The notes under the pieces: model-generated
What the model was told of the DNA's origin: nothing
The model's input: only the letters and a program-made list of their open reading frames with translations
The model's database searches: none
Program-made: the position numbers and the translations under genes
Assembly: GCA_963664115.2 (NCBI GenBank)
Contig: CAXWPJ010000002.1
Coordinates: 192,001 to 256,000, forward strand
DNA from: Terriglobia bacterium
GTDB lineage: Bacteria > Acidobacteriota > Terriglobia > 20CM-2-55-15
Length of the DNA: 64,000 bases
Direction of reading: 5' to 3'
Shown here: positions 1 through 64,000 of the stretch, piece after piece
Layout of the letters: each line of letters opens with the position of its first letter
How positions within the stretch are numbered: the first letter of the stretch is position 1

Positions 1-196
1 CTGCATAGTCCTTTAGCTTCCGGGCCGGTGTCTTCTCATGGATGCCAACTTCGCCCTTGGCCAATTGGGTCTTTCGTGCCGCTTCAATCTGACGGGCGAC
101 TCTAGCGTTCGTGTGGTGGGTACTCTCCCGAATCCTGCGGTTGTCAAATTGGAACTCAAACCAATAAATGCCCTTCTTACCTCGCTTATAGATCAC
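1..196 (-). CDS. Phage-type tyrosine integrase, N-terminal part (runs off the window edge)
   Basis: Not in the ORF track. Manual translation from GTG at 196, behind a GGAGG RBS, gives MIYKRGKKGIYWFEFQFDNRRIRESTHHTNARVARQIEAARKTQLAKGEVGIHEK..., a typical integrase arm-binding N-terminus. The catalytic domain lies outside the window. Confidence 0.75.
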   Translation of the reverse strand, partial: MIYKRGKKGIYWFEFQFDNRRIRESTHHTNARVARQIEAARKTQLAKGEVGIHEKTPARKLKDYA

Positions 197-368
197 TTCG
201 CTTTACCTCCCTTCCTTGTTGCTTGTTCCTGCTTTGTCGGCCTGCCCCCCAGCTTGCCGTACTCGCGCATCCTGCGATCAAACTCGCGCTTGCCCCACTT
301 GCGCCTGCGTACCGCCGCACTGCGCTTGCCGAGTAGGCTGGCCGCTGCGTTGATTTCCTTCTTACTAG
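193..368 (-). pseudogene. Small basic protein coupled to the integrase, 5' end cut by IS1380
   Basis: Manual translation ...SKKEINAAASLLGKRSAAVRRRKWGKREFDRRMREYGKLGGRPTKQEQATRKGGKAK*. Its TGA overlaps the integrase GTG (GTGA). Confidence 0.6.
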
Positions 369-2217
369 TCCCAAAACAAGCGCATAACCAGTCCGCCGAG
401 GCCCAGTTCGCGCCGATAGAATTCGAGGCATAGAATCCCGTTCCCGGATGGCCTGTTCCAGGTATCGAGTTTCTGTTGAATCTGTTTCAGTTCAGCCTCG
501 CTGGTGTTGGACGGTTGACAGAAACCGGGACCTCGATCGCCCGGGCTCAGAGTCATGATCGGGTCAACATCGCAGAGGCTGACGCAACACATCCACCCCG
601 CGGAACAAGACCGGCAACCACCGGTTCCAGGCCAGGATCCGGAACAGAATGCGCCGCCCGGTGCGCACGAGTTGGCACGGCACAAGCATGAAAGCGTTCA
701 AGAAGGTTTTGAACTCCATGCGCAGCACGGTTTGCTTCTCAGCCTGATATTTTTGGCCCCAACGTCCGGTTTCGGGAAGCAGCAATGCAAACCACGCTTT
801 CAGTGTCCAGGCCAGTGACGCGATCACCATGTAGGCCCAGTTGCTGGTCTGATCTCCGACCGGCATCCGCAACGCCTGAACGCCGTTCTTCAACTGCTCA
901 ATGAGATTCTCCTGATTGCACCGTTGATTGGCACGCATCACAATCTGGTCGGCCGGATCCGAACGGTTGGTAATGTAGAAGAAGTACCGGATGTCGTCAA
1001 ACAACACCTGCTCTCCTTTGGCCACCGACAGATTCTTCCGCACCACGACGACACGGTAGTCCCGATCGCAGGCTCCGGGTCGATACCGAAACTCGGCCAC
1101 ATCCTCACCCTGCAAGCGGATATTGTCGAAACCGCGCTGCCGAACGATCTCTTCCTTCACGTTGTCGGGACGTTGGCGCGGTTCGGTCGCCACGTCGTAT
1201 TTCGCGGGCCGTTCCAGGCGCTTCCACTGGCGCGGCTCCAGTTCATCGGCCCGGGCCTTCAGGTTCGCCATCGCGTCAATCCCGAATATGAAACCCACCT
1301 GCTGGTCGTCCCATCCGTCCAGATGCCGGGTCTGGCTGAAGTCCGTGTCCCCGCGCAGCAGGATCTGGCGAAACCCCGCATGCCGGCACAATGCGATGGC
1401 TTGGTCGAACCGGACCGCGGCTCCTTCATGCGACGGCCGGTTGCCGCTACGATTGACCAGATACAGCGGTTCGGCGGTGTTGGCCAGCGAGATCATCAGC
1501 GGGTGATATCCCCACGTCCCGTCGTAGGCCACGTCCATCCCTTGCTTGCATTCCCCCGTGGTTTCGGCCAGTGTCCCGTCCGCGTCCAACACCGCTTCTT
1601 CGAAAAACGCCGCCGGTTGCTGTCGCCAGACTCCGAGCCGGACTTGATTGGTTGCCTCCATCAGACACTCCACGTCGTCGGCCTCGAATCTCCGGCAGAA
1701 GTCTCCCGCCGTCGTCGGATCCGGAATCCGTTGCGCTCCCAGCGCATCCAGATACACCGCATCGTTGCGCCGCAGTTCGATGTCTTCCAGGCACGTTCCT
1801 CCGCTCAAGGCGTTGTAGGCGATGTTCAGCACGTGATCCGACTCGTGATACGGCAGGTGCCGCTTCAACACATGCACGCCCTTGTCGATGGCTTCGATCA
1901 GCCCGGTCCGCCGCGCCACCAGTTGCATCGTCCCGATACCACCAACCGATGTGCCCCGCGTCCGCTCTCCCATCTCGTACTGAATGTTGCTCGCCGAAAA
2001 CATCGGCTCTACCTGATCCGTCCAATGCCGGTCCCCAAGCCGACGTTCGATTCGCCGCTTGCGGTTCCTCATGTTCTTGCGCGTATAATCGTTCATCTGA
2101 AATGCCTCCTTTTCCGAAGAATCTGTTCAAGGTTTTTTTCGCACGGAGAGGGGGCATTTCGGGTACTTCCGCTCTTATTGCACTATCATTTCCTCGTCAA
2201 TCACGCTTGTTCAGGGG
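369..2217 (-). mobile_element. IS1380-family insertion sequence, copy 1 (1849 bp)
   Basis: Imperfect terminal IRs (CCCAAAACAAGCG / CCCTGAACAAGCG), CTAG on both sides (365-368, 2218-2221), near-identical to 7018-8866. Confidence 0.9.
564..2096 (-). CDS. IS1380-family DDE transposase
   Basis: 510 aa; LDADGT, GYHPL, LRGDTDF and NQENLIEQLK motifs. Confidence 0.9.
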   Translation of the reverse strand: MNDYTRKNMRNRKRRIERRLGDRHWTDQVEPMFSASNIQYEMGERTRGTSVGGIGTMQLVARRTGLIEAIDKGVHVLKRHLPYHESDHVLNIAYNALSGGTCLEDIELRRNDAVYLDALGAQRIPDPTTAGDFCRRFEADDVECLMEATNQVRLGVWRQQPAAFFEEAVLDADGTLAETTGECKQGMDVAYDGTWGYHPLMISLANTAEPLYLVNRSGNRPSHEGAAVRFDQAIALCRHAGFRQILLRGDTDFSQTRHLDGWDDQQVGFIFGIDAMANLKARADELEPRQWKRLERPAKYDVATEPRQRPDNVKEEIVRQRGFDNIRLQGEDVAEFRYRPGACDRDYRVVVVRKNLSVAKGEQVLFDDIRYFFYITNRSDPADQIVMRANQRCNQENLIEQLKNGVQALRMPVGDQTSNWAYMVIASLAWTLKAWFALLLPETGRWGQKYQAEKQTVLRMEFKTFLNAFMLVPCQLVRTGRRILFRILAWNRWLPVLFRGVDVLRQPLRC

Positions 2218-2821
2218 CTAGTGTTAGTTCGATGCCTGCCGATCGAAGGACTGCTAACCGCTCCAATGCCCCTTCCTTCCGTTTCTTGTTGTGATTCATT
2301 GGGCCACCAGCGAGGGCTGCGAACACCACTTCGGGATGAGCCTCGAACACATGATTCTGGGTTTCAGGTGACATCAGTTCGTCGACCTCCCGGATTTTCT
2401 TCATGATCATGAAGGTTTGTATCGTTACCCCAACCCCGCGCGCCTGACGGTTCAAAACGGATGCCTCTTCATGAGTTTCGGCCACTAGGGTAGGACGACA
2501 TGGCGCTGAGAACACACTGTTGTGTCGCAGGGGAGAAAGTTCTTGGCGAGCGAGCTGATCGCATTCGCGCGCATCATCGTCAGAGAGGCCGATAGGGATA
2601 TCAATCGCAACGACTGAACCGTCACGCTGCACCGTCTGAAATAGCGCCTCAAGGTCGGTGATCACCGAAAATGCAGGCGCGCTTTCACCGGGTGCGCCCT
2701 GTGCGACGACCCAACCATCGTGGCAACCGTCAATTCCGTAGTGCTTCAGTCTGGTGACTCCGTATGGCGTGATTTGGAGAATCATAACGCGCCTGGTAGG
2801 GAACCAACAGAACTGACGCAT
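2218..2821 (-). pseudogene. DUF429-family (RNase H-like nuclease) protein, 3'-truncated by IS1380
   Basis: YGIDGC..GW, AIDIPIGL, R.CD..AR and EAHPEV motifs; the frame runs into the IS end and lacks the usual C-terminal region. Confidence 0.75.
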
Positions 2822-2890
2822 TCTGGGTGCAGATCGGCGCTAAAGTGTTCAATTGTCGGTCAAATCAGGGCGGATTGGATAAATCGGCAA

Positions 2891-2929
2891 TTCTCAAGGT
2901 CCGAGAAGATGATTTATCAGGACTTGACC
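2891..2929 (-). repeat. Palindromic site A (candidate recombination site)
   Basis: Minus strand GGTCAAGTCCTGATAA-ATCATC-TTCTCGGACCTTGAGAA; homologous to 4345, 9561/10824, 61773 and 63644. Confidence 0.85.
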
Positions 2930-2936
2930 TTGAATA

Positions 2937-2971
2937 TCAGGGGACTGGCACCCGTTCCTTCAGTTCTTCAA
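2937..2971 (-). pseudogene. Orphan 3' tail (EELKERVPVP*) of a Ser/Thr kinase-PD40 family gene
   Basis: TTGAAGAACTGAAGGAACGGGTGCCAGTCCCCTGA matches the tails at 9465-9524 and ~63580-63636. Confidence 0.7.
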
Positions 2972-3122
2972 GAGTCTGGACTCTTGCCCCTGCCTTCACT
3001 TCTAAGCGCTGAAGATTTGATTAGCTGTGAACTGATACTAAGGCGTCGTCTCTTCTTTCAGTTAGCCCAGCGTTGAGAAGAGGACGGCCCACACACCTGT
3101 TTCAAACACTCGGAGTTGTACT

Positions 3123-3968
3123 CTACGATTCCTCGGCTGCAGCTTTCGAACGCTTTCGCAGTCGGTCCAGCGCCCACGGGCCTCCGCCCAGGGCGGAAAG
3201 CAAGAGAAACGAGAAGCAGAAGTAAATCGCATCTTCGCCAAGGTTGAGTATCGGCCAGAATGTCCGGGGTTGATGGCTGAGGAAATAAGCGAAAGCCATT
3301 TGCCCGGAAAAAAAGAAAGCCAGCGGCCGTGTAAAGAGTCCCAAAAAGAGGAACGGTCCGAGAATGGTCTCGAATAGATGAGCGTATCCCGTCAGCGAAG
3401 AGAGGTTAGGGCCTTCGAACGGCTCTTCTCCGGCCGGCCACGGCCAGCCGATCATGTCTTCCGTCCCATGGGGCAGCCAAACGAAGAGAGTAGCGATCCT
3501 GAATACACTCAGTATTTGCGGTTCCCAGGGAGTTAGAAAGCCTGTGGGTTTCGCCTTGTCCCGCAACACTGCATCCAGACTCCACGCGCCGCCTCCGGCG
3601 GTCGCCAGGTAGAGGAAGGCAAAACAATAGAAAAACCATAGGTCGCCGCCATTGAATCCCGGCCAGAAGCTCTCGCTCGCGTGGTTCAGGATGTAGACCA
3701 ACGCCATCTCGCACGACAGAATAAAGGCGATGGGTACGGTGAAAATCCCCAGGAAGACAGCCAGGCCACCAAAGGTTTCGAGTATTCCGCTCTGTCCGAC
3801 CCACGAAAACAACTCGAAGCCATCGAATCCGCCACGGGGAGTCGGATAGCCAAAGACTTTTTGGGTTCCATGCGCCATGAAGAGATACGCAACAATAATC
3901 CTCAAAAGGCTTAGAATCTGGGGGCTCGAACGTTCAAGAAATTTGTCGAAGGCTGTCAGGATTTTCAT
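3123..3968 (-). CDS. DoxX-family membrane protein with tandem duplicated DoxX domain
   Basis: Two repeats of LRI...HG.Q/E...E..GG/LGP....G.FT.P.AF..S..MA..Y...H....GGG.W.LD. Confidence 0.85.
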   Translation of the reverse strand: MKILTAFDKFLERSSPQILSLLRIIVAYLFMAHGTQKVFGYPTPRGGFDGFELFSWVGQSGILETFGGLAVFLGIFTVPIAFILSCEMALVYILNHASESFWPGFNGGDLWFFYCFAFLYLATAGGGAWSLDAVLRDKAKPTGFLTPWEPQILSVFRIATLFVWLPHGTEDMIGWPWPAGEEPFEGPNLSSLTGYAHLFETILGPFLFLGLFTRPLAFFFSGQMAFAYFLSHQPRTFWPILNLGEDAIYFCFSFLLLSALGGGPWALDRLRKRSKAAAEES

Positions 3969-4128
3969 GGTGCAACAGCCTATAACACAAGAGTCTCGGG
4001 GGACAACGCGAGACATACCAGAGTTACACTCTCGACCGCTTTCCGACATTCCGGAGAAGTATCCCCGACGGGACTTCTACCCCGGTGGGCCTATCTCGCA
4101 CTGAACAGGTCAGCCTTAGCTGGACGCA

Positions 4129-4322
4129 CTGGGTGGCGAATTACTAGTTTCCCTTAAAGTTCAGGGACTTGAACCGGGGCCCAGGATCCGATCCCGAGTG
4201 GTCATGAGGTGAACCAGCAGGATAATCAGGTCGCGCATCGGCCGATCTTCGCGATCATTCCCACGATCACAAGACCCGAATTTTCAATGCGTTATCCGTT
4301 TGACTAGGAGTTCCCACCCACA
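4129..4322 (-). mobile_element. Internally deleted IS remnant (integrase-core transposase family)
   Basis: Contains MRDLIILLVHLMTTRDRILGPG, resembling the N-terminus of a common rve-transposase family, between short imperfect IRs (TGGGTGGCGAATT / TGGGTGGGAACT). Confidence 0.45.
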
Positions 4323-4344
4323 GGTGGATCGGGAGGCAATGGAA

Positions 4345-4382
4345 TCTCAAGGTCCGAGAAGATGATTTCTCAGGACTTGAGA
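4345..4382 (-). repeat. Palindromic site B
   Basis: Minus strand TCTCAAGTCCTGAGAA-ATCATC-TTCTCGGACCTTGAGA; one mismatch to site A in the core. Confidence 0.85.
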
Positions 4383-4489
4383 CGGACAATTGTCCGAATA
4401 GCTGGTTAGAACTAAGCCGCAGGCGCTCGGAGTCGGCGTACAGCAGATAGAGTCTGTCCCATAAAGTAGCGGTCATAAGGAGGTGTCTT

Positions 4490-5371
4490 ATGACCCAACT
4501 ACGAGAACGGATGCTGGAGGAACTCCAGCGACGGAACTATTCCCCGGCCACGAGTCGTGGCTACATTCTGGCAGTCGAACAATTCGCGAATTACTTCGGC
4601 AAGTCTCCGGCCTTGATGGGAGCCGAGGAGGTACGGCGTTTTCAGCTGTACTTACTGACCGAAAAGAAGCTGGCGGCGAGTACGGTCGGGATGCGGACCT
4701 CGGCGATACGATTCCTTTACAAGAAGGTGCTGCTGCGACGTGCGGATCTGGAACTGGATGATCTGCCCATGCCCAAGAGTGCGCGGAAACTACCCACGAT
4801 CCTGGGTCCGTCTGAAGTCCGCCGGTTGATCCAAGCCGCATTGAGTCCGATGCACCGGGCCATCCTGATGGTGCTCTACGGGACCGGGATGCGACGGGCC
4901 GAAGCCGCCGTGTTGAAGGTGGCCGACATCGACAGTGAACGGATGCTGGTGCATATCCGCGACGGGAAAGGGCGTCGGGACCGGGATGTCCCGTTGAGTC
5001 GCAATCTGCTTGAAGCGTTACGGGGGTACTGGTTATTGAAAAAGCCCGAGGTCTATCTGTTTCACAGCAGTGCAGGACACCGGGGCACGGATGCTCCGAT
5101 CTCGGACAAGGTGGTCTGGCATGCCGTTCATGGGGCCGCCCAGCGTGCGGGTCTGACCCAGAGGATCGGTCCGCACACGCTACGGCACAGCTTCGCGACC
5201 CACCTGCTAGAGTCCGGGACCGACTTGCGCACGATCCAGCTCTTGATGGGACACAGTCGGCTCAGCGATACCACGCTCTACCTGCAACTGTCCCGGCGCC
5301 ATCTTCGAACCGCGCGCAATCCTCTGGATCAGTTGAAGCTTTCACCTGTGGTTAAGGATCCAAAGAAGTGA
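4490..5371 (+). CDS. Tyrosine recombinase (Phage_int_SAM_4 + catalytic domain)
   Basis: YGTGMR, GKG, HTLRHSFATHLLE, LMGH...T..Y motifs; no integron IntI insertion patch is evident. Confidence 0.92.
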   Translation: MTQLRERMLEELQRRNYSPATSRGYILAVEQFANYFGKSPALMGAEEVRRFQLYLLTEKKLAASTVGMRTSAIRFLYKKVLLRRADLELDDLPMPKSARKLPTILGPSEVRRLIQAALSPMHRAILMVLYGTGMRRAEAAVLKVADIDSERMLVHIRDGKGRRDRDVPLSRNLLEALRGYWLLKKPEVYLFHSSAGHRGTDAPISDKVVWHAVHGAAQRAGLTQRIGPHTLRHSFATHLLESGTDLRTIQLLMGHSRLSDTTLYLQLSRRHLRTARNPLDQLKLSPVVKDPKK

Positions 5372-6552
5372 GCCGGCCACCCTTTGAGGTGGCTGACGTG
5401 ATTCGCATCGTCGGAGACCGATTCCGACAACGGTATTTGAAAGCGCTGGCCTGGCCCCAGGTCAAGGTCCTCAACGCGATTACCCATTGCCGGACCGCCG
5501 CACTGGGCGGGAACCGGAAACGATGCGACCACTGTGGCCACCAAACGCTGGTCTACCACTCGTGCCGGAACCGCCACTGCCCGAAGTGCCAGACCAATGC
5601 GCGGAACACCTGGGTCGAGAAACGGCAACAGGAACTGCTACCGATCGGATACTTCCATCTGGTCTTCAGCCTGCCCCATCAGTTGATCCCATTGATCTGG
5701 CAGAACAAGAAGGTGCTCTATGCGCTTCTGTTCCGAACCAGTGCGGCGGCGCTGATCGAAGTGGCCCGAAACCCCAGGTATCTGGGCGGCGAGATCGGAT
5801 TCCTCAGCATCCTGCATACCTGGGGACAAACCCTGCAACGCCATCCCCATATCCACTGTGTGGTTCCCGGTGGCGGACTGTCCCCGGATCACGACCGGTG
5901 GATCCACTCCTCCCGGACCGACTTCTTCCTCCCGGTCCAGAAGCTCAGCTACGTTTTCAGAGAAAAGTTTCTCGACGGTTTAGCCGAAGCCTTCGGAAAC
6001 AAGACGCTCGTTTTCCATGGGGAGTGTCTGGAACTGGCCACCGAATCCACCTTCGAGCGGTTCCTCGACGATCTGAAGGATCGGAACTGGGTGGTGTACG
6101 CCAAAGAACCATTCGGCGGACCCCAACACGTCCTTCAGTACCTGGCCCGCTATACCCATCGGGTGGCCATCTCGAATCATCGCATCCTCGATGTCAACCA
6201 ATCCGGCGTTACATTCCGCTGGAAGGACTATCGCCACAATGGCCGTCCACGAACAATGACACTCCAACCCGAAGAGTTCCTCCGTCGATTCCTCCTGCAT
6301 GTCTTACCGAAAGGCTTTCCCCGCATCCGGTACTACGGATGGATGGCAAATCGGAAACGCAAGACGATGCTGGAACTCTGTCGGCACCTCTTAGGTCAGG
6401 AGTCCATCACCGAGCCGGAGTCCGAGGCGGGTGCTACCCCACCGGCACCGTGTCCGATCTGCCGGGGACCGATGCGTCTGGTCGAGCGATTAACCGCGGC
6501 ACAGCTCGCCGCTCTCGAATCAAAGGAGGTTCCAATTCAGGATAGTGCGTAG
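5368..6552 (+). CDS. IS91-family Y2/HUH transposase
   Basis: Zn-binding HSCRNRHCPKCQ, HTWGQ..HPHIHC (HUH), YLARY. Confidence 0.92.
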   Translation: MSRPPFEVADVIRIVGDRFRQRYLKALAWPQVKVLNAITHCRTAALGGNRKRCDHCGHQTLVYHSCRNRHCPKCQTNARNTWVEKRQQELLPIGYFHLVFSLPHQLIPLIWQNKKVLYALLFRTSAAALIEVARNPRYLGGEIGFLSILHTWGQTLQRHPHIHCVVPGGGLSPDHDRWIHSSRTDFFLPVQKLSYVFREKFLDGLAEAFGNKTLVFHGECLELATESTFERFLDDLKDRNWVVYAKEPFGGPQHVLQYLARYTHRVAISNHRILDVNQSGVTFRWKDYRHNGRPRTMTLQPEEFLRRFLLHVLPKGFPRIRYYGWMANRKRKTMLELCRHLLGQESITEPESEAGATPPAPCPICRGPMRLVERLTAAQLAALESKEVPIQDSA

Positions 6553-7017
6553 CCATCGACACTCAACAATTCCAGCCCAACGCGGTCGTCCAGACTGCAT
6601 CGCCGAAGTGTGTCCAGACGCCAAAAACACGCGTGCTCAAGTGCCCTTTCGCTATATCCAACCCACCCCACTCGGGCGATCGACAGTGATTTTCCGCTAC
6701 AACCACCCCCCACCATCACTGCGTCTCCCCGATTCAGCCTCCAATCCATGGATTGAAAACCCATAGGTCTTCTCGTTCCCGGCCGCGCCTGCGCCTCACT
6801 TCAAACCATTCTATCCGACATGCCCCGGCATCATTTTTTGTCACTGTCGGTGCCGGACCATCTCCGATACAAAACTGACGTTAGCCGGCAAGAAACAAGC
6901 CAACATTGGAACTTGGACGCATACTTGATTACACGGACGAGTCGCAAGCTTCCGGAAGGTAACTTCCCGGTCCTTGTAAGCGCGTTGCTTGAAACGAGAC
7001 GAACCCTACGGCACTAG

Positions 7018-8866
7018 TCCCTGAACAAGCGTGATTGACGAGGAAATGATAGTGCAATAAGAGCGGAAGTACCCGAAATGCCCCCTCTCCGTGCGAAAAA
7101 AACCTTGGACAGATTCTTCGGAAAAGGAGGCATTTCAGATGAACGATTATACGCGCAAGAACATGAGGAACCGCAAGCGGCGAATCGAACGTCGGCTTGG
7201 GGACCGGCATTGGACGGATCAGGTAGAGCCGATGTTTTCGGCGAGCAACATTCAGTACGAGATGGGAGAGCGGACGCGGGGCACATCGGTTGGTGGTATC
7301 GGGACGATGCAACTGGTGGCGCGGCGGACCGGGCTGATCGAAGCCATCGACAAGGGCGTGCATGTGTTGAAGCGGCACCTGCCGTATCACGAGTCGGATC
7401 ACGTGCTGAACATCGCCTACAACGCCTTGAGCGGAGGAACGTGCCTGGAAGACATCGAACTGCGGCGCAACGATGCGGTGTATCTGGATGCGCTGGGAGC
7501 GCAACGGATTCCGGATCCGACGACGGCGGGAGACTTCTGCCGGAGATTCGAGGCCGACGACGTGGAGTGTCTGATGGAGGCAACCAATCAAGTCCGGCTC
7601 GGAGTCTGGCGACAGCAACCGGCGGCGTTTTTCGAAGAAGCGGTGTTGGACGCGGACGGGACACTGGCCGAAACCACGGGGGAATGCAAGCAAGGGATGG
7701 ACGTGGCCTACGACGGGACGTGGGGATATCACCCGCTGATGATCTCGCTGGCCAACACCGCCGAACCGCTGTATCTGGTCAATCGTAGCGGCAACCGGCC
7801 GTCGCATGAAGGAGCCGCGGTCCGGTTCGACCAAGCCATCGCATTGTGCCGGCATGCGGGGTTTCGCCAGATCCTGCTGCGCGGGGACACGGACTTCAGC
7901 CAGACCCGGCATCTGGACGGATGGGACGACCAGCAGGTGGGTTTCATATTCGGGATTGACGCGATGGCGAACCTGAAGGCCCGGGCCGATGAACTGGAGC
8001 CGCGCCAGTGGAAGCGCCTGGAACGGCCCGCGAAATACGACGTGGCGACCGAACCGCGCCAACGTCCCGACAACGTGAAGGAAGAGATCGTTCGGCAGCG
8101 CGGTTTCGACAATATCCGCTTGCAGGGTGAGGATGTGGCCGAGTTTCGGTATCGACCCGGAGCCTGCGATCGGGACTACCGTGTCGTCGTGGTGCGGAAG
8201 AATCTGTCGGTGGCCAAAGGAGAGCAGGTGTTGTTTGACGACATCCGGTACTTCTTCTACATTACCAACCGTTCGGATCCGGCCGACCAGATTGTGATGC
8301 GTGCCAATCAACGGTGCAATCAGGAGAATCTCATTGAGCAGTTGAAGAACGGCGTTCAGGCGTTGCGGATGCCGGTCGGAGATCAGACCAGCAACTGGGC
8401 CTACATGGTGATCGCGTCACTGGCCTGGACACTGAAAGCGTGGTTTGCATTGCTGCTTCCCGAAACCGGACGTTGGGGCCAAAAATATCAGGCTGAGAAG
8501 CAAACCGTGCTGCGCATGGAGTTCAAAACCTTCTTGAACGCTTTCATGCTTGTGCCGTGCCAACTCGTGCGCACCGGGCGGCGCATTCTGTTCCGGATCC
8601 TGGCCTGGAACCGGTGGTTGCCGGTCTTGTTCCGCGGGGTGGATGTGTTGCGTCAGCCTCTGCGATGTTGACCCGATCATGACTCTGAGCCCGGGCGATC
8701 GAGGTCCCGGTTTCTGTCAACCGTCCAACACCAGCGAGGCTGAACTGAAACAGATTCAACAGAAACTCGATACCTGGAACAGGCCATCCGGGAACGGGAT
8801 TCTATGCCTCGAATTCTATCGGCGCGAACTGGGCCTCGGCGGACTGGTTATGCGCTTGTTTTGGGA
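7018..8866 (+). mobile_element. IS1380-family insertion sequence, copy 2 (1849 bp, inverted relative to copy 1)
   Basis: Flanked by CTAG at 7014-7017 and 8867-8870; two SNPs noticed versus copy 1, both near the left end. Confidence 0.9.
7139..8671 (+). CDS. IS1380-family DDE transposase
   Basis: Same protein as 564-2096. Confidence 0.9.
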   Translation: MNDYTRKNMRNRKRRIERRLGDRHWTDQVEPMFSASNIQYEMGERTRGTSVGGIGTMQLVARRTGLIEAIDKGVHVLKRHLPYHESDHVLNIAYNALSGGTCLEDIELRRNDAVYLDALGAQRIPDPTTAGDFCRRFEADDVECLMEATNQVRLGVWRQQPAAFFEEAVLDADGTLAETTGECKQGMDVAYDGTWGYHPLMISLANTAEPLYLVNRSGNRPSHEGAAVRFDQAIALCRHAGFRQILLRGDTDFSQTRHLDGWDDQQVGFIFGIDAMANLKARADELEPRQWKRLERPAKYDVATEPRQRPDNVKEEIVRQRGFDNIRLQGEDVAEFRYRPGACDRDYRVVVVRKNLSVAKGEQVLFDDIRYFFYITNRSDPADQIVMRANQRCNQENLIEQLKNGVQALRMPVGDQTSNWAYMVIASLAWTLKAWFALLLPETGRWGQKYQAEKQTVLRMEFKTFLNAFMLVPCQLVRTGRRILFRILAWNRWLPVLFRGVDVLRQPLRC

Positions 8867-8895
8867 CTAGTGCGATCCTCTAAGATTACTTCTTC

Positions 8896-9369
8896 ATGCT
8901 GAAGCGAACCATTGTCTATTTCAGTCTGTCATTCGGATTCAGCTGGGCCGTCTTTGCTGTGGCTTGGGGATTTGGGCTATTCCGTAACGGCGTTGGTCTG
9001 GCGGAAGGACCGTTTCTTTTCCTGTTCATGTGGGGGCCCGCTATCGGTGCAGTTGTGGCGACGCTTATGTTCGACCGTGCCCGATGGCGGGCGATCCTGG
9101 GCCTGAGCTTTACTCCTAATTGGTGGTGGGCTGGATCCGCACTCGCCGCAGCATCACTGGTCTTGGGTGCAACGTATGCGAGCGCACTTTTGCCGAATGT
9201 GGAGTTGATCGGCGTGGAAGAGGGCATTGCCCGAGCGCTCGCAGACCAGCCGTCTCTAGTCGAAAACGCCCTGCCGCCTCTGCCTGTGTTGCTCGTTTTG
9301 TCATTCCTCGGCGGCGCGTTACTCAACGGAGTATTGACGCTCACTGAGGAACTTGGCTGGCGAGGATAG
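8896..9369 (+). pseudogene. CPBP/Abi (CAAX) intramembrane metalloprotease, truncated
   Basis: Hydrophobic protein with MWGPA motif; stops right after EELGWRG and lacks the downstream His motifs. Confidence 0.75.
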
Positions 9370-9464
9370 GAAAAATGAGAGCGCTTTCGCAATGAAGATC
9401 GTTCATCGTCTGGCATTTCATCGCTCGATCAAGGGGGAATACGACCGACGAGACCGCGTCACAG

Positions 9465-9524
9465 AGGATCAACATCGTCCTGAACTGGTTTGAAGAACTG
9501 AAGGAACGGGTGCCCCTGCCGTGA
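9465..9524 (+). pseudogene. Orphan kinase-PD40 3' tail (RINIVLNWFEELKERVPLP*)
   Basis: Manual translation; matches the tails at 2937 and ~63580. Confidence 0.75.
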
Positions 9525-9560
9525 TGCGGTGTTCTTTTGCCCCAGCAGCCCTGAAATCCA

Positions 9561-9581
9561 TTCTCACTGCCTGATAAATCC
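9561..9581 (+). repeat. Palindromic site C, left half (split by IS30)
   Basis: TTCTCACTGCCTGATAAATCC; joined to 10826-10850 it rebuilds the repeat. Confidence 0.75.
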
Positions 9582-10823
9582 TGCCGGCTCAATCGGTCGA
9601 TGCAACACATGCGTTAAATCGTTCGGCCGGAGTCTGAAACCCCAGCGTTTGACGAGGCCGTCTATTGAGCTTCGCTGCAATCATATCCAGATGCTGCTGA
9701 GAGTGAACGGATAAGTCTGTTCTTTTCGGGAAATAGTGTCGAAGCAGGCCGTTCGTGTTTTCATTCGAGCCCCGTTGCCATGGACTTCTCGGATCGCAAA
9801 AGTAGACGGCAATGTCGGTGGCCAGAGTGAACCGTTTGTGATCGGCCATCTCCAGACCGCGATCCCAGGTCAGTGATTCGTAGAGTTCCCTTGGTAGTTG
9901 ATGCGCGTGTTCGATCAACGCGTTGATGACGGTTTCGGTTTTCTTGTTAGAAACTTTTGCCAGCATCACATAACGGGAGTGACGTTCGACCAGAGTGGCG
10001 ATGTAGGAGTTGTTCGAACCCGCTATCAGATCCCCTTCCCAATGACCGGGGACGGCACGATCTTCGACCGAAGCCGGGCGCTCACGGATCGAGACCATGT
10101 CTTCGATTTTTCCCTTTCCATGGCCTTTCCGGCTCGCTTTTGCGGATCGGCGGATCGTGCGTCCCGAGCGCAGATACTGAACGAATTCTTTCTTCAAAGC
10201 CCCGCGGGCCTGGATGAAAAGGCTGCGATAGATCGTCTCGTGGGACACGTGAAGCGACTTGTCGTCCGGGTATGTGTACTTGAGCCACCCGGCGATCTGT
10301 TGGGGCGCCCAGTCGTCGGCCAGCTTCTCTTCAACCAGTTGCCGTAGTCGCGGACACCGGGAAAGACAACACGGCTTCCGACGATGCGCACGTCCCCAGG
10401 CCCGCTGATCCGCAACCGACGCTCGATAGTTATCATCGCCCCCGTTGCGGGCAATCTCCCGGCTCACTGTCGAAGGTGCACGACCGAGTACGAGCGCAAT
10501 CGAGCGGATCGATCGTCGGGCTGCAATGCCTCTGGAAATCTCCTCGCGTTCGGCCAGACTCAGCGCCCGCGCCGAACGACAACGCGGGCGCGGCCGGATG
10601 CCTCCATAGACGGCCAGTTGCCCGTGAATTGTCGATCCCCCTCGATCCAGTACACGTCCGATCTCTTTAGTCGATTTCCCTTCCTGCCACAGTTTCCATA
10701 TCTTCACGACCTCGGCTGCTGTGAACCATCGCCGCTTCCTATACGTCTTCTTCTTTCGTTTCTTGGGCATACACTTCACCCCTCCTTTCATGTGAAGTGT
10801 TGCATTGACCCCTTGAGATCACC
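9582..10823 (-). mobile_element. IS30-family insertion sequence
   Basis: 26-bp imperfect IRs ending in ...GTC(G/A)ATGCAACA; 2-bp TSD CC (9580-81, 10824-25). Confidence 0.88.
9589..10770 (-). CDS. IS30-family transposase
   Basis: GHWEGDL, TWDRG, PWQRGSNENTNGLLR motifs; N-terminal HTH. Confidence 0.95.
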   Translation of the reverse strand: MPKKRKKKTYRKRRWFTAAEVVKIWKLWQEGKSTKEIGRVLDRGGSTIHGQLAVYGGIRPRPRCRSARALSLAEREEISRGIAARRSIRSIALVLGRAPSTVSREIARNGGDDNYRASVADQRAWGRAHRRKPCCLSRCPRLRQLVEEKLADDWAPQQIAGWLKYTYPDDKSLHVSHETIYRSLFIQARGALKKEFVQYLRSGRTIRRSAKASRKGHGKGKIEDMVSIRERPASVEDRAVPGHWEGDLIAGSNNSYIATLVERHSRYVMLAKVSNKKTETVINALIEHAHQLPRELYESLTWDRGLEMADHKRFTLATDIAVYFCDPRSPWQRGSNENTNGLLRHYFPKRTDLSVHSQQHLDMIAAKLNRRPRQTLGFQTPAERFNACVASTD

Positions 10824-10850
10824 CCTCTTGTCGGACGTTGAGATTTCACA
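10824..10850 (+). repeat. Palindromic site C, right half
   Basis: CCTCTTGTCGGACGTTGAGATTTCACA; compare 63661-63685 TCTTCTCGGACCTTGAGATTTCACA. Confidence 0.75.
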
Positions 10851-11081
10851 ATTTCAGTCAGCATCAACCGACTCCATCGAGTCATTCCCAAAAAACCAAC
10901 AACTTGAAACCAAAGCGGTCGCGAGTGGGCCTGAAGTGGATTACGTGCTGTCAGAGCCGTTGAAGTGCCCCAGGTGCGCGGGAGAGATTAGCGAGGAGAC
11001 GTTGGTGGAGTGGGAATAAAAAGCGGCGGTGATCCCGGCGAACACGACGATACTTGGCCGGGTGCGTCCTACACACCCCGG

Positions 11082-11462
11082 CTAAGCGCTTGCGGGGCGG
11101 GCAGCCGCCATGCCCCCGACAGCTTCGGCCTCGTCGGTCTCAACGTCGAAAATCGCACTCAACCGGGTGATGTCCAGCAACTCCCGAACTCTTTTCGTCG
11201 GATTCAGGAGTTTCAGTTGCCCCTGGTTGTTTTGAAGAGTCTCGTAAACCTCGACCAACGATTCCAACCCCCGGCTGTCGATGTAGTCGAGCTCCGCCAT
11301 GTTCAATATGAGGCGGGGATCATCGGACTCGATGAATTGTCGAACAGCTCCTCGAAACCCGTCGATCGTAGTTCCGCTCTGAAGACGGCAGGCCAAGTCC
11401 AAGATGGTTATGGGGCCAGCCTTGCGGATCCGGACGGATAAGCGTTCCTTGGTCTCTTTCAT
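11082..11462 (-). CDS. STAS-domain anti-sigma factor antagonist
   Basis: LNMAELDYIDSRGL motif; appropriate size. Confidence 0.88.
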   Translation of the reverse strand: MKETKERLSVRIRKAGPITILDLACRLQSGTTIDGFRGAVRQFIESDDPRLILNMAELDYIDSRGLESLVEVYETLQNNQGQLKLLNPTKRVRELLDITRLSAIFDVETDEAEAVGGMAAARPASA

Positions 11463-11912
11463 TGCACCTCCTGGCAATCCGTGGCATCAGCCTTGCGGGC
11501 CGTTAAGGGCTTTGTGTGACACCCTTGAATATCATAGTGAAATAGCCACGTCAGGTTTGTTCTGTCAAGTAAATACGGCACCGTAAGTCCAGTCAGGCTC
11601 TTCTTTCGTCAAGTCGTGGCCGAACTGCGTACAATCTCCGCATGCCCCTCCCCATTTTCCGGTTTCAGGTCCCGGAATCCGCGCAGGGTAGTCTTCGCGA
11701 TAGAGTGGCGCCCCGTTTCCAGAAAAGTTGACTTGCACAATCGCTGTTCCACACGGCAGTGCGGGCAATCAAGCCCCAATCGAAGCACGACAGTTTACGT
11801 TCAGAATCTTACGCATCCATTTGCTCTCCGTGGGATTGCCCTCTGTGCCAACGTAGGTGAGACACCTGCCTGAGCAATAATTAGTGAGCAAGGGCGGGAA
11901 GGCAGGTAACCT

Positions 11913-12401
11913 GTGTTGGTGATCAAAGCAGAACACGAGAACGAAGAATCGGGCGGAACGGAAGGAGCCCGTAGGGCGACTGGAGTTGCGCCCGAAGCGG
12001 CCGGACGGAACGGGGATGCCCCGGACCCGGAGGTTGCGGATAAGGCGACACGCCGTCGGTTCACCGCCGCGTATAAGAGGCGGATCGTGCGGGAGGCCGA
12101 CAAGTGCACGAAGCCAGGCGAGGTGGGGGCGTTGCTGCGCAGGGAGGGCGTGTATTCGTCGAGCCTGAGCACCTGGCGGCGACAACACGATGCGGGCGAG
12201 CTCGCCGGTCGAGGGGCGAAGCGAGGACCGAAAGCGCAACCGAAGGATCCGCGGGATAAGCGCATTGCGCAACTGAAGCGGGAGACGCGGCGGCTCGAGA
12301 GAAAGCTGGAGCAAGCCGAAACGGTGATCGGCATCCAAAAAAAAGTTGCCTCGCTCCTGGGAATCCCCCTGAAGAGTCCGGACGACGAAGAGAACGACTG
12401 A
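11913..12401 (+). CDS. IS3 transposase OrfA
   Basis: RRRFTAAYKRRIV...LLRREG.YSS.L..WR HTH plus leucine zipper. Confidence 0.85.
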   Translation: MLVIKAEHENEESGGTEGARRATGVAPEAAGRNGDAPDPEVADKATRRRFTAAYKRRIVREADKCTKPGEVGALLRREGVYSSSLSTWRRQHDAGELAGRGAKRGPKAQPKDPRDKRIAQLKRETRRLERKLEQAETVIGIQKKVASLLGIPLKSPDDEEND

Positions 12402-13402
12402 TGGAAGCGGCCGAGAAGTTCTCCGGCGAGTTGGGAACGGCGCCGGCATGTCGGGTCTTTGGCGTTCCGCGCGCGTCGCTCTACCGCCACCGGCGACGGG
12501 AAGCCACGCCCGCGGTGGAGCCGACACCTGCCGGATCGCATCGGGCGTTGAGCGGGGTGGAGCGCCAAGAGGTCCTCGACGTGTTGCATAGTGAGCGCTT
12601 CGTGGACCAGGCGCCCGCACAGGTCGCCGCGGCCCTGCTGGACGAGGAACGCTATCTGTGTTCGGTACGCACGATGTACCGGATTCTGGATGCGAATCAG
12701 GAGGTTCGCGAGCGGCGGAACCAACGGCGTCATCCCGTCTACGAGAAGCCGGAACTGTTGGCCACGGGACCGAATCAGGTTTGGAGTTGGGACATAACGA
12801 AGCTGAAGGGCCCGCGAAAGTGGACCTACTACTACTTGTACGTGATCTTGGACATCTTCAGCCGCCAGGCGGTGGGCTGGATGGTGGCCGACTGCGAATC
12901 TTCCGGCCTGGCCAAGAAACTGATTCGTGAAAGCTGTGACAAGCATCGGATCGAGCAGGATCAGCTGACTCTGCACGCGGATCGCGGGTCCTCGATGAAA
13001 TCGAAGGTGGTGGCCTTACTGCTCTCGGATCTGGGGGTGACCAAGACCCATTCCCGACCGCATGTCTCCGATGACAACCCGTTCTCCGAGGCCCAGTTCA
13101 AAACGCTGAAGTATCGGCCGGACTTCCCGGAACGCTTTGGCTGCATCCAGGATGCCACGGCGTTCTGCCGCGACTTCTTCGGCTGGTACAACAACGTCCA
13201 CTATCATTCGGGCCTGAACTGGCTGACACCGGCGATGGTCCATGACGGTCGCACCGGCCCCGTCGTCCAGCGACGCCAGCGTGCCTTGGATCGCGCTCGT
13301 CGCGAGCATCCAGAACGTTTTGTCGGCGCACCCAGGACGATCCTTGGACCGCCGGCAAAGGTGTGGATCAACCCACCTGCGGAGACGCAAGTGGTAGCTT
13401 AA
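12401..13402 (+). CDS. IS3 transposase OrfB (rve)
   Basis: WSWDIT, LHADRG, DNPFSEAQFKTLK motifs. Confidence 0.92.
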   Translation: MEAAEKFSGELGTAPACRVFGVPRASLYRHRRREATPAVEPTPAGSHRALSGVERQEVLDVLHSERFVDQAPAQVAAALLDEERYLCSVRTMYRILDANQEVRERRNQRRHPVYEKPELLATGPNQVWSWDITKLKGPRKWTYYYLYVILDIFSRQAVGWMVADCESSGLAKKLIRESCDKHRIEQDQLTLHADRGSSMKSKVVALLLSDLGVTKTHSRPHVSDDNPFSEAQFKTLKYRPDFPERFGCIQDATAFCRDFFGWYNNVHYHSGLNWLTPAMVHDGRTGPVVQRRQRALDRARREHPERFVGAPRTILGPPAKVWINPPAETQVVA

Positions 13403-13507
13403 ATTCTGAACCCAGGTGTCTCAAACTTGTTGACATTCTCCGTTGGCTTGTCAGACTGCCGCTTCATCCAGTGGGTGATGTTCGCAAACAAGGGGTGATA
13501 GGGGCCA

Positions 13508-16043
13508 CTAATTCAACGGCCCTTTGATCACGCGAATGCGGTTGTTTCGCGTGTCGGAGATGAACACGTTCCCGGACAAATCGACGGCGACGCCTTTGGG
13601 GAGGTGAATGCTGGCTTCCGTTCCGACGCCGTTGTCGCCCGAAAAGGTCGAGCCCCCGTCGCCCGCGATTGTTTCTATGGTCCCAGTCTGAGAATCGACC
13701 CGGCGAATCCGGTTGTTCACGCTGTCGGCGATGAACAGGTTGCCGGCCGAATCTACTGTGACATCAAATGGTTTGCTCAGGAGCGCGTCGACCGCTCGCC
13801 CCCCGTCCCCGGCGAAGAGCTGGTTGCGGAGTCTATCGATTGCGATTCCCAAGGGGCCCTCACCCGCGAGGTTGTCGCTCAGGTCCAGGACCACGCTGGT
13901 GGCACCGGCCGTGTCGACCTTCATCACTTTATCGGTTATCGCATCGGCGAAATAAATGTTGCCGTTCGCGTCCAGGTTCACACTGACGGGTTGTGAGGAA
14001 CCGAAATTTTCGCCCGCCACATCGACAATGGTGGTCAGAATTCCGGTGTTCACATTCACTTTCTGAATCTGGCCGGCCACAGTATCGGCGATGTAGATGT
14101 TCCCGCCGCTGTCTGTGGCGACATCCTCGGGAAATATCAGGCTGAACTCCATGGCCGGCACGCTATCCATGAAACCGGAGCCAGCGAGATTCAGGGCACC
14201 GCGGCCCGCTAGGGTAGTAATGAGTCCGGTCTCCAGGTCGACCTTCCGGATTCGGCTCACGAATCGGTCCGCGATAAGGAGCGATCCATCTGGCGCGATT
14301 GTGATCCCGCCGGGAGAAAAGAGACGGGCCGCCCATGCCTGCTGGCCATCACCCAGGGGCAGACTACCGCCGGCATACTCCGTGACCTCGGTCGAGCTGT
14401 CGATCCTCAGTATTCTCGAGCTGAACTCACCCGTTCCCTGAGCGGGAGCATCGGAGACAAACAAGTCTCCGCTGCTGTCTACGGCGAGTCCTTTCGCAAA
14501 CGTTGGGAATTCAAACTCACCCGACAGTACCGTCGTGACGAGGCCGTCCCCAAACCGCACGATACCCGCCGCCGCCACGAAAACGTCGCCTTCGGGCGAC
14601 AGCGCCAGACCGAGCGGTTCCGAGATCCCGAATTCCGTCGCTATGCCGTTCGTCACCGAGCGCGTGGTGATGCGTTCACCGTTACCCAACACGGTGGAGA
14701 TCACGCCGGTTGCATCGACCGTTCGGACGCGGAGATTGTCGGTGTCGGAAATGAGCAGGTTGCCGTCACGGTCCAGGCCAACCGCCCGCGGCCCGTTGAG
14801 ACTCGCGCTGGCGGCCGGCCCGCCGTCCCCGGAAAAACCGGCGGCGCCGTTGCCGGCGACCGTCGTGATGATCCCGGTTTCCACATCCACTTTTCTGATG
14901 CGATGATTGCCGGTATCGGCGATGATCCAGTCGCCGTTCTGATCGACCATGATTCCGAGGGGCCAGCTCAGACGTGCGACGACAGCCAGGCCCGCATCGC
15001 CGCTCAAGCCGAAGCTTCCGAGCCCGGCGACAGTACTGATCAGACCGGTCGACAGGTCCACCATCCGGATCCGATTGTTGCTGCTGTCGGCGATGAGCAG
15101 ATTTCCTCTCCCGTCCAATGCCAGTCCCCAGGGCTTATTCAGCTTTGCGGCCACCGCCGGTTCCCCATCGCCGGAGAATCCCTCCAACCCCGTACCAGCA
15201 ACCGTCAGGATGATTCCGGTTCGTCTGTCGATTTTCCGGATTCTGTGATCATCGGGATCGGCGACATAGAGGTCGCCGGTGGAATCGAAAGCAATGCCAT
15301 ACGATCTCCACAGGAGGGCGGACTCCGCGGCAGATCCGTCGCCCGAGAAAGAACTACCTCCGGCTATCGTCGTGATGTAACCGACGGGCAACTGATCCAA
15401 CGAAACCGGCTCGACCAGCAACGCACTCTAGGTAAGCCCACCTCGACCCTGGACCGTCAGGGTGGAACGTCCACTTGGAAGAGCGGGGGAGACAAACACC
15501 AGCGTCTGGCTGTCGACGAATTGGACAGCAATCGTTACGCCGGCAACGAAAACCGAGGAATCCGGAGCAAAGTTCCGTCCCGTGATGGTCACCGTTGCAC
15601 CGCCCTGGACGCTGATCTGTGGCGGGGTGATGGCGGTGATTTCGGGCTCGGCGAAACGGATCTCTTGAGCAACTCGGTCTGTCTCCGCAACCAACAGTCG
15701 ACCGCTCTCGGTGATGGAAAGGCCGCGGGGGCTCTCGAAGGTTCCCGGCTGTGCGGTCTGGACCAGACTGCCATTTGTCAAAACCGTCCGGACGCTGCCG
15801 GATGTCCGTTCGCTGACGTGAATGTTGCCAAACCATCGACGCTGACACCTGTCGGCGTGGTGAAGTTGAGGGGAACACCCGCAATAATGTCGCTTGCCAA
15901 TTTCGCGACCTCGGTCACTGCGGCAACGGAACCCGACGTACCCCCGGTCAGTGTTTCGACCAGTCCGGCTGCGGTCACTCGACGGATCAGCCCGTTCGCT
16001 GTGTCCGCGACGACGACCCGAATCTCTGGCGGGGGATCCCCTC
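13508..16043 (-). pseudogene. Large NHL-repeat/IPT-TIG surface protein, disrupted
   Basis: Many IAD..N.RIR..D...G.I.TVAG.G..GFSGDGG repeats; in-frame TAG at 15428-30, frameshift near 15780, 5' part cut by IS630. Confidence 0.8.
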
Positions 16044-16820
16044 TAGTGGTCCCCGTTAAACAGACTGTAACTTATCAAGATTTCGCCGGCCGCGCTGGAC
16101 TTTAGCAAGGATGTCGGAAGCCGTTGCAGTCCAGATGAAGGGTTTCGGGTCTTCATTGTGACGAGCGAGGTAGTCCTCCACGGCCTGGATCAACTCGGGG
16201 ACCGAGCGGAAAACGCCACGCCGGAGTCGTTGCTCGGACAGATCCCGGAAAAAGCGCTCGACCATGTTGAGCCACGACGCACTGGTTGGCGTGAAGTGCA
16301 CATGAAAACGCTTGTTACGCTTGAGCCAGTTGACGACTTTCTGATGTTTGTGAGTCGCATAGTTGTCGCAAATAATGTGGATCTCCTTATCTTTCGGCAT
16401 GGCGCGTTTGATCTGATTCAGAAACCGGATCCATTCCTGATGGCGATGCTTTGGCATGCAGGTTCCGATGACCGAACCGTCCAGGATGTTGAGCGCGGCG
16501 AAAAGCGTGGTTGTCCCGTTACGTTTGTAATCGTGGGTCATGGTGCCACACCGCCCCTTCTTCAGAGGTAACCCGGGTTGCGTGCGGTCCAGGGCCTGCA
16601 TCTGGCTCTTCTCATCGCAGGACAAGACAATGGCGTTTTCCGGTGGGCTCAGATACAGACCGACCACATCCTCCAGCTTTTCGGCGAATCGTTTGTCGTT
16701 GGATAGTTTGAAGGTTCGTGACAGATGAGGCTTCAGTCCATGGACCCGCCAGATTTTCCCGACCGTGGACTCGCTCACGCCAACGGCCTTCGCCATCGAG
16801 GCCCGACTCCAGTGCTCTTG
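16044..16820 (-). mobile_element. IS630-family element, 5'-truncated (transposase remnant 16056-16796)
   Basis: CDEK, THDY.R.GT, DNYATH, SWLN.VE motifs; end sequence CCACTA at a TA site; the N-terminal HTH is missing. Confidence 0.85.
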
Positions 16821-16874
16821 CGGCTACTCGAGCGCGCAGCTTAGAATGGTTCGCTCGTCGCGTCGCCGAGGCCA

Positions 16875-16947
16875 GGCCCCATCGTCTAGTGGTTTAGGAC
16901 GTAGCCCTCTCAAGGCTAAAACACGGGTTCGACTCCCGTTGGGGCTA
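16875..16947 (+). tRNA. tRNA-Glu(CTC)
   Basis: Cloverleaf; anticodon arm TAGCC-CTCTCAA-GGCTA; GGTTCGACTCC T-arm; CCA not encoded. Confidence 0.95.
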
Positions 16948-17011
16948 TTCAGAGGAAGTTAAGAGTTAAAAGCAACGCGTTAAGGTTACGTTCCTAAACT
17001 TTTTTCTCATC

Positions 17012-18085
17012 TCACTCATCACGCGTCACGTCCTGAGGCCTCTCCACAAAATCACCGCGCCGTATCGTCCCCAGCTGTCGGACAATCGCACGCCGTCCAT
17101 AGGCATTCGAAATCCAGTTCTCAAACAGGGCCGGTATGCCCGGACCCAGGCCGGGGTCGGGCCCGCTCATTGCGTGGAAATGGAGGTGGGGTTCGACCGA
17201 GTCCCCGGAGTTGCCGACCTCTGCGATGGGATCGCCTTCAAGAACCTGATCTCCGACACCCACCTTCATGCCGCCCGGACGCATGTGCGCGTAGTAAGTG
17301 TAGCGATTTTCCCGATGGCGGATGACGATCGCGTTGCCGCCGGGAGTCGCCGCCATAGCCTGACCCGGCACATTTTCCGGAACGTCGTTCCGCATGTAGA
17401 CCACTTCCCCGTCGGCTGAGGCCAGCACATCCAGTCCATATGAGAAGTAATCGCTGTTGCGACCGCCGGTCCCCTCATAACTTTTTCCATCGGGGCCAAT
17501 TTTCAGGAAATCGTACGCGAACGCTTCGGCGACGAAACGTTTGTGTGCATCCAGTGCGCTGTGTTCCGCCGCGACGTACCAACTGCCCTCAAAGGGCAAA
17601 CGTCCTACAAAGCCTTCCATCACGGCCAAGGGGATCGACACCTTGTTCGACCGCAGGTTTTCACCTTGCCGGAATTCGGTTTCCACGATCAGCGTCTGCC
17701 CCATCAATCCCGACGGCAACTCGAAGGAAACATCCGAAAGTGCTTTCCGTTCGTCCGGACCTAGTACCAGAGTGCCGGGCGGCGTCACTTCGATCCGGCG
17801 ACGCTCAACGGAGTTGTCGAAGAGCTCAATCAGCGCGGGCCCGGAAAACTGGCCCGACACGAGCCCTCCTGTCGTACCGACCAAATCAAACCGCATCCAT
17901 TGAAATTCGATGGGCCCGGAAGACGTGTTGTGGAGTATGAGATGGAAAAAAGCCCGCTCGACAGGAACGACGTCACCACCCAGGGCCTCTACATATACCA
18001 CTGCCGGAAGAACCGAGATGTCCACCTGAGCGGAAGCGGAAACCGCAAATACGAGGGCTAAACACAATACAATAAGTATGCGCAT
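17012..18085 (-). CDS. Secreted M23-family metallopeptidase
   Basis: Signal peptide; AYDF, YAH, GNSG.S.EPHLHF motifs. Confidence 0.85.
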   Translation of the reverse strand: MRILIVLCLALVFAVSASAQVDISVLPAVVYVEALGGDVVPVERAFFHLILHNTSSGPIEFQWMRFDLVGTTGGLVSGQFSGPALIELFDNSVERRRIEVTPPGTLVLGPDERKALSDVSFELPSGLMGQTLIVETEFRQGENLRSNKVSIPLAVMEGFVGRLPFEGSWYVAAEHSALDAHKRFVAEAFAYDFLKIGPDGKSYEGTGGRNSDYFSYGLDVLASADGEVVYMRNDVPENVPGQAMAATPGGNAIVIRHRENRYTYYAHMRPGGMKVGVGDQVLEGDPIAEVGNSGDSVEPHLHFHAMSGPDPGLGPGIPALFENWISNAYGRRAIVRQLGTIRRGDFVERPQDVTRDE

Positions 18086-18142
18086 CGCGACTTGAAGGCT
18101 AAGTCAAAGAAGTGGCAAAAATCAACCCGGACGGAAATCCCT

Positions 18143-18688
18143 ATGAGTGAACCATCCACGGAGACAGCAACACTTGGCGGTGGTTGCTTCTGGTGCCTCG
18201 AAGCCGTGTTCGAACAACTCCAGGGTGTCCACTCAGTCAAGTCCGGTTATTCCGGCGGCGCTCGCCCCAATCCCAGCTACGAACAGATCTGTTCCGGGGC
18301 AACGGGCCATGCCGAGGTTGTCCAGATCGTTTTCGAGCCCTCAGTGACACCATATAGGGAAGTGCTACAAATATTTTTCGCTATCCATGACCCGACCACG
18401 CTCAATCGTCAAGGCAACGATGTCGGCACGCAATACCGTTCGGTGATCTTTTTCCATTCTAAGGAACAGAGCGATACCGCCCGGACGGTTATTGAGGAAT
18501 TGGATCAGTCCGGCGTTTTCTCTGCCCCTGTCGTAACCGAGCTGACTCCCCTGGAACAGTTCTATCCTGCCGAGGACTACCACCAGGAATACTTTCGCCA
18601 GAATTCAGAACAACCGTACTGCCAGTACGTCATCGACCCCAAGATCGCCAAGTTCCGTGCGCAGTACTTCGACAAGCTAAAAAATTAA
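18143..18688 (+). CDS. msrA: Peptide methionine sulfoxide reductase A
   Basis: GGGCFWC, GHAE, HDPT, AEDYHQ motifs. Confidence 0.97.
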   Translation: MSEPSTETATLGGGCFWCLEAVFEQLQGVHSVKSGYSGGARPNPSYEQICSGATGHAEVVQIVFEPSVTPYREVLQIFFAIHDPTTLNRQGNDVGTQYRSVIFFHSKEQSDTARTVIEELDQSGVFSAPVVTELTPLEQFYPAEDYHQEYFRQNSEQPYCQYVIDPKIAKFRAQYFDKLKN

Positions 18689-18690
18689 TT

Positions 18691-18718
18691 GGGGTCAGAG
18701 CCCTATTTCCCCATTTTT
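18691..18718. repeat. REP-like element at the end of the RAYT remnant
   Basis: GGGGTCAGAGCCCTATTTCCCCATTTTT, identical to the copy at ~51775. Confidence 0.7.
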
Positions 18719-19049
18719 TCCGTCACCTCATAATCCAGAACCGATTCGTTTTTTCTCGCTGGCCGACCGCGTTTGCGCGGACGGATCCGTCGACCCAAAC
18801 GGCCCTCCAATTCGAGCACAAAGCTTTCAGAACCCCACGGACGTCCCGAAAGCGTCCGACTGCGGATGAGAGTGGTCTGCTCGGTCGACTCTCCTTCTCC
18901 GAGCCAGGCCGACCAGTCTTGTGGCCATAAACCCGGTGGAAATTTATCCGTCATTAGCGTATCGAGTCGTACTCCACAATGAGCGGCCGCACTGGACCAC
19001 TTGTAATCTTCGGCATGTTGAACGATCCCTTCAGCAATCCGCATAGGGA
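18703..19049 (-). pseudogene. C-terminal remnant of REP-associated tyrosine transposase (RAYT/Y1)
   Basis: NP..R...GIV..AEDYKWSSA..H ... GRPWGS..F ... RGRP; the HUH N-terminus is absent. Confidence 0.75.
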
Positions 19050-19078
19050 TTGACTACCGAACAAATGTTTGGTAAAAC
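19050..19078 (+). promoter_or_regulatory. Sigma70 promoter with LexA (SOS) box of imuABC
   Basis: TTGACT-17bp-TAAAAC; palindrome TACCGAAC-AAAT-GTTTGGTA (GAAC-N4-GTTY) in the spacer. Confidence 0.75.
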
Positions 19079-19084
19079 TCCTGA

Positions 19085-19933
19085 ATGTATTCCGCGCCGA
19101 TTCGCACACCGTTAACACTCACGCTCAAACAGCGCTTGAAAGACGCGGTCTTCAAAAACCGACACCCCTTCTCTTTCGGTTTGTCCCGCACCACCCGTCC
19201 CGAAACGATTTTTAGTGGAATCCGGGAAGTCGACCAGCTATCCACCGGGTTTCCCCGAGGCCGGATTACTGAGATCGTTGGACCCAATTCGTCAGGACGG
19301 ACCAGTCTTCTGCTCTCCACACTGGCCCAAGTCACTGATAAAGAAGAGGTCTGCGCTCTTATCGATCCGGCCGGCATTTTCGACCCTGCATCCGCAGTCC
19401 ACATCGGGGTCGATCTGGAACGACTCCTCTGGATCCGTACCCCGAAGCCCGACATCGATCCAACGCTCAAAGCGACGGATCTGCTGATTCAAGGAGGTGG
19501 ATTCGGATTGATCGGGGTCGACTTCGGGGGGTTTTCTCATGGTGAAATCGGCCGCGTTCCGCCCTCTTCATGGTTTCGGCTACAACGTGGGGTGCGAAAC
19601 ACGCCCACCATATTGCTTTTCATCGGACGGAAAGCATGCACCCGGGCATGCGCTTCCCTGGTCCTCGGTCTGGAACTGAACCACACGCATTGGACCCCGG
19701 GGCTCTTTGAGGGAATCTGCCCACAAGTTGAGATCCTGCGGTCCAGAATTGATTCCGGCATCAGCTGGAACCGGACACCGCAACGTTTTTTTATCCAACC
19801 CGCACACTTTCGGGCTATTGCCCCTGACCCGAATGACCCGGATGAACCGGATGACCCAGCCGAAAGTGCACCCTCAAAAAACAAGGAATCGAATATCTCG
19901 AATATCGAAGGAGTTCCCTGCCATGAGTTCTAG
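19085..19933 (+). CDS. imuA: ImuA / RecA-like mutasome protein
   Basis: G.PRG.ITEI.G..SSGRTS degenerate P-loop; G.DLERLL; first gene of the cassette. Confidence 0.85.
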   Translation: MYSAPIRTPLTLTLKQRLKDAVFKNRHPFSFGLSRTTRPETIFSGIREVDQLSTGFPRGRITEIVGPNSSGRTSLLLSTLAQVTDKEEVCALIDPAGIFDPASAVHIGVDLERLLWIRTPKPDIDPTLKATDLLIQGGGFGLIGVDFGGFSHGEIGRVPPSSWFRLQRGVRNTPTILLFIGRKACTRACASLVLGLELNHTHWTPGLFEGICPQVEILRSRIDSGISWNRTPQRFFIQPAHFRAIAPDPNDPDEPDDPAESAPSKNKESNISNIEGVPCHEF

Positions 19934-21563
19934 CGCAAAGATCATCGAGCATCGCCTCAACAAAAACACCAAGCCCGGCCCTCTCTCCGGTCCAACATAT
20001 GGCTGCATTCATATTCCCGACTATCCGGTTCAGGCCTTTATACGTAATGAACCCGATTTGCGACGGCGGCCGATGGCCATCCTCAATGGCACATTCCCTT
20101 TATTTACAGTGGTCGCAACGAACACGTTTGCCCGCGGGTTGGGCGTCCAAATCGGAATGACAAAGCTCCAAATCGAGCGTTTCCCCGATCTCATCGTACG
20201 TCACCGATCCGAGAAACAGGAAGATTCCGCACATCACGCCCTCATCGATTGTGCCAACTTTTTCACACCCCGCGTGGAAGATACGGCAACGGATACGGTC
20301 GCGCTCGATCTGAACGGATTGTCCCAACTGTGGGGCACACCCCGTGCCATGGCACAAAAGTTATTTCGAGCAGCCGATAAACTGGGACTGGAAGCCCACA
20401 TCGCCATCGCTTCGAACCCGGATGCAGCGATCCATGCTGCAAAAGCGGAGGCCGGTATCACTGTCATTGCGATGGGTGATGAGACCAGAAGATTAGCGTC
20501 CCTCGATCTTGACATCCTCGCCGCATCGGAAGAAATCCGGGCATCGTTCAGCCGCTGGGGGCTTCAGACTTTCCAGGATCTGGTCCGGCTTCCCGAGATC
20601 GGCGTGGTAGAACGCCTGGGCCAGGAAGGCCTGAAACTCCAACAGATGGCACGTGGAGAAACAAGCCGTCCTTTGCGGATTTTAAATGAAAAGCCATGCT
20701 TTAAAGAATCCATGGAACTCGATGATTCCATTGATTCATTAGAGCCGCTAACATTCATCTTCAGTCGGCTGTTAAACCAGCTCTGCCAACGGCTGGAAGC
20801 CCGCAACCGGGCCACCGACGCATTGTGCCTCAGCTTGACGCTTGAGCCCTTGACGCTTGAGCCCTTATCGATGGAAAAACCCCTCAAGGAAGAAGATGCA
20901 GGAGATGAAAAAGACGCAGAAGACCCGGGAACATCACCCCACCGTTTCGTCCGAACCATCCGCCTGCCAACACCTACGCGGGATTCCAGAGTTTTATTGA
21001 AGCTCCTGCAATTGGATCTGGACGCACACCGCCCCCCTCGACCCGTCATCGGCGTCACGCTTAGCGCGGAACCGGCCCCACCGCGCCGCATCCAGAACGG
21101 ATTGTTCGTTCCCCTGGCACCCGAACCCGAGAAGCTGGAACTCACACTGGCCCGGATTGGAACCATTGTCGGAAACGACCGCATCGGTTCACCCCGCCTG
21201 CTCGATACACATCGCCCCGATCGATTCCGCATCCAGCACTTCACTGTTCCGACCCGATCGAAAGCCAGACGATTGCCTCGAAACCCGCCGACTTCAATGG
21301 CTCTGCGTATGTTCAGGCCACCTCTGGAAGCAACCGTCGAAAAGCTTGGAGGCCAACTGTCCCGAATCTTCTTCTCAGGCAGATCCGGAAAGGTCACGAC
21401 CGCACGCGGACCATGGAGTACCTCAGGGGAATGGTGGCGCGAAAATCCATGGAACCGGGAGGAATGGGACGTCGAAGTTCAAAGTGGTCAGGACCGCAGC
21501 CTGTATCGCATTTACCAGGACCAGCGGACTTATCAATGGTTCGTCCATGCGACCTACGATTGA
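19923..21563 (+). CDS. imuB: ImuB, inactive Y-family polymerase
   Basis: Y-family fold lacking catalytic acids; GPW...GEWW C-terminal motif; upstream of dnaE2. Confidence 0.88.
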   Translation: MSSSAKIIEHRLNKNTKPGPLSGPTYGCIHIPDYPVQAFIRNEPDLRRRPMAILNGTFPLFTVVATNTFARGLGVQIGMTKLQIERFPDLIVRHRSEKQEDSAHHALIDCANFFTPRVEDTATDTVALDLNGLSQLWGTPRAMAQKLFRAADKLGLEAHIAIASNPDAAIHAAKAEAGITVIAMGDETRRLASLDLDILAASEEIRASFSRWGLQTFQDLVRLPEIGVVERLGQEGLKLQQMARGETSRPLRILNEKPCFKESMELDDSIDSLEPLTFIFSRLLNQLCQRLEARNRATDALCLSLTLEPLTLEPLSMEKPLKEEDAGDEKDAEDPGTSPHRFVRTIRLPTPTRDSRVLLKLLQLDLDAHRPPRPVIGVTLSAEPAPPRRIQNGLFVPLAPEPEKLELTLARIGTIVGNDRIGSPRLLDTHRPDRFRIQHFTVPTRSKARRLPRNPPTSMALRMFRPPLEATVEKLGGQLSRIFFSGRSGKVTTARGPWSTSGEWWRENPWNREEWDVEVQSGQDRSLYRIYQDQRTYQWFVHATYD

Positions 21564-21584
21564 AGAAAGGCAAAGAAAAACCTT

Positions 21585-21797
21585 TCACCGCAGAGGCGCA
21601 AAGACGCAAAAGAAGAAAGAGAAAGACGGGATAGGCTGCCTACATCCCGATCAACCCGCGCAGGTCGGGTTAACAAGAACGTCGTTCGAAACCCATAGGG
21701 ATCTCGTCAAACGAAATCCACACAGACCACCCGTCTTCCTTTGCGTCTTTGCGTCTCTGCGGTTTTTTCTTCTTCCCTCTGCACCTCTGCTGTGAAT
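21585..21797. repeat. REP-like inverted tandem-octamer repeat (CGCAAAGA type)
   Basis: ACCGCAGAGGCGCAAAGACGCAAA ... TTTGCGTCTTTGCGTCTCTGCGGT. Confidence 0.75.
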
Positions 21798-21801
21798 TCC
21801 G

Positions 21802-24800
21802 ATGTATGTCGAATTGCATGCGGCATCTGCTTTCAGTTTTCTTGAAGCCGCTTCACTGCCCGAAGACCTTGCAGCGACAGCGGCACGGATGGACATGGCG
21901 GCCATGGCCATTGTCGACCGGGGGGGCGTTTACGGCGCGCCACGGTTTCACCTGGAAGCTCGACGCGTAGGCGTCCAGCCCCATATCGGCGCTGAAATTA
22001 CAGTTACGGGCGGATACCGCTATCCCCTGCTGGTCGCGACCCGGCAGGGATACCGCAATCTCTGCCGCCTGATCACACACATCAAGATGCGCGCGGTCAA
22101 AGGCGAAGGCACGGCGACACTGGAAGAACTGGCCGAACACGCCGCAGGCCTCATCTGCCTGACCGGAGACGAACGCGGCCCACTGGCTGGAGCACTTGGG
22201 AACGGGGGCGTTTCGGTAGCACGCCAGTGCCTCATTCAACTCACGCATATCTTTGGACGCTCCAATGTCTACGTGGAATTGCAACGCCACTTTGACCGCC
22301 AGGAAGAAGCCCGTCTCGAGGCCTGCTGTGAACTTGCCGATCACATGCGGCTCCCGATTCTTGCGACCAATGGCGTCCGGCACACCGACCACCGCGAAAT
22401 CCTGGACGTATTCACCGCGATCCGCAATCACAGAACATTGGAATCCGCCGGACGGCTGCTTTCCAACAACGCCGAACGCCGTTTTAAGAGCCCGAAAGAG
22501 ATGGCCCTCCTGTTCAAAGACCTTCCTGAAGCGATCGCCAACACGGGCGAGCTTTCTTCGAGGCTCGTGTTCACGATGAACGACCTCGGCTACCGCTTCC
22601 CTCCATACGCCGTCCCGGATGGTGACACGATGCACTCGTTTCTTCGGAAAAGAACGTATGAGGGCGCCCACAACCGCTACCGGCCGCTTCATCCGAAAGC
22701 CCGTCGGCAGATCGAACGCGAGCTGGCTTTAATCGAAAAGCTCCAACTGGCTGGCTATTTTCTGATCGTCTGGGACATCGTTCAGTTCTGCCGCAGAGAA
22801 AACATACTGGTTCAGGGTCGGGGTTCGGCGGCCAACAGTGCCGTTTGCTATTCACTGGGGATCACGGCAGTCGATCCAGTGGGGATGGATCTTCTCTTCG
22901 AACGATTTCTTTCTGAAGAGCGTGGGGAGTGGCCTGATATCGATCTGGATTTGCCGAGTGGAAGTCAGCGCGAGCGGGCCATCCAGTACGTCTATGCGCG
23001 CTACGGACGGCGCGGGGCAGCCATGACCGCTAACGTGATCACCTACCGGGGCCGGTCTGCTGCACGTGAAGTCGGCAAGGTGCTTGGCTTCGATCCGGAA
23101 ACGCTCGGCCGACTCTCCAAGCTGGTCAGTCGCTGGGAATACCAGGACCCGAACGACAGCCTGGAGGGAAAATTCCGGACTGCGGGACTGGATACAAACC
23201 ATCCCCGTATCCGCAAGTTCATCGAGCTTGCCGTCAGTCTCCAAAAACTGCCCCGGCATCTCGGACAGCATTCCGGCGGCCTGGTGATCTGTGAGGGAAC
23301 CCTGGATTCGATCGTGCCGCTGGAACCGGCATCGATGCCGGGCCGCACTGTCGTTCAATGGGACAAAGACGACTGTGCCCACATGGGCATCATCAAAGTC
23401 GATCTGCTGGGGCTGGGGATGATGGCGGTACTCGAAGATACGATCCAACTCATTCGGGACAACAATAACGAAACAGTCGATCTGGCCCATTTACCCGCAG
23501 ATGACCCCACCGTCTATCAAACGCTTCAGAGGGCCGACACCGTGGGTATGTTCCAGATCGAAAGCCGCGCACAGATGTCCTGCCTGCCCCGTTTGAGACC
23601 CACCCGCTTTTACGATCTGGTCGTCCAGGTGGCCATCATCCGCCCGGGACCCATTGTCGGCAAGATGGTCCATCCATATCTCAACCGTCGGCAGGGCCGT
23701 GAACCGGTTCGCTATGACCACCCATCGCTCGAACCTGTTTTGAAACGGACGCTGGGCGTTCCGCTCTTTCAGGAACAACTCTTACGGCTGGCTATGATCG
23801 CTGCCGGGTTCAGCGGGGGGCAAGCCGAAGAACTCCGCCGCGCCTTCGGTTTCAAACGATCCGAAGAAAAAATGGGCGACATCGAAATCAAATTACGCGA
23901 AGGCATGCAGAAAAGGGGGATCACCGGGGATGCCCAGGACAGGATAGTCGGGTCGATCACATCCTTCGCGCTCTATGGGTTCCCCGAATCCCATGCGGCG
24001 AGCTTCGCACTCATTGCCTATGCCAGTGCATACCTCAAATGTCATTATTTACCGGCATTTACAGCGGCAATCTTAAACAATCAGCCGATGGGGTTTTACA
24101 GTCCCGCGACGCTGGTCAAAGACGCCCAGCGTCACGGCTTGCGTGTCTTGCCCATCGATGCCGCGCGATCGGACTGGCTCTGCAGTCTCGAGAAGAACCA
24201 GATAAAGACCGGCCCGGGAGAGGCGCTCACCCTTCGCCTGGGCTTGAACTACGTCAAAGGTCTCCGCGAAGTGCCCGGACTCCGAATCGTCAAAGAGCGC
24301 AGCCGCAAAGCCTTCACTTCAATAGAAGACCTGGCGCACCGTGTCCCCGAACTTCAAAAAAAAGAATTGACGCTGCTGGCAGAGGTTGGAGCACTGAACT
24401 TCATTCAAAAGGACACGCGCATACACCGTCGTGACGCGCTCTGGCAGGTGGAACGGGCCTCACGACCCTCCGGCCCCTTATTCGACACTACAAAGACGCC
24501 CGATGCGCCTTCCCCGCTGCACCCGATGAACGCTGAAGAACGCCTTCTGGCCGATTTTCGGGTATCCGGCTTAACAACGGGCCCCCACCCGATGGCGTTC
24601 TGCCGGGACCGTCTCGATAGAATGGGGATTCGCCCGGCGGCGGACCTCCACCACACGCCGAACGGGACATGGGTTAAAGCCGCGGGCTGTGTGATTGCAC
24701 GTCAACGCCCGGGAACGGCCAAAGGTTTTGTTTTTTTGAGCCTGGAAGACGAAACCGGCATTGCCAATGTGATATTTACGCCGGACATGTTGGAGCGGAA

Positions 24801-24942
24801 CCGTGCCCTGATTACAGCAGAGCGCTTCATTCTGATCGAAGGCCGGCTCCAGCACGTCGACAACGTTGTTTCTGTAAAAGCACAAAGAATTCACGCGTTA
24901 TCGATAACTGAAGCCCCCACACAGTCCCGGGACTTCTACTGA
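21802..24942 (+). CDS. dnaE2: Error-prone DNA polymerase DnaE2
   Basis: YVELH..S.FSFL, GRGSAANS, PDIDLD, C-terminal SRDF motif. Confidence 0.96.
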   Translation: MYVELHAASAFSFLEAASLPEDLAATAARMDMAAMAIVDRGGVYGAPRFHLEARRVGVQPHIGAEITVTGGYRYPLLVATRQGYRNLCRLITHIKMRAVKGEGTATLEELAEHAAGLICLTGDERGPLAGALGNGGVSVARQCLIQLTHIFGRSNVYVELQRHFDRQEEARLEACCELADHMRLPILATNGVRHTDHREILDVFTAIRNHRTLESAGRLLSNNAERRFKSPKEMALLFKDLPEAIANTGELSSRLVFTMNDLGYRFPPYAVPDGDTMHSFLRKRTYEGAHNRYRPLHPKARRQIERELALIEKLQLAGYFLIVWDIVQFCRRENILVQGRGSAANSAVCYSLGITAVDPVGMDLLFERFLSEERGEWPDIDLDLPSGSQRERAIQYVYARYGRRGAAMTANVITYRGRSAAREVGKVLGFDPETLGRLSKLVSRWEYQDPNDSLEGKFRTAGLDTNHPRIRKFIELAVSLQKLPRHLGQHSGGLVICEGTLDSIVPLEPASMPGRTVVQWDKDDCAHMGIIKVDLLGLGMMAVLEDTIQLIRDNNNETVDLAHLPADDPTVYQTLQRADTVGMFQIESRAQMSCLPRLRPTRFYDLVVQVAIIRPGPIVGKMVHPYLNRRQGREPVRYDHPSLEPVLKRTLGVPLFQEQLLRLAMIAAGFSGGQAEELRRAFGFKRSEEKMGDIEIKLREGMQKRGITGDAQDRIVGSITSFALYGFPESHAASFALIAYASAYLKCHYLPAFTAAILNNQPMGFYSPATLVKDAQRHGLRVLPIDAARSDWLCSLEKNQIKTGPGEALTLRLGLNYVKGLREVPGLRIVKERSRKAFTSIEDLAHRVPELQKKELTLLAEVGALNFIQKDTRIHRRDALWQVERASRPSGPLFDTTKTPDAPSPLHPMNAEERLLADFRVSGLTTGPHPMAFCRDRLDRMGIRPAADLHHTPNGTWVKAAGCVIARQRPGTAKGFVFLSLEDETGIANVIFTPDMLERNRALITAERFILIEGRLQHVDNVVSVKAQRIHALSITEAPTQSRDFY

Positions 24943-25178
24943 GACCCCATTTGGGGCTGACGCCGGGCAATTCTCGCAACGACCACTCGCATTCCCTCAC
25001 TATCCACCCAATACACAAGCCGAAAATCTTCATGCCGCAGGCGGTACTTGTCTGCTCCGCTAAGCCGCTCAGCGCCTTCTGGAACGGGATCCACGGCCAG
25101 TTTACGAATACGCGCGATCAATCGCCGGCGTGTTTTGAGAGGCACTCCATCCAAGGCCTCGACGGCTCCGGAATTCAT
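24936..25178 (-). CDS. RelE/ParE-family toxin (possibly degenerate)
   Basis: I..LA.DP.P.G..RLSG..KYRLR..DFR.VY pattern; start uncertain. Confidence 0.7.
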   Translation of the reverse strand: MNSGAVEALDGVPLKTRRRLIARIRKLAVDPVPEGAERLSGADKYRLRHEDFRLVYWVDSEGMRVVVARIARRQPQMGSQ

Positions 25179-25185
25179 ATGGAGG

Positions 25186-25416
25186 TCAAATTTTCCCGCG
25201 ACGCCGAAGGTTGCGGACGACGTCCTCGAACTTGAGTTCGGGTTCCCGCTTGCTTTCATCCAATGCCTCCAGATCCTCGGCATCTTCGGCTAAACCACGC
25301 CTTACAGCGATGTTGACAAGGTCGGACACGCTTTGATCGGTTTCCGCTGCTTTCATCCGGAGAGCCTTATGGAGGCTGGGATCGAAATAGATGGTGGTTC
25401 GCTTCGGATCTGCCAT
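25186..25416 (-). CDS. CopG/RHH antitoxin
   Basis: KRTTIYFD..LH.ALR.KAA....SVS.LVN; acidic C-terminus. Confidence 0.85.
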   Translation of the reverse strand: MADPKRTTIYFDPSLHKALRMKAAETDQSVSDLVNIAVRRGLAEDAEDLEALDESKREPELKFEDVVRNLRRRGKI

Positions 25417-25424
25417 GCGCCCAC

Positions 25425-25470
25425 ATTAGCGTCATAACGTTATAGCGTCAAGACATTATAACGTCAAAGC
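25425..25470 (-). promoter_or_regulatory. TA promoter with five tandem 8-bp operator repeats
   Basis: TTAGCGTC-ATAACGTT-ATAGCGTC-AAGACATT-ATAACGTC on the plus strand; minus strand TTGACG-17bp-TATAAC. Confidence 0.7.
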
Positions 25471-25533
25471 TGCGACCGCAGCACTGCCCTGGTCACACGG
25501 GACACACTTCACGCTGGGATATGATTGGGTCAA

Positions 25534-26094
25534 ATGTCCGATCAAGCGATTACGGGATTCGTTCTCGCAGGAGGCCAGGCAAGTCGCATGGGGACCGACA
25601 AGGCTGCCCTGCCCTGGGGCAAGGGAACGCTCGTCGAGCACATGACGGTCCTTCTTTCAGGAGTCGCCACACCCGTCAGGATCGTGGGCCGGGACCCGCT
25701 TCCCGACCTCGAACCCGGCCGCGGCCCTCTCGAAGGCATCCGGACAGCGCTCCGAGCAACAGCGACTGAAAACAATCTCATTACGGCGGTGGATCTCCCG
25801 TTTCTGGACCCGCGATTCCTGGACTATCTGACCACCCGTCTCCGGGCCACCTCAAAAAACCTGCTCCTCTGCCGAATCCAGGGATACGTTGCATTGTGCC
25901 TCGGAGCGCGCCGCGCACTCCTCGGACAGCTGGAGGACTATCTGGGGTCAGGACAACGCTCGATTCAGGGGTTTGCCGCCGTCGTCGAGCACGAAGAAAT
26001 GTCGGAGGACGAACTGCACAGAACCGGTTTTAGCACTGAAATCTTCAGAAACATCAACACGCCGGAAGACTATAAAAGGGCAGGAGAAGCCTAG
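25534..26094 (+). CDS. mobA: Molybdenum cofactor guanylyltransferase
   Basis: LAGG.ASRMG.DKA, GPLEGI, NINTPED motifs. Confidence 0.9.
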   Translation: MSDQAITGFVLAGGQASRMGTDKAALPWGKGTLVEHMTVLLSGVATPVRIVGRDPLPDLEPGRGPLEGIRTALRATATENNLITAVDLPFLDPRFLDYLTTRLRATSKNLLLCRIQGYVALCLGARRALLGQLEDYLGSGQRSIQGFAAVVEHEEMSEDELHRTGFSTEIFRNINTPEDYKRAGEA

Positions 26095-26182
26095 TTGGCG
26101 TTTCCCTGCGGCCGGCCTTTCAAGTAGCGCGTCCGCGGGAAAGCGATATTCAATCCCGATTTTAGCGGATGGACAAAAGGTG

Positions 26183-28138
26183 TCAGGCCACACCCAGGGC
26201 GCGCAATCCCTGAACTGTAAGCACGGCGGCCCCGTATCCCACACCGGTGTAGAAGAGCAACTGAATGCCCGCAAAACGCCAGGAGTTGGTCTCCCTCTGG
26301 ACAACGGCTACTGTAGCGATGCATTGAAGAGAAAAGAAAAAGAAGACGATCAGACCGATCATACTCGACACCGTAAAGACCCGTTGGTCGGTACCGGCAA
26401 AGGTGGCCGTTCGCATCTGCTCCAACAGTCCTGCAGCCTGCGTGTCTTCGCCTTCCCCTTCTACGGAAAACACGATTGCCATGGCACTGACGAAAACCTC
26501 TCTCGCGGCAAACGCCGAGATCAGGCCCACGCCAACACGCCAGTCCACACCCATGGGTTCCAGTAGCGGTTCAGTGAATTGCCCCAATTGAGCGGCCAGG
26601 GACCGGTCGATCTCCGACTGCACGATCAGCGCTTGCGCCTCATTTCCAGCAATCTGCGGTTGAAAGCTACCGAGCCCGAAATTCGAGAGAAGCCACAGGA
26701 GAATCGCGATGACGACGATAGGCATACCGGCTTTACGGAGATATGAAGATGAGCGCGACCAGGTCATCCGCAGGATCACTTTCCATCGCGGCACGCGATA
26801 TACCGGCAATTCCATCGCCAGGAGCGAGGAATCATCGCCGGGCATGATGAAGCGTCCGACGAGACCGGCGGACAGGGATCCAATCAGGAGGCTGGCCAGA
26901 TAGATCGCCGCCAGGCTCAGCCCCGCCCAGGCAGCATCCGGTACCAGCGCCGCCAACAATAATGCATAGACCGGCAATCGAGCGCTGCAACTCATCAGCG
27001 GAATGATCCACACCGTCAACAATCGTTCCCGCAGGGTCGGAATCGAACGCGATGCGAGGACCGCTGGAATGGCGCAGGCGAAACCCGAAAGCATCGGAAC
27101 AAACGACCGGCCATGGAGTCCCAGATATGACAGAGGCCGGTCCACCAGCGTGGCTCCACGCGCCAGATATCCGGAATCCTCCAGCAGGGTCATCAGGAAG
27201 AACAAGATCACGATCTGCGGAAAAAATACCGCCACGGCGCCCACGCCTCCGATCAATCCTTCAGCAACGAAACGGGCCAGAAGGGCTTCCGGAAACAGAC
27301 CGGTCAGCAGATTTCCCGCGAGGCCAAAGCCCGTATCGACAGCATCCATGAACGGTGTTGCCATCCAGAAGATCGAAGCGAACAATGCCGCCAGCACGAC
27401 CACAAACAGTGGGAAACCGAGATGCTTGTGGAGCGCAAGCTGATCGATCCGCGCGGTGAGTGAGTCACCCTCGACCCGGGTGACGGGCCGGACGAGAGCA
27501 CCGGAAGCATCCAGCATTTTCCGCACCGCGGAGTACGCAGCTACAGGATCGTCACCGAGATCGGACAATGCGTTCGGCTTCCATTCGCGCCGGGCTGCGG
27601 CTCGAAACTCCTCGACAAGCCCTTCGATGCCCTTCCCTTGCCGTGCATCGACCGTCACGATAGGAATCCCTAAGGCCTGGGCCAAGCGCTCCCCATCCAG
27701 CAACTGATCCATTCGTGGAAGCAGGTCTGCCATTGTCAGAATCAGCACGACGGGCTTTCTCTGGCGCGCGACGAAACCGGCGAACTTCAGGTGGCGTTCC
27801 AACTGCGTCGCATCGACAACCAGGGCAAAGACATCCGCCCGAACGGCGGCATCCTGCGACTCGATGACGCGGCAGGAAAGCTCCTCTTCAGGAGAGGGAT
27901 TGACCGAACTGTGCACGCCCGGCAGATCGACGAGCTTGACGGAAGGGCCCCATTCGGGACGGCTCTTGCCCTGAAGCAGGCTGACCGTAACGCCGGGGTA
28001 GTTGGCGGTATGGAAGTGACCGCCGGTGAGAGCATTCATCAGGGTGGTCTTGCCGGAGTTCGGCATGCCCACCAAACACACCGTCAGCGGCCTGGCACTC
28101 TCGTCTGCCAGATCTGCCGCCTCGACGGGCATCTTCAT
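26183..28138 (-). CDS. feoB: Ferrous iron transporter B
   Basis: GMPNSGKT, NYPGVTV, DLPG G-domain; gate motifs GFAC and CSARLP. Confidence 0.95.
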   Translation of the reverse strand: MKMPVEAADLADESARPLTVCLVGMPNSGKTTLMNALTGGHFHTANYPGVTVSLLQGKSRPEWGPSVKLVDLPGVHSSVNPSPEEELSCRVIESQDAAVRADVFALVVDATQLERHLKFAGFVARQRKPVVLILTMADLLPRMDQLLDGERLAQALGIPIVTVDARQGKGIEGLVEEFRAAARREWKPNALSDLGDDPVAAYSAVRKMLDASGALVRPVTRVEGDSLTARIDQLALHKHLGFPLFVVVLAALFASIFWMATPFMDAVDTGFGLAGNLLTGLFPEALLARFVAEGLIGGVGAVAVFFPQIVILFFLMTLLEDSGYLARGATLVDRPLSYLGLHGRSFVPMLSGFACAIPAVLASRSIPTLRERLLTVWIIPLMSCSARLPVYALLLAALVPDAAWAGLSLAAIYLASLLIGSLSAGLVGRFIMPGDDSSLLAMELPVYRVPRWKVILRMTWSRSSSYLRKAGMPIVVIAILLWLLSNFGLGSFQPQIAGNEAQALIVQSEIDRSLAAQLGQFTEPLLEPMGVDWRVGVGLISAFAAREVFVSAMAIVFSVEGEGEDTQAAGLLEQMRTATFAGTDQRVFTVSSMIGLIVFFFFSLQCIATVAVVQRETNSWRFAGIQLLFYTGVGYGAAVLTVQGLRALGVA

Positions 28139-28377
28139 TGCACCAGAATCCAGGAAGCTTCGCGCTTTCGAAGGGCCAGTTGAGTCCCCCGAACGACAAC
28201 CACAAGAGGATCTCCAAGCGGCGTCGATCTCACGACAGCGACCTGTTCATCGGGGGTGAAACCCAGGTCGAGCAGGCGACGGCACTCCCGTTCCGGCCCC
28301 TCAAGTCGTTCGATCCGGTACCACTCGGACATCGTCGCATCTGACAATTTCAATCGGGCTCTGTCTAACTCGACCAC
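28135..28377 (-). CDS. feoA: Ferrous iron transport protein A
   Basis: RRLLDLG..P...PLGDP.....RG..LALRK.EA. Confidence 0.92.
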   Translation of the reverse strand: MVELDRARLKLSDATMSEWYRIERLEGPERECRRLLDLGFTPDEQVAVVRSTPLGDPLVVVVRGTQLALRKREASWILVQ

Positions 28378-28396
28378 TGGAACTCCAATCCCGCTA

Positions 28397-28421
28397 AATG
28401 AAAACGAATATCATTTTCATT
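28397..28421. promoter_or_regulatory. Fur box upstream of feoAB
   Basis: AATGAAAACGAATATCATTTTCATT, an AT-rich palindrome resembling the GATAAT hexamer consensus. Confidence 0.8.
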
Positions 28422-28502
28422 GCTTCTTTGACTATCCTCCAATGCCCCCCCCATTCGCAAGCACGTTTTCCGTTTTTTAGGTGGAAACGATGAATTCCCC
28501 GA

Positions 28503-29123
28503 TCACTGGACAAACTCTTCGCTGCGGTGTTCCACGAGGATCTGAATCCCCTTGTAAACGATGAACGGCGACATGATCAGCGCCGCGAGAGGGTCGCCCC
28601 ACCACCGCTCCATACCCGCATTGATCAGAAGACCGATCAGCAACACCATCGAAAGGTAGGAGTTCCCAAACGTAAAGATCGCGGCCGCCTTGAGGGCCGG
28701 GCTGCGCAATTCCATCGCCAGTGCTTTCATATACGATCCGATAATCGGAATAATCAACATCGAAACGGCAGCCAACACCACGCCCAGCAATGTTGCCCCC
28801 GGAGCGCGGCGTTGCCAGAGCTGGTCTACGCTCACCCCCAAAGCGACCAGGCCAACCAGGATATAGCCGCCCGCGACGACAGCGAAGAGCAAACGGTCTT
28901 TGCCTGGATCGATGTCTGGGGTTCCGTAACGGGCAATCCTCCGGGCCAGAATCAGTTCCCTCACTGCGCCGACGAGGGCGTCCATTCCGAAGGCCAGCAG
29001 GACCGCCGATGCGGTACGCACCCAGAGCAGAATCCCTGAGGCCGCCAGCAGCATGTGCACAAATGCAGTTAAAAGGGCCAGGAAAAGAAACTGCCGCAAC
29101 CACAACTGGGATTCGTCAGACAC
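28503..29123 (-). CDS. Cation-efflux (CDF)-like membrane protein lacking the C-terminal domain
   Basis: About 6 TM segments; LAFG.D, S.AL.A, WW.DP.A motifs. Confidence 0.7.
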   Translation of the reverse strand: MSDESQLWLRQFLFLALLTAFVHMLLAASGILLWVRTASAVLLAFGMDALVGAVRELILARRIARYGTPDIDPGKDRLLFAVVAGGYILVGLVALGVSVDQLWQRRAPGATLLGVVLAAVSMLIIPIIGSYMKALAMELRSPALKAAAIFTFGNSYLSMVLLIGLLINAGMERWWGDPLAALIMSPFIVYKGIQILVEHRSEEFVQ

Positions 29124-29158
29124 CTTCCCTCACCACGCCCGTCGCGCTAACTCGCAGA

Positions 29159-30589
29159 CTAATACGCCCGTGCAAACACGACACGGCGTTGGGAAGCCTC
29201 CGCACATACGATGCAGGGCCCGGACCGGGCCTCACCCTCTGTGGGAATGCAGCGGATTGTCGCCTTCGTGTCCGCCTTCACCTTCCCTTCGCAATCGGAG
29301 CTGCCGCACCAGTGACTCCAGAGAAAACCACCGTCGCCGTCAAGGATCTCGTTAAAGGCTCCGTAGTCGTCCACTTCGTGCGTATGCGCCTCACGAAAGT
29401 CCAGGGCCCTCTCATACAAGCTCGCCTGAACATCGGATAGCGCCTGAGCGATCGTCCGGGACAAGCCTTCCTGGGAGACGAAACTCTTTTCCCCATTATC
29501 CCGTCGAACAAGAACCACCTGATGCTTCTCCATGTCCTTCGGCCCAATCTCCATTCGTAGTGGCACCCCCCGCTGCTCCCATTCGTTGAACTTCCGCCCG
29601 GGACTATATTGATCGCGGTCATCCACGGTAAAACCGATCCCATCAAAGTCGGCCGTCAACTGATCGATCCGCTCCATCACTGCCCCTCGTTGCTCCGGCT
29701 TCCTGAAGATCGGAACGATCACAAGTTGCGTCGCGGCTAATTTTGGGGGAACGATAATGCCACTGTCATCGCCGTGCGCCATGATCAGCGCACCGATCAG
29801 CCGGGTCGACACCCCCCAACTGGTCGCGTAGACGTATTCCATCTCCCCTTTTTCGTTCTGGAATTTCACGTCGAAGGCCTTGGCAAAGCCCTGTGCCAGA
29901 TGATGGGACGTCCCGGCCTGCAAGGCCTTGCCATCCTGCATCATGGCTTCAATAGAGTAGGTGTGATGGGCGCCGGCAAACTTCTCGCTTTCACTTTTCA
30001 AGCCCGAGAGCACAGGCACCGCCATGAACTGTTCCGCAAACCGGCGGTACACGCCAAGCATCGTGACCGTTTCCCGCTCGGCCTCGTCGTAGGTCGCATG
30101 CGCCGTGTGGCCCTCCTGCCATAGAAATTCTGTGGTCCGCAGAAACAGGCGGGTCCGCAGTTCCCATCGAACGACATTGGCCCATTGATTGATCAACAAC
30201 GGAAGGTCGCGGTAAGACTGAATCCAGTTTCGATACGCGTGCCAGATGATCGTTTCCGAAGTCGGCCGCACCACCAGAGGCTCTTCCAACTTTCCACCAC
30301 CGGCATGGGTCACCATCGCCACCTCGGGCGCAAAGCCCTCGACGTGTTCCGCCTCTTTCCGCAGGAAGCTTTCTGGAATGAACAGGGGAAAGTAGGCGTT
30401 TCGGTGTCCCGTTTCCTTGAACATTTCGTCCAGGGCACCTTGCATCTTTTCCCAGATGGCGTAACCGTTGGGACGAATGATCATGCATCCTTTGACCGGA
30501 GCATGATCTGCCAACTCTGCCGCAGCGATCACGTCGGTGTACCAGCGTGTATAGTCGTCTTTCCGCTTCGATATCTTTATTCCAGCCAT
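29159..30589 (-). CDS. proS: Proline--tRNA ligase (eukaryote/archaea-like type)
   Basis: RPTSET, FLRT.EFLWQEGHT, SWGVSTR motifs; C-terminal ...ARAY. Confidence 0.97.
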   Translation of the reverse strand: MAGIKISKRKDDYTRWYTDVIAAAELADHAPVKGCMIIRPNGYAIWEKMQGALDEMFKETGHRNAYFPLFIPESFLRKEAEHVEGFAPEVAMVTHAGGGKLEEPLVVRPTSETIIWHAYRNWIQSYRDLPLLINQWANVVRWELRTRLFLRTTEFLWQEGHTAHATYDEAERETVTMLGVYRRFAEQFMAVPVLSGLKSESEKFAGAHHTYSIEAMMQDGKALQAGTSHHLAQGFAKAFDVKFQNEKGEMEYVYATSWGVSTRLIGALIMAHGDDSGIIVPPKLAATQLVIVPIFRKPEQRGAVMERIDQLTADFDGIGFTVDDRDQYSPGRKFNEWEQRGVPLRMEIGPKDMEKHQVVLVRRDNGEKSFVSQEGLSRTIAQALSDVQASLYERALDFREAHTHEVDDYGAFNEILDGDGGFLWSHWCGSSDCEGKVKADTKATIRCIPTEGEARSGPCIVCAEASQRRVVFARAY

Positions 30590-30770
30590 GCCGCAGTCCT
30601 CCCCCAATTAGCCGGGGTAAGCGGCGCATGATAGCACACTACCTGGCGCGGCCACGCGGGCTCGAAACCGACATGGGAATGCCGTACATCGCACATCTGC
30701 CTGGATTGACAGCAAGACCCAAGCGCAATAGCATGAATCATTTGACGAGGGATTCGACACAAGAGGATCT

Positions 30771-32405
30771 ATGGCTGAAGATCTGAGCGAAGACACGATT
30801 TCGAAGGCCAAATCCCGCGGCGCCAAGATCCGCTACCGAACGGCGTCGGGCGTTCCGATCCAAGCCCTCTACACACCTGAAGATCTTGCCGGCTTCGACC
30901 CCGAATCGGAACTCGGCACCCCCGGTGCTCCACCCTACACGCGGGGCATACACCCGGAAATGTATCGCGAGCAGCTCTGGACAATGCGGCAGTTCAGCGG
31001 ATTCGGAACGGCCGCAGACACCAACAAACGCTTTCACTACATGTTGGGGCAGGGTCAGACCGGACTTTCAGTGGCGTTTCATTTGCCCACGCTCATGGGA
31101 TACGACTCCGACCACCCGATGGCGGAGGGCGAGGTCGGAAAGTGCGGCGTGGCCATCGATTCGCTCGAAGATATGGAAACGCTGTTTCAGGGCATCCCTC
31201 TCGATAAGATCAGCACCTCCATGACAACGAACGCCCCGGCGCCGATCATCTGGGCCATGTACCTGGTTGTGGCCGAAAAGCGGGGCATCCAATGGGACAC
31301 GCTTGACGGCACGATACAGAACGACATTCTCAAGGAATACATCGCGCAGAAGACCTATATTTTCCCGCCCCGGCCGTCCATGAAACTAATCGTCGACACG
31401 ATAGCATTCGGAACGCATCACGTGCCCCGGTGGAACACGATATCGATCAGCGGCTATCACATCCGTGAAGCGGGAGCGACGGCGCTTCAGGAATTGGCGT
31501 TCACCTTGTACGACGGCATCGAGTACGTCGCATGGGCGCGACGGCATGGGATGGACGTCGATGACTTTGCGCCACGACTCTCTTTCTTCTTCAACGCCCA
31601 CAACGACCTGTTCGAAGAAGTGGCGAAGTACCGGGCAGCACGGAAGGTCTGGTACACGGTCATGCGGGACCGTTTCGGCGCAAAGAATCCAAAGGCCGCC
31701 GTCCTTCGCTTCCACACTCAGACAGCAGGATGTTCACTCACAGCCCAGCAACCTTATAACAACGTGGTCCGGACAACAGTACAGGCGCTGGCAGCCGTTC
31801 TCGGCGGCACGCAATCGCTGCATACGAACTCGCTCGATGAATCGCTGGCCCTGCCCACTGAGGCGACCGCGCGCATCGCGCTTCGAACGCAGCAGATCAT
31901 TGCACACGAGAGTGGCGTGACGCGCACGCCGGACCCGCTTGGCGGTTCTTATTTTGTGGAACGGTTGACCCTCGATATGGAGCAGGGATGCTGGGAGTAT
32001 TTCGAGCAACTCGACGACCTCGGCGGCATGGTCGAGGCGATCGAGAAGGGGTTTCCGCAACGGGAAATCCAGGACGCCGCCTACGCCTACCAGCTCGCGA
32101 TCGAACGTAAGGAACAGATCATCGTAGGCGTCAATGATTACGAAGTTGAGGACGAAGCGCCGATCGACATCCTGACGATCGCCGATACCGTCGCCGAGGA
32201 CCAGATCGCGGATCTCCAACGACTCCGGGAAAGGCGTGACAACCGGAGAGTCAGGGAAACGTTGGGCGCCTTGGAGGAGGCGGCCGGCACCGATCGCAAC
32301 ATGATGGATCCTATTCTGGATTGTGTCCGTGCGTACGCGACCCTGGGGGAGATCTGTGACCGGCTGCGAAGCGTTTACGGGACGTATACGGAGCCCGACG
32401 TCTAG
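30771..32405 (+). CDS. B12-dependent acyl-CoA mutase large subunit (isobutyryl-CoA mutase-like)
   Basis: MM_CoA_mutase TIM barrel without a B12-binding domain; RQFSGF and KEYIAQ motifs. Confidence 0.88.
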
Positions 32406-32426
32406 GCTGTAGGTTTGCCTGTTTTT

Positions 32427-32492
32427 CAACACGAAGACACGAAGGTCACGAAGTCGGGATTCTTATTTCGGAACCCTTCGTGCCCTTCGTGT
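32427..32492. repeat. REP-like inverted repeat (CACGAAG type)
   Basis: CAACACGAAGACACGAAGGTCACGAAG ... CTTCGTGCCCTTCGTGT, between convergent genes. Confidence 0.75.
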
Positions 32493-32531
32493 GGAACTCT
32501 TCTCTTTTCTTCTATCGAACCCTGAGCACTG

Positions 32532-33581
32532 TCAGTCAGCGAATGCCTGCGGATGATCCGCTTCGTAGTGTGCTCGGAGCGTGTCACGGCCAAAATCGTT
32601 CTCCAGATCACGGAACACGGAATGGACGTGGTTGGCATTGTTCTGAGTATTGTCGAACTCGATCAGGAATGTGGGTCCATGCACACGGTAATAGTGCGGG
32701 TCTCCACGCTCGGCGCCCCCGGCCCACGCGAAATGTATTCCGTCGACACCCGCTTCACGAATACGGCCCAGCGTATCGGCAGCAATATTCGGAGCCAGAC
32801 GATTGGCGTATTCGCCGATCAGCGACACCAACTGATCCCTCTGCTCCATGGTCATATCCGAAGCAGCCAGACCCGTCGGATCTCCTTCGAGTTCGGCCAC
32901 TCGGGCGTTGCTGGTGAGAATGTCCCTGAATGCGGTCTCCTGAATGACGGCGGCTTCGGTCTGGGTCTTGTCCAGAGATGCCAGCAGTTCTCGAGCAAGG
33001 TCTTCTTCCCGGCCCAGAACCCTGAGTCCCCGGCGGGGGCCCTCTTTGACGTCAGCCGGATTCGAACCGAAGAAAGTGGGTGCAGAGGCGATCACCTCGC
33101 CGTCACGCATTGTCACGTTGACGGAAACGTGGTGACCTTCCATCCGCCAGCCCCATGTGCCCGTTTCGGATGGATCGCCGAAGATACTGAAAAAATAGAG
33201 TTCGGGATCGCGACGGATCCGGGCTGATTCCCCACCTTCGAGCTCATACAGGATTTGCTCGAGACTCAGAATCGTTACCGCTTTGACCATTCCGCGCGAA
33301 CTCAAGGTAGAGGCGGCCAAGGCATGAGCCAATTGCTGCTGATGGGGTTTCATCTCCCCCAGAGTCAGTCCTTGACGCGGCACGGGCGTAAACCACCAAT
33401 TCATCCTCTCTTCATCATCGAACTCGAACCGTGCCTGGGCGGACTGTTCCCCGTCGAGCGACGCAAGAAACGCGTTGGCCGCGGTTACGATATCGGGTAC
33501 AGTCTGCGCCTGGTAAAAAGCAGCGGTCGACGACACGGCCAGGCACACCAGAACAGTCAGAACGCGGCTGGAAACTTTCAT
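32532..33581 (-). CDS. DUF3500 secreted protein
   Basis: Signal peptide; W.WR.EGHH.S.N, P.FFG.NP, HYYR.HGPT.LIE.DN, NH.H...RD..NDFG motifs. Confidence 0.88.
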   Translation of the reverse strand: MKVSSRVLTVLVCLAVSSTAAFYQAQTVPDIVTAANAFLASLDGEQSAQARFEFDDEERMNWWFTPVPRQGLTLGEMKPHQQQLAHALAASTLSSRGMVKAVTILSLEQILYELEGGESARIRRDPELYFFSIFGDPSETGTWGWRMEGHHVSVNVTMRDGEVIASAPTFFGSNPADVKEGPRRGLRVLGREEDLARELLASLDKTQTEAAVIQETAFRDILTSNARVAELEGDPTGLAASDMTMEQRDQLVSLIGEYANRLAPNIAADTLGRIREAGVDGIHFAWAGGAERGDPHYYRVHGPTFLIEFDNTQNNANHVHSVFRDLENDFGRDTLRAHYEADHPQAFAD

Positions 33582-33715
33582 GATATTCACCTCGATTTCA
33601 GCCATCCTACTGGCATACCCGGCGGGGGTCAAGCGTGAGCGTACATCGCGTCCCCAGGCCGGTTTAAGGTTTCGTGGAATTCGTTCAATTCACTGTCCTT
33701 ACAAGGAAGCAACTG

Positions 33716-34147
33716 ATGTCTATAGTCGCAGAGACCCGGCTTCGTGTCCGCTACGCGGATACCGACCAGATGGGTGTCGTCTACTACTCGAATTATTTGA
33801 TATGGATGGAAATAGGACGCACCGATTTCTGCATGGAATCGGGCTTCCGTTATCGGGACATGGAAGCGGATGACGGTATCGCCATAGCGGTCGCCGACGT
33901 TCAGTGCCGGTATCGTGCGCCCGCACGCTACGATGACGACATCCTGGTGCGCACATCATTGAAGCGCCTCAGAAAGCGCACGATGACCTTCTCCTACCAG
34001 ATCGTTTACGCAGAAACCGGAACGCTGCTGGCTGAAGCGAGCACGAAGCATGTCGTGGTCGATAAAAATACCGCGCGCCCGAGCACGATTCCGCGGCATC
34101 ACTACGCGTTGCTCCGGGCTGCCGAGTCACCGGATTCGCCTGATTGA
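33716..34147 (+). CDS. Acyl-CoA thioesterase (YbgC/4HBT family)
   Basis: VRYADTDQMGVVYYSNY...E.GR. Confidence 0.9.
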   Translation: MSIVAETRLRVRYADTDQMGVVYYSNYLIWMEIGRTDFCMESGFRYRDMEADDGIAIAVADVQCRYRAPARYDDDILVRTSLKRLRKRTMTFSYQIVYAETGTLLAEASTKHVVVDKNTARPSTIPRHHYALLRAAESPDSPD

Positions 34148-34175
34148 AAGTTTAGGGCTTTATTGAAGTGAAGAG

Positions 34176-34267
34176 TTCAACACGAAGGACACGAAGACGA
34201 ACGAAGATAGACGAAGGGGTCAGATATCAAAATCCAGACTTCGTGATCTTCGTGTCTTCGTGTTGAA
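34176..34267. repeat. REP-like inverted repeat (CACGAAG type)
   Basis: TTCAACACGAAGGACACGAAG ... CTTCGTGATCTTCGTGTCTTCGTGTTGAA. Confidence 0.8.
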
Positions 34268-34327
34268 AAACAGGTATGCGTGTCTGAGGAGCTCCGGCGA
34301 CTATCACAATGAGCTGCGAGATGCTTC

Positions 34328-35236
34328 ATGAACCCAATCGTTGAGTGCATTCCCAACTTCAGCGAGGGCCGCCGCATCGAGGTCGTGGATGCGATCGAAA
34401 ACGCCCTCTCCAGTGTCGATGGTATCTGGATTCTCGATCGGCATATGGACCCCGACCACAATCGATCGGTGATCACGCTGGTCGGACACCCTGACAGCCT
34501 GGCTGAATCCATAGTTGCGGGAGTGTGTGTCGCCTCCGAGCGGATCGACCTTCGACTCCACGAGGGAGAACATCCACGAACCGGCGCAACGGATGTCATA
34601 CCCCTGGTTCCCCTCCGTAATATCTCGATGGAGGCCTGCGCCCGGCTTGCCTGGAAAGTGGGTGCGCGTATTTCCGAAGAGCTGGAGATCCCTATCTATC
34701 TCTACGGTGCAGCGGCCCGGTCGTCTGACCGCAAGAACCTGGAACAGATCCGAAAAATAGGATTTGAGCAACTCATTCAGGAAGCACAACTTCGGAAGGA
34801 GTGGCAGCCCGATCTGGGGCCACCTCAACTGCACGCGACCTCTGGGGCGATGTTCATCGGAGCACGGGCTGTCCTGATCGCGTTTAACGTCAACCTCGAC
34901 AGCGACAACCTGGAGCTCGCACGCAAAATTGCTTCGAATATCAGGGAATCGGGCGGGGGGCTACCCGGAGTGAAGGCTCTGGGCCTTTTCATAAACACGA
35001 CTCACACCGTCCAGGTGTCGATGAACCTCTGCGATTTTGAAAGAACAGGCATCGCAACGACCTTTGAAGCCGTCCGCCGTATGGCGGAAGACTTGGGTGT
35101 ATCGATACTCAGCAGCGAGCTTGTGGGTCTGGCGCCGGAAGCCGCCTTCGAAAGCGTCGATCCCCGATCGCTTCAGCTCGAGGGCTTCAACTCTCAAAAG
35201 ATTCTGGAGAATAGACTCGCCGCGGTTTGCCCCTAA
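34328..35236 (+). CDS. ftcD: Glutamate formimidoyltransferase
   Basis: VECIPNFSEGR, DHNRSV, HPR.GA.DV.P, QVSMNL motifs. Confidence 0.92.
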   Translation: MNPIVECIPNFSEGRRIEVVDAIENALSSVDGIWILDRHMDPDHNRSVITLVGHPDSLAESIVAGVCVASERIDLRLHEGEHPRTGATDVIPLVPLRNISMEACARLAWKVGARISEELEIPIYLYGAAARSSDRKNLEQIRKIGFEQLIQEAQLRKEWQPDLGPPQLHATSGAMFIGARAVLIAFNVNLDSDNLELARKIASNIRESGGGLPGVKALGLFINTTHTVQVSMNLCDFERTGIATTFEAVRRMAEDLGVSILSSELVGLAPEAAFESVDPRSLQLEGFNSQKILENRLAAVCP

Positions 35237-35288
35237 CTACCGACCTTTATGAGCCTTAACTCGCTTTCTAGGCTATAATGAATCGCTT

Positions 35289-38132
35289 ATGCAGAGGCAG
35301 ACGCGAAGCCAGAAGCCGACGCGAGGGTCGAAGCAGAAGTCCGGACCTGTGAAAGCTTTCCTGCTTTCTCCCTTCGTCAAGGTATCTGCGGCACTGATAC
35401 TCATTGCAGCGATTGCCGGTGGCGTAGTGTTCACGCACTACTACAACATCTATGCCACGATCATAGACCGCAGGCTTTCGGGCGAGATTTTCAAGGACAC
35501 CGCTAAGATTTACGCGACTCCGTTCATCGTTTATCCGGGACAGGAGATTGCCCCCAACGACGTAATCCTTCGCTTGCGACGGGCGGGTCTTGAACCGCGT
35601 GATCGGACGCCCTCTGAAGACAGCGTCTACCAGTTCATTCCTGGCGATTCCGGTTCCAGCATTATCGTGTCTCCCGACCGACTTCCAGACTACCGCATCG
35701 ATTTCAACCAAACGGTTATCGATGGGATCCAGGAGATGCTCACCGGGTTCGAGGTCAACCAAGTCGAGTTGCCCGCTGAGCTCGTAACGAACCTGTTTGA
35801 CGACACTCGAGAGAAGCGGCGCCTTCTGGAATGGGAACAACTCCCGCCCCATCTAACGGATGCCCTCGTCGCGTCCGAAGACCAACGTTTCTTTCGCCAT
35901 TTCGGCATCGACCTGATCCGGGCAGGCGGCGCCTTCATATCGACCTACGTTCAGGATGGAAAACTGCAGGGGGCCAGTACGCTGACGATGCAGTTGGCTG
36001 GGAATTTTTTCCTGGATCGCGGAGACCGGACGTGGAACCGCAAGATTCCTGAAATCTTCATGGCTCTGATCCTCGAACAGCGATTGACGAAATCCGAAAT
36101 TCTGACGATGTACGCGAATGAGGTCTATCTCGGCAACCGCGGTTCCTTTGCGATCCATGGCTTCGGTGAAGCCGCCGCCGCGTACTTCGGCAAAGACATC
36201 TCCGCGCTGACGGTCTCAGACGCCGCCACGCTCGTGGGGATGCTCCCCGCCCCAAGCGCTTACTCACCGCGGCACAATATGGCACGGGCCATTGAACGGC
36301 GTGACATCGTCCTCGATGAGATGTACGCGCTGGATATGATCAATACGACCCAGCTCGCCGAAGCCCGCCTGGCCGAAATCCAGATTGCTGAAATGAGAGT
36401 GGACGCGAGCGAAGCTCCGTACATGGTGGACTACATTCGAGACCAGTTGCTGGACGATTTCTCCCAGGAGCAGTTGTTCAACGACGGCTTGAAAATTTAC
36501 ACGACGCTCGATCCGGACCTGCAAAAAGCCGCTGTAGAAGCCGTGGCTGCCGGCATTGCGAATGCCGACGCACAACTCGAAGCGATGGGACGCGGACCGT
36601 CCTCGGGCAGACCCCCGGTTCAGGCGTCGATCATCGTTCTGGACCCACATACCGGCGAGATCAAAGCTATGGTCGGCGGGCGGGACTATGGCAACAGCCA
36701 GTACAACAGGATCACTGAGGCTTTCCGCCAGCCCGGCTCCATCTTCAAACCATTCGTTTACGCAACTGCTTTTGAAACGGCCTTCGATCCGGTGATCGAC
36801 CCTGTGGAAGAACCCGATGAAAGCGCGACCTCAATTCTTCTCGATGGTTTCGGTTTCGGACTGACTTCCGAACCGGCACAGGGAGTCGAAGAAGAAGTAG
36901 TTGTAACAGAAGAAGAAACGGTGGTAACGCTGGCCGAGGCAGATGCGGAAGCAGGCGCCGAGGAAAATGCCGAGGGAGAGGCTGAGGAAAACGCCGAGGA
37001 TGAGACCGAGATCGATGAGCGGCCAGTTCTGACTCAAGCCGAATACTTCAGTTTGCGGGCAGCACCTGGAGACGACGAAGCCGCGGACGGCCTGCTCGAA
37101 GAAATGGATTTCATCGTACTTCCGGACCGCGGGGAACTGGGGACCATCGGTAAAGCTTCTATCATCACCCCGATGACAACTGTGATGGACGAGCCGACGC
37201 TCTTCTTCTACGAAGAAGACAAGTTCTATGAGCCGAACAACTACAAGAACGTCTTCTTCGGAATGATTCCTGTTCGGGAAGCGCTCCAGCGATCCCTCAA
37301 CGTCCCGACCGTGAAGATCGCCGAACGCGTCGGCTTCGACCTCATCGCTGAACTCGCCCACCGCGTTGGGCTCAATGCGGACATCCGTCCCTATCCCTCG
37401 ATCGCTTTGGGGTCCTTCGAGGTCACCCCGATAGAAATGGCGGGAGCCTACACGGCGTTCGCCAACGAAGGTGTCCGTGTGGAGCCGCGGGCGATCCGGC
37501 AGGTTGCCGACAAATACGGCGAGATTACGAAGACCTACGGCCTGGAATCTGAACAGGTCTTTCGACCCGAACTGGCCTACCTGATGACAAACCTCCTGGA
37601 GAACGTAATCAACCGGGGAACGGGAGCGGGTGTGCGCGCGAGAGGCTTTAGGCTTCCCGCCGCGGGCAAGACGGGCACGTCCAGAGATGGTTGGTTTGCG
37701 GGATATACAAAAGACCTGTTGGCGATCGCCTGGGTCGGATTCGACGACAACCGGGAACTGGAGCTGGAAGGATCTCGTTCAGCCCTGCCGATATGGACGG
37801 CTTTCATGCTCGCCGCGGACGCGCTCTACCCAGTTAGAGAAGACGAGGAAACCGCTTTCTACGACCCCCCCGGCGTGGAAATGGTCTCCATCGACGCAGA
37901 CACCCTGTCGTTGGCTACACCGTATTGTGAGAACCGCTTCACACAGGCGTTCATCTTCGGTACGGCGCCCCGGGCGTACTGCCCGATCCATTCTTTCTCC
38001 ACCGGATTCATCTTGAGTGAAACCGGAACACCGGCCGTACCCAATCCGGGGCCGGCTTCGGCTACGGAGTTTCCGGGGCAGGTCCAGACACCTCCAATAG
38101 AGGCCGCAACACCTGCCACCTTTGTTCGCTGA
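35289..38132 (+). CDS. mrcB: Class A penicillin-binding protein (PBP1b-like)
   Basis: EDQRF..HFG.D, GASTLT.Q, RK..E transglycosylase motifs; SIFK, SLN, KTG transpeptidase motifs; UB2H-like region. Confidence 0.88.
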   Translation: MQRQTRSQKPTRGSKQKSGPVKAFLLSPFVKVSAALILIAAIAGGVVFTHYYNIYATIIDRRLSGEIFKDTAKIYATPFIVYPGQEIAPNDVILRLRRAGLEPRDRTPSEDSVYQFIPGDSGSSIIVSPDRLPDYRIDFNQTVIDGIQEMLTGFEVNQVELPAELVTNLFDDTREKRRLLEWEQLPPHLTDALVASEDQRFFRHFGIDLIRAGGAFISTYVQDGKLQGASTLTMQLAGNFFLDRGDRTWNRKIPEIFMALILEQRLTKSEILTMYANEVYLGNRGSFAIHGFGEAAAAYFGKDISALTVSDAATLVGMLPAPSAYSPRHNMARAIERRDIVLDEMYALDMINTTQLAEARLAEIQIAEMRVDASEAPYMVDYIRDQLLDDFSQEQLFNDGLKIYTTLDPDLQKAAVEAVAAGIANADAQLEAMGRGPSSGRPPVQASIIVLDPHTGEIKAMVGGRDYGNSQYNRITEAFRQPGSIFKPFVYATAFETAFDPVIDPVEEPDESATSILLDGFGFGLTSEPAQGVEEEVVVTEEETVVTLAEADAEAGAEENAEGEAEENAEDETEIDERPVLTQAEYFSLRAAPGDDEAADGLLEEMDFIVLPDRGELGTIGKASIITPMTTVMDEPTLFFYEEDKFYEPNNYKNVFFGMIPVREALQRSLNVPTVKIAERVGFDLIAELAHRVGLNADIRPYPSIALGSFEVTPIEMAGAYTAFANEGVRVEPRAIRQVADKYGEITKTYGLESEQVFRPELAYLMTNLLENVINRGTGAGVRARGFRLPAAGKTGTSRDGWFAGYTKDLLAIAWVGFDDNRELELEGSRSALPIWTAFMLAADALYPVREDEETAFYDPPGVEMVSIDADTLSLATPYCENRFTQAFIFGTAPRAYCPIHSFSTGFILSETGTPAVPNPGPASATEFPGQVQTPPIEAATPATFVR

Positions 38133-38301
38133 TTCCAGGCACGGCGAGCAACTCCTCTATTCTTCGAAACCCACCCCGTTTTTCGCGAAACTCAACAATT
38201 CTGTTCGCGAGAACCGGCCCCACGCCCGGAAGTTGATCGAGCTGCCTGATGGTTGCCGTATTCAGGTTGATCAGAACAATTACGGTCAAAAGGTGTCGCA
38301 C
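38062..38301 (-). CDS. ComEA-like helix-hairpin-helix DNA-binding protein
   Basis: INLNTAT...L..LPGVG...A.RI...R...G.F..IEEL..V.GI. Confidence 0.8.
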   Translation of the reverse strand: MRHLLTVIVLINLNTATIRQLDQLPGVGPVLANRIVEFREKRGGFRRIEELLAVPGISEQRWQVLRPLLEVSGPAPETP

Positions 38302-38314
38302 AGCCTGCTTTCCC

Positions 38315-39514
38315 TTATCCCACCCCGAACCGTTGGCGCACAAACCGAAGCGCACTGTCTCGATCCAGCAGGCGCTGCTCCAGTTGTTCGTCTTCGACAA
38401 GTGTCAGGATTTCTCTAAAAGAAGGGCCGGGTTGCATTCCCAATGTAATCAGATCGTCTCCCGATATCAAGGCTTCCGGCCAGAGGTCCGTCTCCGACCA
38501 CGCACCCAGCTTTTCCCGGACGAACGCCAAAACAGCCAGATCGCGTCCATCGGAAGCATGGTGCAGTCTATGGATTTCCATGTGGTCCGCAAACCTGTCA
38601 ATGCGCAGAAAGCGTTTCAGCCGAGCCGCCCCCATATCCCGGGCCTGCTCGAAAACGCTCTGGTTTCCAACGAGCGCCAGGACGTGTGCCTGCTCCGCAT
38701 TCGACAACTTCAGACGTCGCACTATGGCTTCCACCTCCACTATTCGACATTCATGAAGAAGAAGCCCCACCGCGAAATCGGGTGCGACCGGGCTTTCAAT
38801 CATCTCGAGGCACCGCTCAAGATGATCGGTCCAGCGCAACTCCGGTAGTATCTCCTGTCGCAGGCCCGATTGCTCGAGCAGACGTATTCCCCGAGCGGGC
38901 CCGCCCTCCACAAGAATTTTCAGCAGTTCATCCCGAATGCGTTCGGCACTGACCTGCTTGATCTTTGGCGCCATCGCTCGAACCCCGGCCCAGGTTTCAT
39001 CTTCGATCGAATATCCCAGCCGTGCACCGAAGCGAATGGCACGGAGTATCCTGAGCCTGTCTTCCTCGAAGCGCTTGAGTGGATCGCCAATCGCGCGCAC
39101 GACACGCCGCTCGATGTCCGCCTGCCCGTCCACGTAGTCGGTGATGACTTTCTCAATTGGATCGTAAAGCAGACCGTTGATCGTGAAATCACGCCTTAAG
39201 ACATCCTCTTTGGCAGTCGTAAAGACAACGCCGCTTGGCCTCCGGCCGTCGACATATGCTTCGTCCGATCTGAACGTGACGACTTCAAACCCGACACCTC
39301 CGTGGACGACAAGAATCACACCAAATTTGATACCGATCGGTTCGGTGCGTGGGAAGATTCGGACGACTTCCTCAGGGCGGGCGCTCGTTGCGATGTCATA
39401 GTCGGTCGGCTCGATGTCCATCACCATATCGCGGACGCATCCACCGACGAAATACGCCTCGTGCCCGTTCTTCCGAAGCGTTCGGACGATGTCTGTTGCG
39501 TGTTCGGGTTTCAT
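38315..39514 (-). CDS. CCA-adding tRNA nucleotidyltransferase / poly(A) polymerase family
   Basis: VGGCVRD, DYDIAT, RRDFTIN, EDRLRILRA.RF motifs. Confidence 0.92.
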   Translation of the reverse strand: MKPEHATDIVRTLRKNGHEAYFVGGCVRDMVMDIEPTDYDIATSARPEEVVRIFPRTEPIGIKFGVILVVHGGVGFEVVTFRSDEAYVDGRRPSGVVFTTAKEDVLRRDFTINGLLYDPIEKVITDYVDGQADIERRVVRAIGDPLKRFEEDRLRILRAIRFGARLGYSIEDETWAGVRAMAPKIKQVSAERIRDELLKILVEGGPARGIRLLEQSGLRQEILPELRWTDHLERCLEMIESPVAPDFAVGLLLHECRIVEVEAIVRRLKLSNAEQAHVLALVGNQSVFEQARDMGAARLKRFLRIDRFADHMEIHRLHHASDGRDLAVLAFVREKLGAWSETDLWPEALISGDDLITLGMQPGPSFREILTLVEDEQLEQRLLDRDSALRFVRQRFGVG

Positions 39515-39532
39515 TGAAGTTTAACGTTGGCC

Positions 39533-39590
39533 GTTATGAATTATGAGGCAAGTGCGTGAACCTGAAGTCTCATCTCAATACTTATAACTC
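39533..39590. repeat. AT-rich heptamer inverted repeat
   Basis: GTTATGAATTATGAG ... CTCAATACTTATAAC. Confidence 0.5.
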
Positions 39591-39655
39591 TTTACCGATC
39601 TACGTCGCGGATCGCAACGCTACTGTATAATAAGTCGCTTTTCGCGGAGACTTAG

Positions 39656-40828
39656 ATGCCTTCTTACCAGGGAGTCGACTTTTACAGAATCGACGATCTT
39701 CTATCGGACGAGGAACGGCTGGTCCGCGACACGGTCCGAACGTTCGTCAACGATCACGTCAATCCCATCATCGACGACCATTTCGAAACAGCTCGTTTCC
39801 CAATCGAACTCGTTCCACTGATGGCGCGGCTGAATCTCTACGGCGCCGACCTACCGGCAGAATACGGATGCGCCGGAATGAACAATGTGGCCTATGGCCT
39901 GATGATGCAGGAACTCGAAGCCGGGGACAGCGGCTTGCGAAGTTTTGTCAGCGTCCAGGGGGCTCTGGTCATGCATCCCATTTATGCCTTCGGTTCCGAG
40001 GACCAAAAAAGGCATTGGCTTCCCCTGTTGGCTAAGGGAGAAAAGATCGGCTGTTTCGGCTTGACCGAACCCGACCATGGCTCGGACCCGGCCGGCATCG
40101 AAACGCGGGCGCGGCGTAACGGGGATGGTTGGATCCTGAACGGAACCAAACGCTGGATTACGAACGGGACGATCGCCGATATTGCTATTGTGTGGGCCAA
40201 GGACGACGCTGATCAAATACAGAGCTTCATCGTCGAAACAGATCGGCCCGGGTTCGAGGCGCCTGAGATCAAGAAGAAACTGTCGCTCCGGGCATCGGTC
40301 ACGTCCGACCTGATACTCGAAGACGTGACAATCGGGGAAGAAAACAGGCTGCCCCGCGGTACGGGGCTCAAGAGCGCCTTGGCATGCCTGGACCACGCAC
40401 GCTACGGTATTGCCTGGGGCGCGATTGGCGCTGCAATGACTTGCTACGACTGGGCCGCCGACTACACGCAGGGACGGACACAGTTCGGCCGTTCTATCGC
40501 ATCATTCCAACTCGTGCAGGAAAAGCTCGCCGATATGCTGACCGCAATCACGAAAGGCCAACTGCTGGCATGGAGGCTCGGAAAGCTCCGAGACGGGGGA
40601 AGGTCTAACTACGCACAGACATCTCTTGCGAAGCGCAATAACGTTCGCGTTGGACTGGAAACAGCCCGCGTTGCCCGCGACTTAATGGGCGCCAACGGCG
40701 TGACGTCGGAGTACCCGGTCTTCCGCCATATGGTCAACCTGGAATCGGTCTACACCTATGAGGGGACCGACCACATGCATACGCTGATCCTGGGAGAGGC
40801 CATCACGGGCATCCCTGCCTTCCGCTAA
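39656..40828 (+). CDS. gcdH: Glutaryl-CoA dehydrogenase-like acyl-CoA dehydrogenase
   Basis: DSGLRS, GCFGLTEPDHGSDP, YTYEGT motifs. Confidence 0.85.
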   Translation: MPSYQGVDFYRIDDLLSDEERLVRDTVRTFVNDHVNPIIDDHFETARFPIELVPLMARLNLYGADLPAEYGCAGMNNVAYGLMMQELEAGDSGLRSFVSVQGALVMHPIYAFGSEDQKRHWLPLLAKGEKIGCFGLTEPDHGSDPAGIETRARRNGDGWILNGTKRWITNGTIADIAIVWAKDDADQIQSFIVETDRPGFEAPEIKKKLSLRASVTSDLILEDVTIGEENRLPRGTGLKSALACLDHARYGIAWGAIGAAMTCYDWAADYTQGRTQFGRSIASFQLVQEKLADMLTAITKGQLLAWRLGKLRDGGRSNYAQTSLAKRNNVRVGLETARVARDLMGANGVTSEYPVFRHMVNLESVYTYEGTDHMHTLILGEAITGIPAFR

Positions 40829-40856
40829 AACCCGCAATAAAGACGCAAACCTGATT

Positions 40857-40926
40857 TTCAACACGAAGACACCAAGTCAACGAAGGAGAAAAGACAATTT
40901 CATTCCTTCGTGACCTTCGTGTTAAA
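40857..40926. repeat. REP-like inverted repeat (CACGAAG type)
   Basis: TTCAACACGAAGACACCAAG ... CTTCGTGACCTTCGTGTTAAA, between convergent genes. Confidence 0.75.
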
Positions 40927-40937
40927 AGGTCTTGCCC

Positions 40938-41315
40938 TCAGTCCCCGAGGATTTCTGGAAGTTGCGTTTTGGTGTCGACGACGGCGCCGGAAAGTTGGAT
41001 GGCCGTCAGTCCCGTAACTTCGGTAAGGTTGGCGCCGCGCAGATCCGTGCCGTCGAGAATCGCGTCCTCCATGTCCGACATCCAGAGATCGGCACCTTGA
41101 AGGTTGGCTCCTCTCAAGTTGGTCCGCATCAAGTCAGCGACACTGAGTCGCACCCCACTGAGGTCAGCGCGTTCGAGGTTGGCTCCATGCAGATCTGCCT
41201 GCTGCATCACGGCATTCCTCAGTTCGGCGCGCTCACCGCGCGAACCGCCGGAATCGAGCCATTCTTTGTGAGCAGCGAGAACGTCGGAAATCAGCATAAC
41301 GATAGGGTCCTTCAA
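40938..41315 (-). CDS. Pentapeptide repeat protein
   Basis: A(D/N)Lxx repeats; H..WL.S.G..G.RA.L N-terminus. Confidence 0.88.
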   Translation of the reverse strand: MKDPIVMLISDVLAAHKEWLDSGGSRGERAELRNAVMQQADLHGANLERADLSGVRLSVADLMRTNLRGANLQGADLWMSDMEDAILDGTDLRGANLTEVTGLTAIQLSGAVVDTKTQLPEILGD

Positions 41316-41329
41316 TCTGGGCGTCGGGC

Positions 41330-41423
41330 AGTTTGAGTTAAGAGTTGAGGGTTATGAGCCGAAATCGATCATGCAACTTCGACCCACAACGATCTTTCAA
41401 GTTATAACTTATAACTCTTAACT
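41330..41423. repeat. AT-rich heptamer inverted repeat
   Basis: GAGTTAAGAGTTGAGGGTTATGAG ... TTATAACTTATAACTCTTAACT. Confidence 0.65.
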
Positions 41424-42084
41424 ACCTGTTGGGCTGCTTCACAAGCCGGAGATAGGGCTTCAGCGTCGTCCATCCATCGGGGTACTTTGCCTTCGCAGCT
41501 TCGTCCGACACGGCCGGAACAATGATGCAATCGTCCCCATCCTTCCAGTTCGCCGGCGTGGCCACCTGATGACTGGACGTCAACTGAAGCGAGTCGATGA
41601 CACGCAACAGTTCATCGAAGTTCCGGCCCGTCGCCATGGGGTAGGTAATGATGAGTTTGATCTGTTTGTCCGGACCGATGACATAGACGTTGCGTACCGT
41701 CATGTTGTCCCCAGCCGTCCGTTCCTTGGCATCCCCCTGGGCGTCTTCGGGGAGCATGTCGTAGAGCTTGGCGACTTTGAGTTCCGGGTCACCGATCATC
41801 GGATAGTTCGGCGCAATACCCTGAGTTTCCTCGATATCCTTCGACCAGCTCTTGTGGTCCTCGACGGAATCGATGCTCAGCCCGACAACCTTCACATTGC
41901 GCTTGTCGAATTCAGATTTGAGCTTCGCTACAGTGCCCAATTCGGTCGTGCAGACGGGCGTGAAGTCTTTGGGATGTGAAAACAGCAGGGCCCAACTATC
42001 CCCAATCCAGTCGTGGAATTGGATCGAGCCTTCCGTCGTGTCGGCCGTGAAGTCGGGCGCGGTGGCCCCTAAGCGAAGTGGCAT
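41422..42084 (-). CDS. 1-Cys peroxiredoxin (Prx6)
   Basis: FSHPKDFTPVCTTE, GRNFDE, ATPANW motifs. Confidence 0.95.
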   Translation of the reverse strand: MPLRLGATAPDFTADTTEGSIQFHDWIGDSWALLFSHPKDFTPVCTTELGTVAKLKSEFDKRNVKVVGLSIDSVEDHKSWSKDIEETQGIAPNYPMIGDPELKVAKLYDMLPEDAQGDAKERTAGDNMTVRNVYVIGPDKQIKLIITYPMATGRNFDELLRVIDSLQLTSSHQVATPANWKDGDDCIIVPAVSDEAAKAKYPDGWTTLKPYLRLVKQPNR

Positions 42085-42209
42085 ATCGTCCTCCTGAATC
42101 TCTGAAAATAAGTGAACCCCTCGATCGCGCTTACCATTACACGCATTTTCCCCGGACGTGTCAAAGGGAACCGGGGATTTGGCAGTGCATCAGATTGAAT
42201 TTCAGTTTC

Positions 42210-42455
42210 CGGCAGGGAGGGAGATTTCGCTCGGTCGTTCTTTCAGACGTCCTGTCTGAACGACCGGCGACCCTCGCCATCATCCTGATGGCGAGGCGTA
42301 TTGGGGATCAACGGAATGTTGAAGCAAGCCCTAAGACGACCCACACCGGTCCTCCGGTGCGGGTGGACGGCCTTCATATAAAGACGCAACAGCCGAGGCG
42401 TCAGTCTCGAAAACCCGAAACGATGATGGGATCGAACCCGGGATCACCTGCGTTT
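42210..42455 (-). ncRNA. Candidate structured sRNA with GGA-loop hairpins (CsrB/Rsm-like)
   Basis: Three strong hairpins whose minus-strand loops read AGGA, (CA)GGA(TG) and (C)AGGAC(G); intergenic; no credible ORF; boundaries approximate. Confidence 0.45.
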
Positions 42456-42560
42456 TTAAAACTAAGTCACCACGCAATCGCCCGGTGGTTGAATTGGGGT
42501 TCCGTTCAATGGTACAAATGATGGTTCGGCCACGAGCCGCGTTCGCAGCCGTGCACCGCT

Positions 42561-42635
42561 GTCCCGTTCGTCTAGCCTGGTCTAGGACACAGCCCTTTCA
42601 AGGCTGCGACACGGGTTCGAATCCCGTACGGGACG
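42561..42635 (+). tRNA. tRNA-Glu(TTC)
   Basis: Anticodon arm CAGCC-CTTTCAA-GGCTG; GGTTCGAATCC T-arm. Confidence 0.95.
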
Positions 42636-42691
42636 TTTGTTCCCAGACAACAAACCCCGAAAGCCCCCCGAGGGCATGATTAGCCTCTCAC

Positions 42692-43471
42692 GTGCCTAAG
42701 AAACACCTTGGCCAACACTTCCTTTCCGATTCCGGCATTCTGGACCGCATTGTCAGATTCTCGCAAGTCACGGATGAGGACACGGTCGTCGAGGTCGGAC
42801 CCGGTCGGGGGACTTTAACGAAGGCCATTGCCGGGAAGGTCCGGCGCGTGATCGCAATCGAGTTCGACGCCGACTTGATCTCTTTTCTCCGCAGAACGGT
42901 CGGGCCTAGAGTCGAAGTCCTCGAGCGTGACGCTCTCGAAGTCGATTTCACGGCCCTGTCTCCGACTCCGTACCATGTCGTCGCGAACCTGCCCTACAAC
43001 ATCGCGACACCCTTGATCGAAAGGTTTGTCGCCGCACGGGATTCAATTAGTTCCGTCACCGTCATGCTTCAAAGAGAAGTCGCAGACCGGATACTGGCCT
43101 CACCCGGTGGACGTCAATACGGAGCTCTGTCTGTAGGCACTCAGTACTACGCCAGGATCGAACGCGGTTTTACCGTCCCACCGGGAGCTTTCACACCGCC
43201 ACCTAAAGTGCATTCGCGCATGCTTCGAATGACCTGGAATCGCGACGTAGCGGACTCTCCCGAGTTCATAATCTTCGTCAGACGGGCGTTTACCTCGAGG
43301 CGAAAGAAACTTCTGAACAACCTCGCGGTGATATTTCCCGGGCGAGGACGTGAAGAACTTATTGGCATTTTCGAACGCGAAGGTATCGATAGCAATGCTC
43401 GGCCAGAAGATCTGTCTGTCGAGGCCTTCGCCCGTCTTCACCGAACGCTCGGTTATAATCTCAGCCCATGA
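42692..43471 (+). CDS. rsmA: 16S rRNA dimethyltransferase
   Basis: LGQHFL, EVGPG.G.LT, NLPYNI, F.PPPKV.S motifs. Confidence 0.95.
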   Translation: MPKKHLGQHFLSDSGILDRIVRFSQVTDEDTVVEVGPGRGTLTKAIAGKVRRVIAIEFDADLISFLRRTVGPRVEVLERDALEVDFTALSPTPYHVVANLPYNIATPLIERFVAARDSISSVTVMLQREVADRILASPGGRQYGALSVGTQYYARIERGFTVPPGAFTPPPKVHSRMLRMTWNRDVADSPEFIIFVRRAFTSRRKKLLNNLAVIFPGRGREELIGIFEREGIDSNARPEDLSVEAFARLHRTLGYNLSP

Positions 43472-45132
43472 CTCAGACCGTAGAAGTTGTTCCTCTCGGC
43501 GGACTCGGCGAATTCGGGATGCACATAATGGCGTTCTCGTCAGAAGACTCCATTATTGTGGTCGATTGCGGCATATTGTTTCCCGAACAAGAACTGCTGG
43601 GAGTGGACATCGTGGTCCCGGATATCACTTACCTGCTGGAAAACCGGGAAAAGGTCACCGCAATTATTCTGACTCACGGCCACGAAGACCATATAGGTGC
43701 GCTTCCCTTCATCCTTCCTTATGTGAACGTCCCGATTTACGGCAGCCCGTTCACGCTTGCGCTGGTGCGGCGAAAACTGGAAGATCACGATCTCCTCAGT
43801 GAGTCGACGCTGATCGAAATTCACCCAAACGATAAGGTCGAGTTGGGTCCGTTCGGAGTCGAATTCATCGCGGTCACTCATTCCATTGTCGATTCGCTCG
43901 CTCTCGCCATTCGAACTCCGGCAGGACTCATCATTCATACCGGCGACTTCAAAATCGACTATTCTCCGATGGACGACCACCACTTCGACATCGCCGCGTT
44001 CGCCGCCTATGGTCGTGAGGGTGTTCTCGCCCTGTTCTCAGACAGCACGAACGCGGAACGTTCCGGTTACACGCCTTCCGAGCGCGCGGTGGAAGGCCGG
44101 TTCGAATCTATTTTTGGTGAAGCGACCGGACGCATCATCGTTTCATGCTTTTCCTCTGCGATTCACCGCATCCAGATCATCGCCGACACGGCTCATAGAC
44201 ACGGTCGTCATCTCGCTTTTCTGGGACGCAGGTTGCTCGCCAACACCGAAATGGCGCAACAACTGGGAGCGCTGAATCTGCCTCCCGGCCTTGTCATCCG
44301 AGGGAAGGAGATCAAGAAATATGCCAGAAACGAAGTCGCGGTCATCGTCAGCGGCTGCCAGGGAGAACCGATGGCAGCACTCTCCCGTATTTCGCTGGAG
44401 CAACACAAGGATTTGAAACTCGATCCCGGTGACACGGTCATTCTTTCGTCACGCATGATTCCGGGCAATGAGCGAGCAATATCGCGAATGATGGATCACC
44501 TCTACCGGCGAAGCGCGGAGGTCATTTACCAGGACAGTGCATCCCTCTCTCCGGTCCATGTCAGCGGCCATGCCAGCGCGGAAGAACTCAAGCTCATGAT
44601 GATGCTGGTCAAACCGCGCTTCTTCGTTCCTATTCACGGCGACTACCGTCATCTCCACCGCCACGCAGCGATCGCCGAACAGACGGGTGTCATCAAAGAG
44701 AAAGTGTTGATCGCGGAAACGGGCGATGTGATCCGCCTGGACGCTGAGAGTATTTCCATCACTGGCAAAGCACCGGTCGGCCGCGTTTTGATCGACCAAG
44801 GCAGCTTGGAGGAAGTCGCCGACATCGTGGTGCGCGACCGGAGACATATATCGGAAGACGGCATTGTGCTTCCGGTCATCGTGATCAACAGGCAGACCGG
44901 TGACCTGGAAAGCCCACCCGAAATCGTATTTAGAGGTATGACGGTTACCGACGACGACGGACTGGTCAACGAGTGCAGAGACCTTGTCATCGCAACCATC
45001 GAATCCTCGACCGTGGAAGAACGTGGCGATTGGGCCGTAATCAAGGACAAAATCCGGCGGGCACTTCGAAAATACATCTCCAAGCAACTTTCCAAGCGCC
45101 CCTTCATCCTGCCTGTCATTATGGAAATCTGA
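43468..45132 (+). CDS. rnj: Ribonuclease J
   Basis: PLGGLGE.G, THGHEDHIGA, DSTNAE, HVSGH, P.HG motifs. Confidence 0.95.
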   Translation: MTQTVEVVPLGGLGEFGMHIMAFSSEDSIIVVDCGILFPEQELLGVDIVVPDITYLLENREKVTAIILTHGHEDHIGALPFILPYVNVPIYGSPFTLALVRRKLEDHDLLSESTLIEIHPNDKVELGPFGVEFIAVTHSIVDSLALAIRTPAGLIIHTGDFKIDYSPMDDHHFDIAAFAAYGREGVLALFSDSTNAERSGYTPSERAVEGRFESIFGEATGRIIVSCFSSAIHRIQIIADTAHRHGRHLAFLGRRLLANTEMAQQLGALNLPPGLVIRGKEIKKYARNEVAVIVSGCQGEPMAALSRISLEQHKDLKLDPGDTVILSSRMIPGNERAISRMMDHLYRRSAEVIYQDSASLSPVHVSGHASAEELKLMMMLVKPRFFVPIHGDYRHLHRHAAIAEQTGVIKEKVLIAETGDVIRLDAESISITGKAPVGRVLIDQGSLEEVADIVVRDRRHISEDGIVLPVIVINRQTGDLESPPEIVFRGMTVTDDDGLVNECRDLVIATIESSTVEERGDWAVIKDKIRRALRKYISKQLSKRPFILPVIMEI

Positions 45133-45142
45133 CCGGACGCCA

Positions 45143-45955
45143 ATGGACGTACTCGAGGCAATCGTTCTGGGCGTGGTCCAGGGAATCACGGAGTTCTTGC
45201 CCATCAGCAGTACGGGCCACCTGATCCTCGTACCCTGGTTCCTCGGCTGGGAACAACAAGGGCTCGCCTTCGACGTGGCGCTCCACATCGGCACCCTGTT
45301 TGCCGTCCTCTGGTATTTCAGAAAGGACTGGATCGCTTTCGCCCGGGGCGGAATCCGTCTGGTTCAGGGCCATAGAAACGATCCGGACGCACGCATGGCC
45401 GGGCTGATTGCGGCCGCGACGATACCGGGCGCGATTGCCGGATTCCTTGCCGGGGATCTCGTCGAAACCTATCTGCGCAGCCCTCTTGTCGTTGCTGTTA
45501 CGCTCATCGCGCTCGCCCTGGCCCTGATCGCGGCAGAACGACACGGGCGGCGGGAGAAACAGCTCGATGGTGTCTCCTGGAAGGACGCTCTCATCGTGGG
45601 TCTTGCCCAGGCATTGGCGATCGTTCCGGGAGTTTCGCGATCGGGAGTGACGATCACCGCGGCACTATTCCGGGGCATGCAACGCGAAGCTGGGGCACAT
45701 TTTTCCTTCTTCCTTTCGGCTCCAATCATAGCGGGAGCGGGAGCGAAGAAAATTCTCGATCTTTTCTCTGAAGGCATCACGGGCGATGCGATGGCCATGC
45801 TCGGAATCGGCATTTTGACTTCAGCTATCGTCGGCTATATGGCCATCGCCTTTCTTCTTCGCTATCTCGCCACACACACAACATATGCCTTCATATACTA
45901 TCGGATAGCGCTTGGTATTGTGGTCTTACTCGCATTCTCTGTTGGATTTAGATAA
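45143..45955 (+). CDS. uppP: Undecaprenyl-diphosphatase
   Basis: QGITEFLPISSTGH and PGVSRSG motifs. Confidence 0.96.
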   Translation: MDVLEAIVLGVVQGITEFLPISSTGHLILVPWFLGWEQQGLAFDVALHIGTLFAVLWYFRKDWIAFARGGIRLVQGHRNDPDARMAGLIAAATIPGAIAGFLAGDLVETYLRSPLVVAVTLIALALALIAAERHGRREKQLDGVSWKDALIVGLAQALAIVPGVSRSGVTITAALFRGMQREAGAHFSFFLSAPIIAGAGAKKILDLFSEGITGDAMAMLGIGILTSAIVGYMAIAFLLRYLATHTTYAFIYYRIALGIVVLLAFSVGFR

Positions 45956-45963
45956 AATGCGGG

Positions 45964-48240
45964 TTGATGAACTGGACCGGCTACCTCACCCCCACCGATC
46001 ACAGGCGAATTAACGAATTCGTCGGTCTTCTGCTGGTCACAGTCGCGGTGCTGGTCGGCCTCAGCCTGGTCTCATTCGACGCTGGCGACCCATCCTTCAA
46101 TATCAGCCGAAATCCCCGGTTTGAAGCCCAGCCGGCGAACCTGATCGGCGTCCTTGGCTCTTACGCATCGGATCTGCTGTTTCAATTGATCGGTTATGCG
46201 GGCTTTCTACTGCCCGTGTTTCTTGGAATCTACGCTTTCCACTGGTTGGCGTCCTGGAGCGTCGGCAATGTGGGCCCGCGTTTGGCGGGCATGGTGCTGA
46301 TGATAGCGACGCTCGCAACCGCCCTTGCGCTTTCGCCCGCGGTCCCCCGTATCGAGGGTCAGATACCGGCCGGCGGTGGGGGTGGGCAGCTCATCGCTGA
46401 AGGGTTGAGCGCCACGCTCAATCCCCTTGGAACGGTGATCGTACTGATTGCGTCCTTCCTGGTCTCCCTTTTGTTGGCGACAACTTTCTCTTTCGCTCAA
46501 ACAACTGCGTTCCTTCGGCCACGACTTCAGTTTCTGTCCGCGTGGCTGCGGCAGGCGGTCGAATGGTGGGAAGAACAGACCCGCCAACGTGCGCGACGGC
46601 GCATCGAGCTTAAGAAAACCGAGGCGACCGTTATTACAGAACTGAAAGCCAAGCCCGAGAAACCCAGAGAAGCGCCACTGGCGGCACCTAAGAAACAGAG
46701 AGTCGCCCAACAGCCTTCGCTGATCCCTATCGACGAGCCCGTCGTCACCCAGATGCAAACCGTTTCGCCGAAAAGCGTCAACTTTCCCTCTCCCGAACTC
46801 TTGCTGCCACCGGAAGCCCCGGCGCCCGTCGATGAGGACGAACTTCGGGAGCGGGCGGACCTGATCGAAGAAAAGACGAAAGAATTCGAAGTCGTGGGGA
46901 AGGTTCAGCAGATTCATCCCGGGCCAGTCGTAACGACGTTCGAGTTCAAGCCCGAAGCAGGTGTCAAATATTCCAAAGTAACCGGACTGGATCAGGATCT
47001 CTGCCTTGCTCTGGAAGCGGAATCGATCCGCATTGATCGCATCCCGGGCAAATCGACGGTCGGCATCGAAGTGCCGAACCCCAACCGGGCTACGATCACG
47101 TTGCGGGAACTCATCGAATCACCCGAGTACTTGAAGTCGGATGCCCTGCTGCCTCTGGCTTTGGGCAAAGACATCACGGGCCGGATCATCGTTTCCGACC
47201 TTCACCGGATGCCGCACCTGCTGATTGCAGGGTCTACAGGAACAGGCAAATCCGTTTCGATAAATTCGCTGGTGCTGTCCTTGTTGTTTCGGTCGAAGCC
47301 GGACCGGGTAAAACTGATCATGATCGATCCCAAGCGGCTCGAATTGGGACTCTATCAGGATATCCCCCACCTCCTGGTTCCGGTCGTTACCGAGCCCGTA
47401 GCTGCACAGAACGCCCTGAAGTGGGCCGTCGGGGAAATGGAGGGTCGCTACAAGAAACTGGCCAAACGGGGTGTGCGATCGCTCGAGGCCTACAACGAAC
47501 ACATCCGGCAACTACCCATTCCAGGTTTCGATGAGGATGAACGGGAAGAAGACCGGGAAACGCTGTCCTACATCGTAATCGTGATCGACGAATTGGCTGA
47601 TTTGATGATGGCCGCTGCTCGCGACGTTGAAGAGTCGATCACCCGCCTCGCCCAGATGGCACGCGCCGTAGGCATCCACCTCATTCTGGCTACTCAACGG
47701 CCCTCTGTCGACGTGATCACCGGTCTGATCAAGGCCAATTTCCCTGCCCGCATTTCATTCCGTGTTGCGTCGAAGATCGATTCCCGAACGATTCTGGACG
47801 CAAACGGAGCCGAAACCCTCCTCGGACGCGGCGACATGCTTTTCCTCCCGCCGGGCTCGTCCCGGCTCATGAGAGCCCACGGCCCGATGGTGACCGAAGA
47901 AGAGGTCACACGTGTTGCCGACTACTTGAAAGCGCAAGGCAAACCGGCCTACAACGAAAGCATCCTCGAATCTCCTGAAGAACGCCATGCCCGGCTGGAA
48001 CCAGCCGGCAATTTGGATCCGCTCTACGATACTGCCGTGCGCCTCGTGGTTGGAATGGGGAAAGCGTCCACTTCTGCAATGCAGCGACGCCTGCGAATCG
48101 GTTACGGGCGTGCAGCGAGTTTACTGGACGCGATGGAAGCGGACGATATTGTCGGACCTCCCGATGGCAGCCGGCCCCGTGAAATCCTTGTCAAGGCGGA
48201 CTATTTCGAAGAAATAGACAATCGCGGGCCACAGGGCTAG
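45964..48240 (+). CDS. ftsK: DNA translocase FtsK
   Basis: 4TM N-terminus, AGSTGTGKS, IDELADLM, gamma domain QRRLRIGY.RA. Confidence 0.96.
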   Translation: MMNWTGYLTPTDHRRINEFVGLLLVTVAVLVGLSLVSFDAGDPSFNISRNPRFEAQPANLIGVLGSYASDLLFQLIGYAGFLLPVFLGIYAFHWLASWSVGNVGPRLAGMVLMIATLATALALSPAVPRIEGQIPAGGGGGQLIAEGLSATLNPLGTVIVLIASFLVSLLLATTFSFAQTTAFLRPRLQFLSAWLRQAVEWWEEQTRQRARRRIELKKTEATVITELKAKPEKPREAPLAAPKKQRVAQQPSLIPIDEPVVTQMQTVSPKSVNFPSPELLLPPEAPAPVDEDELRERADLIEEKTKEFEVVGKVQQIHPGPVVTTFEFKPEAGVKYSKVTGLDQDLCLALEAESIRIDRIPGKSTVGIEVPNPNRATITLRELIESPEYLKSDALLPLALGKDITGRIIVSDLHRMPHLLIAGSTGTGKSVSINSLVLSLLFRSKPDRVKLIMIDPKRLELGLYQDIPHLLVPVVTEPVAAQNALKWAVGEMEGRYKKLAKRGVRSLEAYNEHIRQLPIPGFDEDEREEDRETLSYIVIVIDELADLMMAAARDVEESITRLAQMARAVGIHLILATQRPSVDVITGLIKANFPARISFRVASKIDSRTILDANGAETLLGRGDMLFLPPGSSRLMRAHGPMVTEEEVTRVADYLKAQGKPAYNESILESPEERHARLEPAGNLDPLYDTAVRLVVGMGKASTSAMQRRLRIGYGRAASLLDAMEADDIVGPPDGSRPREILVKADYFEEIDNRGPQG

Positions 48241-48394
48241 CCCCACTCAAAACCGCGGTTTACCCCGATTACACTGCTTCAAGACCTGCCAATTATTCTC
48301 AGGGTCAGATATAGGTTTTTCTTAATCCGCAAAATCCGTGTAATCTGTGTCCTTCTTGTCCTGACTACGTTAACTCCATCGAAAGGTTAAATTC

Positions 48395-49534
48395 ATGGGC
48401 TTCAGAACCGACGCAATACACGCCGGCCAAGAACCCGATCCAGCCACAGGGGCAGTGACGGTTCCCATATACCAGACATCCACTTATGTTCAGGAAGGTT
48501 TGGGAAAACATAAGGGCTACCAGTATGCCCGGACCGAAAACCCGACTCGAATCGCACTTGAACAAAACATGACCGTGCTTGAAGGCGGTACTGCGGCCTG
48601 CGCGTTCGCTTCGGGCATGGCAGCCGAAACCGCCATTACACAACTGCTCCTCAAGCAAGGGGACCATGCGGTGTGCACAGAGAACGTCTACGGTGGTACG
48701 TTCCGGCTTTTCGACAACATCGTCAGCCACTACGGGGTCGAATTCAGCTGGGTCGACACATCCAACGTCGACAACGTACGCGAAGCCATCCGACCCAACA
48801 CCAAGATGGTCTTTATTGAAACACCCACGAATCCACTGATGTCTATTGCAGACATCGCGGGAGTGGCCAGTACGACCCGGGATGCGGGTTGTCGCCTCGT
48901 CGTGGACAACACCTTTATGAGCCCCTACCTGCAGCGGCCGATTGCCTTGGGTGCCGACATCGTCATCCACAGCACGACGAAGTTTCTGAATGGACACAGC
49001 GACAGCATCGGGGGTGTCGCCGTCCTCAAGGACGCAACGGACGGGGAAAGGCTCCGCTTCATCCAGAATGCTGCGGGAGCCATCCTGTCGCCTTTTGATT
49101 CGTGGTTGGTTTTGCGCGGCATCAAGACGCTTCCGATTCGCATGGAAGCACACAACTCGAACGGAATGACCATCGCACAATATCTGAGTTCAAAAAGTCA
49201 GGTGCGTAAGGTGTACTACCCGGGCCTTGCCGATCACCCGCAACACCAGTTGGCGAAACAGCAGATGTCGGGCTTTGGAGCGATGATCGCGTTCGACCTC
49301 GGGACGCTCGAAGCCGCATCCTCTTTTCTTGGACGCGTCCGTATCTGTTCCCTGGGCGAGAGCCTGGGAGGTGTAGAAACGCTGATCTCCCATCCTGCCA
49401 CGATGACACACGCGTCCGTGCCTGAAGAACATCGCGAACGGATGGGGATCACGGCCGGGCTGGTCCGAATCTCGGTAGGAATCGAAGACACCGAAGACCT
49501 GATTGCGGATCTCGACAACGCTTTTGAGGAATAA
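48395..49534 (+). CDS. Cystathionine gamma-lyase/synthase (PLP)
   Basis: Y.R..NPT, ETPTNP, DNTF, HSTTKFLNGHSD, SLGGVE motifs. Confidence 0.92.
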   Translation: MGFRTDAIHAGQEPDPATGAVTVPIYQTSTYVQEGLGKHKGYQYARTENPTRIALEQNMTVLEGGTAACAFASGMAAETAITQLLLKQGDHAVCTENVYGGTFRLFDNIVSHYGVEFSWVDTSNVDNVREAIRPNTKMVFIETPTNPLMSIADIAGVASTTRDAGCRLVVDNTFMSPYLQRPIALGADIVIHSTTKFLNGHSDSIGGVAVLKDATDGERLRFIQNAAGAILSPFDSWLVLRGIKTLPIRMEAHNSNGMTIAQYLSSKSQVRKVYYPGLADHPQHQLAKQQMSGFGAMIAFDLGTLEAASSFLGRVRICSLGESLGGVETLISHPATMTHASVPEEHRERMGITAGLVRISVGIEDTEDLIADLDNAFEE

Positions 49535-49548
49535 GAACGAAGATAAGA

Positions 49549-49665
49549 AAACCGCAAAGTCGCAAAGAAGAAGATGAATATCAGAGATCAATCATTTCTC
49601 TACGTCCCTGCATTGACATTTTGATCCGTCTTCGCGCCTTTGCGTCTTTGCGTCTTTGCGGTGAA
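49549..49665. repeat. REP-like inverted tandem-octamer repeat (CGCAAAG type)
   Basis: ACCGCAAAGTCGCAAAG ... CTTTGCGTCTTTGCGTCTTTGCGGT, between convergent genes. Confidence 0.75.
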
Positions 49666-49688
49666 AACTCTTCCCTTGCACCAATTTT

Positions 49689-50006
49689 CTAGTCCACAGA
49701 ATCTTTTATCCAGTTCAGGTACGGTTCGGAGCCGGCGTCGATCTTGAAAGCGACGAACTCCGGCAAATCGTAACTGTGAACTTCGAGGACGCGTTGGCGG
49801 GTTCGATCGAGGGCACCGACCGTCGTCTTTATTACGAGAAGATACTCGCTGTCCCAGTTCACCTTGCCGTCCCATCGATAACAGGATTCAACCCCAGCAA
49901 CCACGTTGACGCACGCGGCGAGTCTCTCCTGGACAAGAACTTCGGCGATCTCGCCGGCTTCCTCGCGTGAAGCGCACGATACAAACGCGACCATCGAATC
50001 AGTCAT
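49689..50006 (-). CDS. cutA: Divalent-cation tolerance protein CutA
   Basis: LAACVN, S.Y.W.G, H.Y..PE, YL.W motifs. Confidence 0.93.
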   Translation of the reverse strand: MTDSMVAFVSCASREEAGEIAEVLVQERLAACVNVVAGVESCYRWDGKVNWDSEYLLVIKTTVGALDRTRQRVLEVHSYDLPEFVAFKIDAGSEPYLNWIKDSVD

Positions 50007-50065
50007 AATGAACACGCACCTTCGGATCATTTGTCACGAAACGAATTGATAGAATAGCAACAGAC

Positions 50066-51475
50066 ATGGCAGCGACGATCAAGTTCGGAACTTCCGGTTG
50101 GCGGGCCATCATCGCCGAAGACTTCACGTTCGCCAACGTACGGCTGGCTACAGAAGCGACGGCACGCCACGTGCTTGGGCTCTCACCCTCCCCAACCCTC
50201 CTCGTAGGATACGACACTCGCTTCGCCTCCGAGAACTTCGCCCGCCAGGTCGCAAATGTTTTGTCGGCCGCGGGGATTCGTGCCCTGCTATCCAATAGAC
50301 CCGTACCCACTCCAGCGGTCTCCTTCTCCGTGCGTCATCGCAAACTCGATGGAGCGATCAACATTACGGCCAGCCACAATCCGGGAGAGTACAACGGCTT
50401 GAAGTTTTCCGCATCCAATGGCGCGCCTGCGCTGCCGGAGGTAACGGAGAGCATCGAGCGTGGCATCGTCGCACTCCAGAAGAGCGATTGGAAATTCAGG
50501 GGGACTCCCGTGGAAGACCGAATCGAAACGATCGACATTCGCGACGAGTATCTCCGGGATCTGGCCACGAAAGTAAACTTTGAAGCTATTCGCAAATCGA
50601 ACATTCGCATTGGGTACGATCCGCTGCACGGTGTTGGCAGCGGATATCTCGACTATTTATTGCAGGAGCAAGGACTCACCCCCACCGTGCTTCATGCCGG
50701 ACGCGACGTTTACTTTGGTGGCAGCCATCCGGAGCCGGATGAAGAAAACCTTGGCGAACTCCGACAGGCCGTACGCGACAACAAGCTCACGCTTGGGCTC
50801 GGAACCGACGGGGATGCGGATCGATTCGGCATACTCGATTCCGATGGGAGCTACATCTCTCCGAACGAAATTCTCGCTTTGTTGCTGGACTATCTCGTCG
50901 CAAGCCGCGGTTGGAAAGGCGCGGTGGCACGCACTGTGGCAACAACCCATCTGATCGATCGGGTGGGGGAACTCCACGGACTCGAAGTCATCGAAACCCC
51001 GGTCGGCTTCAAGTACATCGGCGAATATATTGAGCAGGGCCGCATTTTTTTTGGCGGCGAAGAAAGTGCGGGCCTTGCGATTCAAGGTCACTTGCCGGAG
51101 AAAGACGGGATTCTCGCCTGTCTGCTGGTAGCAGAAATGGTCGCTGAACGTGGGAAATCATTGAGATCATTGCTAAAAAGCCTTTTTGACCGGACCGGTG
51201 AAGTGTATAATCAACGCTTGAACATACGGCTTAAGCCGTCTGTTCGCAAGGTGATGGACGCAAAAATTGCATCCGATGTTTCAGACTTCTACGGTAAAAA
51301 GGTTGAACGGACAGATCGAACCGATGGCATGAAGCTCATATTTGGAGACGGCAGCTGGGTTCTGGCCCGCCCCTCGGGAACCGAACCCGTCGTGCGGTAT
51401 TACGCCGAAGCCAGCAGTCGTCAGGAACTTGAGCATCTGATCGAGTGCGGGAAACGATGGACAACCGAAGCATAG
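50066..51475 (+). CDS. Phosphoglucomutase/phosphomannomutase
   Basis: TASHNP, DGDADR, GEESAG, RPSGTEP motifs. Confidence 0.93.
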   Translation: MAATIKFGTSGWRAIIAEDFTFANVRLATEATARHVLGLSPSPTLLVGYDTRFASENFARQVANVLSAAGIRALLSNRPVPTPAVSFSVRHRKLDGAINITASHNPGEYNGLKFSASNGAPALPEVTESIERGIVALQKSDWKFRGTPVEDRIETIDIRDEYLRDLATKVNFEAIRKSNIRIGYDPLHGVGSGYLDYLLQEQGLTPTVLHAGRDVYFGGSHPEPDEENLGELRQAVRDNKLTLGLGTDGDADRFGILDSDGSYISPNEILALLLDYLVASRGWKGAVARTVATTHLIDRVGELHGLEVIETPVGFKYIGEYIEQGRIFFGGEESAGLAIQGHLPEKDGILACLLVAEMVAERGKSLRSLLKSLFDRTGEVYNQRLNIRLKPSVRKVMDAKIASDVSDFYGKKVERTDRTDGMKLIFGDGSWVLARPSGTEPVVRYYAEASSRQELEHLIECGKRWTTEA

Positions 51476-51768
51476 TTCAGGGAATGATGGTTCGGGTGGG
51501 CCTTGGAGTGTTCGGACTCTTGACCCTGGCTACGCTCATCTTAACCCTGACCAGCGACCGGGGCCTGCTGGAGGTCCGCCGCAAGGGATTTGAGTTCGCC
51601 GAACTCCAGGCGCAGATCCACACGCTCGAAACCGAGAACCTTGAGTTGGTCCAGGAAATTCGAAACCTCCGATCCGAACCCTACGAAATCGAACGCCGCG
51701 CACGCGAAGACTTAAAACTCGTCCGCCCCGGCGAAGTAATCCTCGTCCTGCCCCCGCAAGACCGTTAA
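51457..51768 (+). CDS. ftsB: Septum formation initiator FtsB/DivIC
   Basis: TM helix plus coiled coil, IE..AR..L....PGE motif. Confidence 0.82.
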   Translation: MDNRSIVQGMMVRVGLGVFGLLTLATLILTLTSDRGLLEVRRKGFEFAELQAQIHTLETENLELVQEIRNLRSEPYEIERRAREDLKLVRPGEVILVLPPQDR

Positions 51769-51770
51769 CA

Positions 51771-51802
51771 AATAGGGGTCAGAGCCCTATTTCCCCATTT
51801 TT
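51771..51802. repeat. REP-like hairpin, same family as 18691-18718
   Basis: AAATAGGG-GTCAGAG-CCCTATTT CCCCATTTTT. Confidence 0.7.
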
Positions 51803-51860
51803 CTTGACACTGACTCTCCTTGATCGTGACCTAAGATTCTGACCTCATTCTTCCTCCAAC

Positions 51861-51889
51861 TTGACGATCTTCAGCAGAGTTCTTACTAT
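51861..51889 (+). promoter_or_regulatory. Sigma70 promoter of tRNA-fMet
   Basis: TTGACG-17bp-TACTAT. Confidence 0.75.
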
Positions 51890-51894
51890 GGTTG

Positions 51895-51966
<72 letters not shown>

Positions 51967-51981
51967 TTCTTGGCAGGCATC

Positions 51982-52010
51982 AAAGGTCACCCGAAGGTGG
52001 CCTTTTTTGT
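51982..52010 (+). terminator. Rho-independent terminator
   Basis: AAAGGTCACC-CGAA-GGTGGCCTTT followed by a T run. Confidence 0.8.
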
Positions 52011-52166
52011 TTGGGTTACTTACCGGACCCGCTCAACCCTCCGAACGCCCGCACGCTCTAAAGCCGGGTATTGCTTCGACTTCGAATTTGTCCAATGTAT
52101 ACTCGTGCGACTCCGAGTCCATGATAGTGGTGATAATCGGTGGCGAGCTAACCCCTTGGAGAGCTT

Positions 52167-53213
52167 ATGAAATTCAAAGCAGCGTATTCGATCGGTTTCT
52201 GTTTCCTTGGATCGGCTCTCGCTCTCGGCGGCATCACTGCCGCAGGGCAACAAAACACCGACGGACAGCGGCGGTTTCCACAACCAGCTCCTGAGAAGGA
52301 AGTGACGGTTACCACAATTCCAGACGTCATCGCGGCTGGGGCTGAATGGCAGCTCGTGTGGCAAGGACCCGACAACGCCGACGGCCTCGTCGGTACAACA
52401 GACGGCGGGATCTTGTTTGCACAGGAACAGCCAAGCACCGTTGGTATGCTCGATCCGAACGACAACTTCTCGATCTTCGTAAGGGATACCAATGGCACCG
52501 GCGGCCTGAGTTTCGACAATGAGGGCCGTCTGATCGGGGCGGAAAGGACCTGCTCGGATCCAGGCGGGAAACCCGAAGAATGTCGTGAACCGGCGAGATT
52601 GGTCGTCCTTCATCCCACACGTGAAGTCCTGGCGAGCGACTATAACGGTCAGACGTTTTGGCGCATGAGAGGCGACATCGCCGTGGATTCCAGAGGGGGT
52701 GCATACTTCGCGGACGTTGGCGGCACTTACTACGTCGATCCTGCCGGTGAAGTTGGCCTGATTGCGGACATGGACGAAGTAGGCACAAACGGGATGATAC
52801 TGAGCCCCGATGAAAAAACGCTCTACATGACGAATGGCAACACGATTGTGGCTTACGATGTCGGGCCCGATGGGGCCACTACAAACAAGCGGACCTTTAC
52901 CACGCTGGAAGACGGATCCAGGGGAGACGGCTTGTTCGTCGACTCTGAGGATCGCCTGTACGTCACAGCAGGCGCCTCCGGTATTCAGGTGTTCAGCCGC
53001 CAGGGTAACTACTTGGGCACCATTCCTCTGCCACGGTCAGCATCGAGTGCGGCGTTTTCCGGGCCAGACAAGAAGGTGCTTTACGCCAAAGGCGCCGGCA
53101 TGAAGCTCCCCGACGGGGGCGAGTACAGAACCCCTGAGGGTGTGAGAAATAACGCCAAGGCCATTTACAAAATCGACATGATCGCCCAAGGATTCAAAGG
53201 CCGCGCGCGATAG
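52167..53213 (+). CDS. Secreted SMP-30/gluconolactonase-family protein
   Basis: Signal peptide; NG..LSPDEKTLY and DG..VD....LYV motifs. Confidence 0.85.
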   Translation: MKFKAAYSIGFCFLGSALALGGITAAGQQNTDGQRRFPQPAPEKEVTVTTIPDVIAAGAEWQLVWQGPDNADGLVGTTDGGILFAQEQPSTVGMLDPNDNFSIFVRDTNGTGGLSFDNEGRLIGAERTCSDPGGKPEECREPARLVVLHPTREVLASDYNGQTFWRMRGDIAVDSRGGAYFADVGGTYYVDPAGEVGLIADMDEVGTNGMILSPDEKTLYMTNGNTIVAYDVGPDGATTNKRTFTTLEDGSRGDGLFVDSEDRLYVTAGASGIQVFSRQGNYLGTIPLPRSASSAAFSGPDKKVLYAKGAGMKLPDGGEYRTPEGVRNNAKAIYKIDMIAQGFKGRAR

Positions 53214-53396
53214 CTTCTGCCTGGGGTTTTGCGTTATAAGATTAACAAGAAGTATTGAATCGGAGTACCGCTCATGGGGCAATCAGTCGAACCTTCATAA
53301 CTATTGACAGCCTGTGGTTCGTAATTATAATGCCGCAATGTGCGAGAAACCTCGCGGGTATTGGAACAAAAAACAGATCGTTACGAGGACAAACAA

Positions 53397-54338
53397 ATGC
53401 GAAGTCTAATTATTGTCACGAGCATGGCTTTGGCGGGGGTGCTGGCTTTCTCCTCGGTCACGGTGAGACAGGCAGCAGGTCAAGGAAATGCGGGGACTGG
53501 GGGACGCACGAGCGAAAGCGGGAATGACAGCATCACCCTGCCGTCGGTCCCGCCGCCGGAGGGTTGGCTGAGTTGTCCGCGGTGTCAGAACAACGACGAT
53601 CGAGCCGCTGCGTGGGCGGATTTCGGGATAGATGGACGTCAGTTTGATCCGAGTGACCTCGCGGGAGTGTGGGGCTGGGGACCGGATAACACAAACGCGG
53701 GTGCATTTGACGATGACAACGTGCCCGCTCTGACGGAGTATGGAGAGCAGCAGCGGCAAGCCACCTTCGCAGATGAGGGTCGGCCACTGCGTTCGAAAGA
53801 CACGTCGGGTCGGGGTTCAGGCAGCTTTGTCAACTGCGATCCTTACTCATGGCCACGCTTGTACGCCTACAACTTCGGATTCGAATTCATGGTGACGCCC
53901 GACAGAGTGCTTCAGTTTTTTGAACTGGGCCACACCTGGCGAACGATCTGGACTGACGGGCGGGAACTTCCCGAGTTTCCCCCAGAGTTGCGCTGGCTCG
54001 GATGGAGCGTGGGGCATTGGGAAGGCGATACCTTCGTCGTCGAGTCGAATGGCTTTGACGACAGGTCCTGGATCAACGCAAGTGCTCCCGACGGAGGCTG
54101 GACACATAGCGACGAGATGAGCGTCGTGGAACGCTACACGCGCACGGACTACGGCACACTGGAAGGGGAAATGACGATCATCGATCCCCGGACCTACGTG
54201 GAGCCATGGGTGACCCCGATGAGCACCTTCAAGCTGAACCCTGGCACCGAGTTGTACGAAAATTTCTGCGCCCCTTCCGATTACGAGCAGTTCAACAATC
54301 GCGTTTTCAACCCGGCGGCAGCGGGCGAAAACCAGTAA
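53397..54338 (+). CDS. Secreted uncharacterised protein (paralog family 'G.WEGDT.V'), copy 1
   Basis: C.P...PR, R.IW.DGR, G.S.G.WEGDT.VV, HS, ERYTR, DP...PW, E..C motifs; extra CPRC motif. Confidence 0.75.
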   Translation: MRSLIIVTSMALAGVLAFSSVTVRQAAGQGNAGTGGRTSESGNDSITLPSVPPPEGWLSCPRCQNNDDRAAAWADFGIDGRQFDPSDLAGVWGWGPDNTNAGAFDDDNVPALTEYGEQQRQATFADEGRPLRSKDTSGRGSGSFVNCDPYSWPRLYAYNFGFEFMVTPDRVLQFFELGHTWRTIWTDGRELPEFPPELRWLGWSVGHWEGDTFVVESNGFDDRSWINASAPDGGWTHSDEMSVVERYTRTDYGTLEGEMTIIDPRTYVEPWVTPMSTFKLNPGTELYENFCAPSDYEQFNNRVFNPAAAGENQ

Positions 54339-54585
54339 TCCGAGTCTGACTGAGAGAGTTATGGGGCGTTTTTCGCCTCACAGCTCTGACCGTCCCTGAT
54401 CACCCCCCGACTCTCATCACTTCTTTGGCGAGCAGATATTCGAATCCTTCTGGCGGGCTTGCTGACGGGCTTGGCTCTAGGGGCAGACAACAGAAGCGGC
54501 CTTTCCTCGATTCACATCACAGGAAAGGCCGGTCTGAAAGTTGAACGCACGGGCGGGTCACCGTCCGGGGCCGAAGCAAAATCGA

Positions 54586-55023
54586 TCAGCGCGTGTTGCT
54601 GGTAAAGGATTCGCTTGAGTCGGGGTCACCAATGATGGGGTCGCCATCTCTCGTAATCCAGCGGACAAGCAACACCGGCGCTTCGCCCACTCCTCCCATC
54701 CTTCCTCCAACCGTAATTTCTTCTCCGGGTCTGAGCGTGGCTCTACTCACACCCGCAGCCATCATCGTTTGTGGGGAAGACATTTCGCCAACCCAATGGA
54801 CGATATTTCCGTCCTCGCCCTTCACGTCAAAGTTCACAAACGTGTGGGGGTTCCTCCAGGTCATAGACGTGACAACCCCCGTCACGACGCCGTCCTCGGT
54901 ATATCCCGCGCGTCCGTGGTGCGCTGCCACCACACCGCCAAGCACAGTGAATACAACAATCATGGTCAAAGCTACAGTTGCCGTTCTCAGCCAAGTCCTC
55001 ACCTTGTACCTCCTTATTCCCAA
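54586..55023 (-). CDS. DUF6152-family secreted protein
   Basis: Signal peptide then AHH, G.V....W.NPH, W..E motifs. Confidence 0.75.
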   Translation of the reverse strand: MGIRRYKVRTWLRTATVALTMIVVFTVLGGVVAAHHGRAGYTEDGVVTGVVTSMTWRNPHTFVNFDVKGEDGNIVHWVGEMSSPQTMMAAGVSRATLRPGEEITVGGRMGGVGEAPVLLVRWITRDGDPIIGDPDSSESFTSNTR

Positions 55024-55418
55024 TCGTCCTCAAGAGACTATGATTGGATTTAAGCGCCGGAAGCGACGATTGTCAAGTATATGCGATCCAGTTTCGACTC
55101 CGCTGCCCGATTCCCAAAGCAGGCAGGCCCATCAGGGATGGTTCAGGTCGACGAAAGTTGACCTCTTGTTATGGGTTTTCACGCCTCGATTCAACGCGCA
55201 CAAAAGCAATAGAATCTAGCAGGTCAATCGGCCACTACCCTATCCGGTGCCCCTTCCCTAAAGGCGGCCTCCGGTGCGCCCGACACAATGCTCGAACCCG
55301 AAGTCGCCATCATCCCCATGACGCGTTTGCTACAGATGCAAATCGGGTTGCCCCGTTTGAACGTGAAGCAAAACTACTGCATCAGTGAAGCATGCCGGAG
55401 GGACACTTCAAGCCCGTA

Positions 55419-57620
55419 TTAAAAGTCGAAGGACCGGGTGAATTTGACAATGACGGACCGGTCGATCTCCGCGAGCGAGCCGAGACCCTCCCGAAACGCA
55501 TTGACCACGATATACAAGTCGTCTCCGGGCTGGTAATTGTAGCGGAGCCGGAAATTGACCCCGAACCGGTCGCTTGTGCTCCTGTACTGAAATAGCGCGC
55601 TCGTCATCCACTTCCGGCTGAAGGCGACATTCAGCCTGCTGTTCATCACGTGAACGTTGACCGGCTGTCCTTCGGGCAGCTGCAGCCGGTCGAACGCGTA
55701 ACCGATCGTGGTCGACACGTGCTCATTGATGCGGACGTTCGGAGAGACATTCCATGTCTGCCGCTTCCCGCCCGGGCCGAAGTAATCGGCGTGGCTGCTA
55801 TATTCGATACTGCCCGTGAACCTCCAGGCAGGATTGAAGCTATAACGCATACGATAGTGCCACCACTCGTAGAGGCCGGGAGCAACCACGACGCTTGGAA
55901 CAAGCCGCAACGGGTCATCCAGAAATTCGACCTGCCGGCGCAGAAAGGTCGCGAGCCGGCTCCCGTCCTCGAAGTCAACGTTGAAGGGCATTTCATAGAA
56001 CTCCGTCTCCAGGTGGCGCTCTCGAACTCTGCGAAAGTGGTCGAAGCGAATGCCGAAATTGAGTTGCCGCACGCCAGGGATATTCGGCCGGGGAGACAGG
56101 TACAAACGGGCGCCATAAAAGCGCACACCGATGCGGCGGAGAAATCCGAGGTCGGTCCGGAAACCCGGATCGCTCTGCATCACTCGCAAGCCGGCGTATA
56201 GGAAATCGTCCTGCCATGTGGCTGTGGTCGAGCTGAGCTTCTGTTTCGCTTCAATCCCTGTTGTAAAAGAACGGGCCAGCAAGCCGGTGACGGTCAGATG
56301 TTCGAATAAGACGAAATTCTGATCGACGCCGACGACACGGTTGAAATCTCCGTCGCGGCCCTGCCTCTGGGTGAAGAACGCAGATACGATCGATCGCGAT
56401 AATACGTCGCGGCCGATGCGGATGACTCCGTAGTTGTCGCCGGGCTGGCCCTGGTCCTCGCCCGTCTGCACGTTCAGGGCCGCCAGTGTATATTTTTCCC
56501 CGACACGACCCGTCAGCTTGGCGCCTGCCACAATGGGAATGGGCTGGCCCTCCGGCGACAGGCCGATGCGCCGGCTGTGGAAAAGCTTCGCTTCCGGCTC
56601 GTGACTCTGTCGCACGATGCCGAAATCGAAAAGGTCCGCGCCCTCCAAAAAGAACTCCCGTTTTTCCGGAAAGAAGGTCGGAATCCGATCGAATCTAATG
56701 ATTTCATCATCTACTTCCGTCTGAGCGAAATCCGGATTCACCGTAAAATCCAAGCTCAGGCTCGAAGCGATCGGCACCTTGACCACCTCCAGACCGGCGT
56801 CCCCAAGCCAGTTCTGTCGCCGCTCGCCCGGCAGACCGCTGAGTGACTGTGTCAGGTTGATATAGGGCTTGATGCGTAAGCGAAGAGCGGATCGCACGTC
56901 GTCCAGGCCCCTCAGGTGTCCGGCCTGGGAAATCTGATAGAAGTTGAAATTGCGGCCGTAATTGCTCCAGGCGGTGAATTCGTTTTTCCGCCGGATGACC
57001 CTTTCGAAATCCACCCCGAAAACCAGCCCCGCCGCGCTTTGGGGGAAACGCAGCGACGTCAATGGAATCCGGATCTCCGCAGTCCAGCCTTCATTCGTGA
57101 TCTGAGTCTCCGACTCCCAACGCTCGTTCCAGTCCGTGTTCACTTCTCGCCCTTCGTTGGTGATCAATGCGTCGTACTGGGTCCCTCGCGGATTGATGCG
57201 AAACAGAAATGCGTTGCGGTGGCTGTGAAAAGTGTCCAGCAGGATGGTAAAGGTGTCGTCGTTGGCAAAGTTGGAACCGCGCCGCAACTCCTCCGCCAGG
57301 ATACGGGACGGGTCACTGTCGAAAGCCCGAATTCCGAAGTACAGGCTTGTGCCGTCGGTAAGAACGCGGACTTCCGTCCCCTCGGTCGCCGCACTCCCTT
57401 CGTCGGGATCCCGCTGGAGGAATCCACCGGCCAGGGACGCAGCTTGCCACTCGGGCTCGTCGAAAACCCCGTCGAGTGTCGGCCCCTGCTCGACGGTCAA
57501 AACCTGGAGAACGTGTGCGTCCGGATTGTTGGTTTCCGAAGTTTGTCCGGCCGCGGGCGCAATGGGAATACCCATGAGGATCAGTACGAATCCAACAGAC
57601 CACGGAACGAGTTTGCCCAT
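55419..57620 (-). CDS. CBM9 + DUF5916 outer-membrane protein
   Basis: LDG..DE..W, GW.AE..IP, TVNPDFAQ.E.D, FPEKR.FFLEG, F.SRRIG motifs; C-terminal Phe. Confidence 0.82.
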   Translation of the reverse strand: MGKLVPWSVGFVLILMGIPIAPAAGQTSETNNPDAHVLQVLTVEQGPTLDGVFDEPEWQAASLAGGFLQRDPDEGSAATEGTEVRVLTDGTSLYFGIRAFDSDPSRILAEELRRGSNFANDDTFTILLDTFHSHRNAFLFRINPRGTQYDALITNEGREVNTDWNERWESETQITNEGWTAEIRIPLTSLRFPQSAAGLVFGVDFERVIRRKNEFTAWSNYGRNFNFYQISQAGHLRGLDDVRSALRLRIKPYINLTQSLSGLPGERRQNWLGDAGLEVVKVPIASSLSLDFTVNPDFAQTEVDDEIIRFDRIPTFFPEKREFFLEGADLFDFGIVRQSHEPEAKLFHSRRIGLSPEGQPIPIVAGAKLTGRVGEKYTLAALNVQTGEDQGQPGDNYGVIRIGRDVLSRSIVSAFFTQRQGRDGDFNRVVGVDQNFVLFEHLTVTGLLARSFTTGIEAKQKLSSTTATWQDDFLYAGLRVMQSDPGFRTDLGFLRRIGVRFYGARLYLSPRPNIPGVRQLNFGIRFDHFRRVRERHLETEFYEMPFNVDFEDGSRLATFLRRQVEFLDDPLRLVPSVVVAPGLYEWWHYRMRYSFNPAWRFTGSIEYSSHADYFGPGGKRQTWNVSPNVRINEHVSTTIGYAFDRLQLPEGQPVNVHVMNSRLNVAFSRKWMTSALFQYRSTSDRFGVNFRLRYNYQPGDDLYIVVNAFREGLGSLAEIDRSVIVKFTRSFDF

Positions 57621-57959
57621 CGTGTACCTCCGTGACGGCAACCCGCCCGCATACGTTGACAAAGGTCAGTGACCGCAGAAGGTTAGCAGATTCGCATAGA
57701 GAATCCATTAACGGGTGACATAATCACTAAACAATTTTGGGAGTTGAGAGTTTGTTTGCTTGGAATTTTCACCTTCGGTCTTTAGTAGTCTTTAGTGTGG
57801 TTGAGCGGGTTTTCGGCCCCGCGTCTGGCTGCACACCAAAACGATGAAACCGGCACTCGACCCGGCCACGACTCCGCATGTCTTGACTGAACACGGCATC
57901 GTCGGACTGTTCTCGACGCTTGCAACAAACGATGCGCAAGTGAAAAGAGGAGGCTTCAG

Positions 57960-58931
57960 ATGAGCTATCGGTTTTTCGCTTCGATGTATCCGCTGGCTGC
58001 CGCGTTCGCGGTGCTGTCACTGGCAGTTTCGACCGCCGGCCAGGGAACCTGGACTCCGCCCCGCACCGAGGACGGCCAGCCCGACCTGAAAGGAACCTGG
58101 ACGAACCCCACCATTACCCCTTTCGAACGACCCGATGCATTTGAGGGAAAATCGTTTGTCACCGAAGCGGAAGCGGCCCAACTGGAACAGCAGGCGGCTC
58201 TGAATAACGTGGATCGCCCGCCTGTTCCAGGCGACGTCGGAAGCTACAACCGATTCTGGTTCGACCCGGGAACAGAGGTCGTGTCGACCCTGAGGACGTC
58301 TCTTGTCGTCGACCCGCCTGAGGGCAGGGTTCCCCTGAGGCCGGAGGCGGAAGCGGAAAGGCTGTACGACCTCGAACACGTCGGAGACTCCTGGGAGCAC
58401 ATGAGCCCGTGGGACCGGTGCATCACGCGCGGTGTGCCCGGCGGAATGTTCCCTGCCGGCTACAACAATGCCTATCGGATTACACAGATACCCGGGTACG
58501 TCGTGATTCTTTACGAGATGATCCACGAGGCCCGTATCATCCCGGTGAACGGCGGTCCGCATCTGCCGCCGCACGTGCGGCAATGGAACGGCGATTCGCG
58601 CGGCCGCTGGGAGGGCAATACACTGGTCGTGGACACCACTAATTTCAACGGCAAGGGCTGGATCGCAACAAACGGTGCGGCCGGCCGCATCCGGGGCATC
58701 TCACAAAGCGAGGCCCTGCACGTGGTCGAACGCTTCACACGGGTCGATGAGGACACGATCCTGTACACAGTCACGATCGAAGATCCGAACGTGTATACGA
58801 GACCGTGGACGGTGGCGATTCCTTTGACCGGTGATCCGGATTATCAGATATTCGAGTACGCCTGCCAGGAAGGGAATGAAGCCGTTCGGAATATCCTCGC
58901 CGGAGGTCGCGCCGAAGACGCGCAGAATTGA
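57960..58931 (+). CDS. Secreted uncharacterised protein ('G.WEGDT.V' family), copy 2
   Basis: G.PDL.G.W, DPP.GR.P, DRC, YNN.Y.I.Q, GDSRG.WEG.TLVV, EYAC.EGN motifs. Confidence 0.8.
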   Translation: MSYRFFASMYPLAAAFAVLSLAVSTAGQGTWTPPRTEDGQPDLKGTWTNPTITPFERPDAFEGKSFVTEAEAAQLEQQAALNNVDRPPVPGDVGSYNRFWFDPGTEVVSTLRTSLVVDPPEGRVPLRPEAEAERLYDLEHVGDSWEHMSPWDRCITRGVPGGMFPAGYNNAYRITQIPGYVVILYEMIHEARIIPVNGGPHLPPHVRQWNGDSRGRWEGNTLVVDTTNFNGKGWIATNGAAGRIRGISQSEALHVVERFTRVDEDTILYTVTIEDPNVYTRPWTVAIPLTGDPDYQIFEYACQEGNEAVRNILAGGRAEDAQN

Positions 58932-59122
58932 ATGCGCAGGATTGAACCCAGTCGCGCCGGGTGGTTCCGATAGCCGCCTGCCGTAGATATTGGCTGAGCC
59001 TGCAGCTCTGGGTCTTAAGGCTTGGACATCGCACCCAGGGAATCGACCCCGAGCCCGAAGATCGCGACCCCGTCATCAACCACGCGGCACACTTCGACTG
59101 GAGTTATCTCGCGAGCGCCTGC

Positions 59123-59518
59123 TTACCGGACCTGGTTCGCCGGTGGCCCGCCGAGGAATATTTTGCGGCCGTCCGGGAAGGTCATATCCCGGCCGTTGGC
59201 GCGGTTCGAGCCGTCTCTCGACCGATAACCGTCCACGAGTATCTCTGTTCCAATCGGCAATGAATTTCTCGTGATGCCGTTCCGGAACAGCGTGTTCGGG
59301 GTCCCGCCTTCGATCATCCAGCGTGTGAGGGTGCCGTCTTCCTCTTCCACGTCGATGTGGAACCACGAATGAGGATTGATCAGTTCCGCCCGCACCAGGG
59401 TTCCTCTCAACTGTATCGGTTGGGCGGCGTCAAATTCAGACGTAAAGGCGTGATGCGCCCATAACGGCCCGCCGCTAAACAAGAGAACGGCGCATACCAT
59501 GACTACGTTTGTTCGCAT
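59123..59518 (-). CDS. DUF6152-family secreted protein
   Basis: AHHAF..EFD, INPHS, W.IE motifs. Confidence 0.8.
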   Translation of the reverse strand: MRTNVVMVCAVLLFSGGPLWAHHAFTSEFDAAQPIQLRGTLVRAELINPHSWFHIDVEEEDGTLTRWMIEGGTPNTLFRNGITRNSLPIGTEILVDGYRSRDGSNRANGRDMTFPDGRKIFLGGPPANQVR

Positions 59519-59529
59519 CTTGATTCTCC

Positions 59530-60474
59530 TTATTGGTCGCCTGCTGCCCGTGCCTCTTCCGCACGGGCGGCCTCGAGAAGATTCGTCATCGCGTAATTCC
59601 CCTCGTGGCACGCGTATTCGTAAATCAGACCGTCGCTTTTCACCATCGGGATCTGGCCGGTCCATGACCGGGTAAAGGTCGCCTCGTCGTCGATCGTGAA
59701 TTCGTACATCAGCGTGTCCGGGTCATCGCGTCTGAACCGTTCGATAACGCGCAGCCCAGCCCCTGAGTTTCTGAAATTGGTCCGGTCCGTAAAGTTGGTC
59801 GTCTCGACGACCAGCGTGTCCCCCTCCCAGTGGCCGCGTGAATCACCCATCAACTGGAGGGTCGTTTCGGGAAGATGCGGGCTGTCGTCGAGCGGGATGA
59901 TCCGGACCGCATGCATCAGTTCAGCCAGAATCGCGACATATCCGGGACTTTGCACGATCTGATAGTTGTTGTTGTAGGCAGTGGGCAGTATGGGCGGACC
60001 GGTGCTGCGCCACCAGATACAACGGTCGCCCAGCGACCGGCTCTCGGGACCGTCCGCGGGGTGGAGCCTGCGCTGCTCGGCCCGTTCCGCGGCCAGGGTC
60101 TCGGCTTCTTCGGTGAGCGGAGGAATCCGACCATCCGGTGGATCGATAATGATCGAAGTTCGGAGCGTCTTCACCAGGGTGGTCCCGCTGTCCCACCAGA
60201 AGTCGTTGTAAGCGCGACGCACGTCCGTCTCGGCAGGCCCGTCTCGACGGTCCCTGTTGGTACGTTCCAGCGTGTCTCTCACGTATTCGACAGCTTCCTC
60301 GTCCGTGAAAAACTCTTTATCCGCAAGCTCCTGAGGTCTTTCCAGCCGGGTGATCGTCCTGTTTGACCAGATTCCCTGGAGGTCGGGATCGCCCCACGGC
60401 GTGTTCTGCCCGGAAATGCCGGCCACCGGAAGAGCAACCAACACAATCATCACCAAAACAAATCGAAGTCTCAT
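59530..60474 (-). CDS. Secreted uncharacterised protein ('G.WEGDT.V' family), copy 3
   Basis: Close paralog of 57960-58931; EYACHEGNY motif. Confidence 0.8.
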   Translation of the reverse strand: MRLRFVLVMIVLVALPVAGISGQNTPWGDPDLQGIWSNRTITRLERPQELADKEFFTDEEAVEYVRDTLERTNRDRRDGPAETDVRRAYNDFWWDSGTTLVKTLRTSIIIDPPDGRIPPLTEEAETLAAERAEQRRLHPADGPESRSLGDRCIWWRSTGPPILPTAYNNNYQIVQSPGYVAILAELMHAVRIIPLDDSPHLPETTLQLMGDSRGHWEGDTLVVETTNFTDRTNFRNSGAGLRVIERFRRDDPDTLMYEFTIDDEATFTRSWTGQIPMVKSDGLIYEYACHEGNYAMTNLLEAARAEEARAAGDQ

Positions 60475-60522
60475 CTCTGATCCCTCCATTGGCTTCGCCA
60501 ATCTGACAGCGGGCAGGAAAAA

Positions 60523-61341
60523 TTAGTCTTCCGGTTGCTTGCGGAGATCACCATAAAGCAGTTCTTCGGCGAACTCCGGACACTTGAATTCCATGATCTG
60601 CGCGTTCTCTTCGACCCGGCGATAGAGCGGCATGCGTATGGTCCAGGGACGCGAGAACGTATTGGGATCCGTGATCGTAGCCTCGTACATCAAAGTGTCA
60701 GGGCTTCGAGGCGTGTAGCGTTCGACCACCTGCAGGGCGTTGCTGTGGAAGTTCCCTGTCCGGTCGAACCAGGTCTGGTCGTTCTGAGCGCTCACATCGA
60801 TCACCAGCGTGTCCCCCTCCCACCGGCCGTTGGACCACCCCATCCAACTGTCCGCAGGCGCCTCGGTCGCTTCCCCCATATTCACAACGCGAACAGCCCC
60901 TGCATATTCATAGCTGAACAGGACCGTGTCTTGACTCTGAACGATCTGAAACGGAAACGGCATGTATGTGGCTCGTGGCACGCCGGGCAAATAACATTTC
61001 ACTTCGGGATCGAGCATCAGCCTGTCCTCGAAGTTTTGATTTCTTTGCTCCAACGCAGCCGGCAGATACGGGATCGTCCCACCGTCAACGACGCCGATCC
61101 CTGGAGGTACCGCGAACTGTGCGCCAAACTGCGGCAGGACGGCCTGCGACGCAGCATGGGCCTCGATATTCCAGTGTGCCTCACTGAGGCTCTGCCAAAT
61201 CCCGTTCAGATCGGGTCTGCCGTCTGCAAGTCGCGGTGCCTGGTAGGCGGGTACCTGGCCCGCCGCCGTGGTCGGGAACAACCCGGACCCGAGCGTGACT
61301 AATAACATCGCCAGCATAGGAATTTTCAAGCGGCATAGCAT
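60523..61341 (-). CDS. Secreted uncharacterised protein ('G.WEGDT.V' family), copy 4
   Basis: G.PDLNGIW, DP..KC..PGVPR, SWMG.S.G.WEGDTLV, EFKC motifs. Confidence 0.8.
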   Translation of the reverse strand: MLCRLKIPMLAMLLVTLGSGLFPTTAAGQVPAYQAPRLADGRPDLNGIWQSLSEAHWNIEAHAASQAVLPQFGAQFAVPPGIGVVDGGTIPYLPAALEQRNQNFEDRLMLDPEVKCYLPGVPRATYMPFPFQIVQSQDTVLFSYEYAGAVRVVNMGEATEAPADSWMGWSNGRWEGDTLVIDVSAQNDQTWFDRTGNFHSNALQVVERYTPRSPDTLMYEATITDPNTFSRPWTIRMPLYRRVEENAQIMEFKCPEFAEELLYGDLRKQPED

Positions 61342-61772
61342 TCGATCTCTCTCCTCTCCAAAACTACGCTTCAGGGAAACGTGTCCCCTGCTTGTCGGGA
61401 ATGATCCCTTCAAACAGGTCCGATGTCAACGAACATCCGATGGGATTCACAACCCTTACCAGGGCTGTAAATCGACAACTTATGCGTGCAGAACCGTCGC
61501 TTCCTTTCCTGGACCCGGAGGCCACCGATCAATTGAGGACAATCAACGATCCCGCAACGCGTCCTCGTCGTGCCCGCTCCAACGACTGCGACCTCACGTT
61601 GATAAGCGGGACGGAAACCGCTGCCATACACCGTTGCTGCGACCCCGTCTGCCCGGACTCTCCGGAATGTCACGGGCAAAAGCGGCATAATGGACATTAT
61701 GCCGCTAGAGACCGCTGAATTCCCTAACTGCAAGCAACCATTGAATGAAAAGACCTGAACCTACCAAAGTGA

Positions 61773-61816
61773 TTCTCACTGTCCGACAAGGTCTTCTCGG
61801 ACATTGAGAATTTCAC
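61773..61816 (+). repeat. Palindromic site D
   Basis: TTCTCACTGTCCGACAA-GGTC-TTCTCGGACATTGAGAATTTCAC. Confidence 0.75.
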
Positions 61817-62047
61817 CGAACGGAAACTCTCCTCTCGCCTGCCGTTCCTTGGGGTCGTTGCCTGCTCGCCGGGCACCGAGATCCCCGAGGCGTCGGGAGA
61901 CTTGATGTGGTTCGAAGGCGGCCGATTGATCGTGGGGGACGGCAGCGCTATTATCACTGATTCAGCCGGAGGTGACTGCCATGTCCCTGCTTTCGACGTC
62001 CGCTGACCACACACACGCTCACTCCTGAAAAAGATGGGCCCCTGCAT

Positions 62048-63274
62048 GTGACCCGCCGCTGCTTTGGTATAGGGATCTGTCGCAACGTCGCCCCTGAGTT
62101 GTTCGGGGAAGTGCCGGCGGAATCGGGCACAACGGGGGCCGGCGCGTCTGGTCGCCCGGGGTCCTACGAAGCAGTGGCGTTCACCGGCGTGCTACGCCAG
62201 CCCCAAGGTGACGACGATTTCACGGACGCGCGGGAGGCGGCGCGACTCTGCCCCAACGGCGCCATCCGCGTCGCGCCGTTTGCGCGGTCCACGCTGACGA
62301 GCGAACGACGTTCGGCGCCACGGCCGTGGCCCCAGCGCCTCGAAGACAACGTATGGGCCGTGGGACACCCATCACCCAAGAACTTCGGGGCCATGCCGTA
62401 CTTCGTTGAGCTGCCGGGTGGAGGCATACTCGTAGATCTACCTCAACCGAGTGATGCGCTGTTCGAGTGGCTCGACGTGCATGGCGGGGTTCGCTGGATC
62501 TTCATCACCCACCGTGACCACGCCTCTCACCACCGCGCCTTCGCCGAACGATTTCCGGACTGTCGGCGAGTGATTGGCGCGGATGACGTGGTCATGCGCG
62601 AGACGAAATACCGGGCCGGGACGATGGACGTCGAGGTCAAGTTAGACAGTCGCACCGTCGTGTCGCTTGACGGCACGCCGATCCCGGTCGATGAACTCGA
62701 CCATGCCGAGTGTGCCGTCATTCCGCAGCCGGGGCACACACCTGGCTCGCTTTGCCTTCTGTACCGCGACCGCTTCTTGTTTAGTGGCGATCACCTCCAC
62801 TACTCGCGCCTCCAGGAGGCCGTCGTGGCGGCGCGTCTCGTATGCTGGGAAGACTGGGAGCGCCAAACGGATTCGGTTCGGACGCTCGCACGATTGGCCG
62901 AGGCCGGCCGCCTCCGGTTTGACTGGCTGCTCGCGGGACACGGTGAGTGGCATCACTTCACACCCGATGGTGGTGGCGCGCTGGCTGCGCTCAAGGAAAC
63001 AGTGGAATGGATGGGCCAGCAGCCGCCCGGGCGCACCTCCTTGGTCAACTGGGTAACATTCGTGTTCATGCGCACGAAGCCCCGCAGTCGACTTGTTCGC
63101 GTGCTGCGCCTGATTGGCGGGGAGAGCGACGATACGTGGGTGCTGCCTCACGCAGTAAGGCACTACGTTCCTGATCACGACCCAACAGCTGCGCACGCGG
63201 CGATCCGCCGCGCATACGCAATCGGCGCGGTCGCCCTCGCAGGACTTGTCCTGCTTGTGCACGGACTACTCTAA
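62048..63274 (+). CDS. Ferredoxin-fused MBL-fold metallo-hydrolase
   Basis: CFGIGIC...CP..AI; THRDH, PGHTPGS, FSGDH, L.GHG motifs; C-terminal TM segment. Confidence 0.8.
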   Translation: MTRRCFGIGICRNVAPELFGEVPAESGTTGAGASGRPGSYEAVAFTGVLRQPQGDDDFTDAREAARLCPNGAIRVAPFARSTLTSERRSAPRPWPQRLEDNVWAVGHPSPKNFGAMPYFVELPGGGILVDLPQPSDALFEWLDVHGGVRWIFITHRDHASHHRAFAERFPDCRRVIGADDVVMRETKYRAGTMDVEVKLDSRTVVSLDGTPIPVDELDHAECAVIPQPGHTPGSLCLLYRDRFLFSGDHLHYSRLQEAVVAARLVCWEDWERQTDSVRTLARLAEAGRLRFDWLLAGHGEWHHFTPDGGGALAALKETVEWMGQQPPGRTSLVNWVTFVFMRTKPRSRLVRVLRLIGGESDDTWVLPHAVRHYVPDHDPTAAHAAIRRAYAIGAVALAGLVLLVHGLL

Positions 63275-63290
63275 GCTCTGCTCCGGAAGC

Positions 63291-63636
63291 GTTGGAGGTG
63301 CGGTGCGGCAAAGCGTATCAGTGAACGGGGGGACGCAGCCAATGTGGACCGCCAACGGTGAACTCTTTTGTCGGACGTTGTCGGGCGACAGAATGATGGT
63401 GGTCGAAGTCTCTCTCGGACCGGACCTGGTGCTTGGCGGAACGCAGCAATTGTTCGAGGCGTTTTATGACATGGGTCCGGGTGGTCCATACTGAAACTAC
63501 GACGTGACAGCCGACAGCCAGCGATTCCTCATAGTCCAGAACACCCCGATTACAAACAGCGAGGCAGTGCCGCCCCCGAATCAACATCGTCCTGAACTGG
63601 TTTTAAGAACTGAAGGAGCGGGTGCCGGTACCTTAA
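63291..63636 (+). pseudogene. 3' remnant of a Ser/Thr kinase-PD40 (TolB-like) gene
   Basis: VSVNGGTQPMW...GELF...YDVTADSQRFL...INIVLNWF*ELKERVPVP*, with two stops and a frameshift. Confidence 0.8.
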
Positions 63637-63643
63637 TTTTCCG

Positions 63644-63685
63644 GGTCAAGTCCTGATAAATCTTCTCGGACCTTGAGATTTCACA
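63644..63685 (+). repeat. Palindromic site E
   Basis: GGTCAAGTCCTGATAA-ATC-TTCTCGGACCTTGAGATTTCACA; equals site A minus one ATC. Confidence 0.85.
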
Positions 63686-63770
63686 TCGCCGGACCGAAAC
63701 AATCTGTAGCTCCGAAAATCGGGACTTTTTCATGGGAACTCCTGATCTCAATATGCCAAAATGCTCCATG
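63686..63770 (-). pseudogene. IS3-family orfA 5' remnant
   Basis: AGGAG RBS then MKKSRFSELQIVSV; similarity ends at site E. Confidence 0.55.
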
Positions 63771-64000
63771 TATGACCTGTCTTTGTTTACGGGAAGCTTA
63801 CGCAGGCATTCTACGATCAATCGTTTGAGATCCTTGGTCAACTAACTGCTAGGTCTCCTGTAGCAGAACGCGCCCCGCCCAATTTTAACCGGCGAATCCA
63901 TGATCGCGCCGTTCTTGCTTTTGCCATGTGCGGAGCCCCGGCCGGGCAATTTTTGAAGGCAGTTCGCAGGAGGTATTTCAGATGCTCCAATCCCTAAGTT

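Follow-up and report, generated by a model that had tools for sequence, protein, structure and literature searches.

To our knowledge, gene-shuffling arrays built on short sites are well known in two forms only, integrons and the dif modules of Acinetobacter. The attC sites of integrons carry the core consensus RYYYAAC ... GTTRRRY, and integron arrays are long, co-oriented and made of short accessory modules, often of one gene, that are common to several species. Cre/lox and Flp/FRT act on 34-bp sites whose non-palindromic spacer sets the direction, and natural lox sites are few per genome. Dif modules, as portrayed in the consulted sections of PMC13141974, PMC11705084 and PMC10132070, are bounded by inverted pdif sites with the same arm facing inward. 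Each site is asymmetric, with two arms and a 6-bp spacer; like-spacer shuffling, empty modules, fusion modules after site loss and targeting by insertion sequences (IS) are described there. The dRS3/NIME arrays of Neisseria contain hundreds of short ATTC...GAAT-type palindromes. In the part of PMC1797815 that deals with them, dRS3 is a 20-bp repeat (ATTCCC-N8-GGGAAT) with a free centre that brackets non-coding spacers of 19-214 bp; a site-specific first crossover with homologous completion is proposed, and a phage-encoded transposase/recombinase targets dRS3. Strand-biased circularising elements (SEs) have imperfect inverted ends of about 19 bp, a 6-bp spacer and tyrosine-recombinase chemistry, according to the sections of PMC9345347 considered here.

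We analyzed a 64,000-nucleotide stretch of an acidobacterial genome (hereafter the window) together with the rest of that genome (G000) and related ones. Its 42-bp site likely marks a shuffling system that resembles integrons and dif modules but belongs to neither. Of the features of dif modules given above, the asymmetric two-arm site with a 6-bp spacer, empty modules, fusion modules after site loss and IS targeting recur here; inverted sites with the same arm facing inward bound some of the modules, and we propose shuffling between like spacers. Unlike in dif modules, the acidobacterial site has no XerD arm, a weak XerC-like arm and arms of 14-18 bp; there are more than 200 chromosomal copies with two main spacer classes, and kinase stubs lie at the module ends. 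The arrays resemble those of integrons; in contrast to integrons, the sites are 42 bp long, lack R''/R' cores and covariation and have no linked integrase or attI, while the modules hold cargo in both orientations, can be multi-gene and include an inverted second site class. The conserved core of 34 bp can be read as 13-8-13, as in lox and FRT, its spacer is likewise directional, and the two spacer classes resemble the heterospecific lox/FRT sites of cassette exchange. Unlike dRS3, the site has a conserved centre and brackets genes. SEs differ from it in carrying their own integrases, in a spacer that varies with the target and in targets without inverted repeats (PMC9345347, same sections). 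In the literature searched, largely main texts of freely accessible papers, we found no description of such a site.

Results

Sequence and number of the sites

A scan of the whole host genome with a position weight matrix (PWM) detected 214 distinct copies at 20 bits or more. At 18 bits or more there were 219 matches, compared with 0 in the shuffled genome. The site is an imperfect palindrome with an 18-6-18 layout and a conserved 14-6-14 unit inside it. Two unlike arms (L and R) flank a non-palindromic 6-bp spacer, which falls into two classes, S1 (ATCATC) and S2 (ACGACA or ACGACC); mixed spacers occur, for example ATGACA, or ACGATC in genome G003. The spacer was exactly 6 nt long in 154 of 175 L-R pairs. 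Accidents centred on the spacer were observed as well, namely ten three-base spacers and two R'-R hybrids joined at TC. Conservation was 84-97% at the spacer positions and only 57%, 69% and 49% at arm positions 16, 27 and 34, respectively, which is expected if recombining partners must share the overlap region. Conservation extended to 14 bp per arm.

The sites clustered in accessory regions. A neighbour was present within 5 kb for 85% of them (41% at random), predicted ORFs contained 4 of the 214, and the arrays spanned approximately 380 kb (8%) of the 4.9-Mb genome. A second, related site type (type II) was present in three genera of the same acidobacterial family. The type II pattern gave 0 matches in 401 genomes of the phylum, a sample that contained no known positive, and the site gave 0 matches in the viral contigs searched.

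Sites in the window

All five copies (A-E) reported by the earlier note were located where it had placed them. They were absent from the core genes of the window, as it had also claimed; a half-site PWM scan found no other arm above 10.6 bits in the whole window. The 11-6-11 geometry that it proposed was right about the 6-nt spacer, but the arms are longer (14-6-14 within 18-6-18). The features of the window are as follows.

364..2223, minus strand: DDE_Tnp_1_4 insertion sequence, presumably IS1380-type; identical inverted copy at 7012-8871; not site-targeted
2201..2821, minus strand: DUF429 cargo gene on the side of the right arm of A; at its 3' end it continues into an IS copy
2890..2931, minus strand: site A, complete type I, spacer S1 (ATCATC); left arm 2914-2931, right arm 2890-2907
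2937..2971, minus strand: kinase stub at A, 35 nt, 3' end of a Ser/Thr kinase-PD40 gene, reads EELKERVPVP*; abuts the left arm of A
3123..4049, minus strand: DoxX-family gene (PF07681), cargo of the B-A module
4343..4384, minus strand: site B, complete type I, spacer S1 (ATCATC)
4409..6883, plus strand: IS91-like element with tyrosine recombinase (4490-5371) and Y2 transposase (5368-6552); about 25 bp outside site B; passenger
8896..9369, plus strand: truncated membrane-protein ORF, called CPBP in the earlier note, no Pfam match at 1e-3; cargo before C
9370..9524, plus strand: kinase 3' stub before C, frameshifted, ends INIVLNWFEELKERVPLP*
9560..9581, plus strand: site C, left part, with left arm and start of spacer
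9582..10821, minus strand: IS30-type element that interrupts the spacer of C (ORF 9589-10791 with HTH_38 and rve)
10822..10845, plus strand: site C, right part, with remaining spacer and right arm
61772..61811, plus strand: site D, atypical hybrid in which an S2-type right arm in inverted orientation is followed by GGTC and then by a right arm of S1 type
62048..63274, plus strand: ferredoxin/metallo-beta-lactamase-fold gene, cargo of the D-E module
63318..63636, plus strand: kinase 3' remnant at E, frameshifted, abuts the left arm of E
63642..63680, plus strand: site E, type I, spacer shortened to 3 nt (ATC)

We infer that site D is the scar of a deletion between an S2 spacer and an S1 spacer. 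Sites A and B are inverted relative to C. An IS-mediated inversion was considered as the cause of this opposition, and the homologous loci on contigs C11 and C6 did not decide the matter. Four IS groups insert into the site across the genome; every IS family that touches it splits it, with both halves left at the two ends of the element. The integrase gene of the IS91-like element is present in 6 identical copies in the genome. Rfam matches in the window were limited to 3 tRNAs.

Grammar and cargo of the modules

Adjacent S1 pairs were co-oriented in 102 of 106 cases. Unlike in Acinetobacter dif modules, direct S1-S1 modules dominated (108 direct neighbours, 92 of them S1+S1, vs 47 inverted neighbours, 36 of them S1+S2). 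The earlier note had described a single cargo gene per co-oriented module, read in the direction of the sites. This was true in part: exactly one gene was present in 51 of the 108 direct modules and not in the rest, and 105 of 166 cargo genes followed the site direction while the others did not. The cargo consisted mostly of catabolic enzymes, and multi-gene modules occurred. Recent copying of host genes was rejected as the origin of cargo, with S1-repeat cargo 33% and sigma-70 cargo 71% identical to the other copies in the genome.

Module ends often carried short stubs of one Ser/Thr kinase gene. We counted approximately 129 kinase 3' stubs with a median length of 78 nt, and they were 89-95% alike at all codon positions. 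The earlier note had overlooked these stubs, as well as the second class of spacer and how large the system is.

Exchange of modules

Within G000, a 1.3-kb module was found at C2:264297, C6:43763 and C11:3945 with different neighbours each time, a 701-bp module was 99% identical on C2 and C12, and 21 site pairs shared just one flank. Some of the duplicates in G000 may be assembly artefacts. Between congeneric species, modules were 90-98% identical, compared with 78-89% for core DNA. G000 and G001 both contained a 740-bp module bounded by a site on either side, and a metagenome contig (L167) joined, at a site, two G000 modules from different contigs. Ends of cross-species matches fell within 30 bp of an arm in 30 of 96 cases vs 4.6% expected, the ends not being independent, and the other 66 were off-site. 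The D-E cargo (window positions 61895-63634) matched an unrelated locus in G002 at 98% identity, where the copy has no site at either end; between 52 and 61.5 kb, too, the window showed rearrangement relative to G002, and these sites are absent there. In three public runs from three studies the D-E cargo was kept (approximately 97%) and the next module was not covered. One strain contig tracked the left flank up to the spacer of D and then diverged. Among the joints listed in public runs, which are given as contigs only, we observed neither clean site-to-site skips nor the excised circles that the earlier note had proposed to look for in reads.

The breakpoints inside the 6-bp spacer that the earlier note had expected were seen only in part; inner site positions 15-34 followed neither flank consistently. 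Position 16 was the same in 3 of 9 pairs with a shared left flank and position 27 in 9 of 20 pairs with a shared right flank (the pairs are not independent). A crossover fixed at the spacer predicts that arm variants track their own flank; they did not, which counts against this simple model. A crossover fixed at the spacer and one fixed at G/TT were both tried, and neither fitted all pairs. A crossover that reaches beyond the spacer also sets the system apart from Acinetobacter dif modules.

On the whole, the proposal that genes are shuffled in an array whose class of site had not been described finds support in the genome-wide grammar, in modules with new neighbours that end at sites and in the strain breakpoint at the spacer of D. 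Copies were not scattered uniformly among core genes, they showed no identity to a known IS or MITE end, and synteny breakpoints did occur at sites.

Search for a recombinase

We did not find any recombinase other than XerC/XerD common to the site-rich genomes; among PF00589 proteins, high identity across G000-G003 was limited to the XerC- and XerD-like pair. Iterated HMM searches gave no further tyrosine recombinase in G000. Large serine recombinases (PF07508) gave 0 matches in G000, G002 and G003. No Cre-like gene was found in G000, and a Cre-like fragment of G003 had no tblastn match there. Two enzymes proposed from the window alone proved weak candidates: the edge integrase (1-196) is phage-type, with a best identity of 24.5% among the tyrosine recombinases of G003, and the recombinase at 4490 is the integrase of the IS91-like element and was not found in the site-rich G003. 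Another rejected candidate was the 316-aa recombinase at C5:52189, which has an S2 site on either side; it was not found in G002, G003 or G004 and was present in site-free genera. Pfam scans of 133 and 142 of the 334 non-redundant array proteins detected no recombinase inside the arrays, only IS transposases and one reverse transcriptase (the second scan was at E<=1e-12; short ORFs, most kinase pieces and known integrases were excluded).

Discussion

In our view, the 42-bp palindrome is likely where crossovers take place in a chromosomal system that shuffles modules, and a site-specific recombinase, likely of the tyrosine type, would run this system (rough probability 0.58). The ancestral unit would have been a Ser/Thr kinase-PD40 gene whose 5' leader carried an S2 site and whose 3' end carried an S1 site. 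Such units may have alternated with short right-arm/right-arm modules, like the C and D modules in dif arrays. Cargo would then have replaced kinase interiors, or entered beside them, via homologous or illegitimate recombination, leaving stubs of 30-100 nt. Recombination between like-spacer sites would integrate, excise or swap modules and, as we propose, build the co-oriented S1 arrays. Exchanges would be frequent, and processing of the intermediates beyond the spacer, by branch migration or conversion, might have scrambled positions 15-34. Many transfers may be one-ended, using a site on one boundary and homology of the stub on the opposite one. More tentatively, the system could represent a third kind of bacterial gene cassette beside integrons and dif modules. 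It would comprise hundreds of chromosomal sites of 34-42 bp, of two or more sequence types that each have two mutually incompatible spacers; the recombinase dedicated to them would belong to neither the XerCD nor the IntI family; genes would be captured into a kinase-gene shell whose leader and 3' end form the fixed cassette ends, and catabolic cargo would circulate among several genera of one acidobacterial family.

The repeat and the kinase stubs could instead anchor ordinary homologous recombination with incoming DNA, as in Neisseria dRS3/NIME, with no dedicated recombinase or with one borrowed from an IS. We regard this as rather unlikely, although the spread of crossovers over the site, the many module ends at kinase stubs or elsewhere, the similarity among the stubs and the lack of a cognate enzyme in the recombinase searches agree with it, and repeat-anchored exchange is proposed for NIME arrays in the relevant part of PMC1797815. 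It leaves unexplained the strict inverted alternation of two spacer classes, the higher conservation of the non-palindromic spacer compared with the arm bases next to it, and the joins at the spacer. An intact MutS was present in 5 of 5 genomes, and a mismatched stretch of 42 bp makes a poor substrate for homologous recombination. That host XerC/XerD recombine the sites as a degenerate chromosomal pdif system seems improbable to us. They are the only shared candidates, the 6-bp spacer has inner AA/TT, and arm-inward modules alternate as in the portion of PMC13141974 that describes them. The right arm is identical to the XerC arm of the host dif at 8 of 11 positions (9 of 11 for the variant in G026/G029) and lies in the top 1.5-4% of the matched null on the XerC profile, yet it scored just 2-5 bits there, against 18 for real XerC arms. 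On a XerD profile from 29 dif-like sites of the family, real arms scored 18 bits, the right arm -10 and the left arm -6, at the 32nd percentile of the null. Moreover, the ATAA/TTAT core, tied to Xer binding and cutting in the sections of PMC11705084 consulted, is broken in most copies, the conservation to 14 bp per arm does not suit Xer, type II arms stayed below -11 with either profile in each of three registers, and neither type I nor type II gave a match in eight genera of the family, the majority of which have the same dif. The host genome has a separate, normal dif. The suggestion that host Xer acts on the sites is weakly supported, one arm having a slight likeness to XerC arms; the other arm is not XerD-like, and the absence of a canonical XerD arm claimed by the earlier note was borne out.

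The same is true of the absence of attC cores: RYYYAAC was present in 0 of 148 left arms and GTTRRRY in 8 of 148 right arms, with both AAC and GTT in 3 of 148. It is hardly credible that we are dealing with an atypical form of attC on which an integrase acts in trans from C9:714590, where a gene is present that we take to be IntI-like from its insertion domain. The arrays are co-oriented and the site strand folds into a hairpin with two bulges, but we did not observe covariation in the stem (variable pair Watson-Crick in 50 cases vs 59.7 expected, n = 137), which fits recognition of the site as duplex. The nearest site lies approximately 195 kb from intI, a crude scan of the surrounding 35 kb gave no attC match, and cargo faces both ways. 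Further, G000 and G002 have the same sites though their IntI-like proteins share 52% identity, and no such protein was apparent among the PF00589 matches of G003 or of the single-contig G007. The idea that the sites are REP elements or MITE/transposon terminal repeats, hitch-hiking in accessory DNA, is very improbable and has largely been refuted already. They are short palindromes of high copy number, lineage-restricted and IS-targeted, inverted pairs lie 42-44 or 133 bp apart, and two RAYT-like Y1 genes (C10:490039 and 492649) have a single site 0.3-3 kb away, to one side of them but not the other. REP/RAYT systems carry a GTAG/GGAG tetranucleotide at the hairpin foot, but these adjoin just 3 and 5 of 148 sites, respectively, and the sites are confined to accessory arrays. 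Terminal repeats would move whole with their element, yet the inner positions part from both flanks, and the IS families that touch the site split it.

A shuffling system run by a site-specific recombinase, the reading that we prefer, would move mostly catabolic genes across species of an uncultured acidobacterial family. Searches for attC and pdif are blind to its arrays. The kinase stubs would be a record of how cassettes are made, a question that integrons share, and this site, into which four IS groups insert, can serve as a model of IS targeting. Should a new recombinase come to light, genome engineering could make use of a natural family of sites whose two spacers are incompatible. With respect to the replichores, 32 of the classifiable S1 sites were oriented with the leading strand and 10 against it; most sites lay in DNA of mixed skew.

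Copies and anatomy of the site

The earlier note had claimed five copies (A to E) of a palindrome in the window, and all of them were present. Sites A and B were intact, site C was interrupted by an IS30-type element, site E had a spacer of 3 nt, and site D consisted of two right arms linked via GGTC. The window is C2:192001-256000 of the host genome (4.89 Mb, 12 contigs, C numbers below). With a profile covering the site's right part, this genome gave 219 matches of at least 18 bits, compared with 0 in the shuffled genome. There were 214 distinct sites scoring at least 20. Only 4 of these lay within predicted ORFs. For 85% the nearest other site was no more than 5 kb away, compared with a mean of 41% and a maximum of 54% over 200 random trials.

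The 42-bp consensus was ATTCTCAAGTCCTGA(G/T/C)AA - ATCATC - TT(C/G)TCGGAC(G/A/C)TTGAGAAT, with a conserved core of 34 bp (site positions 5-38). Since the arms are unlike in the middle, the site has direction. The spacer was 6 nt long in 154 of 175 left-right pairs and 3 nt in 10; it read ATCATC in 119 (class S1) and ACGACA or ACGACC in about 15 (class S2), the remaining 6-nt variants being rare. Conservation was 84-97% across the spacer but 57%, 69% and 49% at arm positions 16, 27 and 34, respectively. We did not observe covariation of two variable hairpin-pairing positions (50 pairs observed, 59.7 expected, n = 137).

Module structure and cargo

Site neighbours within 7 kb formed 108 direct and 47 inverted pairs. 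The direct pairs were S1 with S1 in 92 cases, mixed in 1, S2 with S2 in 1, and included an unclassified site in 14; the inverted ones were S1 with S2 in 36 cases, S1 with S1 in 2, S2 with S2 in 4, and included an unclassified site in 5. Modules bounded by two right arms frequently measured just 42-44 or 133 bp from anchor to anchor. Direct modules spanned 0.34-6.8 kb, and the combined module length was approximately 380 kb. The earlier note had described single cargo genes reading with the site; this held for 105 of 166 genes as to direction and for 51 of 108 direct modules as to number, while 17 modules had no gene and 40 had at least two.

Cargo encoded mainly enzymes (including metallo-beta-lactamase-fold hydrolases, thiamine enzymes, amidohydrolases, methyl-/acetyltransferases and glyoxalases), transport or secreted proteins, together with numerous DUF6152 genes and divergent sigma-70 and S1-repeat genes. 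A ribosomal protein S1-like gene (C2:256969-258510) and a full-length primary-type sigma-70 gene (C2:330491-332179) shared 33% and 71% identity, respectively, with the other copies in this genome. The cargo of one right-arm/right-arm module was a 316-aa tyrosine recombinase (C5:52086-53243); each of the two inverted S2 sites enclosing it had a kinase leader after it. The array on C11 contained a reverse transcriptase gene (RVT_1, C11:21207-22529, fetched as L096:1207-2529) that is probably part of a group II intron. On C5, C6 and C12 the GC skew had minima near 59, 49 and 508 kb; these turning points fell in or beside site arrays and could mark large inversions at sites or assembly joins.

Kinase stubs and insertion elements

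Sites were associated with a Ser/Thr kinase gene with PD40 repeats. The host genome held approximately 129 3' ends and 60 5' ends of this gene and only about 6 long copies. A scored left arm lay within 60 nt of 78 of the 129 3' ends, and decayed sites followed several more. The 5' leaders were at fixed spacing, about 76 nt from S2 left arms or 74-75 or 100-101 nt from S1 right arms. The 3' stubs, measured with a profile built from 43 long kinase ORFs of this genome and fetched loci, had a median length of 78 nt, and 70% were at most 100 nt; in the window they preceded sites A, C and E. In two relatives (L174-L179; G026:C35:100001-140000, G029:C6:276001-296000) such genes formed long head-to-tail tandem arrays with ATGA stop/start overlaps and no intervening sites; their termini were conserved and their propeller domains divergent.

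Within 450 bp of an arm we found 7/7 and 6/7 copies of two IS110-like groups, 8/8 IS30-type copies and 8/77 IS1380-type copies. IS110-like and IS30-type junctions cut the site at or beside the spacer. Two identical inverted IS1380-type copies (window 364-2223 and 7012-8871; about 77 copies in the genome) flank sites A and B, and inversion between them would bring A, B and C into one orientation. IS91-like elements carrying an XerC/D-like tyrosine recombinase inserted at a short G/TT-type junction:

Window 4409-6883, IS91-like element
C12:569262-570146, IS91-like element
C3:2990-3868, IS91-like element
L027, L030, L203, L206, L210, L214 and L219, IS91-like elements in fetched loci

Several sub-groups, in different genera, were at the exact spacer-arm boundary of type I sites or of the related type II sites. 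Integrase-bearing elements occupied this boundary in the host and in congeneric G002; in G029, G021 and G007 they lay in type II-like spacers. The window's own element was mostly 25-40 bp outside a site, and none of 7 copies examined in congeneric G001 had one. Left and right junction trinucleotides were sometimes unlike (TTT vs TTA), a hint that insertion is of the integrase type and not by rolling circle.

Module movement and position of the crossover

At several loci of the host genome the same module had different neighbours, with its limits at sites. We also compared array regions fetched from four congeneric genomes (a small part of each) and 7 metagenome contigs. Non-IS matches at 90-98% identity were common in arrays, compared with 78-89% for window core DNA. 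Match ends, which are not independent of one another, lay within 30 bp of an arm in 30 of 96 cases (4.6% of random array positions). A 740-bp module ended in sites on both sides in the host and in G001, and on contig L167 modules known from C2 and C9 meet at a site. The earlier idea of a gene-shuffling array is partly supported by this module movement; the 66 of 96 match ends away from sites and a crossover not fixed at the spacer speak against a simple form of it.

The cargo between D and E (ferredoxin/metallo-beta-lactamase-fold gene) was found at a different locus in G002, 98% identical, ending at a kinase stub without a site. Three public runs from as many studies (X12, X14 and X15) had it on a single contig at about 97% identity, and the neighbouring module had no cover at 92% likeness. 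One X12 contig matched the left flank as far as D's GGTC, followed by 124 different letters. Loose ends at this GGTC in X12 and X15 read like the remainder of an intact S2 site, although other S2 copies may be their source. A second hybrid of two right arms was at C9:991793. We infer that site D is a deletion scar between S2 and S1 spacers.

Crossovers were mapped in flank-sharing pairs, which overlap one another. In pairs sharing only the left flank (n = 9), positions 9, 10 and 13 were always identical and positions 15 and 16 were at chance (5/9, 3/9). In pairs sharing only the right flank (n = 20), positions 35, 39 and 42 were always identical, position 34 was partly linked (12/20) and position 27 was at chance (9/20). 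Chance-level inner positions were seen even with flanks 99-100% identical. A single fixed crossover, whether at an integron-like G/TT or inside the 6-bp spacer as the earlier note expected, cannot produce these unlinked positions. They are our strongest argument against simple site-specific recombination. They can arise by repeated exchange if branch migration or conversion accompanies it, or by homologous recombination.

Candidate recombinases and alternative explanations

There were 27 PF00589 matches in the host genome. Only XerC- and XerD-like proteins, which we presume to be such by similarity, were common to the host, G002, G003 and G004 (79-92% identity). In G003 all 12 matches were examined, and those besides this pair were phage-type or fragments; for G001, G002 and G004 the comparison covers some matches. 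As cognate enzyme we rejected the 316-aa recombinase, which was not found in G002, G003 or G004 and occurs in site-free genera, and large serine recombinases, for which the host, G002 and G003 gave no match; IntI is very improbable. The two integrases of the window proposed earlier, at its edge and at 4490, are weak candidates. The edge integrase (window 1-431, C2:191054-192431) is a phage-type integrase preceded by a small IS-cut gene, and its relatives are near the C6 and C11 site arrays beside tRNA-Arg genes. IS91-type integrases are kept as an outside candidate because insertion falls at the predicted cut position; they were absent from the G003 assembly (95% complete).

Our best reading, to which we assign a probability of about 0.58, is a previously undescribed system that shuffles chromosomal modules, probably by means of a tyrosine-type recombinase, for which we have candidates only. 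That it forms a separate class of system is somewhat short of an even chance. Repeat-anchored homologous exchange, which could produce the unlinked inner positions, is the less probable explanation we take most seriously. Action of host XerCD on the sites, also suggested earlier, is doubtful: the pair is shared and the right arm is weakly XerC-like, but the left arm shows no likeness to an XerD arm, those of type II sites are like neither an XerC nor an XerD arm, and normal dif, kept in 5/5 genus genomes, has a sequence unlike the site. A REP or MITE origin is very improbable, as REP and terminal-repeat tests were negative. Least probable is an integron: attC tests failed as well, and the lack of attC cores and of an XerD arm noted earlier was confirmed. 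An IntI-like integrase gene was located at C9:714590-715759, and a crude scan found no attC-like hairpin near it.

Among known systems, the array would work most like dif modules, with which it shares an asymmetric site, a 6-bp spacer and IS targeting; further likenesses are fusion modules, probable exchange between like spacers, and modules with the same arm inward, although inverted neighbours (47) are fewer here than direct ones (108) (compared with excerpts of PMC13141974, PMC11705084, PMC10132070 and PMC12907356); because the XerD-arm test failed, we do not class it there. Excerpts were likewise used for attC (PMC8352920), NIME (PMC1797815) and SE elements (PMC9345347). The part of PMC3174227 consulted describes Solibacter kinase paralogs and short repeats, and no such site. 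We found no earlier description of the site in the literature searched.

Distribution and other repeats

Named records with the same site were Terriglobia (Acidobacteriota) MAGs. A relaxed type I pattern occurred 152 times in the host, 101 in G002, 62 in G003, 16 in G001 and 2 in G004, 1-5 times in 4/5 genomes of genus g4, and 0 times in the remaining 26 of 35 family genomes. The strict pattern was found in 8 stretches of two further genome-collection records and in 7 metagenome contigs; it was absent from 56 genomes outside the genus and matched no viral contig. G004 had the additional spacers ATCCGG/ATCCTG. Type II sites (TCCAC...CYGTA-NGTCGCC-...CGKA.A.GTGGA) follow the same kinase stub, keep a 14-bp gap between the inner CYG and CGK motifs, are also struck by IS30-type insertion, and occurred in 10/35 family genomes (genera g1, g4 and g10).

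In other family genera, dif-like sites whose XerC arms vary occurred repeatedly (G010:C328:51672, C383:5219, C371:16 and C453:240; G020:C6:83682 and 108039) and may represent true pdif-type modules. The window core contained unrelated REP-like intergenic repeats, namely ACGAAG-/CGCAAAG-rich inverted pairs and a 32-bp repeat:

Window 21570-21780, REP-like repeat
Window 32418-32506, REP-like repeat
Window 34166-34281, REP-like repeat
Window 40843-40885, REP-like repeat
Window 49534-49679, REP-like repeat
Window 18687-18718, REP-like repeat
Window 51771-51802, REP-like repeat

Follow-up and report, generated by a model that had tools for sequence, protein, structure and literature searches.

The Terriglobia genome studied here (G000) carries 178 copies of a two-armed site, and the arrangement of these copies makes it probable, at about two chances in three, that matching sites undergo strand exchange at their 6-bp spacer, catalysed by a tyrosine recombinase. 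The enzyme would thereby shuffle the segments between direct sites of one spacer class (T-T) and swap modules enclosed by inverted sites of two classes (H...T), with kinase genes as founding cassettes. This reading is built from sequence comparison and rests on the observed census and anatomy of the site, its two spacer classes and their orientation rule, cassettes that are bounded by sites, the reassortment of flanks, the association of kinase heads and tails with sites, and the lengths of the kinase stubs. The window, i.e., the whole stretch of 64,000 nucleotides that was analysed, comprises C2:192001-256000 of this genome, and coordinates without a contig name are those of the window. Relatives are designated G001, G002, etc., and loci examined bear L numbers. 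Sites with the organisation 14-6-14 are called class-1 and those with 16-6-16 class-2; T denotes the spacer ATCATC, and H the spacers ACGACA and ACGACC.

Anatomy and orientation of the sites

A profile built from the arms only retrieved the 178 full sites, and none in the shuffled genome. The consensus is TCAAGTCCTGAGAA-ATCATC-TTCTCGGACGTTGA; the T spacer is present in 131 of the 178 sites and an H spacer in 21. The sites are spread over nine of the 12 contigs in about 50 clusters, and clusters of at least three sites add up to about 343 kb, or 7% of the genome. T sites follow kinase tails, H sites stand inverted ahead of kinase heads, and at 103 of the 178 sites no tail lies within 70 nt. Neighbouring pairs less than 8 kb apart (n=121) comprise 77 direct pairs with the same and six with different spacer classes, as well as four inverted pairs with the same and 34 with different classes; these pairs overlap in origin by segmental duplication, and the counts are non-independent. 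The same pattern was found in 19 loci of G002 with 84 sites, where 40 of 42 direct pairs are T-T and 18 of 20 inverted pairs are H-T (different spacers in 19 of 20). Direct pairs make up 83 of the 121 neighbours in G000, and alternation of orientation along the array is not strict. Eight inverted pairs are spaced by 57-59 nt, and their paired spacers are always different. The idea that direct T-T pairs conceal degenerate inverted sites was rejected, since an arm-like match is present downstream of only 29 of 144 T sites (null 9%). The strand of T sites relative to the GC skew is weakly biased (90 versus 55).

A simple terminator of the kinase gene family, the scenario against which the initial annotation had set its own proposal, does not agree with these sites. 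An intrinsic terminator was rejected because a T-run is found at 0 of 178 sites, and the arms lack covariation (66 paired versus 70.8 expected, p=0.31). For three of four sites of the window, folds are no better than those of shuffled sequences (z of about -0.2 to -0.8). The missing covariation, the weak folds and the missing T-run speak against both a terminator and a hairpin of the attC kind, and the first two properties point to arms that are bound by protein as duplex DNA. A known RNA family was also rejected, as the only Rfam matches in the window are three tRNAs. The chromosomal dif site was ruled out by the 178 copies and by a separate canonical dif-like site at C2:108128 (minus strand), at the GC-skew switch of this contig. 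Compared with the host dif, one arm matches the XerC arm at a mean of 6.8 of 11 positions, with the inner ATAA missing, and the other arm matches the XerD arm at 5.0 of 11; the TTAT core, or ATAA-N6-TTAT, occurs in none of the 178 sites.

The eight closely spaced inverted pairs would be REPINs if the site were a selfish hairpin of the REP type, mobilised by a RAYT (Y1) transposase. In line with this explanation, the region C10:490-493 kb contains two RAYT-like Y1 genes, which have a single site about 220 nt upstream and none downstream, and Y1 matches are present in four of five relatives. We nevertheless regard it as very improbable, because the arms show no covariation and fold weakly, the spacers of such pairs always differ, the Y1 genes are not bracketed by site pairs, G143 bears both site classes and has no Y1 match, and the duplications of cassette size would be left unexplained. 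The RAYT-like genes themselves (C10:489979-493155) are arranged as a direct duplication that encloses an abortive-infection-like gene pair (assigned by eye), with a tRNA fragment and a class-1 site upstream.

The class-1 site was detected in ten of 401 genomes of the class, including all four others of its own genus, four of five of the genus g4, and one other family, and it was absent from 400 other genomes of the phylum and from viral contigs. Exact matches were present in ten public stretches, all of them from Terriglobia. Part of the window cassette occurs in 20 of the 21 runs listed, from seawater, sponge, marine sediment and host organisms, and 11 contain at least half of it. A second, homologous site family with 16-6-16 organisation has the spacers GTCGCC and ACCGCC and follows the same direct/inverted logic. 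It was found in nine of 35 family genomes (g1, g4, g10) and stands behind kinase tails at L157-L176 (G143, G102, G013, G021, G004, G007), with a few copies in G000; its inverted pairs are 69 nt apart and are struck by the same insertion elements. Tail DNA is present in 12 of the 35 family genomes, in the same genera g1, g4 and g10, and this kinase subfamily accompanies the site family. G331, from another family of the class, has three intergenic look-alike sites (L029, L030) with near-symmetric arms and no kinase stubs.

Kinase tails and heads around the sites

The initial annotation had described three kinase gene tails without their genes, each upstream of a site, and all three are present in the window. 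Tail A (2937-2971, minus strand), a coding end of 35 nt for ..EELKERVPVP and stop, abuts unrelated DNA. A 7-nt linker (2930-2936, minus strand) leads from its stop codon to the 16-mer GGTCAAGTCCTGATAA at 2929-2914, and the full T-type class-1 site, with arm TCAAGTCCTGATAA, spacer ATCATC and arm TTCTCGGACCTTGA, occupies 2894-2927 (minus strand). Another full T-type class-1 site is located at 4347-4380 (minus strand). Between these direct T sites lies a 1.42-kb cassette (2928-4346, minus strand), which contains a DoxX-family gene (3123-4049, minus strand) together with tail A and is also present in a contig of run X1 (2954-4349, 10 differences), where 172 extra bases do not align to the window. 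An IS91-type element (4405-6879, plus strand) with genes for a tyrosine recombinase (4490-5371) and an IS91 transposase (5368-6552) begins about 25 nt from the latter site and just beyond the spacer of a degenerate class-2 site; an empty allele of this copy was found in run X1. Identical 1860-bp elements encoding a DDE_Tnp_1_4 transposase bracket the cassette region as an inverted pair (364-2223 and 7012-8871).

Tail C (INIVLNWFEELKERVPLP and stop; 9468-9524, plus strand) is followed after 36 nt by the TTCTCA start of the motif and after 39 nt by the variant left arm of a split site (9564-9577, plus strand). The right arm (10828-10841, plus strand) is parted from it by an IS30-like element in the spacer (9581-10825, minus strand, ends approximate), the ORF of which (9589-10791) has HTH_38 and rve domains. 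Tail E closes a decayed kinase-PD40 3' fragment with a frameshift and an in-frame TAA (63294-63636, plus strand). Seven nucleotides separate its end from the 16-mer motif, which starts at 63644, so that A and E share a gap of 7 nt, and the class-1 site there (63646-63676, plus strand) has a 3-nt spacer deletion and starts an array that extends to C2:272142. The 16-mer has two exact matches in the window, versus 0.28 expected at up to three mismatches. A degenerate site at 61774-61809 (strand undefined) consists of two right arms back to back. Genes of the ImuB/DnaE2 mutagenesis type (IMS and DNA polymerase III alpha domains) were observed at 19707-24942.

Genome-wide, a tail profile gave 142 matches and none in shuffled DNA at the same threshold. 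The suggested measurement of tail-to-site distances revealed that sites are strongly enriched just 3' of tails: a site arm lies within 100 nt of 93 of the 142 tails, 65 of them at the 7-nt gap, at a chance level of about 0.003 per position. Counting full-length against orphan copies showed that near-full-length kinase homology ends in only six of the 142 tails. Against eight reference kinases, 126 tails lack kinase homology past the last 57 nt, and a broader search suggested that about 20 are longer fragments. Intact parent genes encode proteins of about 890 aa with Pkinase and PD40 domains, and sites flank intact kinases. The proposed derivation of the tails from different paralogs of an expanded Ser/Thr kinase-PD40 family is supported, and the third-position differences noticed in the window hold for the whole genome, with 88, 62 and 313 mismatches to the tail consensus at codon positions 1, 2 and 3. 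Expansion of kinases has been described for an acidobacterium in a report whose accessible text does not mention such sites (PMC3174227). Tandem operons of full-length kinase-PD40 genes with overlapping stop and start codons, and also short tail-head junction pieces amid foreign genes, were observed at L157-L165 and L175 (G143, G102, G017).

The initial annotation compared the kinase 3' end with the 3' ends of tRNA genes as attachment hotspots. According to this explanation, the tail would contain a fixed core into which islands integrate, each bringing a replacement 3' end and leaving tandem orphan tails. The tails are indeed short, repeated and polarised in the arrays, and the breakpoints are modestly concentrated at 40 nt (11 of 66). 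But the 77 junctions within the conserved tail motif involve 66 distinct upstream sequences, distributed over 24-53 nt, and the overall scatter of breakpoints over 24-60 nt largely refutes a fixed core. In addition, the tails differ as paralogs do and are not copies of one core, heads are orphaned as well, many sites have no tail, no integrase was found at array ends in G000, and the palindromic site itself is where exchange is precise. A tRNA-like core inside the tail is therefore hardly credible. The other part of the claim, that the tail is a hot spot of exchange, stood, as the comparison between species below shows. One element has inserted three times at an identical point within the tail motif, after CTGAACTG (C6:31711, C2:764677 and C12:585585 of G000).

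The alternative offered at the outset, kinases that are themselves cassettes overwritten from the 5' side, comes closer to the data, but the overwriting is two-sided. Orphan 5' ends are represented by 56 kinase heads, six of full length and 50 truncated; 46 of the 56 are at most 300 nt long, and 43 have a site within 200 nt upstream. The 83 segments between direct sites contain a tail only in 36 cases, a head only in four, both in four and neither in 39, and the rarity of head and tail together was counted against the cassette reading. Stub lengths at 170 T anchors are rarely 4-34 nt (15) and commonly 35-60 nt or more (73). Nine kinases that were compared have a likeness of 66-88% within their first 400 nt (about 60% for G2a) and of 63-90% within their last 60 nt, and their interior is mostly 35-60% alike. 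The stub lengths correspond to the zones in which this likeness still allows paralogs to recombine by homology. Two kinases share 87-100% of their interior and differ in their heads; the suggested swapping of sensors thus has one real case of an interior swap, but the incoming DNA is mostly unrelated cargo. Identical cargo with different tail alleles was found in different species. A search for donors of the tail junctions yielded mainly the same junction in other species, and true donors were too few for a measurement of microhomology. Overall, the kinases look like founding cassettes with replaced interiors, the conserved ends of which form a second exchange zone. An imperfect hairpin repeat of about 90 nt, which starts with CGGATAAGC and ends with the XerD-arm-like TTATGTCAAC, has 36 matches in G000 (e.g., C1:103978, C2:94050, C12:509423), mostly near arrays and often fused into kinase heads.

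Exchange at the sites and candidate enzymes

A cassette of 1255 bp recurs with 99.8% identity and one of 355 bp with 96.9%, and outside both sites the identity of the flanks drops to 0.15-0.31. A 681-bp unit also recurs (90.6%) with unrelated DNA outside, its second copy having a 5' site split by an IS. Among the 83 segments between direct sites, duplicates of whole segments are mostly part of larger duplications. In the 1255-bp pair the inward-facing arms differ at two positions each in spite of the 99.8% identity of the body, for which a single crossover in the spacer is inadequate. In each of 22 site pairs, some of which are duplicates or IS alleles, the members share one flank and differ in the other, and several have no further sequence in common but the site. 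Identity of the right arm was found in six of 12 pairs with the same right flank (10% for 8140 unrelated pairs), and identity of the left arm in four of ten pairs with the same left flank (19% for unrelated pairs). This tendency of the arm to follow its flank indicates that most crossovers occur in or near the spacer. Some of the cargo consists of one small gene, which starts 26-75 nt from the right arm, and at the other extreme stand pieces with several genes, for secreted proteins and hydrolases (functions assigned by eye, DoxX excepted); both orientations occur, with 93 versus 61 ORFs. Site-site joints in contigs of the runs have short sides (20-30 nt) and were discounted as evidence; the comparison with runs was at the contig level, is confounded by the repeat and cannot reveal circles. 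Cassettes at C11:54786-55500 and C2:771600-772477 contain what, by eye, resemble remnants of integron cassettes, with GTTAGGC ahead of the start codon and shortened attC-like TAAC stretches.

Array contents are common to several species at 88-98% identity, in shuffled pieces. A comparison of G000 with 31 loci of four relatives revealed 185 homology ends. In 21 cases both genomes have a site at the end (coverage 2.5%), and in 14 both have a tail there (coverage 1.7%); a feature marks the end in just one of the genomes in 31 cases, and 115 ends coincide with no feature. The enrichment at sites and tails argues for hot spots inside heavily eroded arrays, and the featureless majority indicates that much of the shuffling is not site-specific. 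These numbers also bear on an explanation in which expanded kinase arrays simply decay, the site being a passive operator or regulatory element and reassortment being due to homologous or short-homology recombination over the repeat of tail and site. Besides the featureless breakpoints and the tails as exchange hot spots, it could account for the fact that no cognate recombinase was found and that relatives carry tandem kinases and short tails without class-1 sites. In 20 loci of seven relatives, picked for dense tails, 35 tails close long frames and 40 are short, head-to-tail fusions of kinases are frequent, and a class-1 site stands behind only one of the 75 tails (weak); short tails in g4 and g10 without this site show that orphan tails are independent of it. 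However, such decay does not explain the tail-less sites, nor cassette identity that stops at sites with the 34-bp site as the sole shared sequence, and an operator has no cause to follow a rule of spacers and orientation in two genomes and two site families. Together with the absence of T-runs, this makes passive decay an unlikely account of the arrays.

Under the preferred reading, strand exchange would take place where the 6-bp spacer meets the arms and would require partners with matching spacers. Direct T-T pairs could then excise or insert cassettes. The inverted H...T pair around a kinase could not invert, and a double exchange would swap the whole module, as in dif modules. A new cassette might be born when foreign DNA joins inside an old kinase cassette by a short-homology or illegitimate event that leaves a head and/or a tail stub. 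Stubs would endure at the lengths at which paralogs are alike (about the first 400 and the last 60 nt) because exchange by homology spreads them, and random deletion would erode the rest. Capture by NHEJ was rejected, as Ku was not found in G000, G002 and G004.

Several insertion elements use the spacer as a target. One of them, with an ORF that presumably belongs to the IS256 type, which it resembles, is represented by seven left and seven right junctions at the spacer, and at least nine IS30-like copies were found there. A group II intron as invader of the spacer was rejected, as the contig bearing those junctions has no reverse-transcriptase gene. The IS91-type elements with an integron-like tyrosine recombinase were seen in the window (4405-6879), on C1, C3, C10 and C12 of G000, and at L042-L071 and L078-L097; G000 has six identical copies, and G017 and G001 have 44 and 20 matches, respectively.

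Such elements are located 2 nt past the spacer of a class-1 or class-2 site in 19 of 48 distinct junctions (null 0.0004), which raises the question of whether their recombinase (window 4490-5371 and paralogs) drives the system, with the rolling-circle transposase aiding a capture with ragged ends that would explain the scattered tail junctions. The elements are present in most site-bearing genomes of g1, g4 and g10, the best NCBIfam match of the recombinase is integron integrase (below the cut-off), and IS91 recombinases have been placed within an integron-like group in the accessible part of one study (10.1101/542381). Yet G003 has 44 sites and its assembly contains no IS91-linked recombinase or transposase, the elements occur also in genomes without class-1 sites (G018, G019, G036), no site arm is present at 29 of the 48 junctions, and insertion ruins the site, as a parasite would. 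We therefore consider this driving role quite improbable.

The search for the enzyme of the preferred reading yielded 27 PF00589 matches in G000. No hidden divergent tyrosine recombinase was found there beyond fragments, and the only tyrosine recombinases that adjoin sites are the IS91-linked ones and one lone gene. Phage-type integrases of G000 are 1-390 kb away from the nearest site, and an IntI-like gene is 195 kb away; no match of IntI length was detected in G003 and G004. XerC, XerD, a P4-like integrase and a fragment are all that G000 has in common with G003, which is 95% complete, and this comparison revealed no dedicated recombinase that is co-distributed with the site. The genomes checked have both XerC and XerD (C9:863207-864193 and C2:150455-151384, respectively, in G000), which stay as candidates by elimination. 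A pdif site that departs from the ATAA/TTAT core was catalytically inactive according to the available text of one report (PMC11705084). Our first guess, a tentative one, is the host XerC/XerD pair, probably with a helper; the IS91-linked IntI-like recombinase comes second and is more doubtful, and otherwise an unrecognised protein would be the enzyme.

The lone tyrosine recombinase gene (C5:52189-53154, L013) lies between two inverted H sites with divergent kinase heads. This is the sole inverted H-H pair with the same spacer, and the segment could therefore be invertible. As the enzyme of the system the gene was rejected, because it was not found at E<1e-40 in G002, G003 and G004. A crude palindrome scan around members of its family gave candidates near five of 30 loci and missed the own sites of G000, and the gene was tentatively read as cargo. 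G000 has three serine resolvases, and nothing found so far ties them to the arrays.

Comparison with known systems

In the literature searched, mostly open-access text, no description of the class-1 site or of kinase-seeded arrays was found, and the gene-cassette system is apparently previously undescribed. The extent of the site clusters together with the 88-98% identity between species makes it look like a main route for accessory genes in this marine acidobacterial clade. The stubs would preserve intermediates of cassette creation, which to our knowledge is an unexplained step in integrons. The IS91-type recombinase, which has been little studied, gains a testable target, and the natural pair of incompatible sites could serve engineering.

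The closest resemblance is to the pdif/dif modules of Acinetobacter and the chromosomal dif module islands, which, as described in the available text, are likewise linear arrays of many sites whose two arms enclose a 6-bp spacer (PMC13141974, PMC12907356, PMC11705084). As here, their genes are bracketed by inverted sites that differ in spacer, exchange goes with identical spacers, the array contains no recombinase gene, and the sites are targets of IS elements (10.1101/2022.12.17.520857). In contrast, the sites described here have no XerD arm and no ATAA-N6-TTAT core, their arms are conserved over 14-17 bp instead of 11, and most neighbours are direct repeats of one spacer. Furthermore, about 180 copies are chromosomal and form the roughly 50 clusters, with kinases as founders whose stubs remain. 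Xer activity is reported, in the part of the source that is accessible, to need the TTAT core (PMC11705084). If the site is recombined as proposed, shuffling of the dif-module kind would extend beyond Acinetobacter to a site that breaks the core rule of Xer, which would imply a new enzyme or a new way of Xer activation.

Other relatives of dif share single features. The difH/XerH and difSL/XerS systems have, in the available descriptions, two imperfect arms, a 6-bp centre and a one-base arm offset, like the site described here (PMC5241119, PMC5357621). However, difH and difSL are single-copy terminus sites, whereas G000 has a separate canonical dif and no XerH- or XerS-like gene is tied to the site. 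The IMEX sites of the TLC phage and the gonococcal island have a degenerate XerD arm according to the accessible text (PMC5357621), which resembles the XerD-side arm here, the other one being XerC-like. But IMEX sites match the spacer of the chromosomal dif and integrate at dif; the sites described here share no such spacer and are spread over most contigs.

Integron arrays are likewise polarised series of direct sites around one or a few genes, with small promoter-proximal cargo, and the attC-like remnants add to the likeness. The differences concern the site and the enzyme: attC folds as a single strand, its arms covary and it has extrahelical bases, whereas no hairpin covariation is found here; the right arm moves with the downstream flank, which a crossover at the outer G|TT would not lead one to expect; the IntI-like gene is remote from any site; and the cargo has both orientations. 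It is tempting, but for the time being doubtful, to see here a third kind of gene cassette beside integrons and dif modules, characterised by mutually incompatible paired spacer classes, hundreds of chromosomal sites with arms of 14-16 bp and a recombinase without a known link to the arrays. Such a system would have been seeded by kinase sensors, and its stubs would record the birth of cassettes around DNA that is traded between species.
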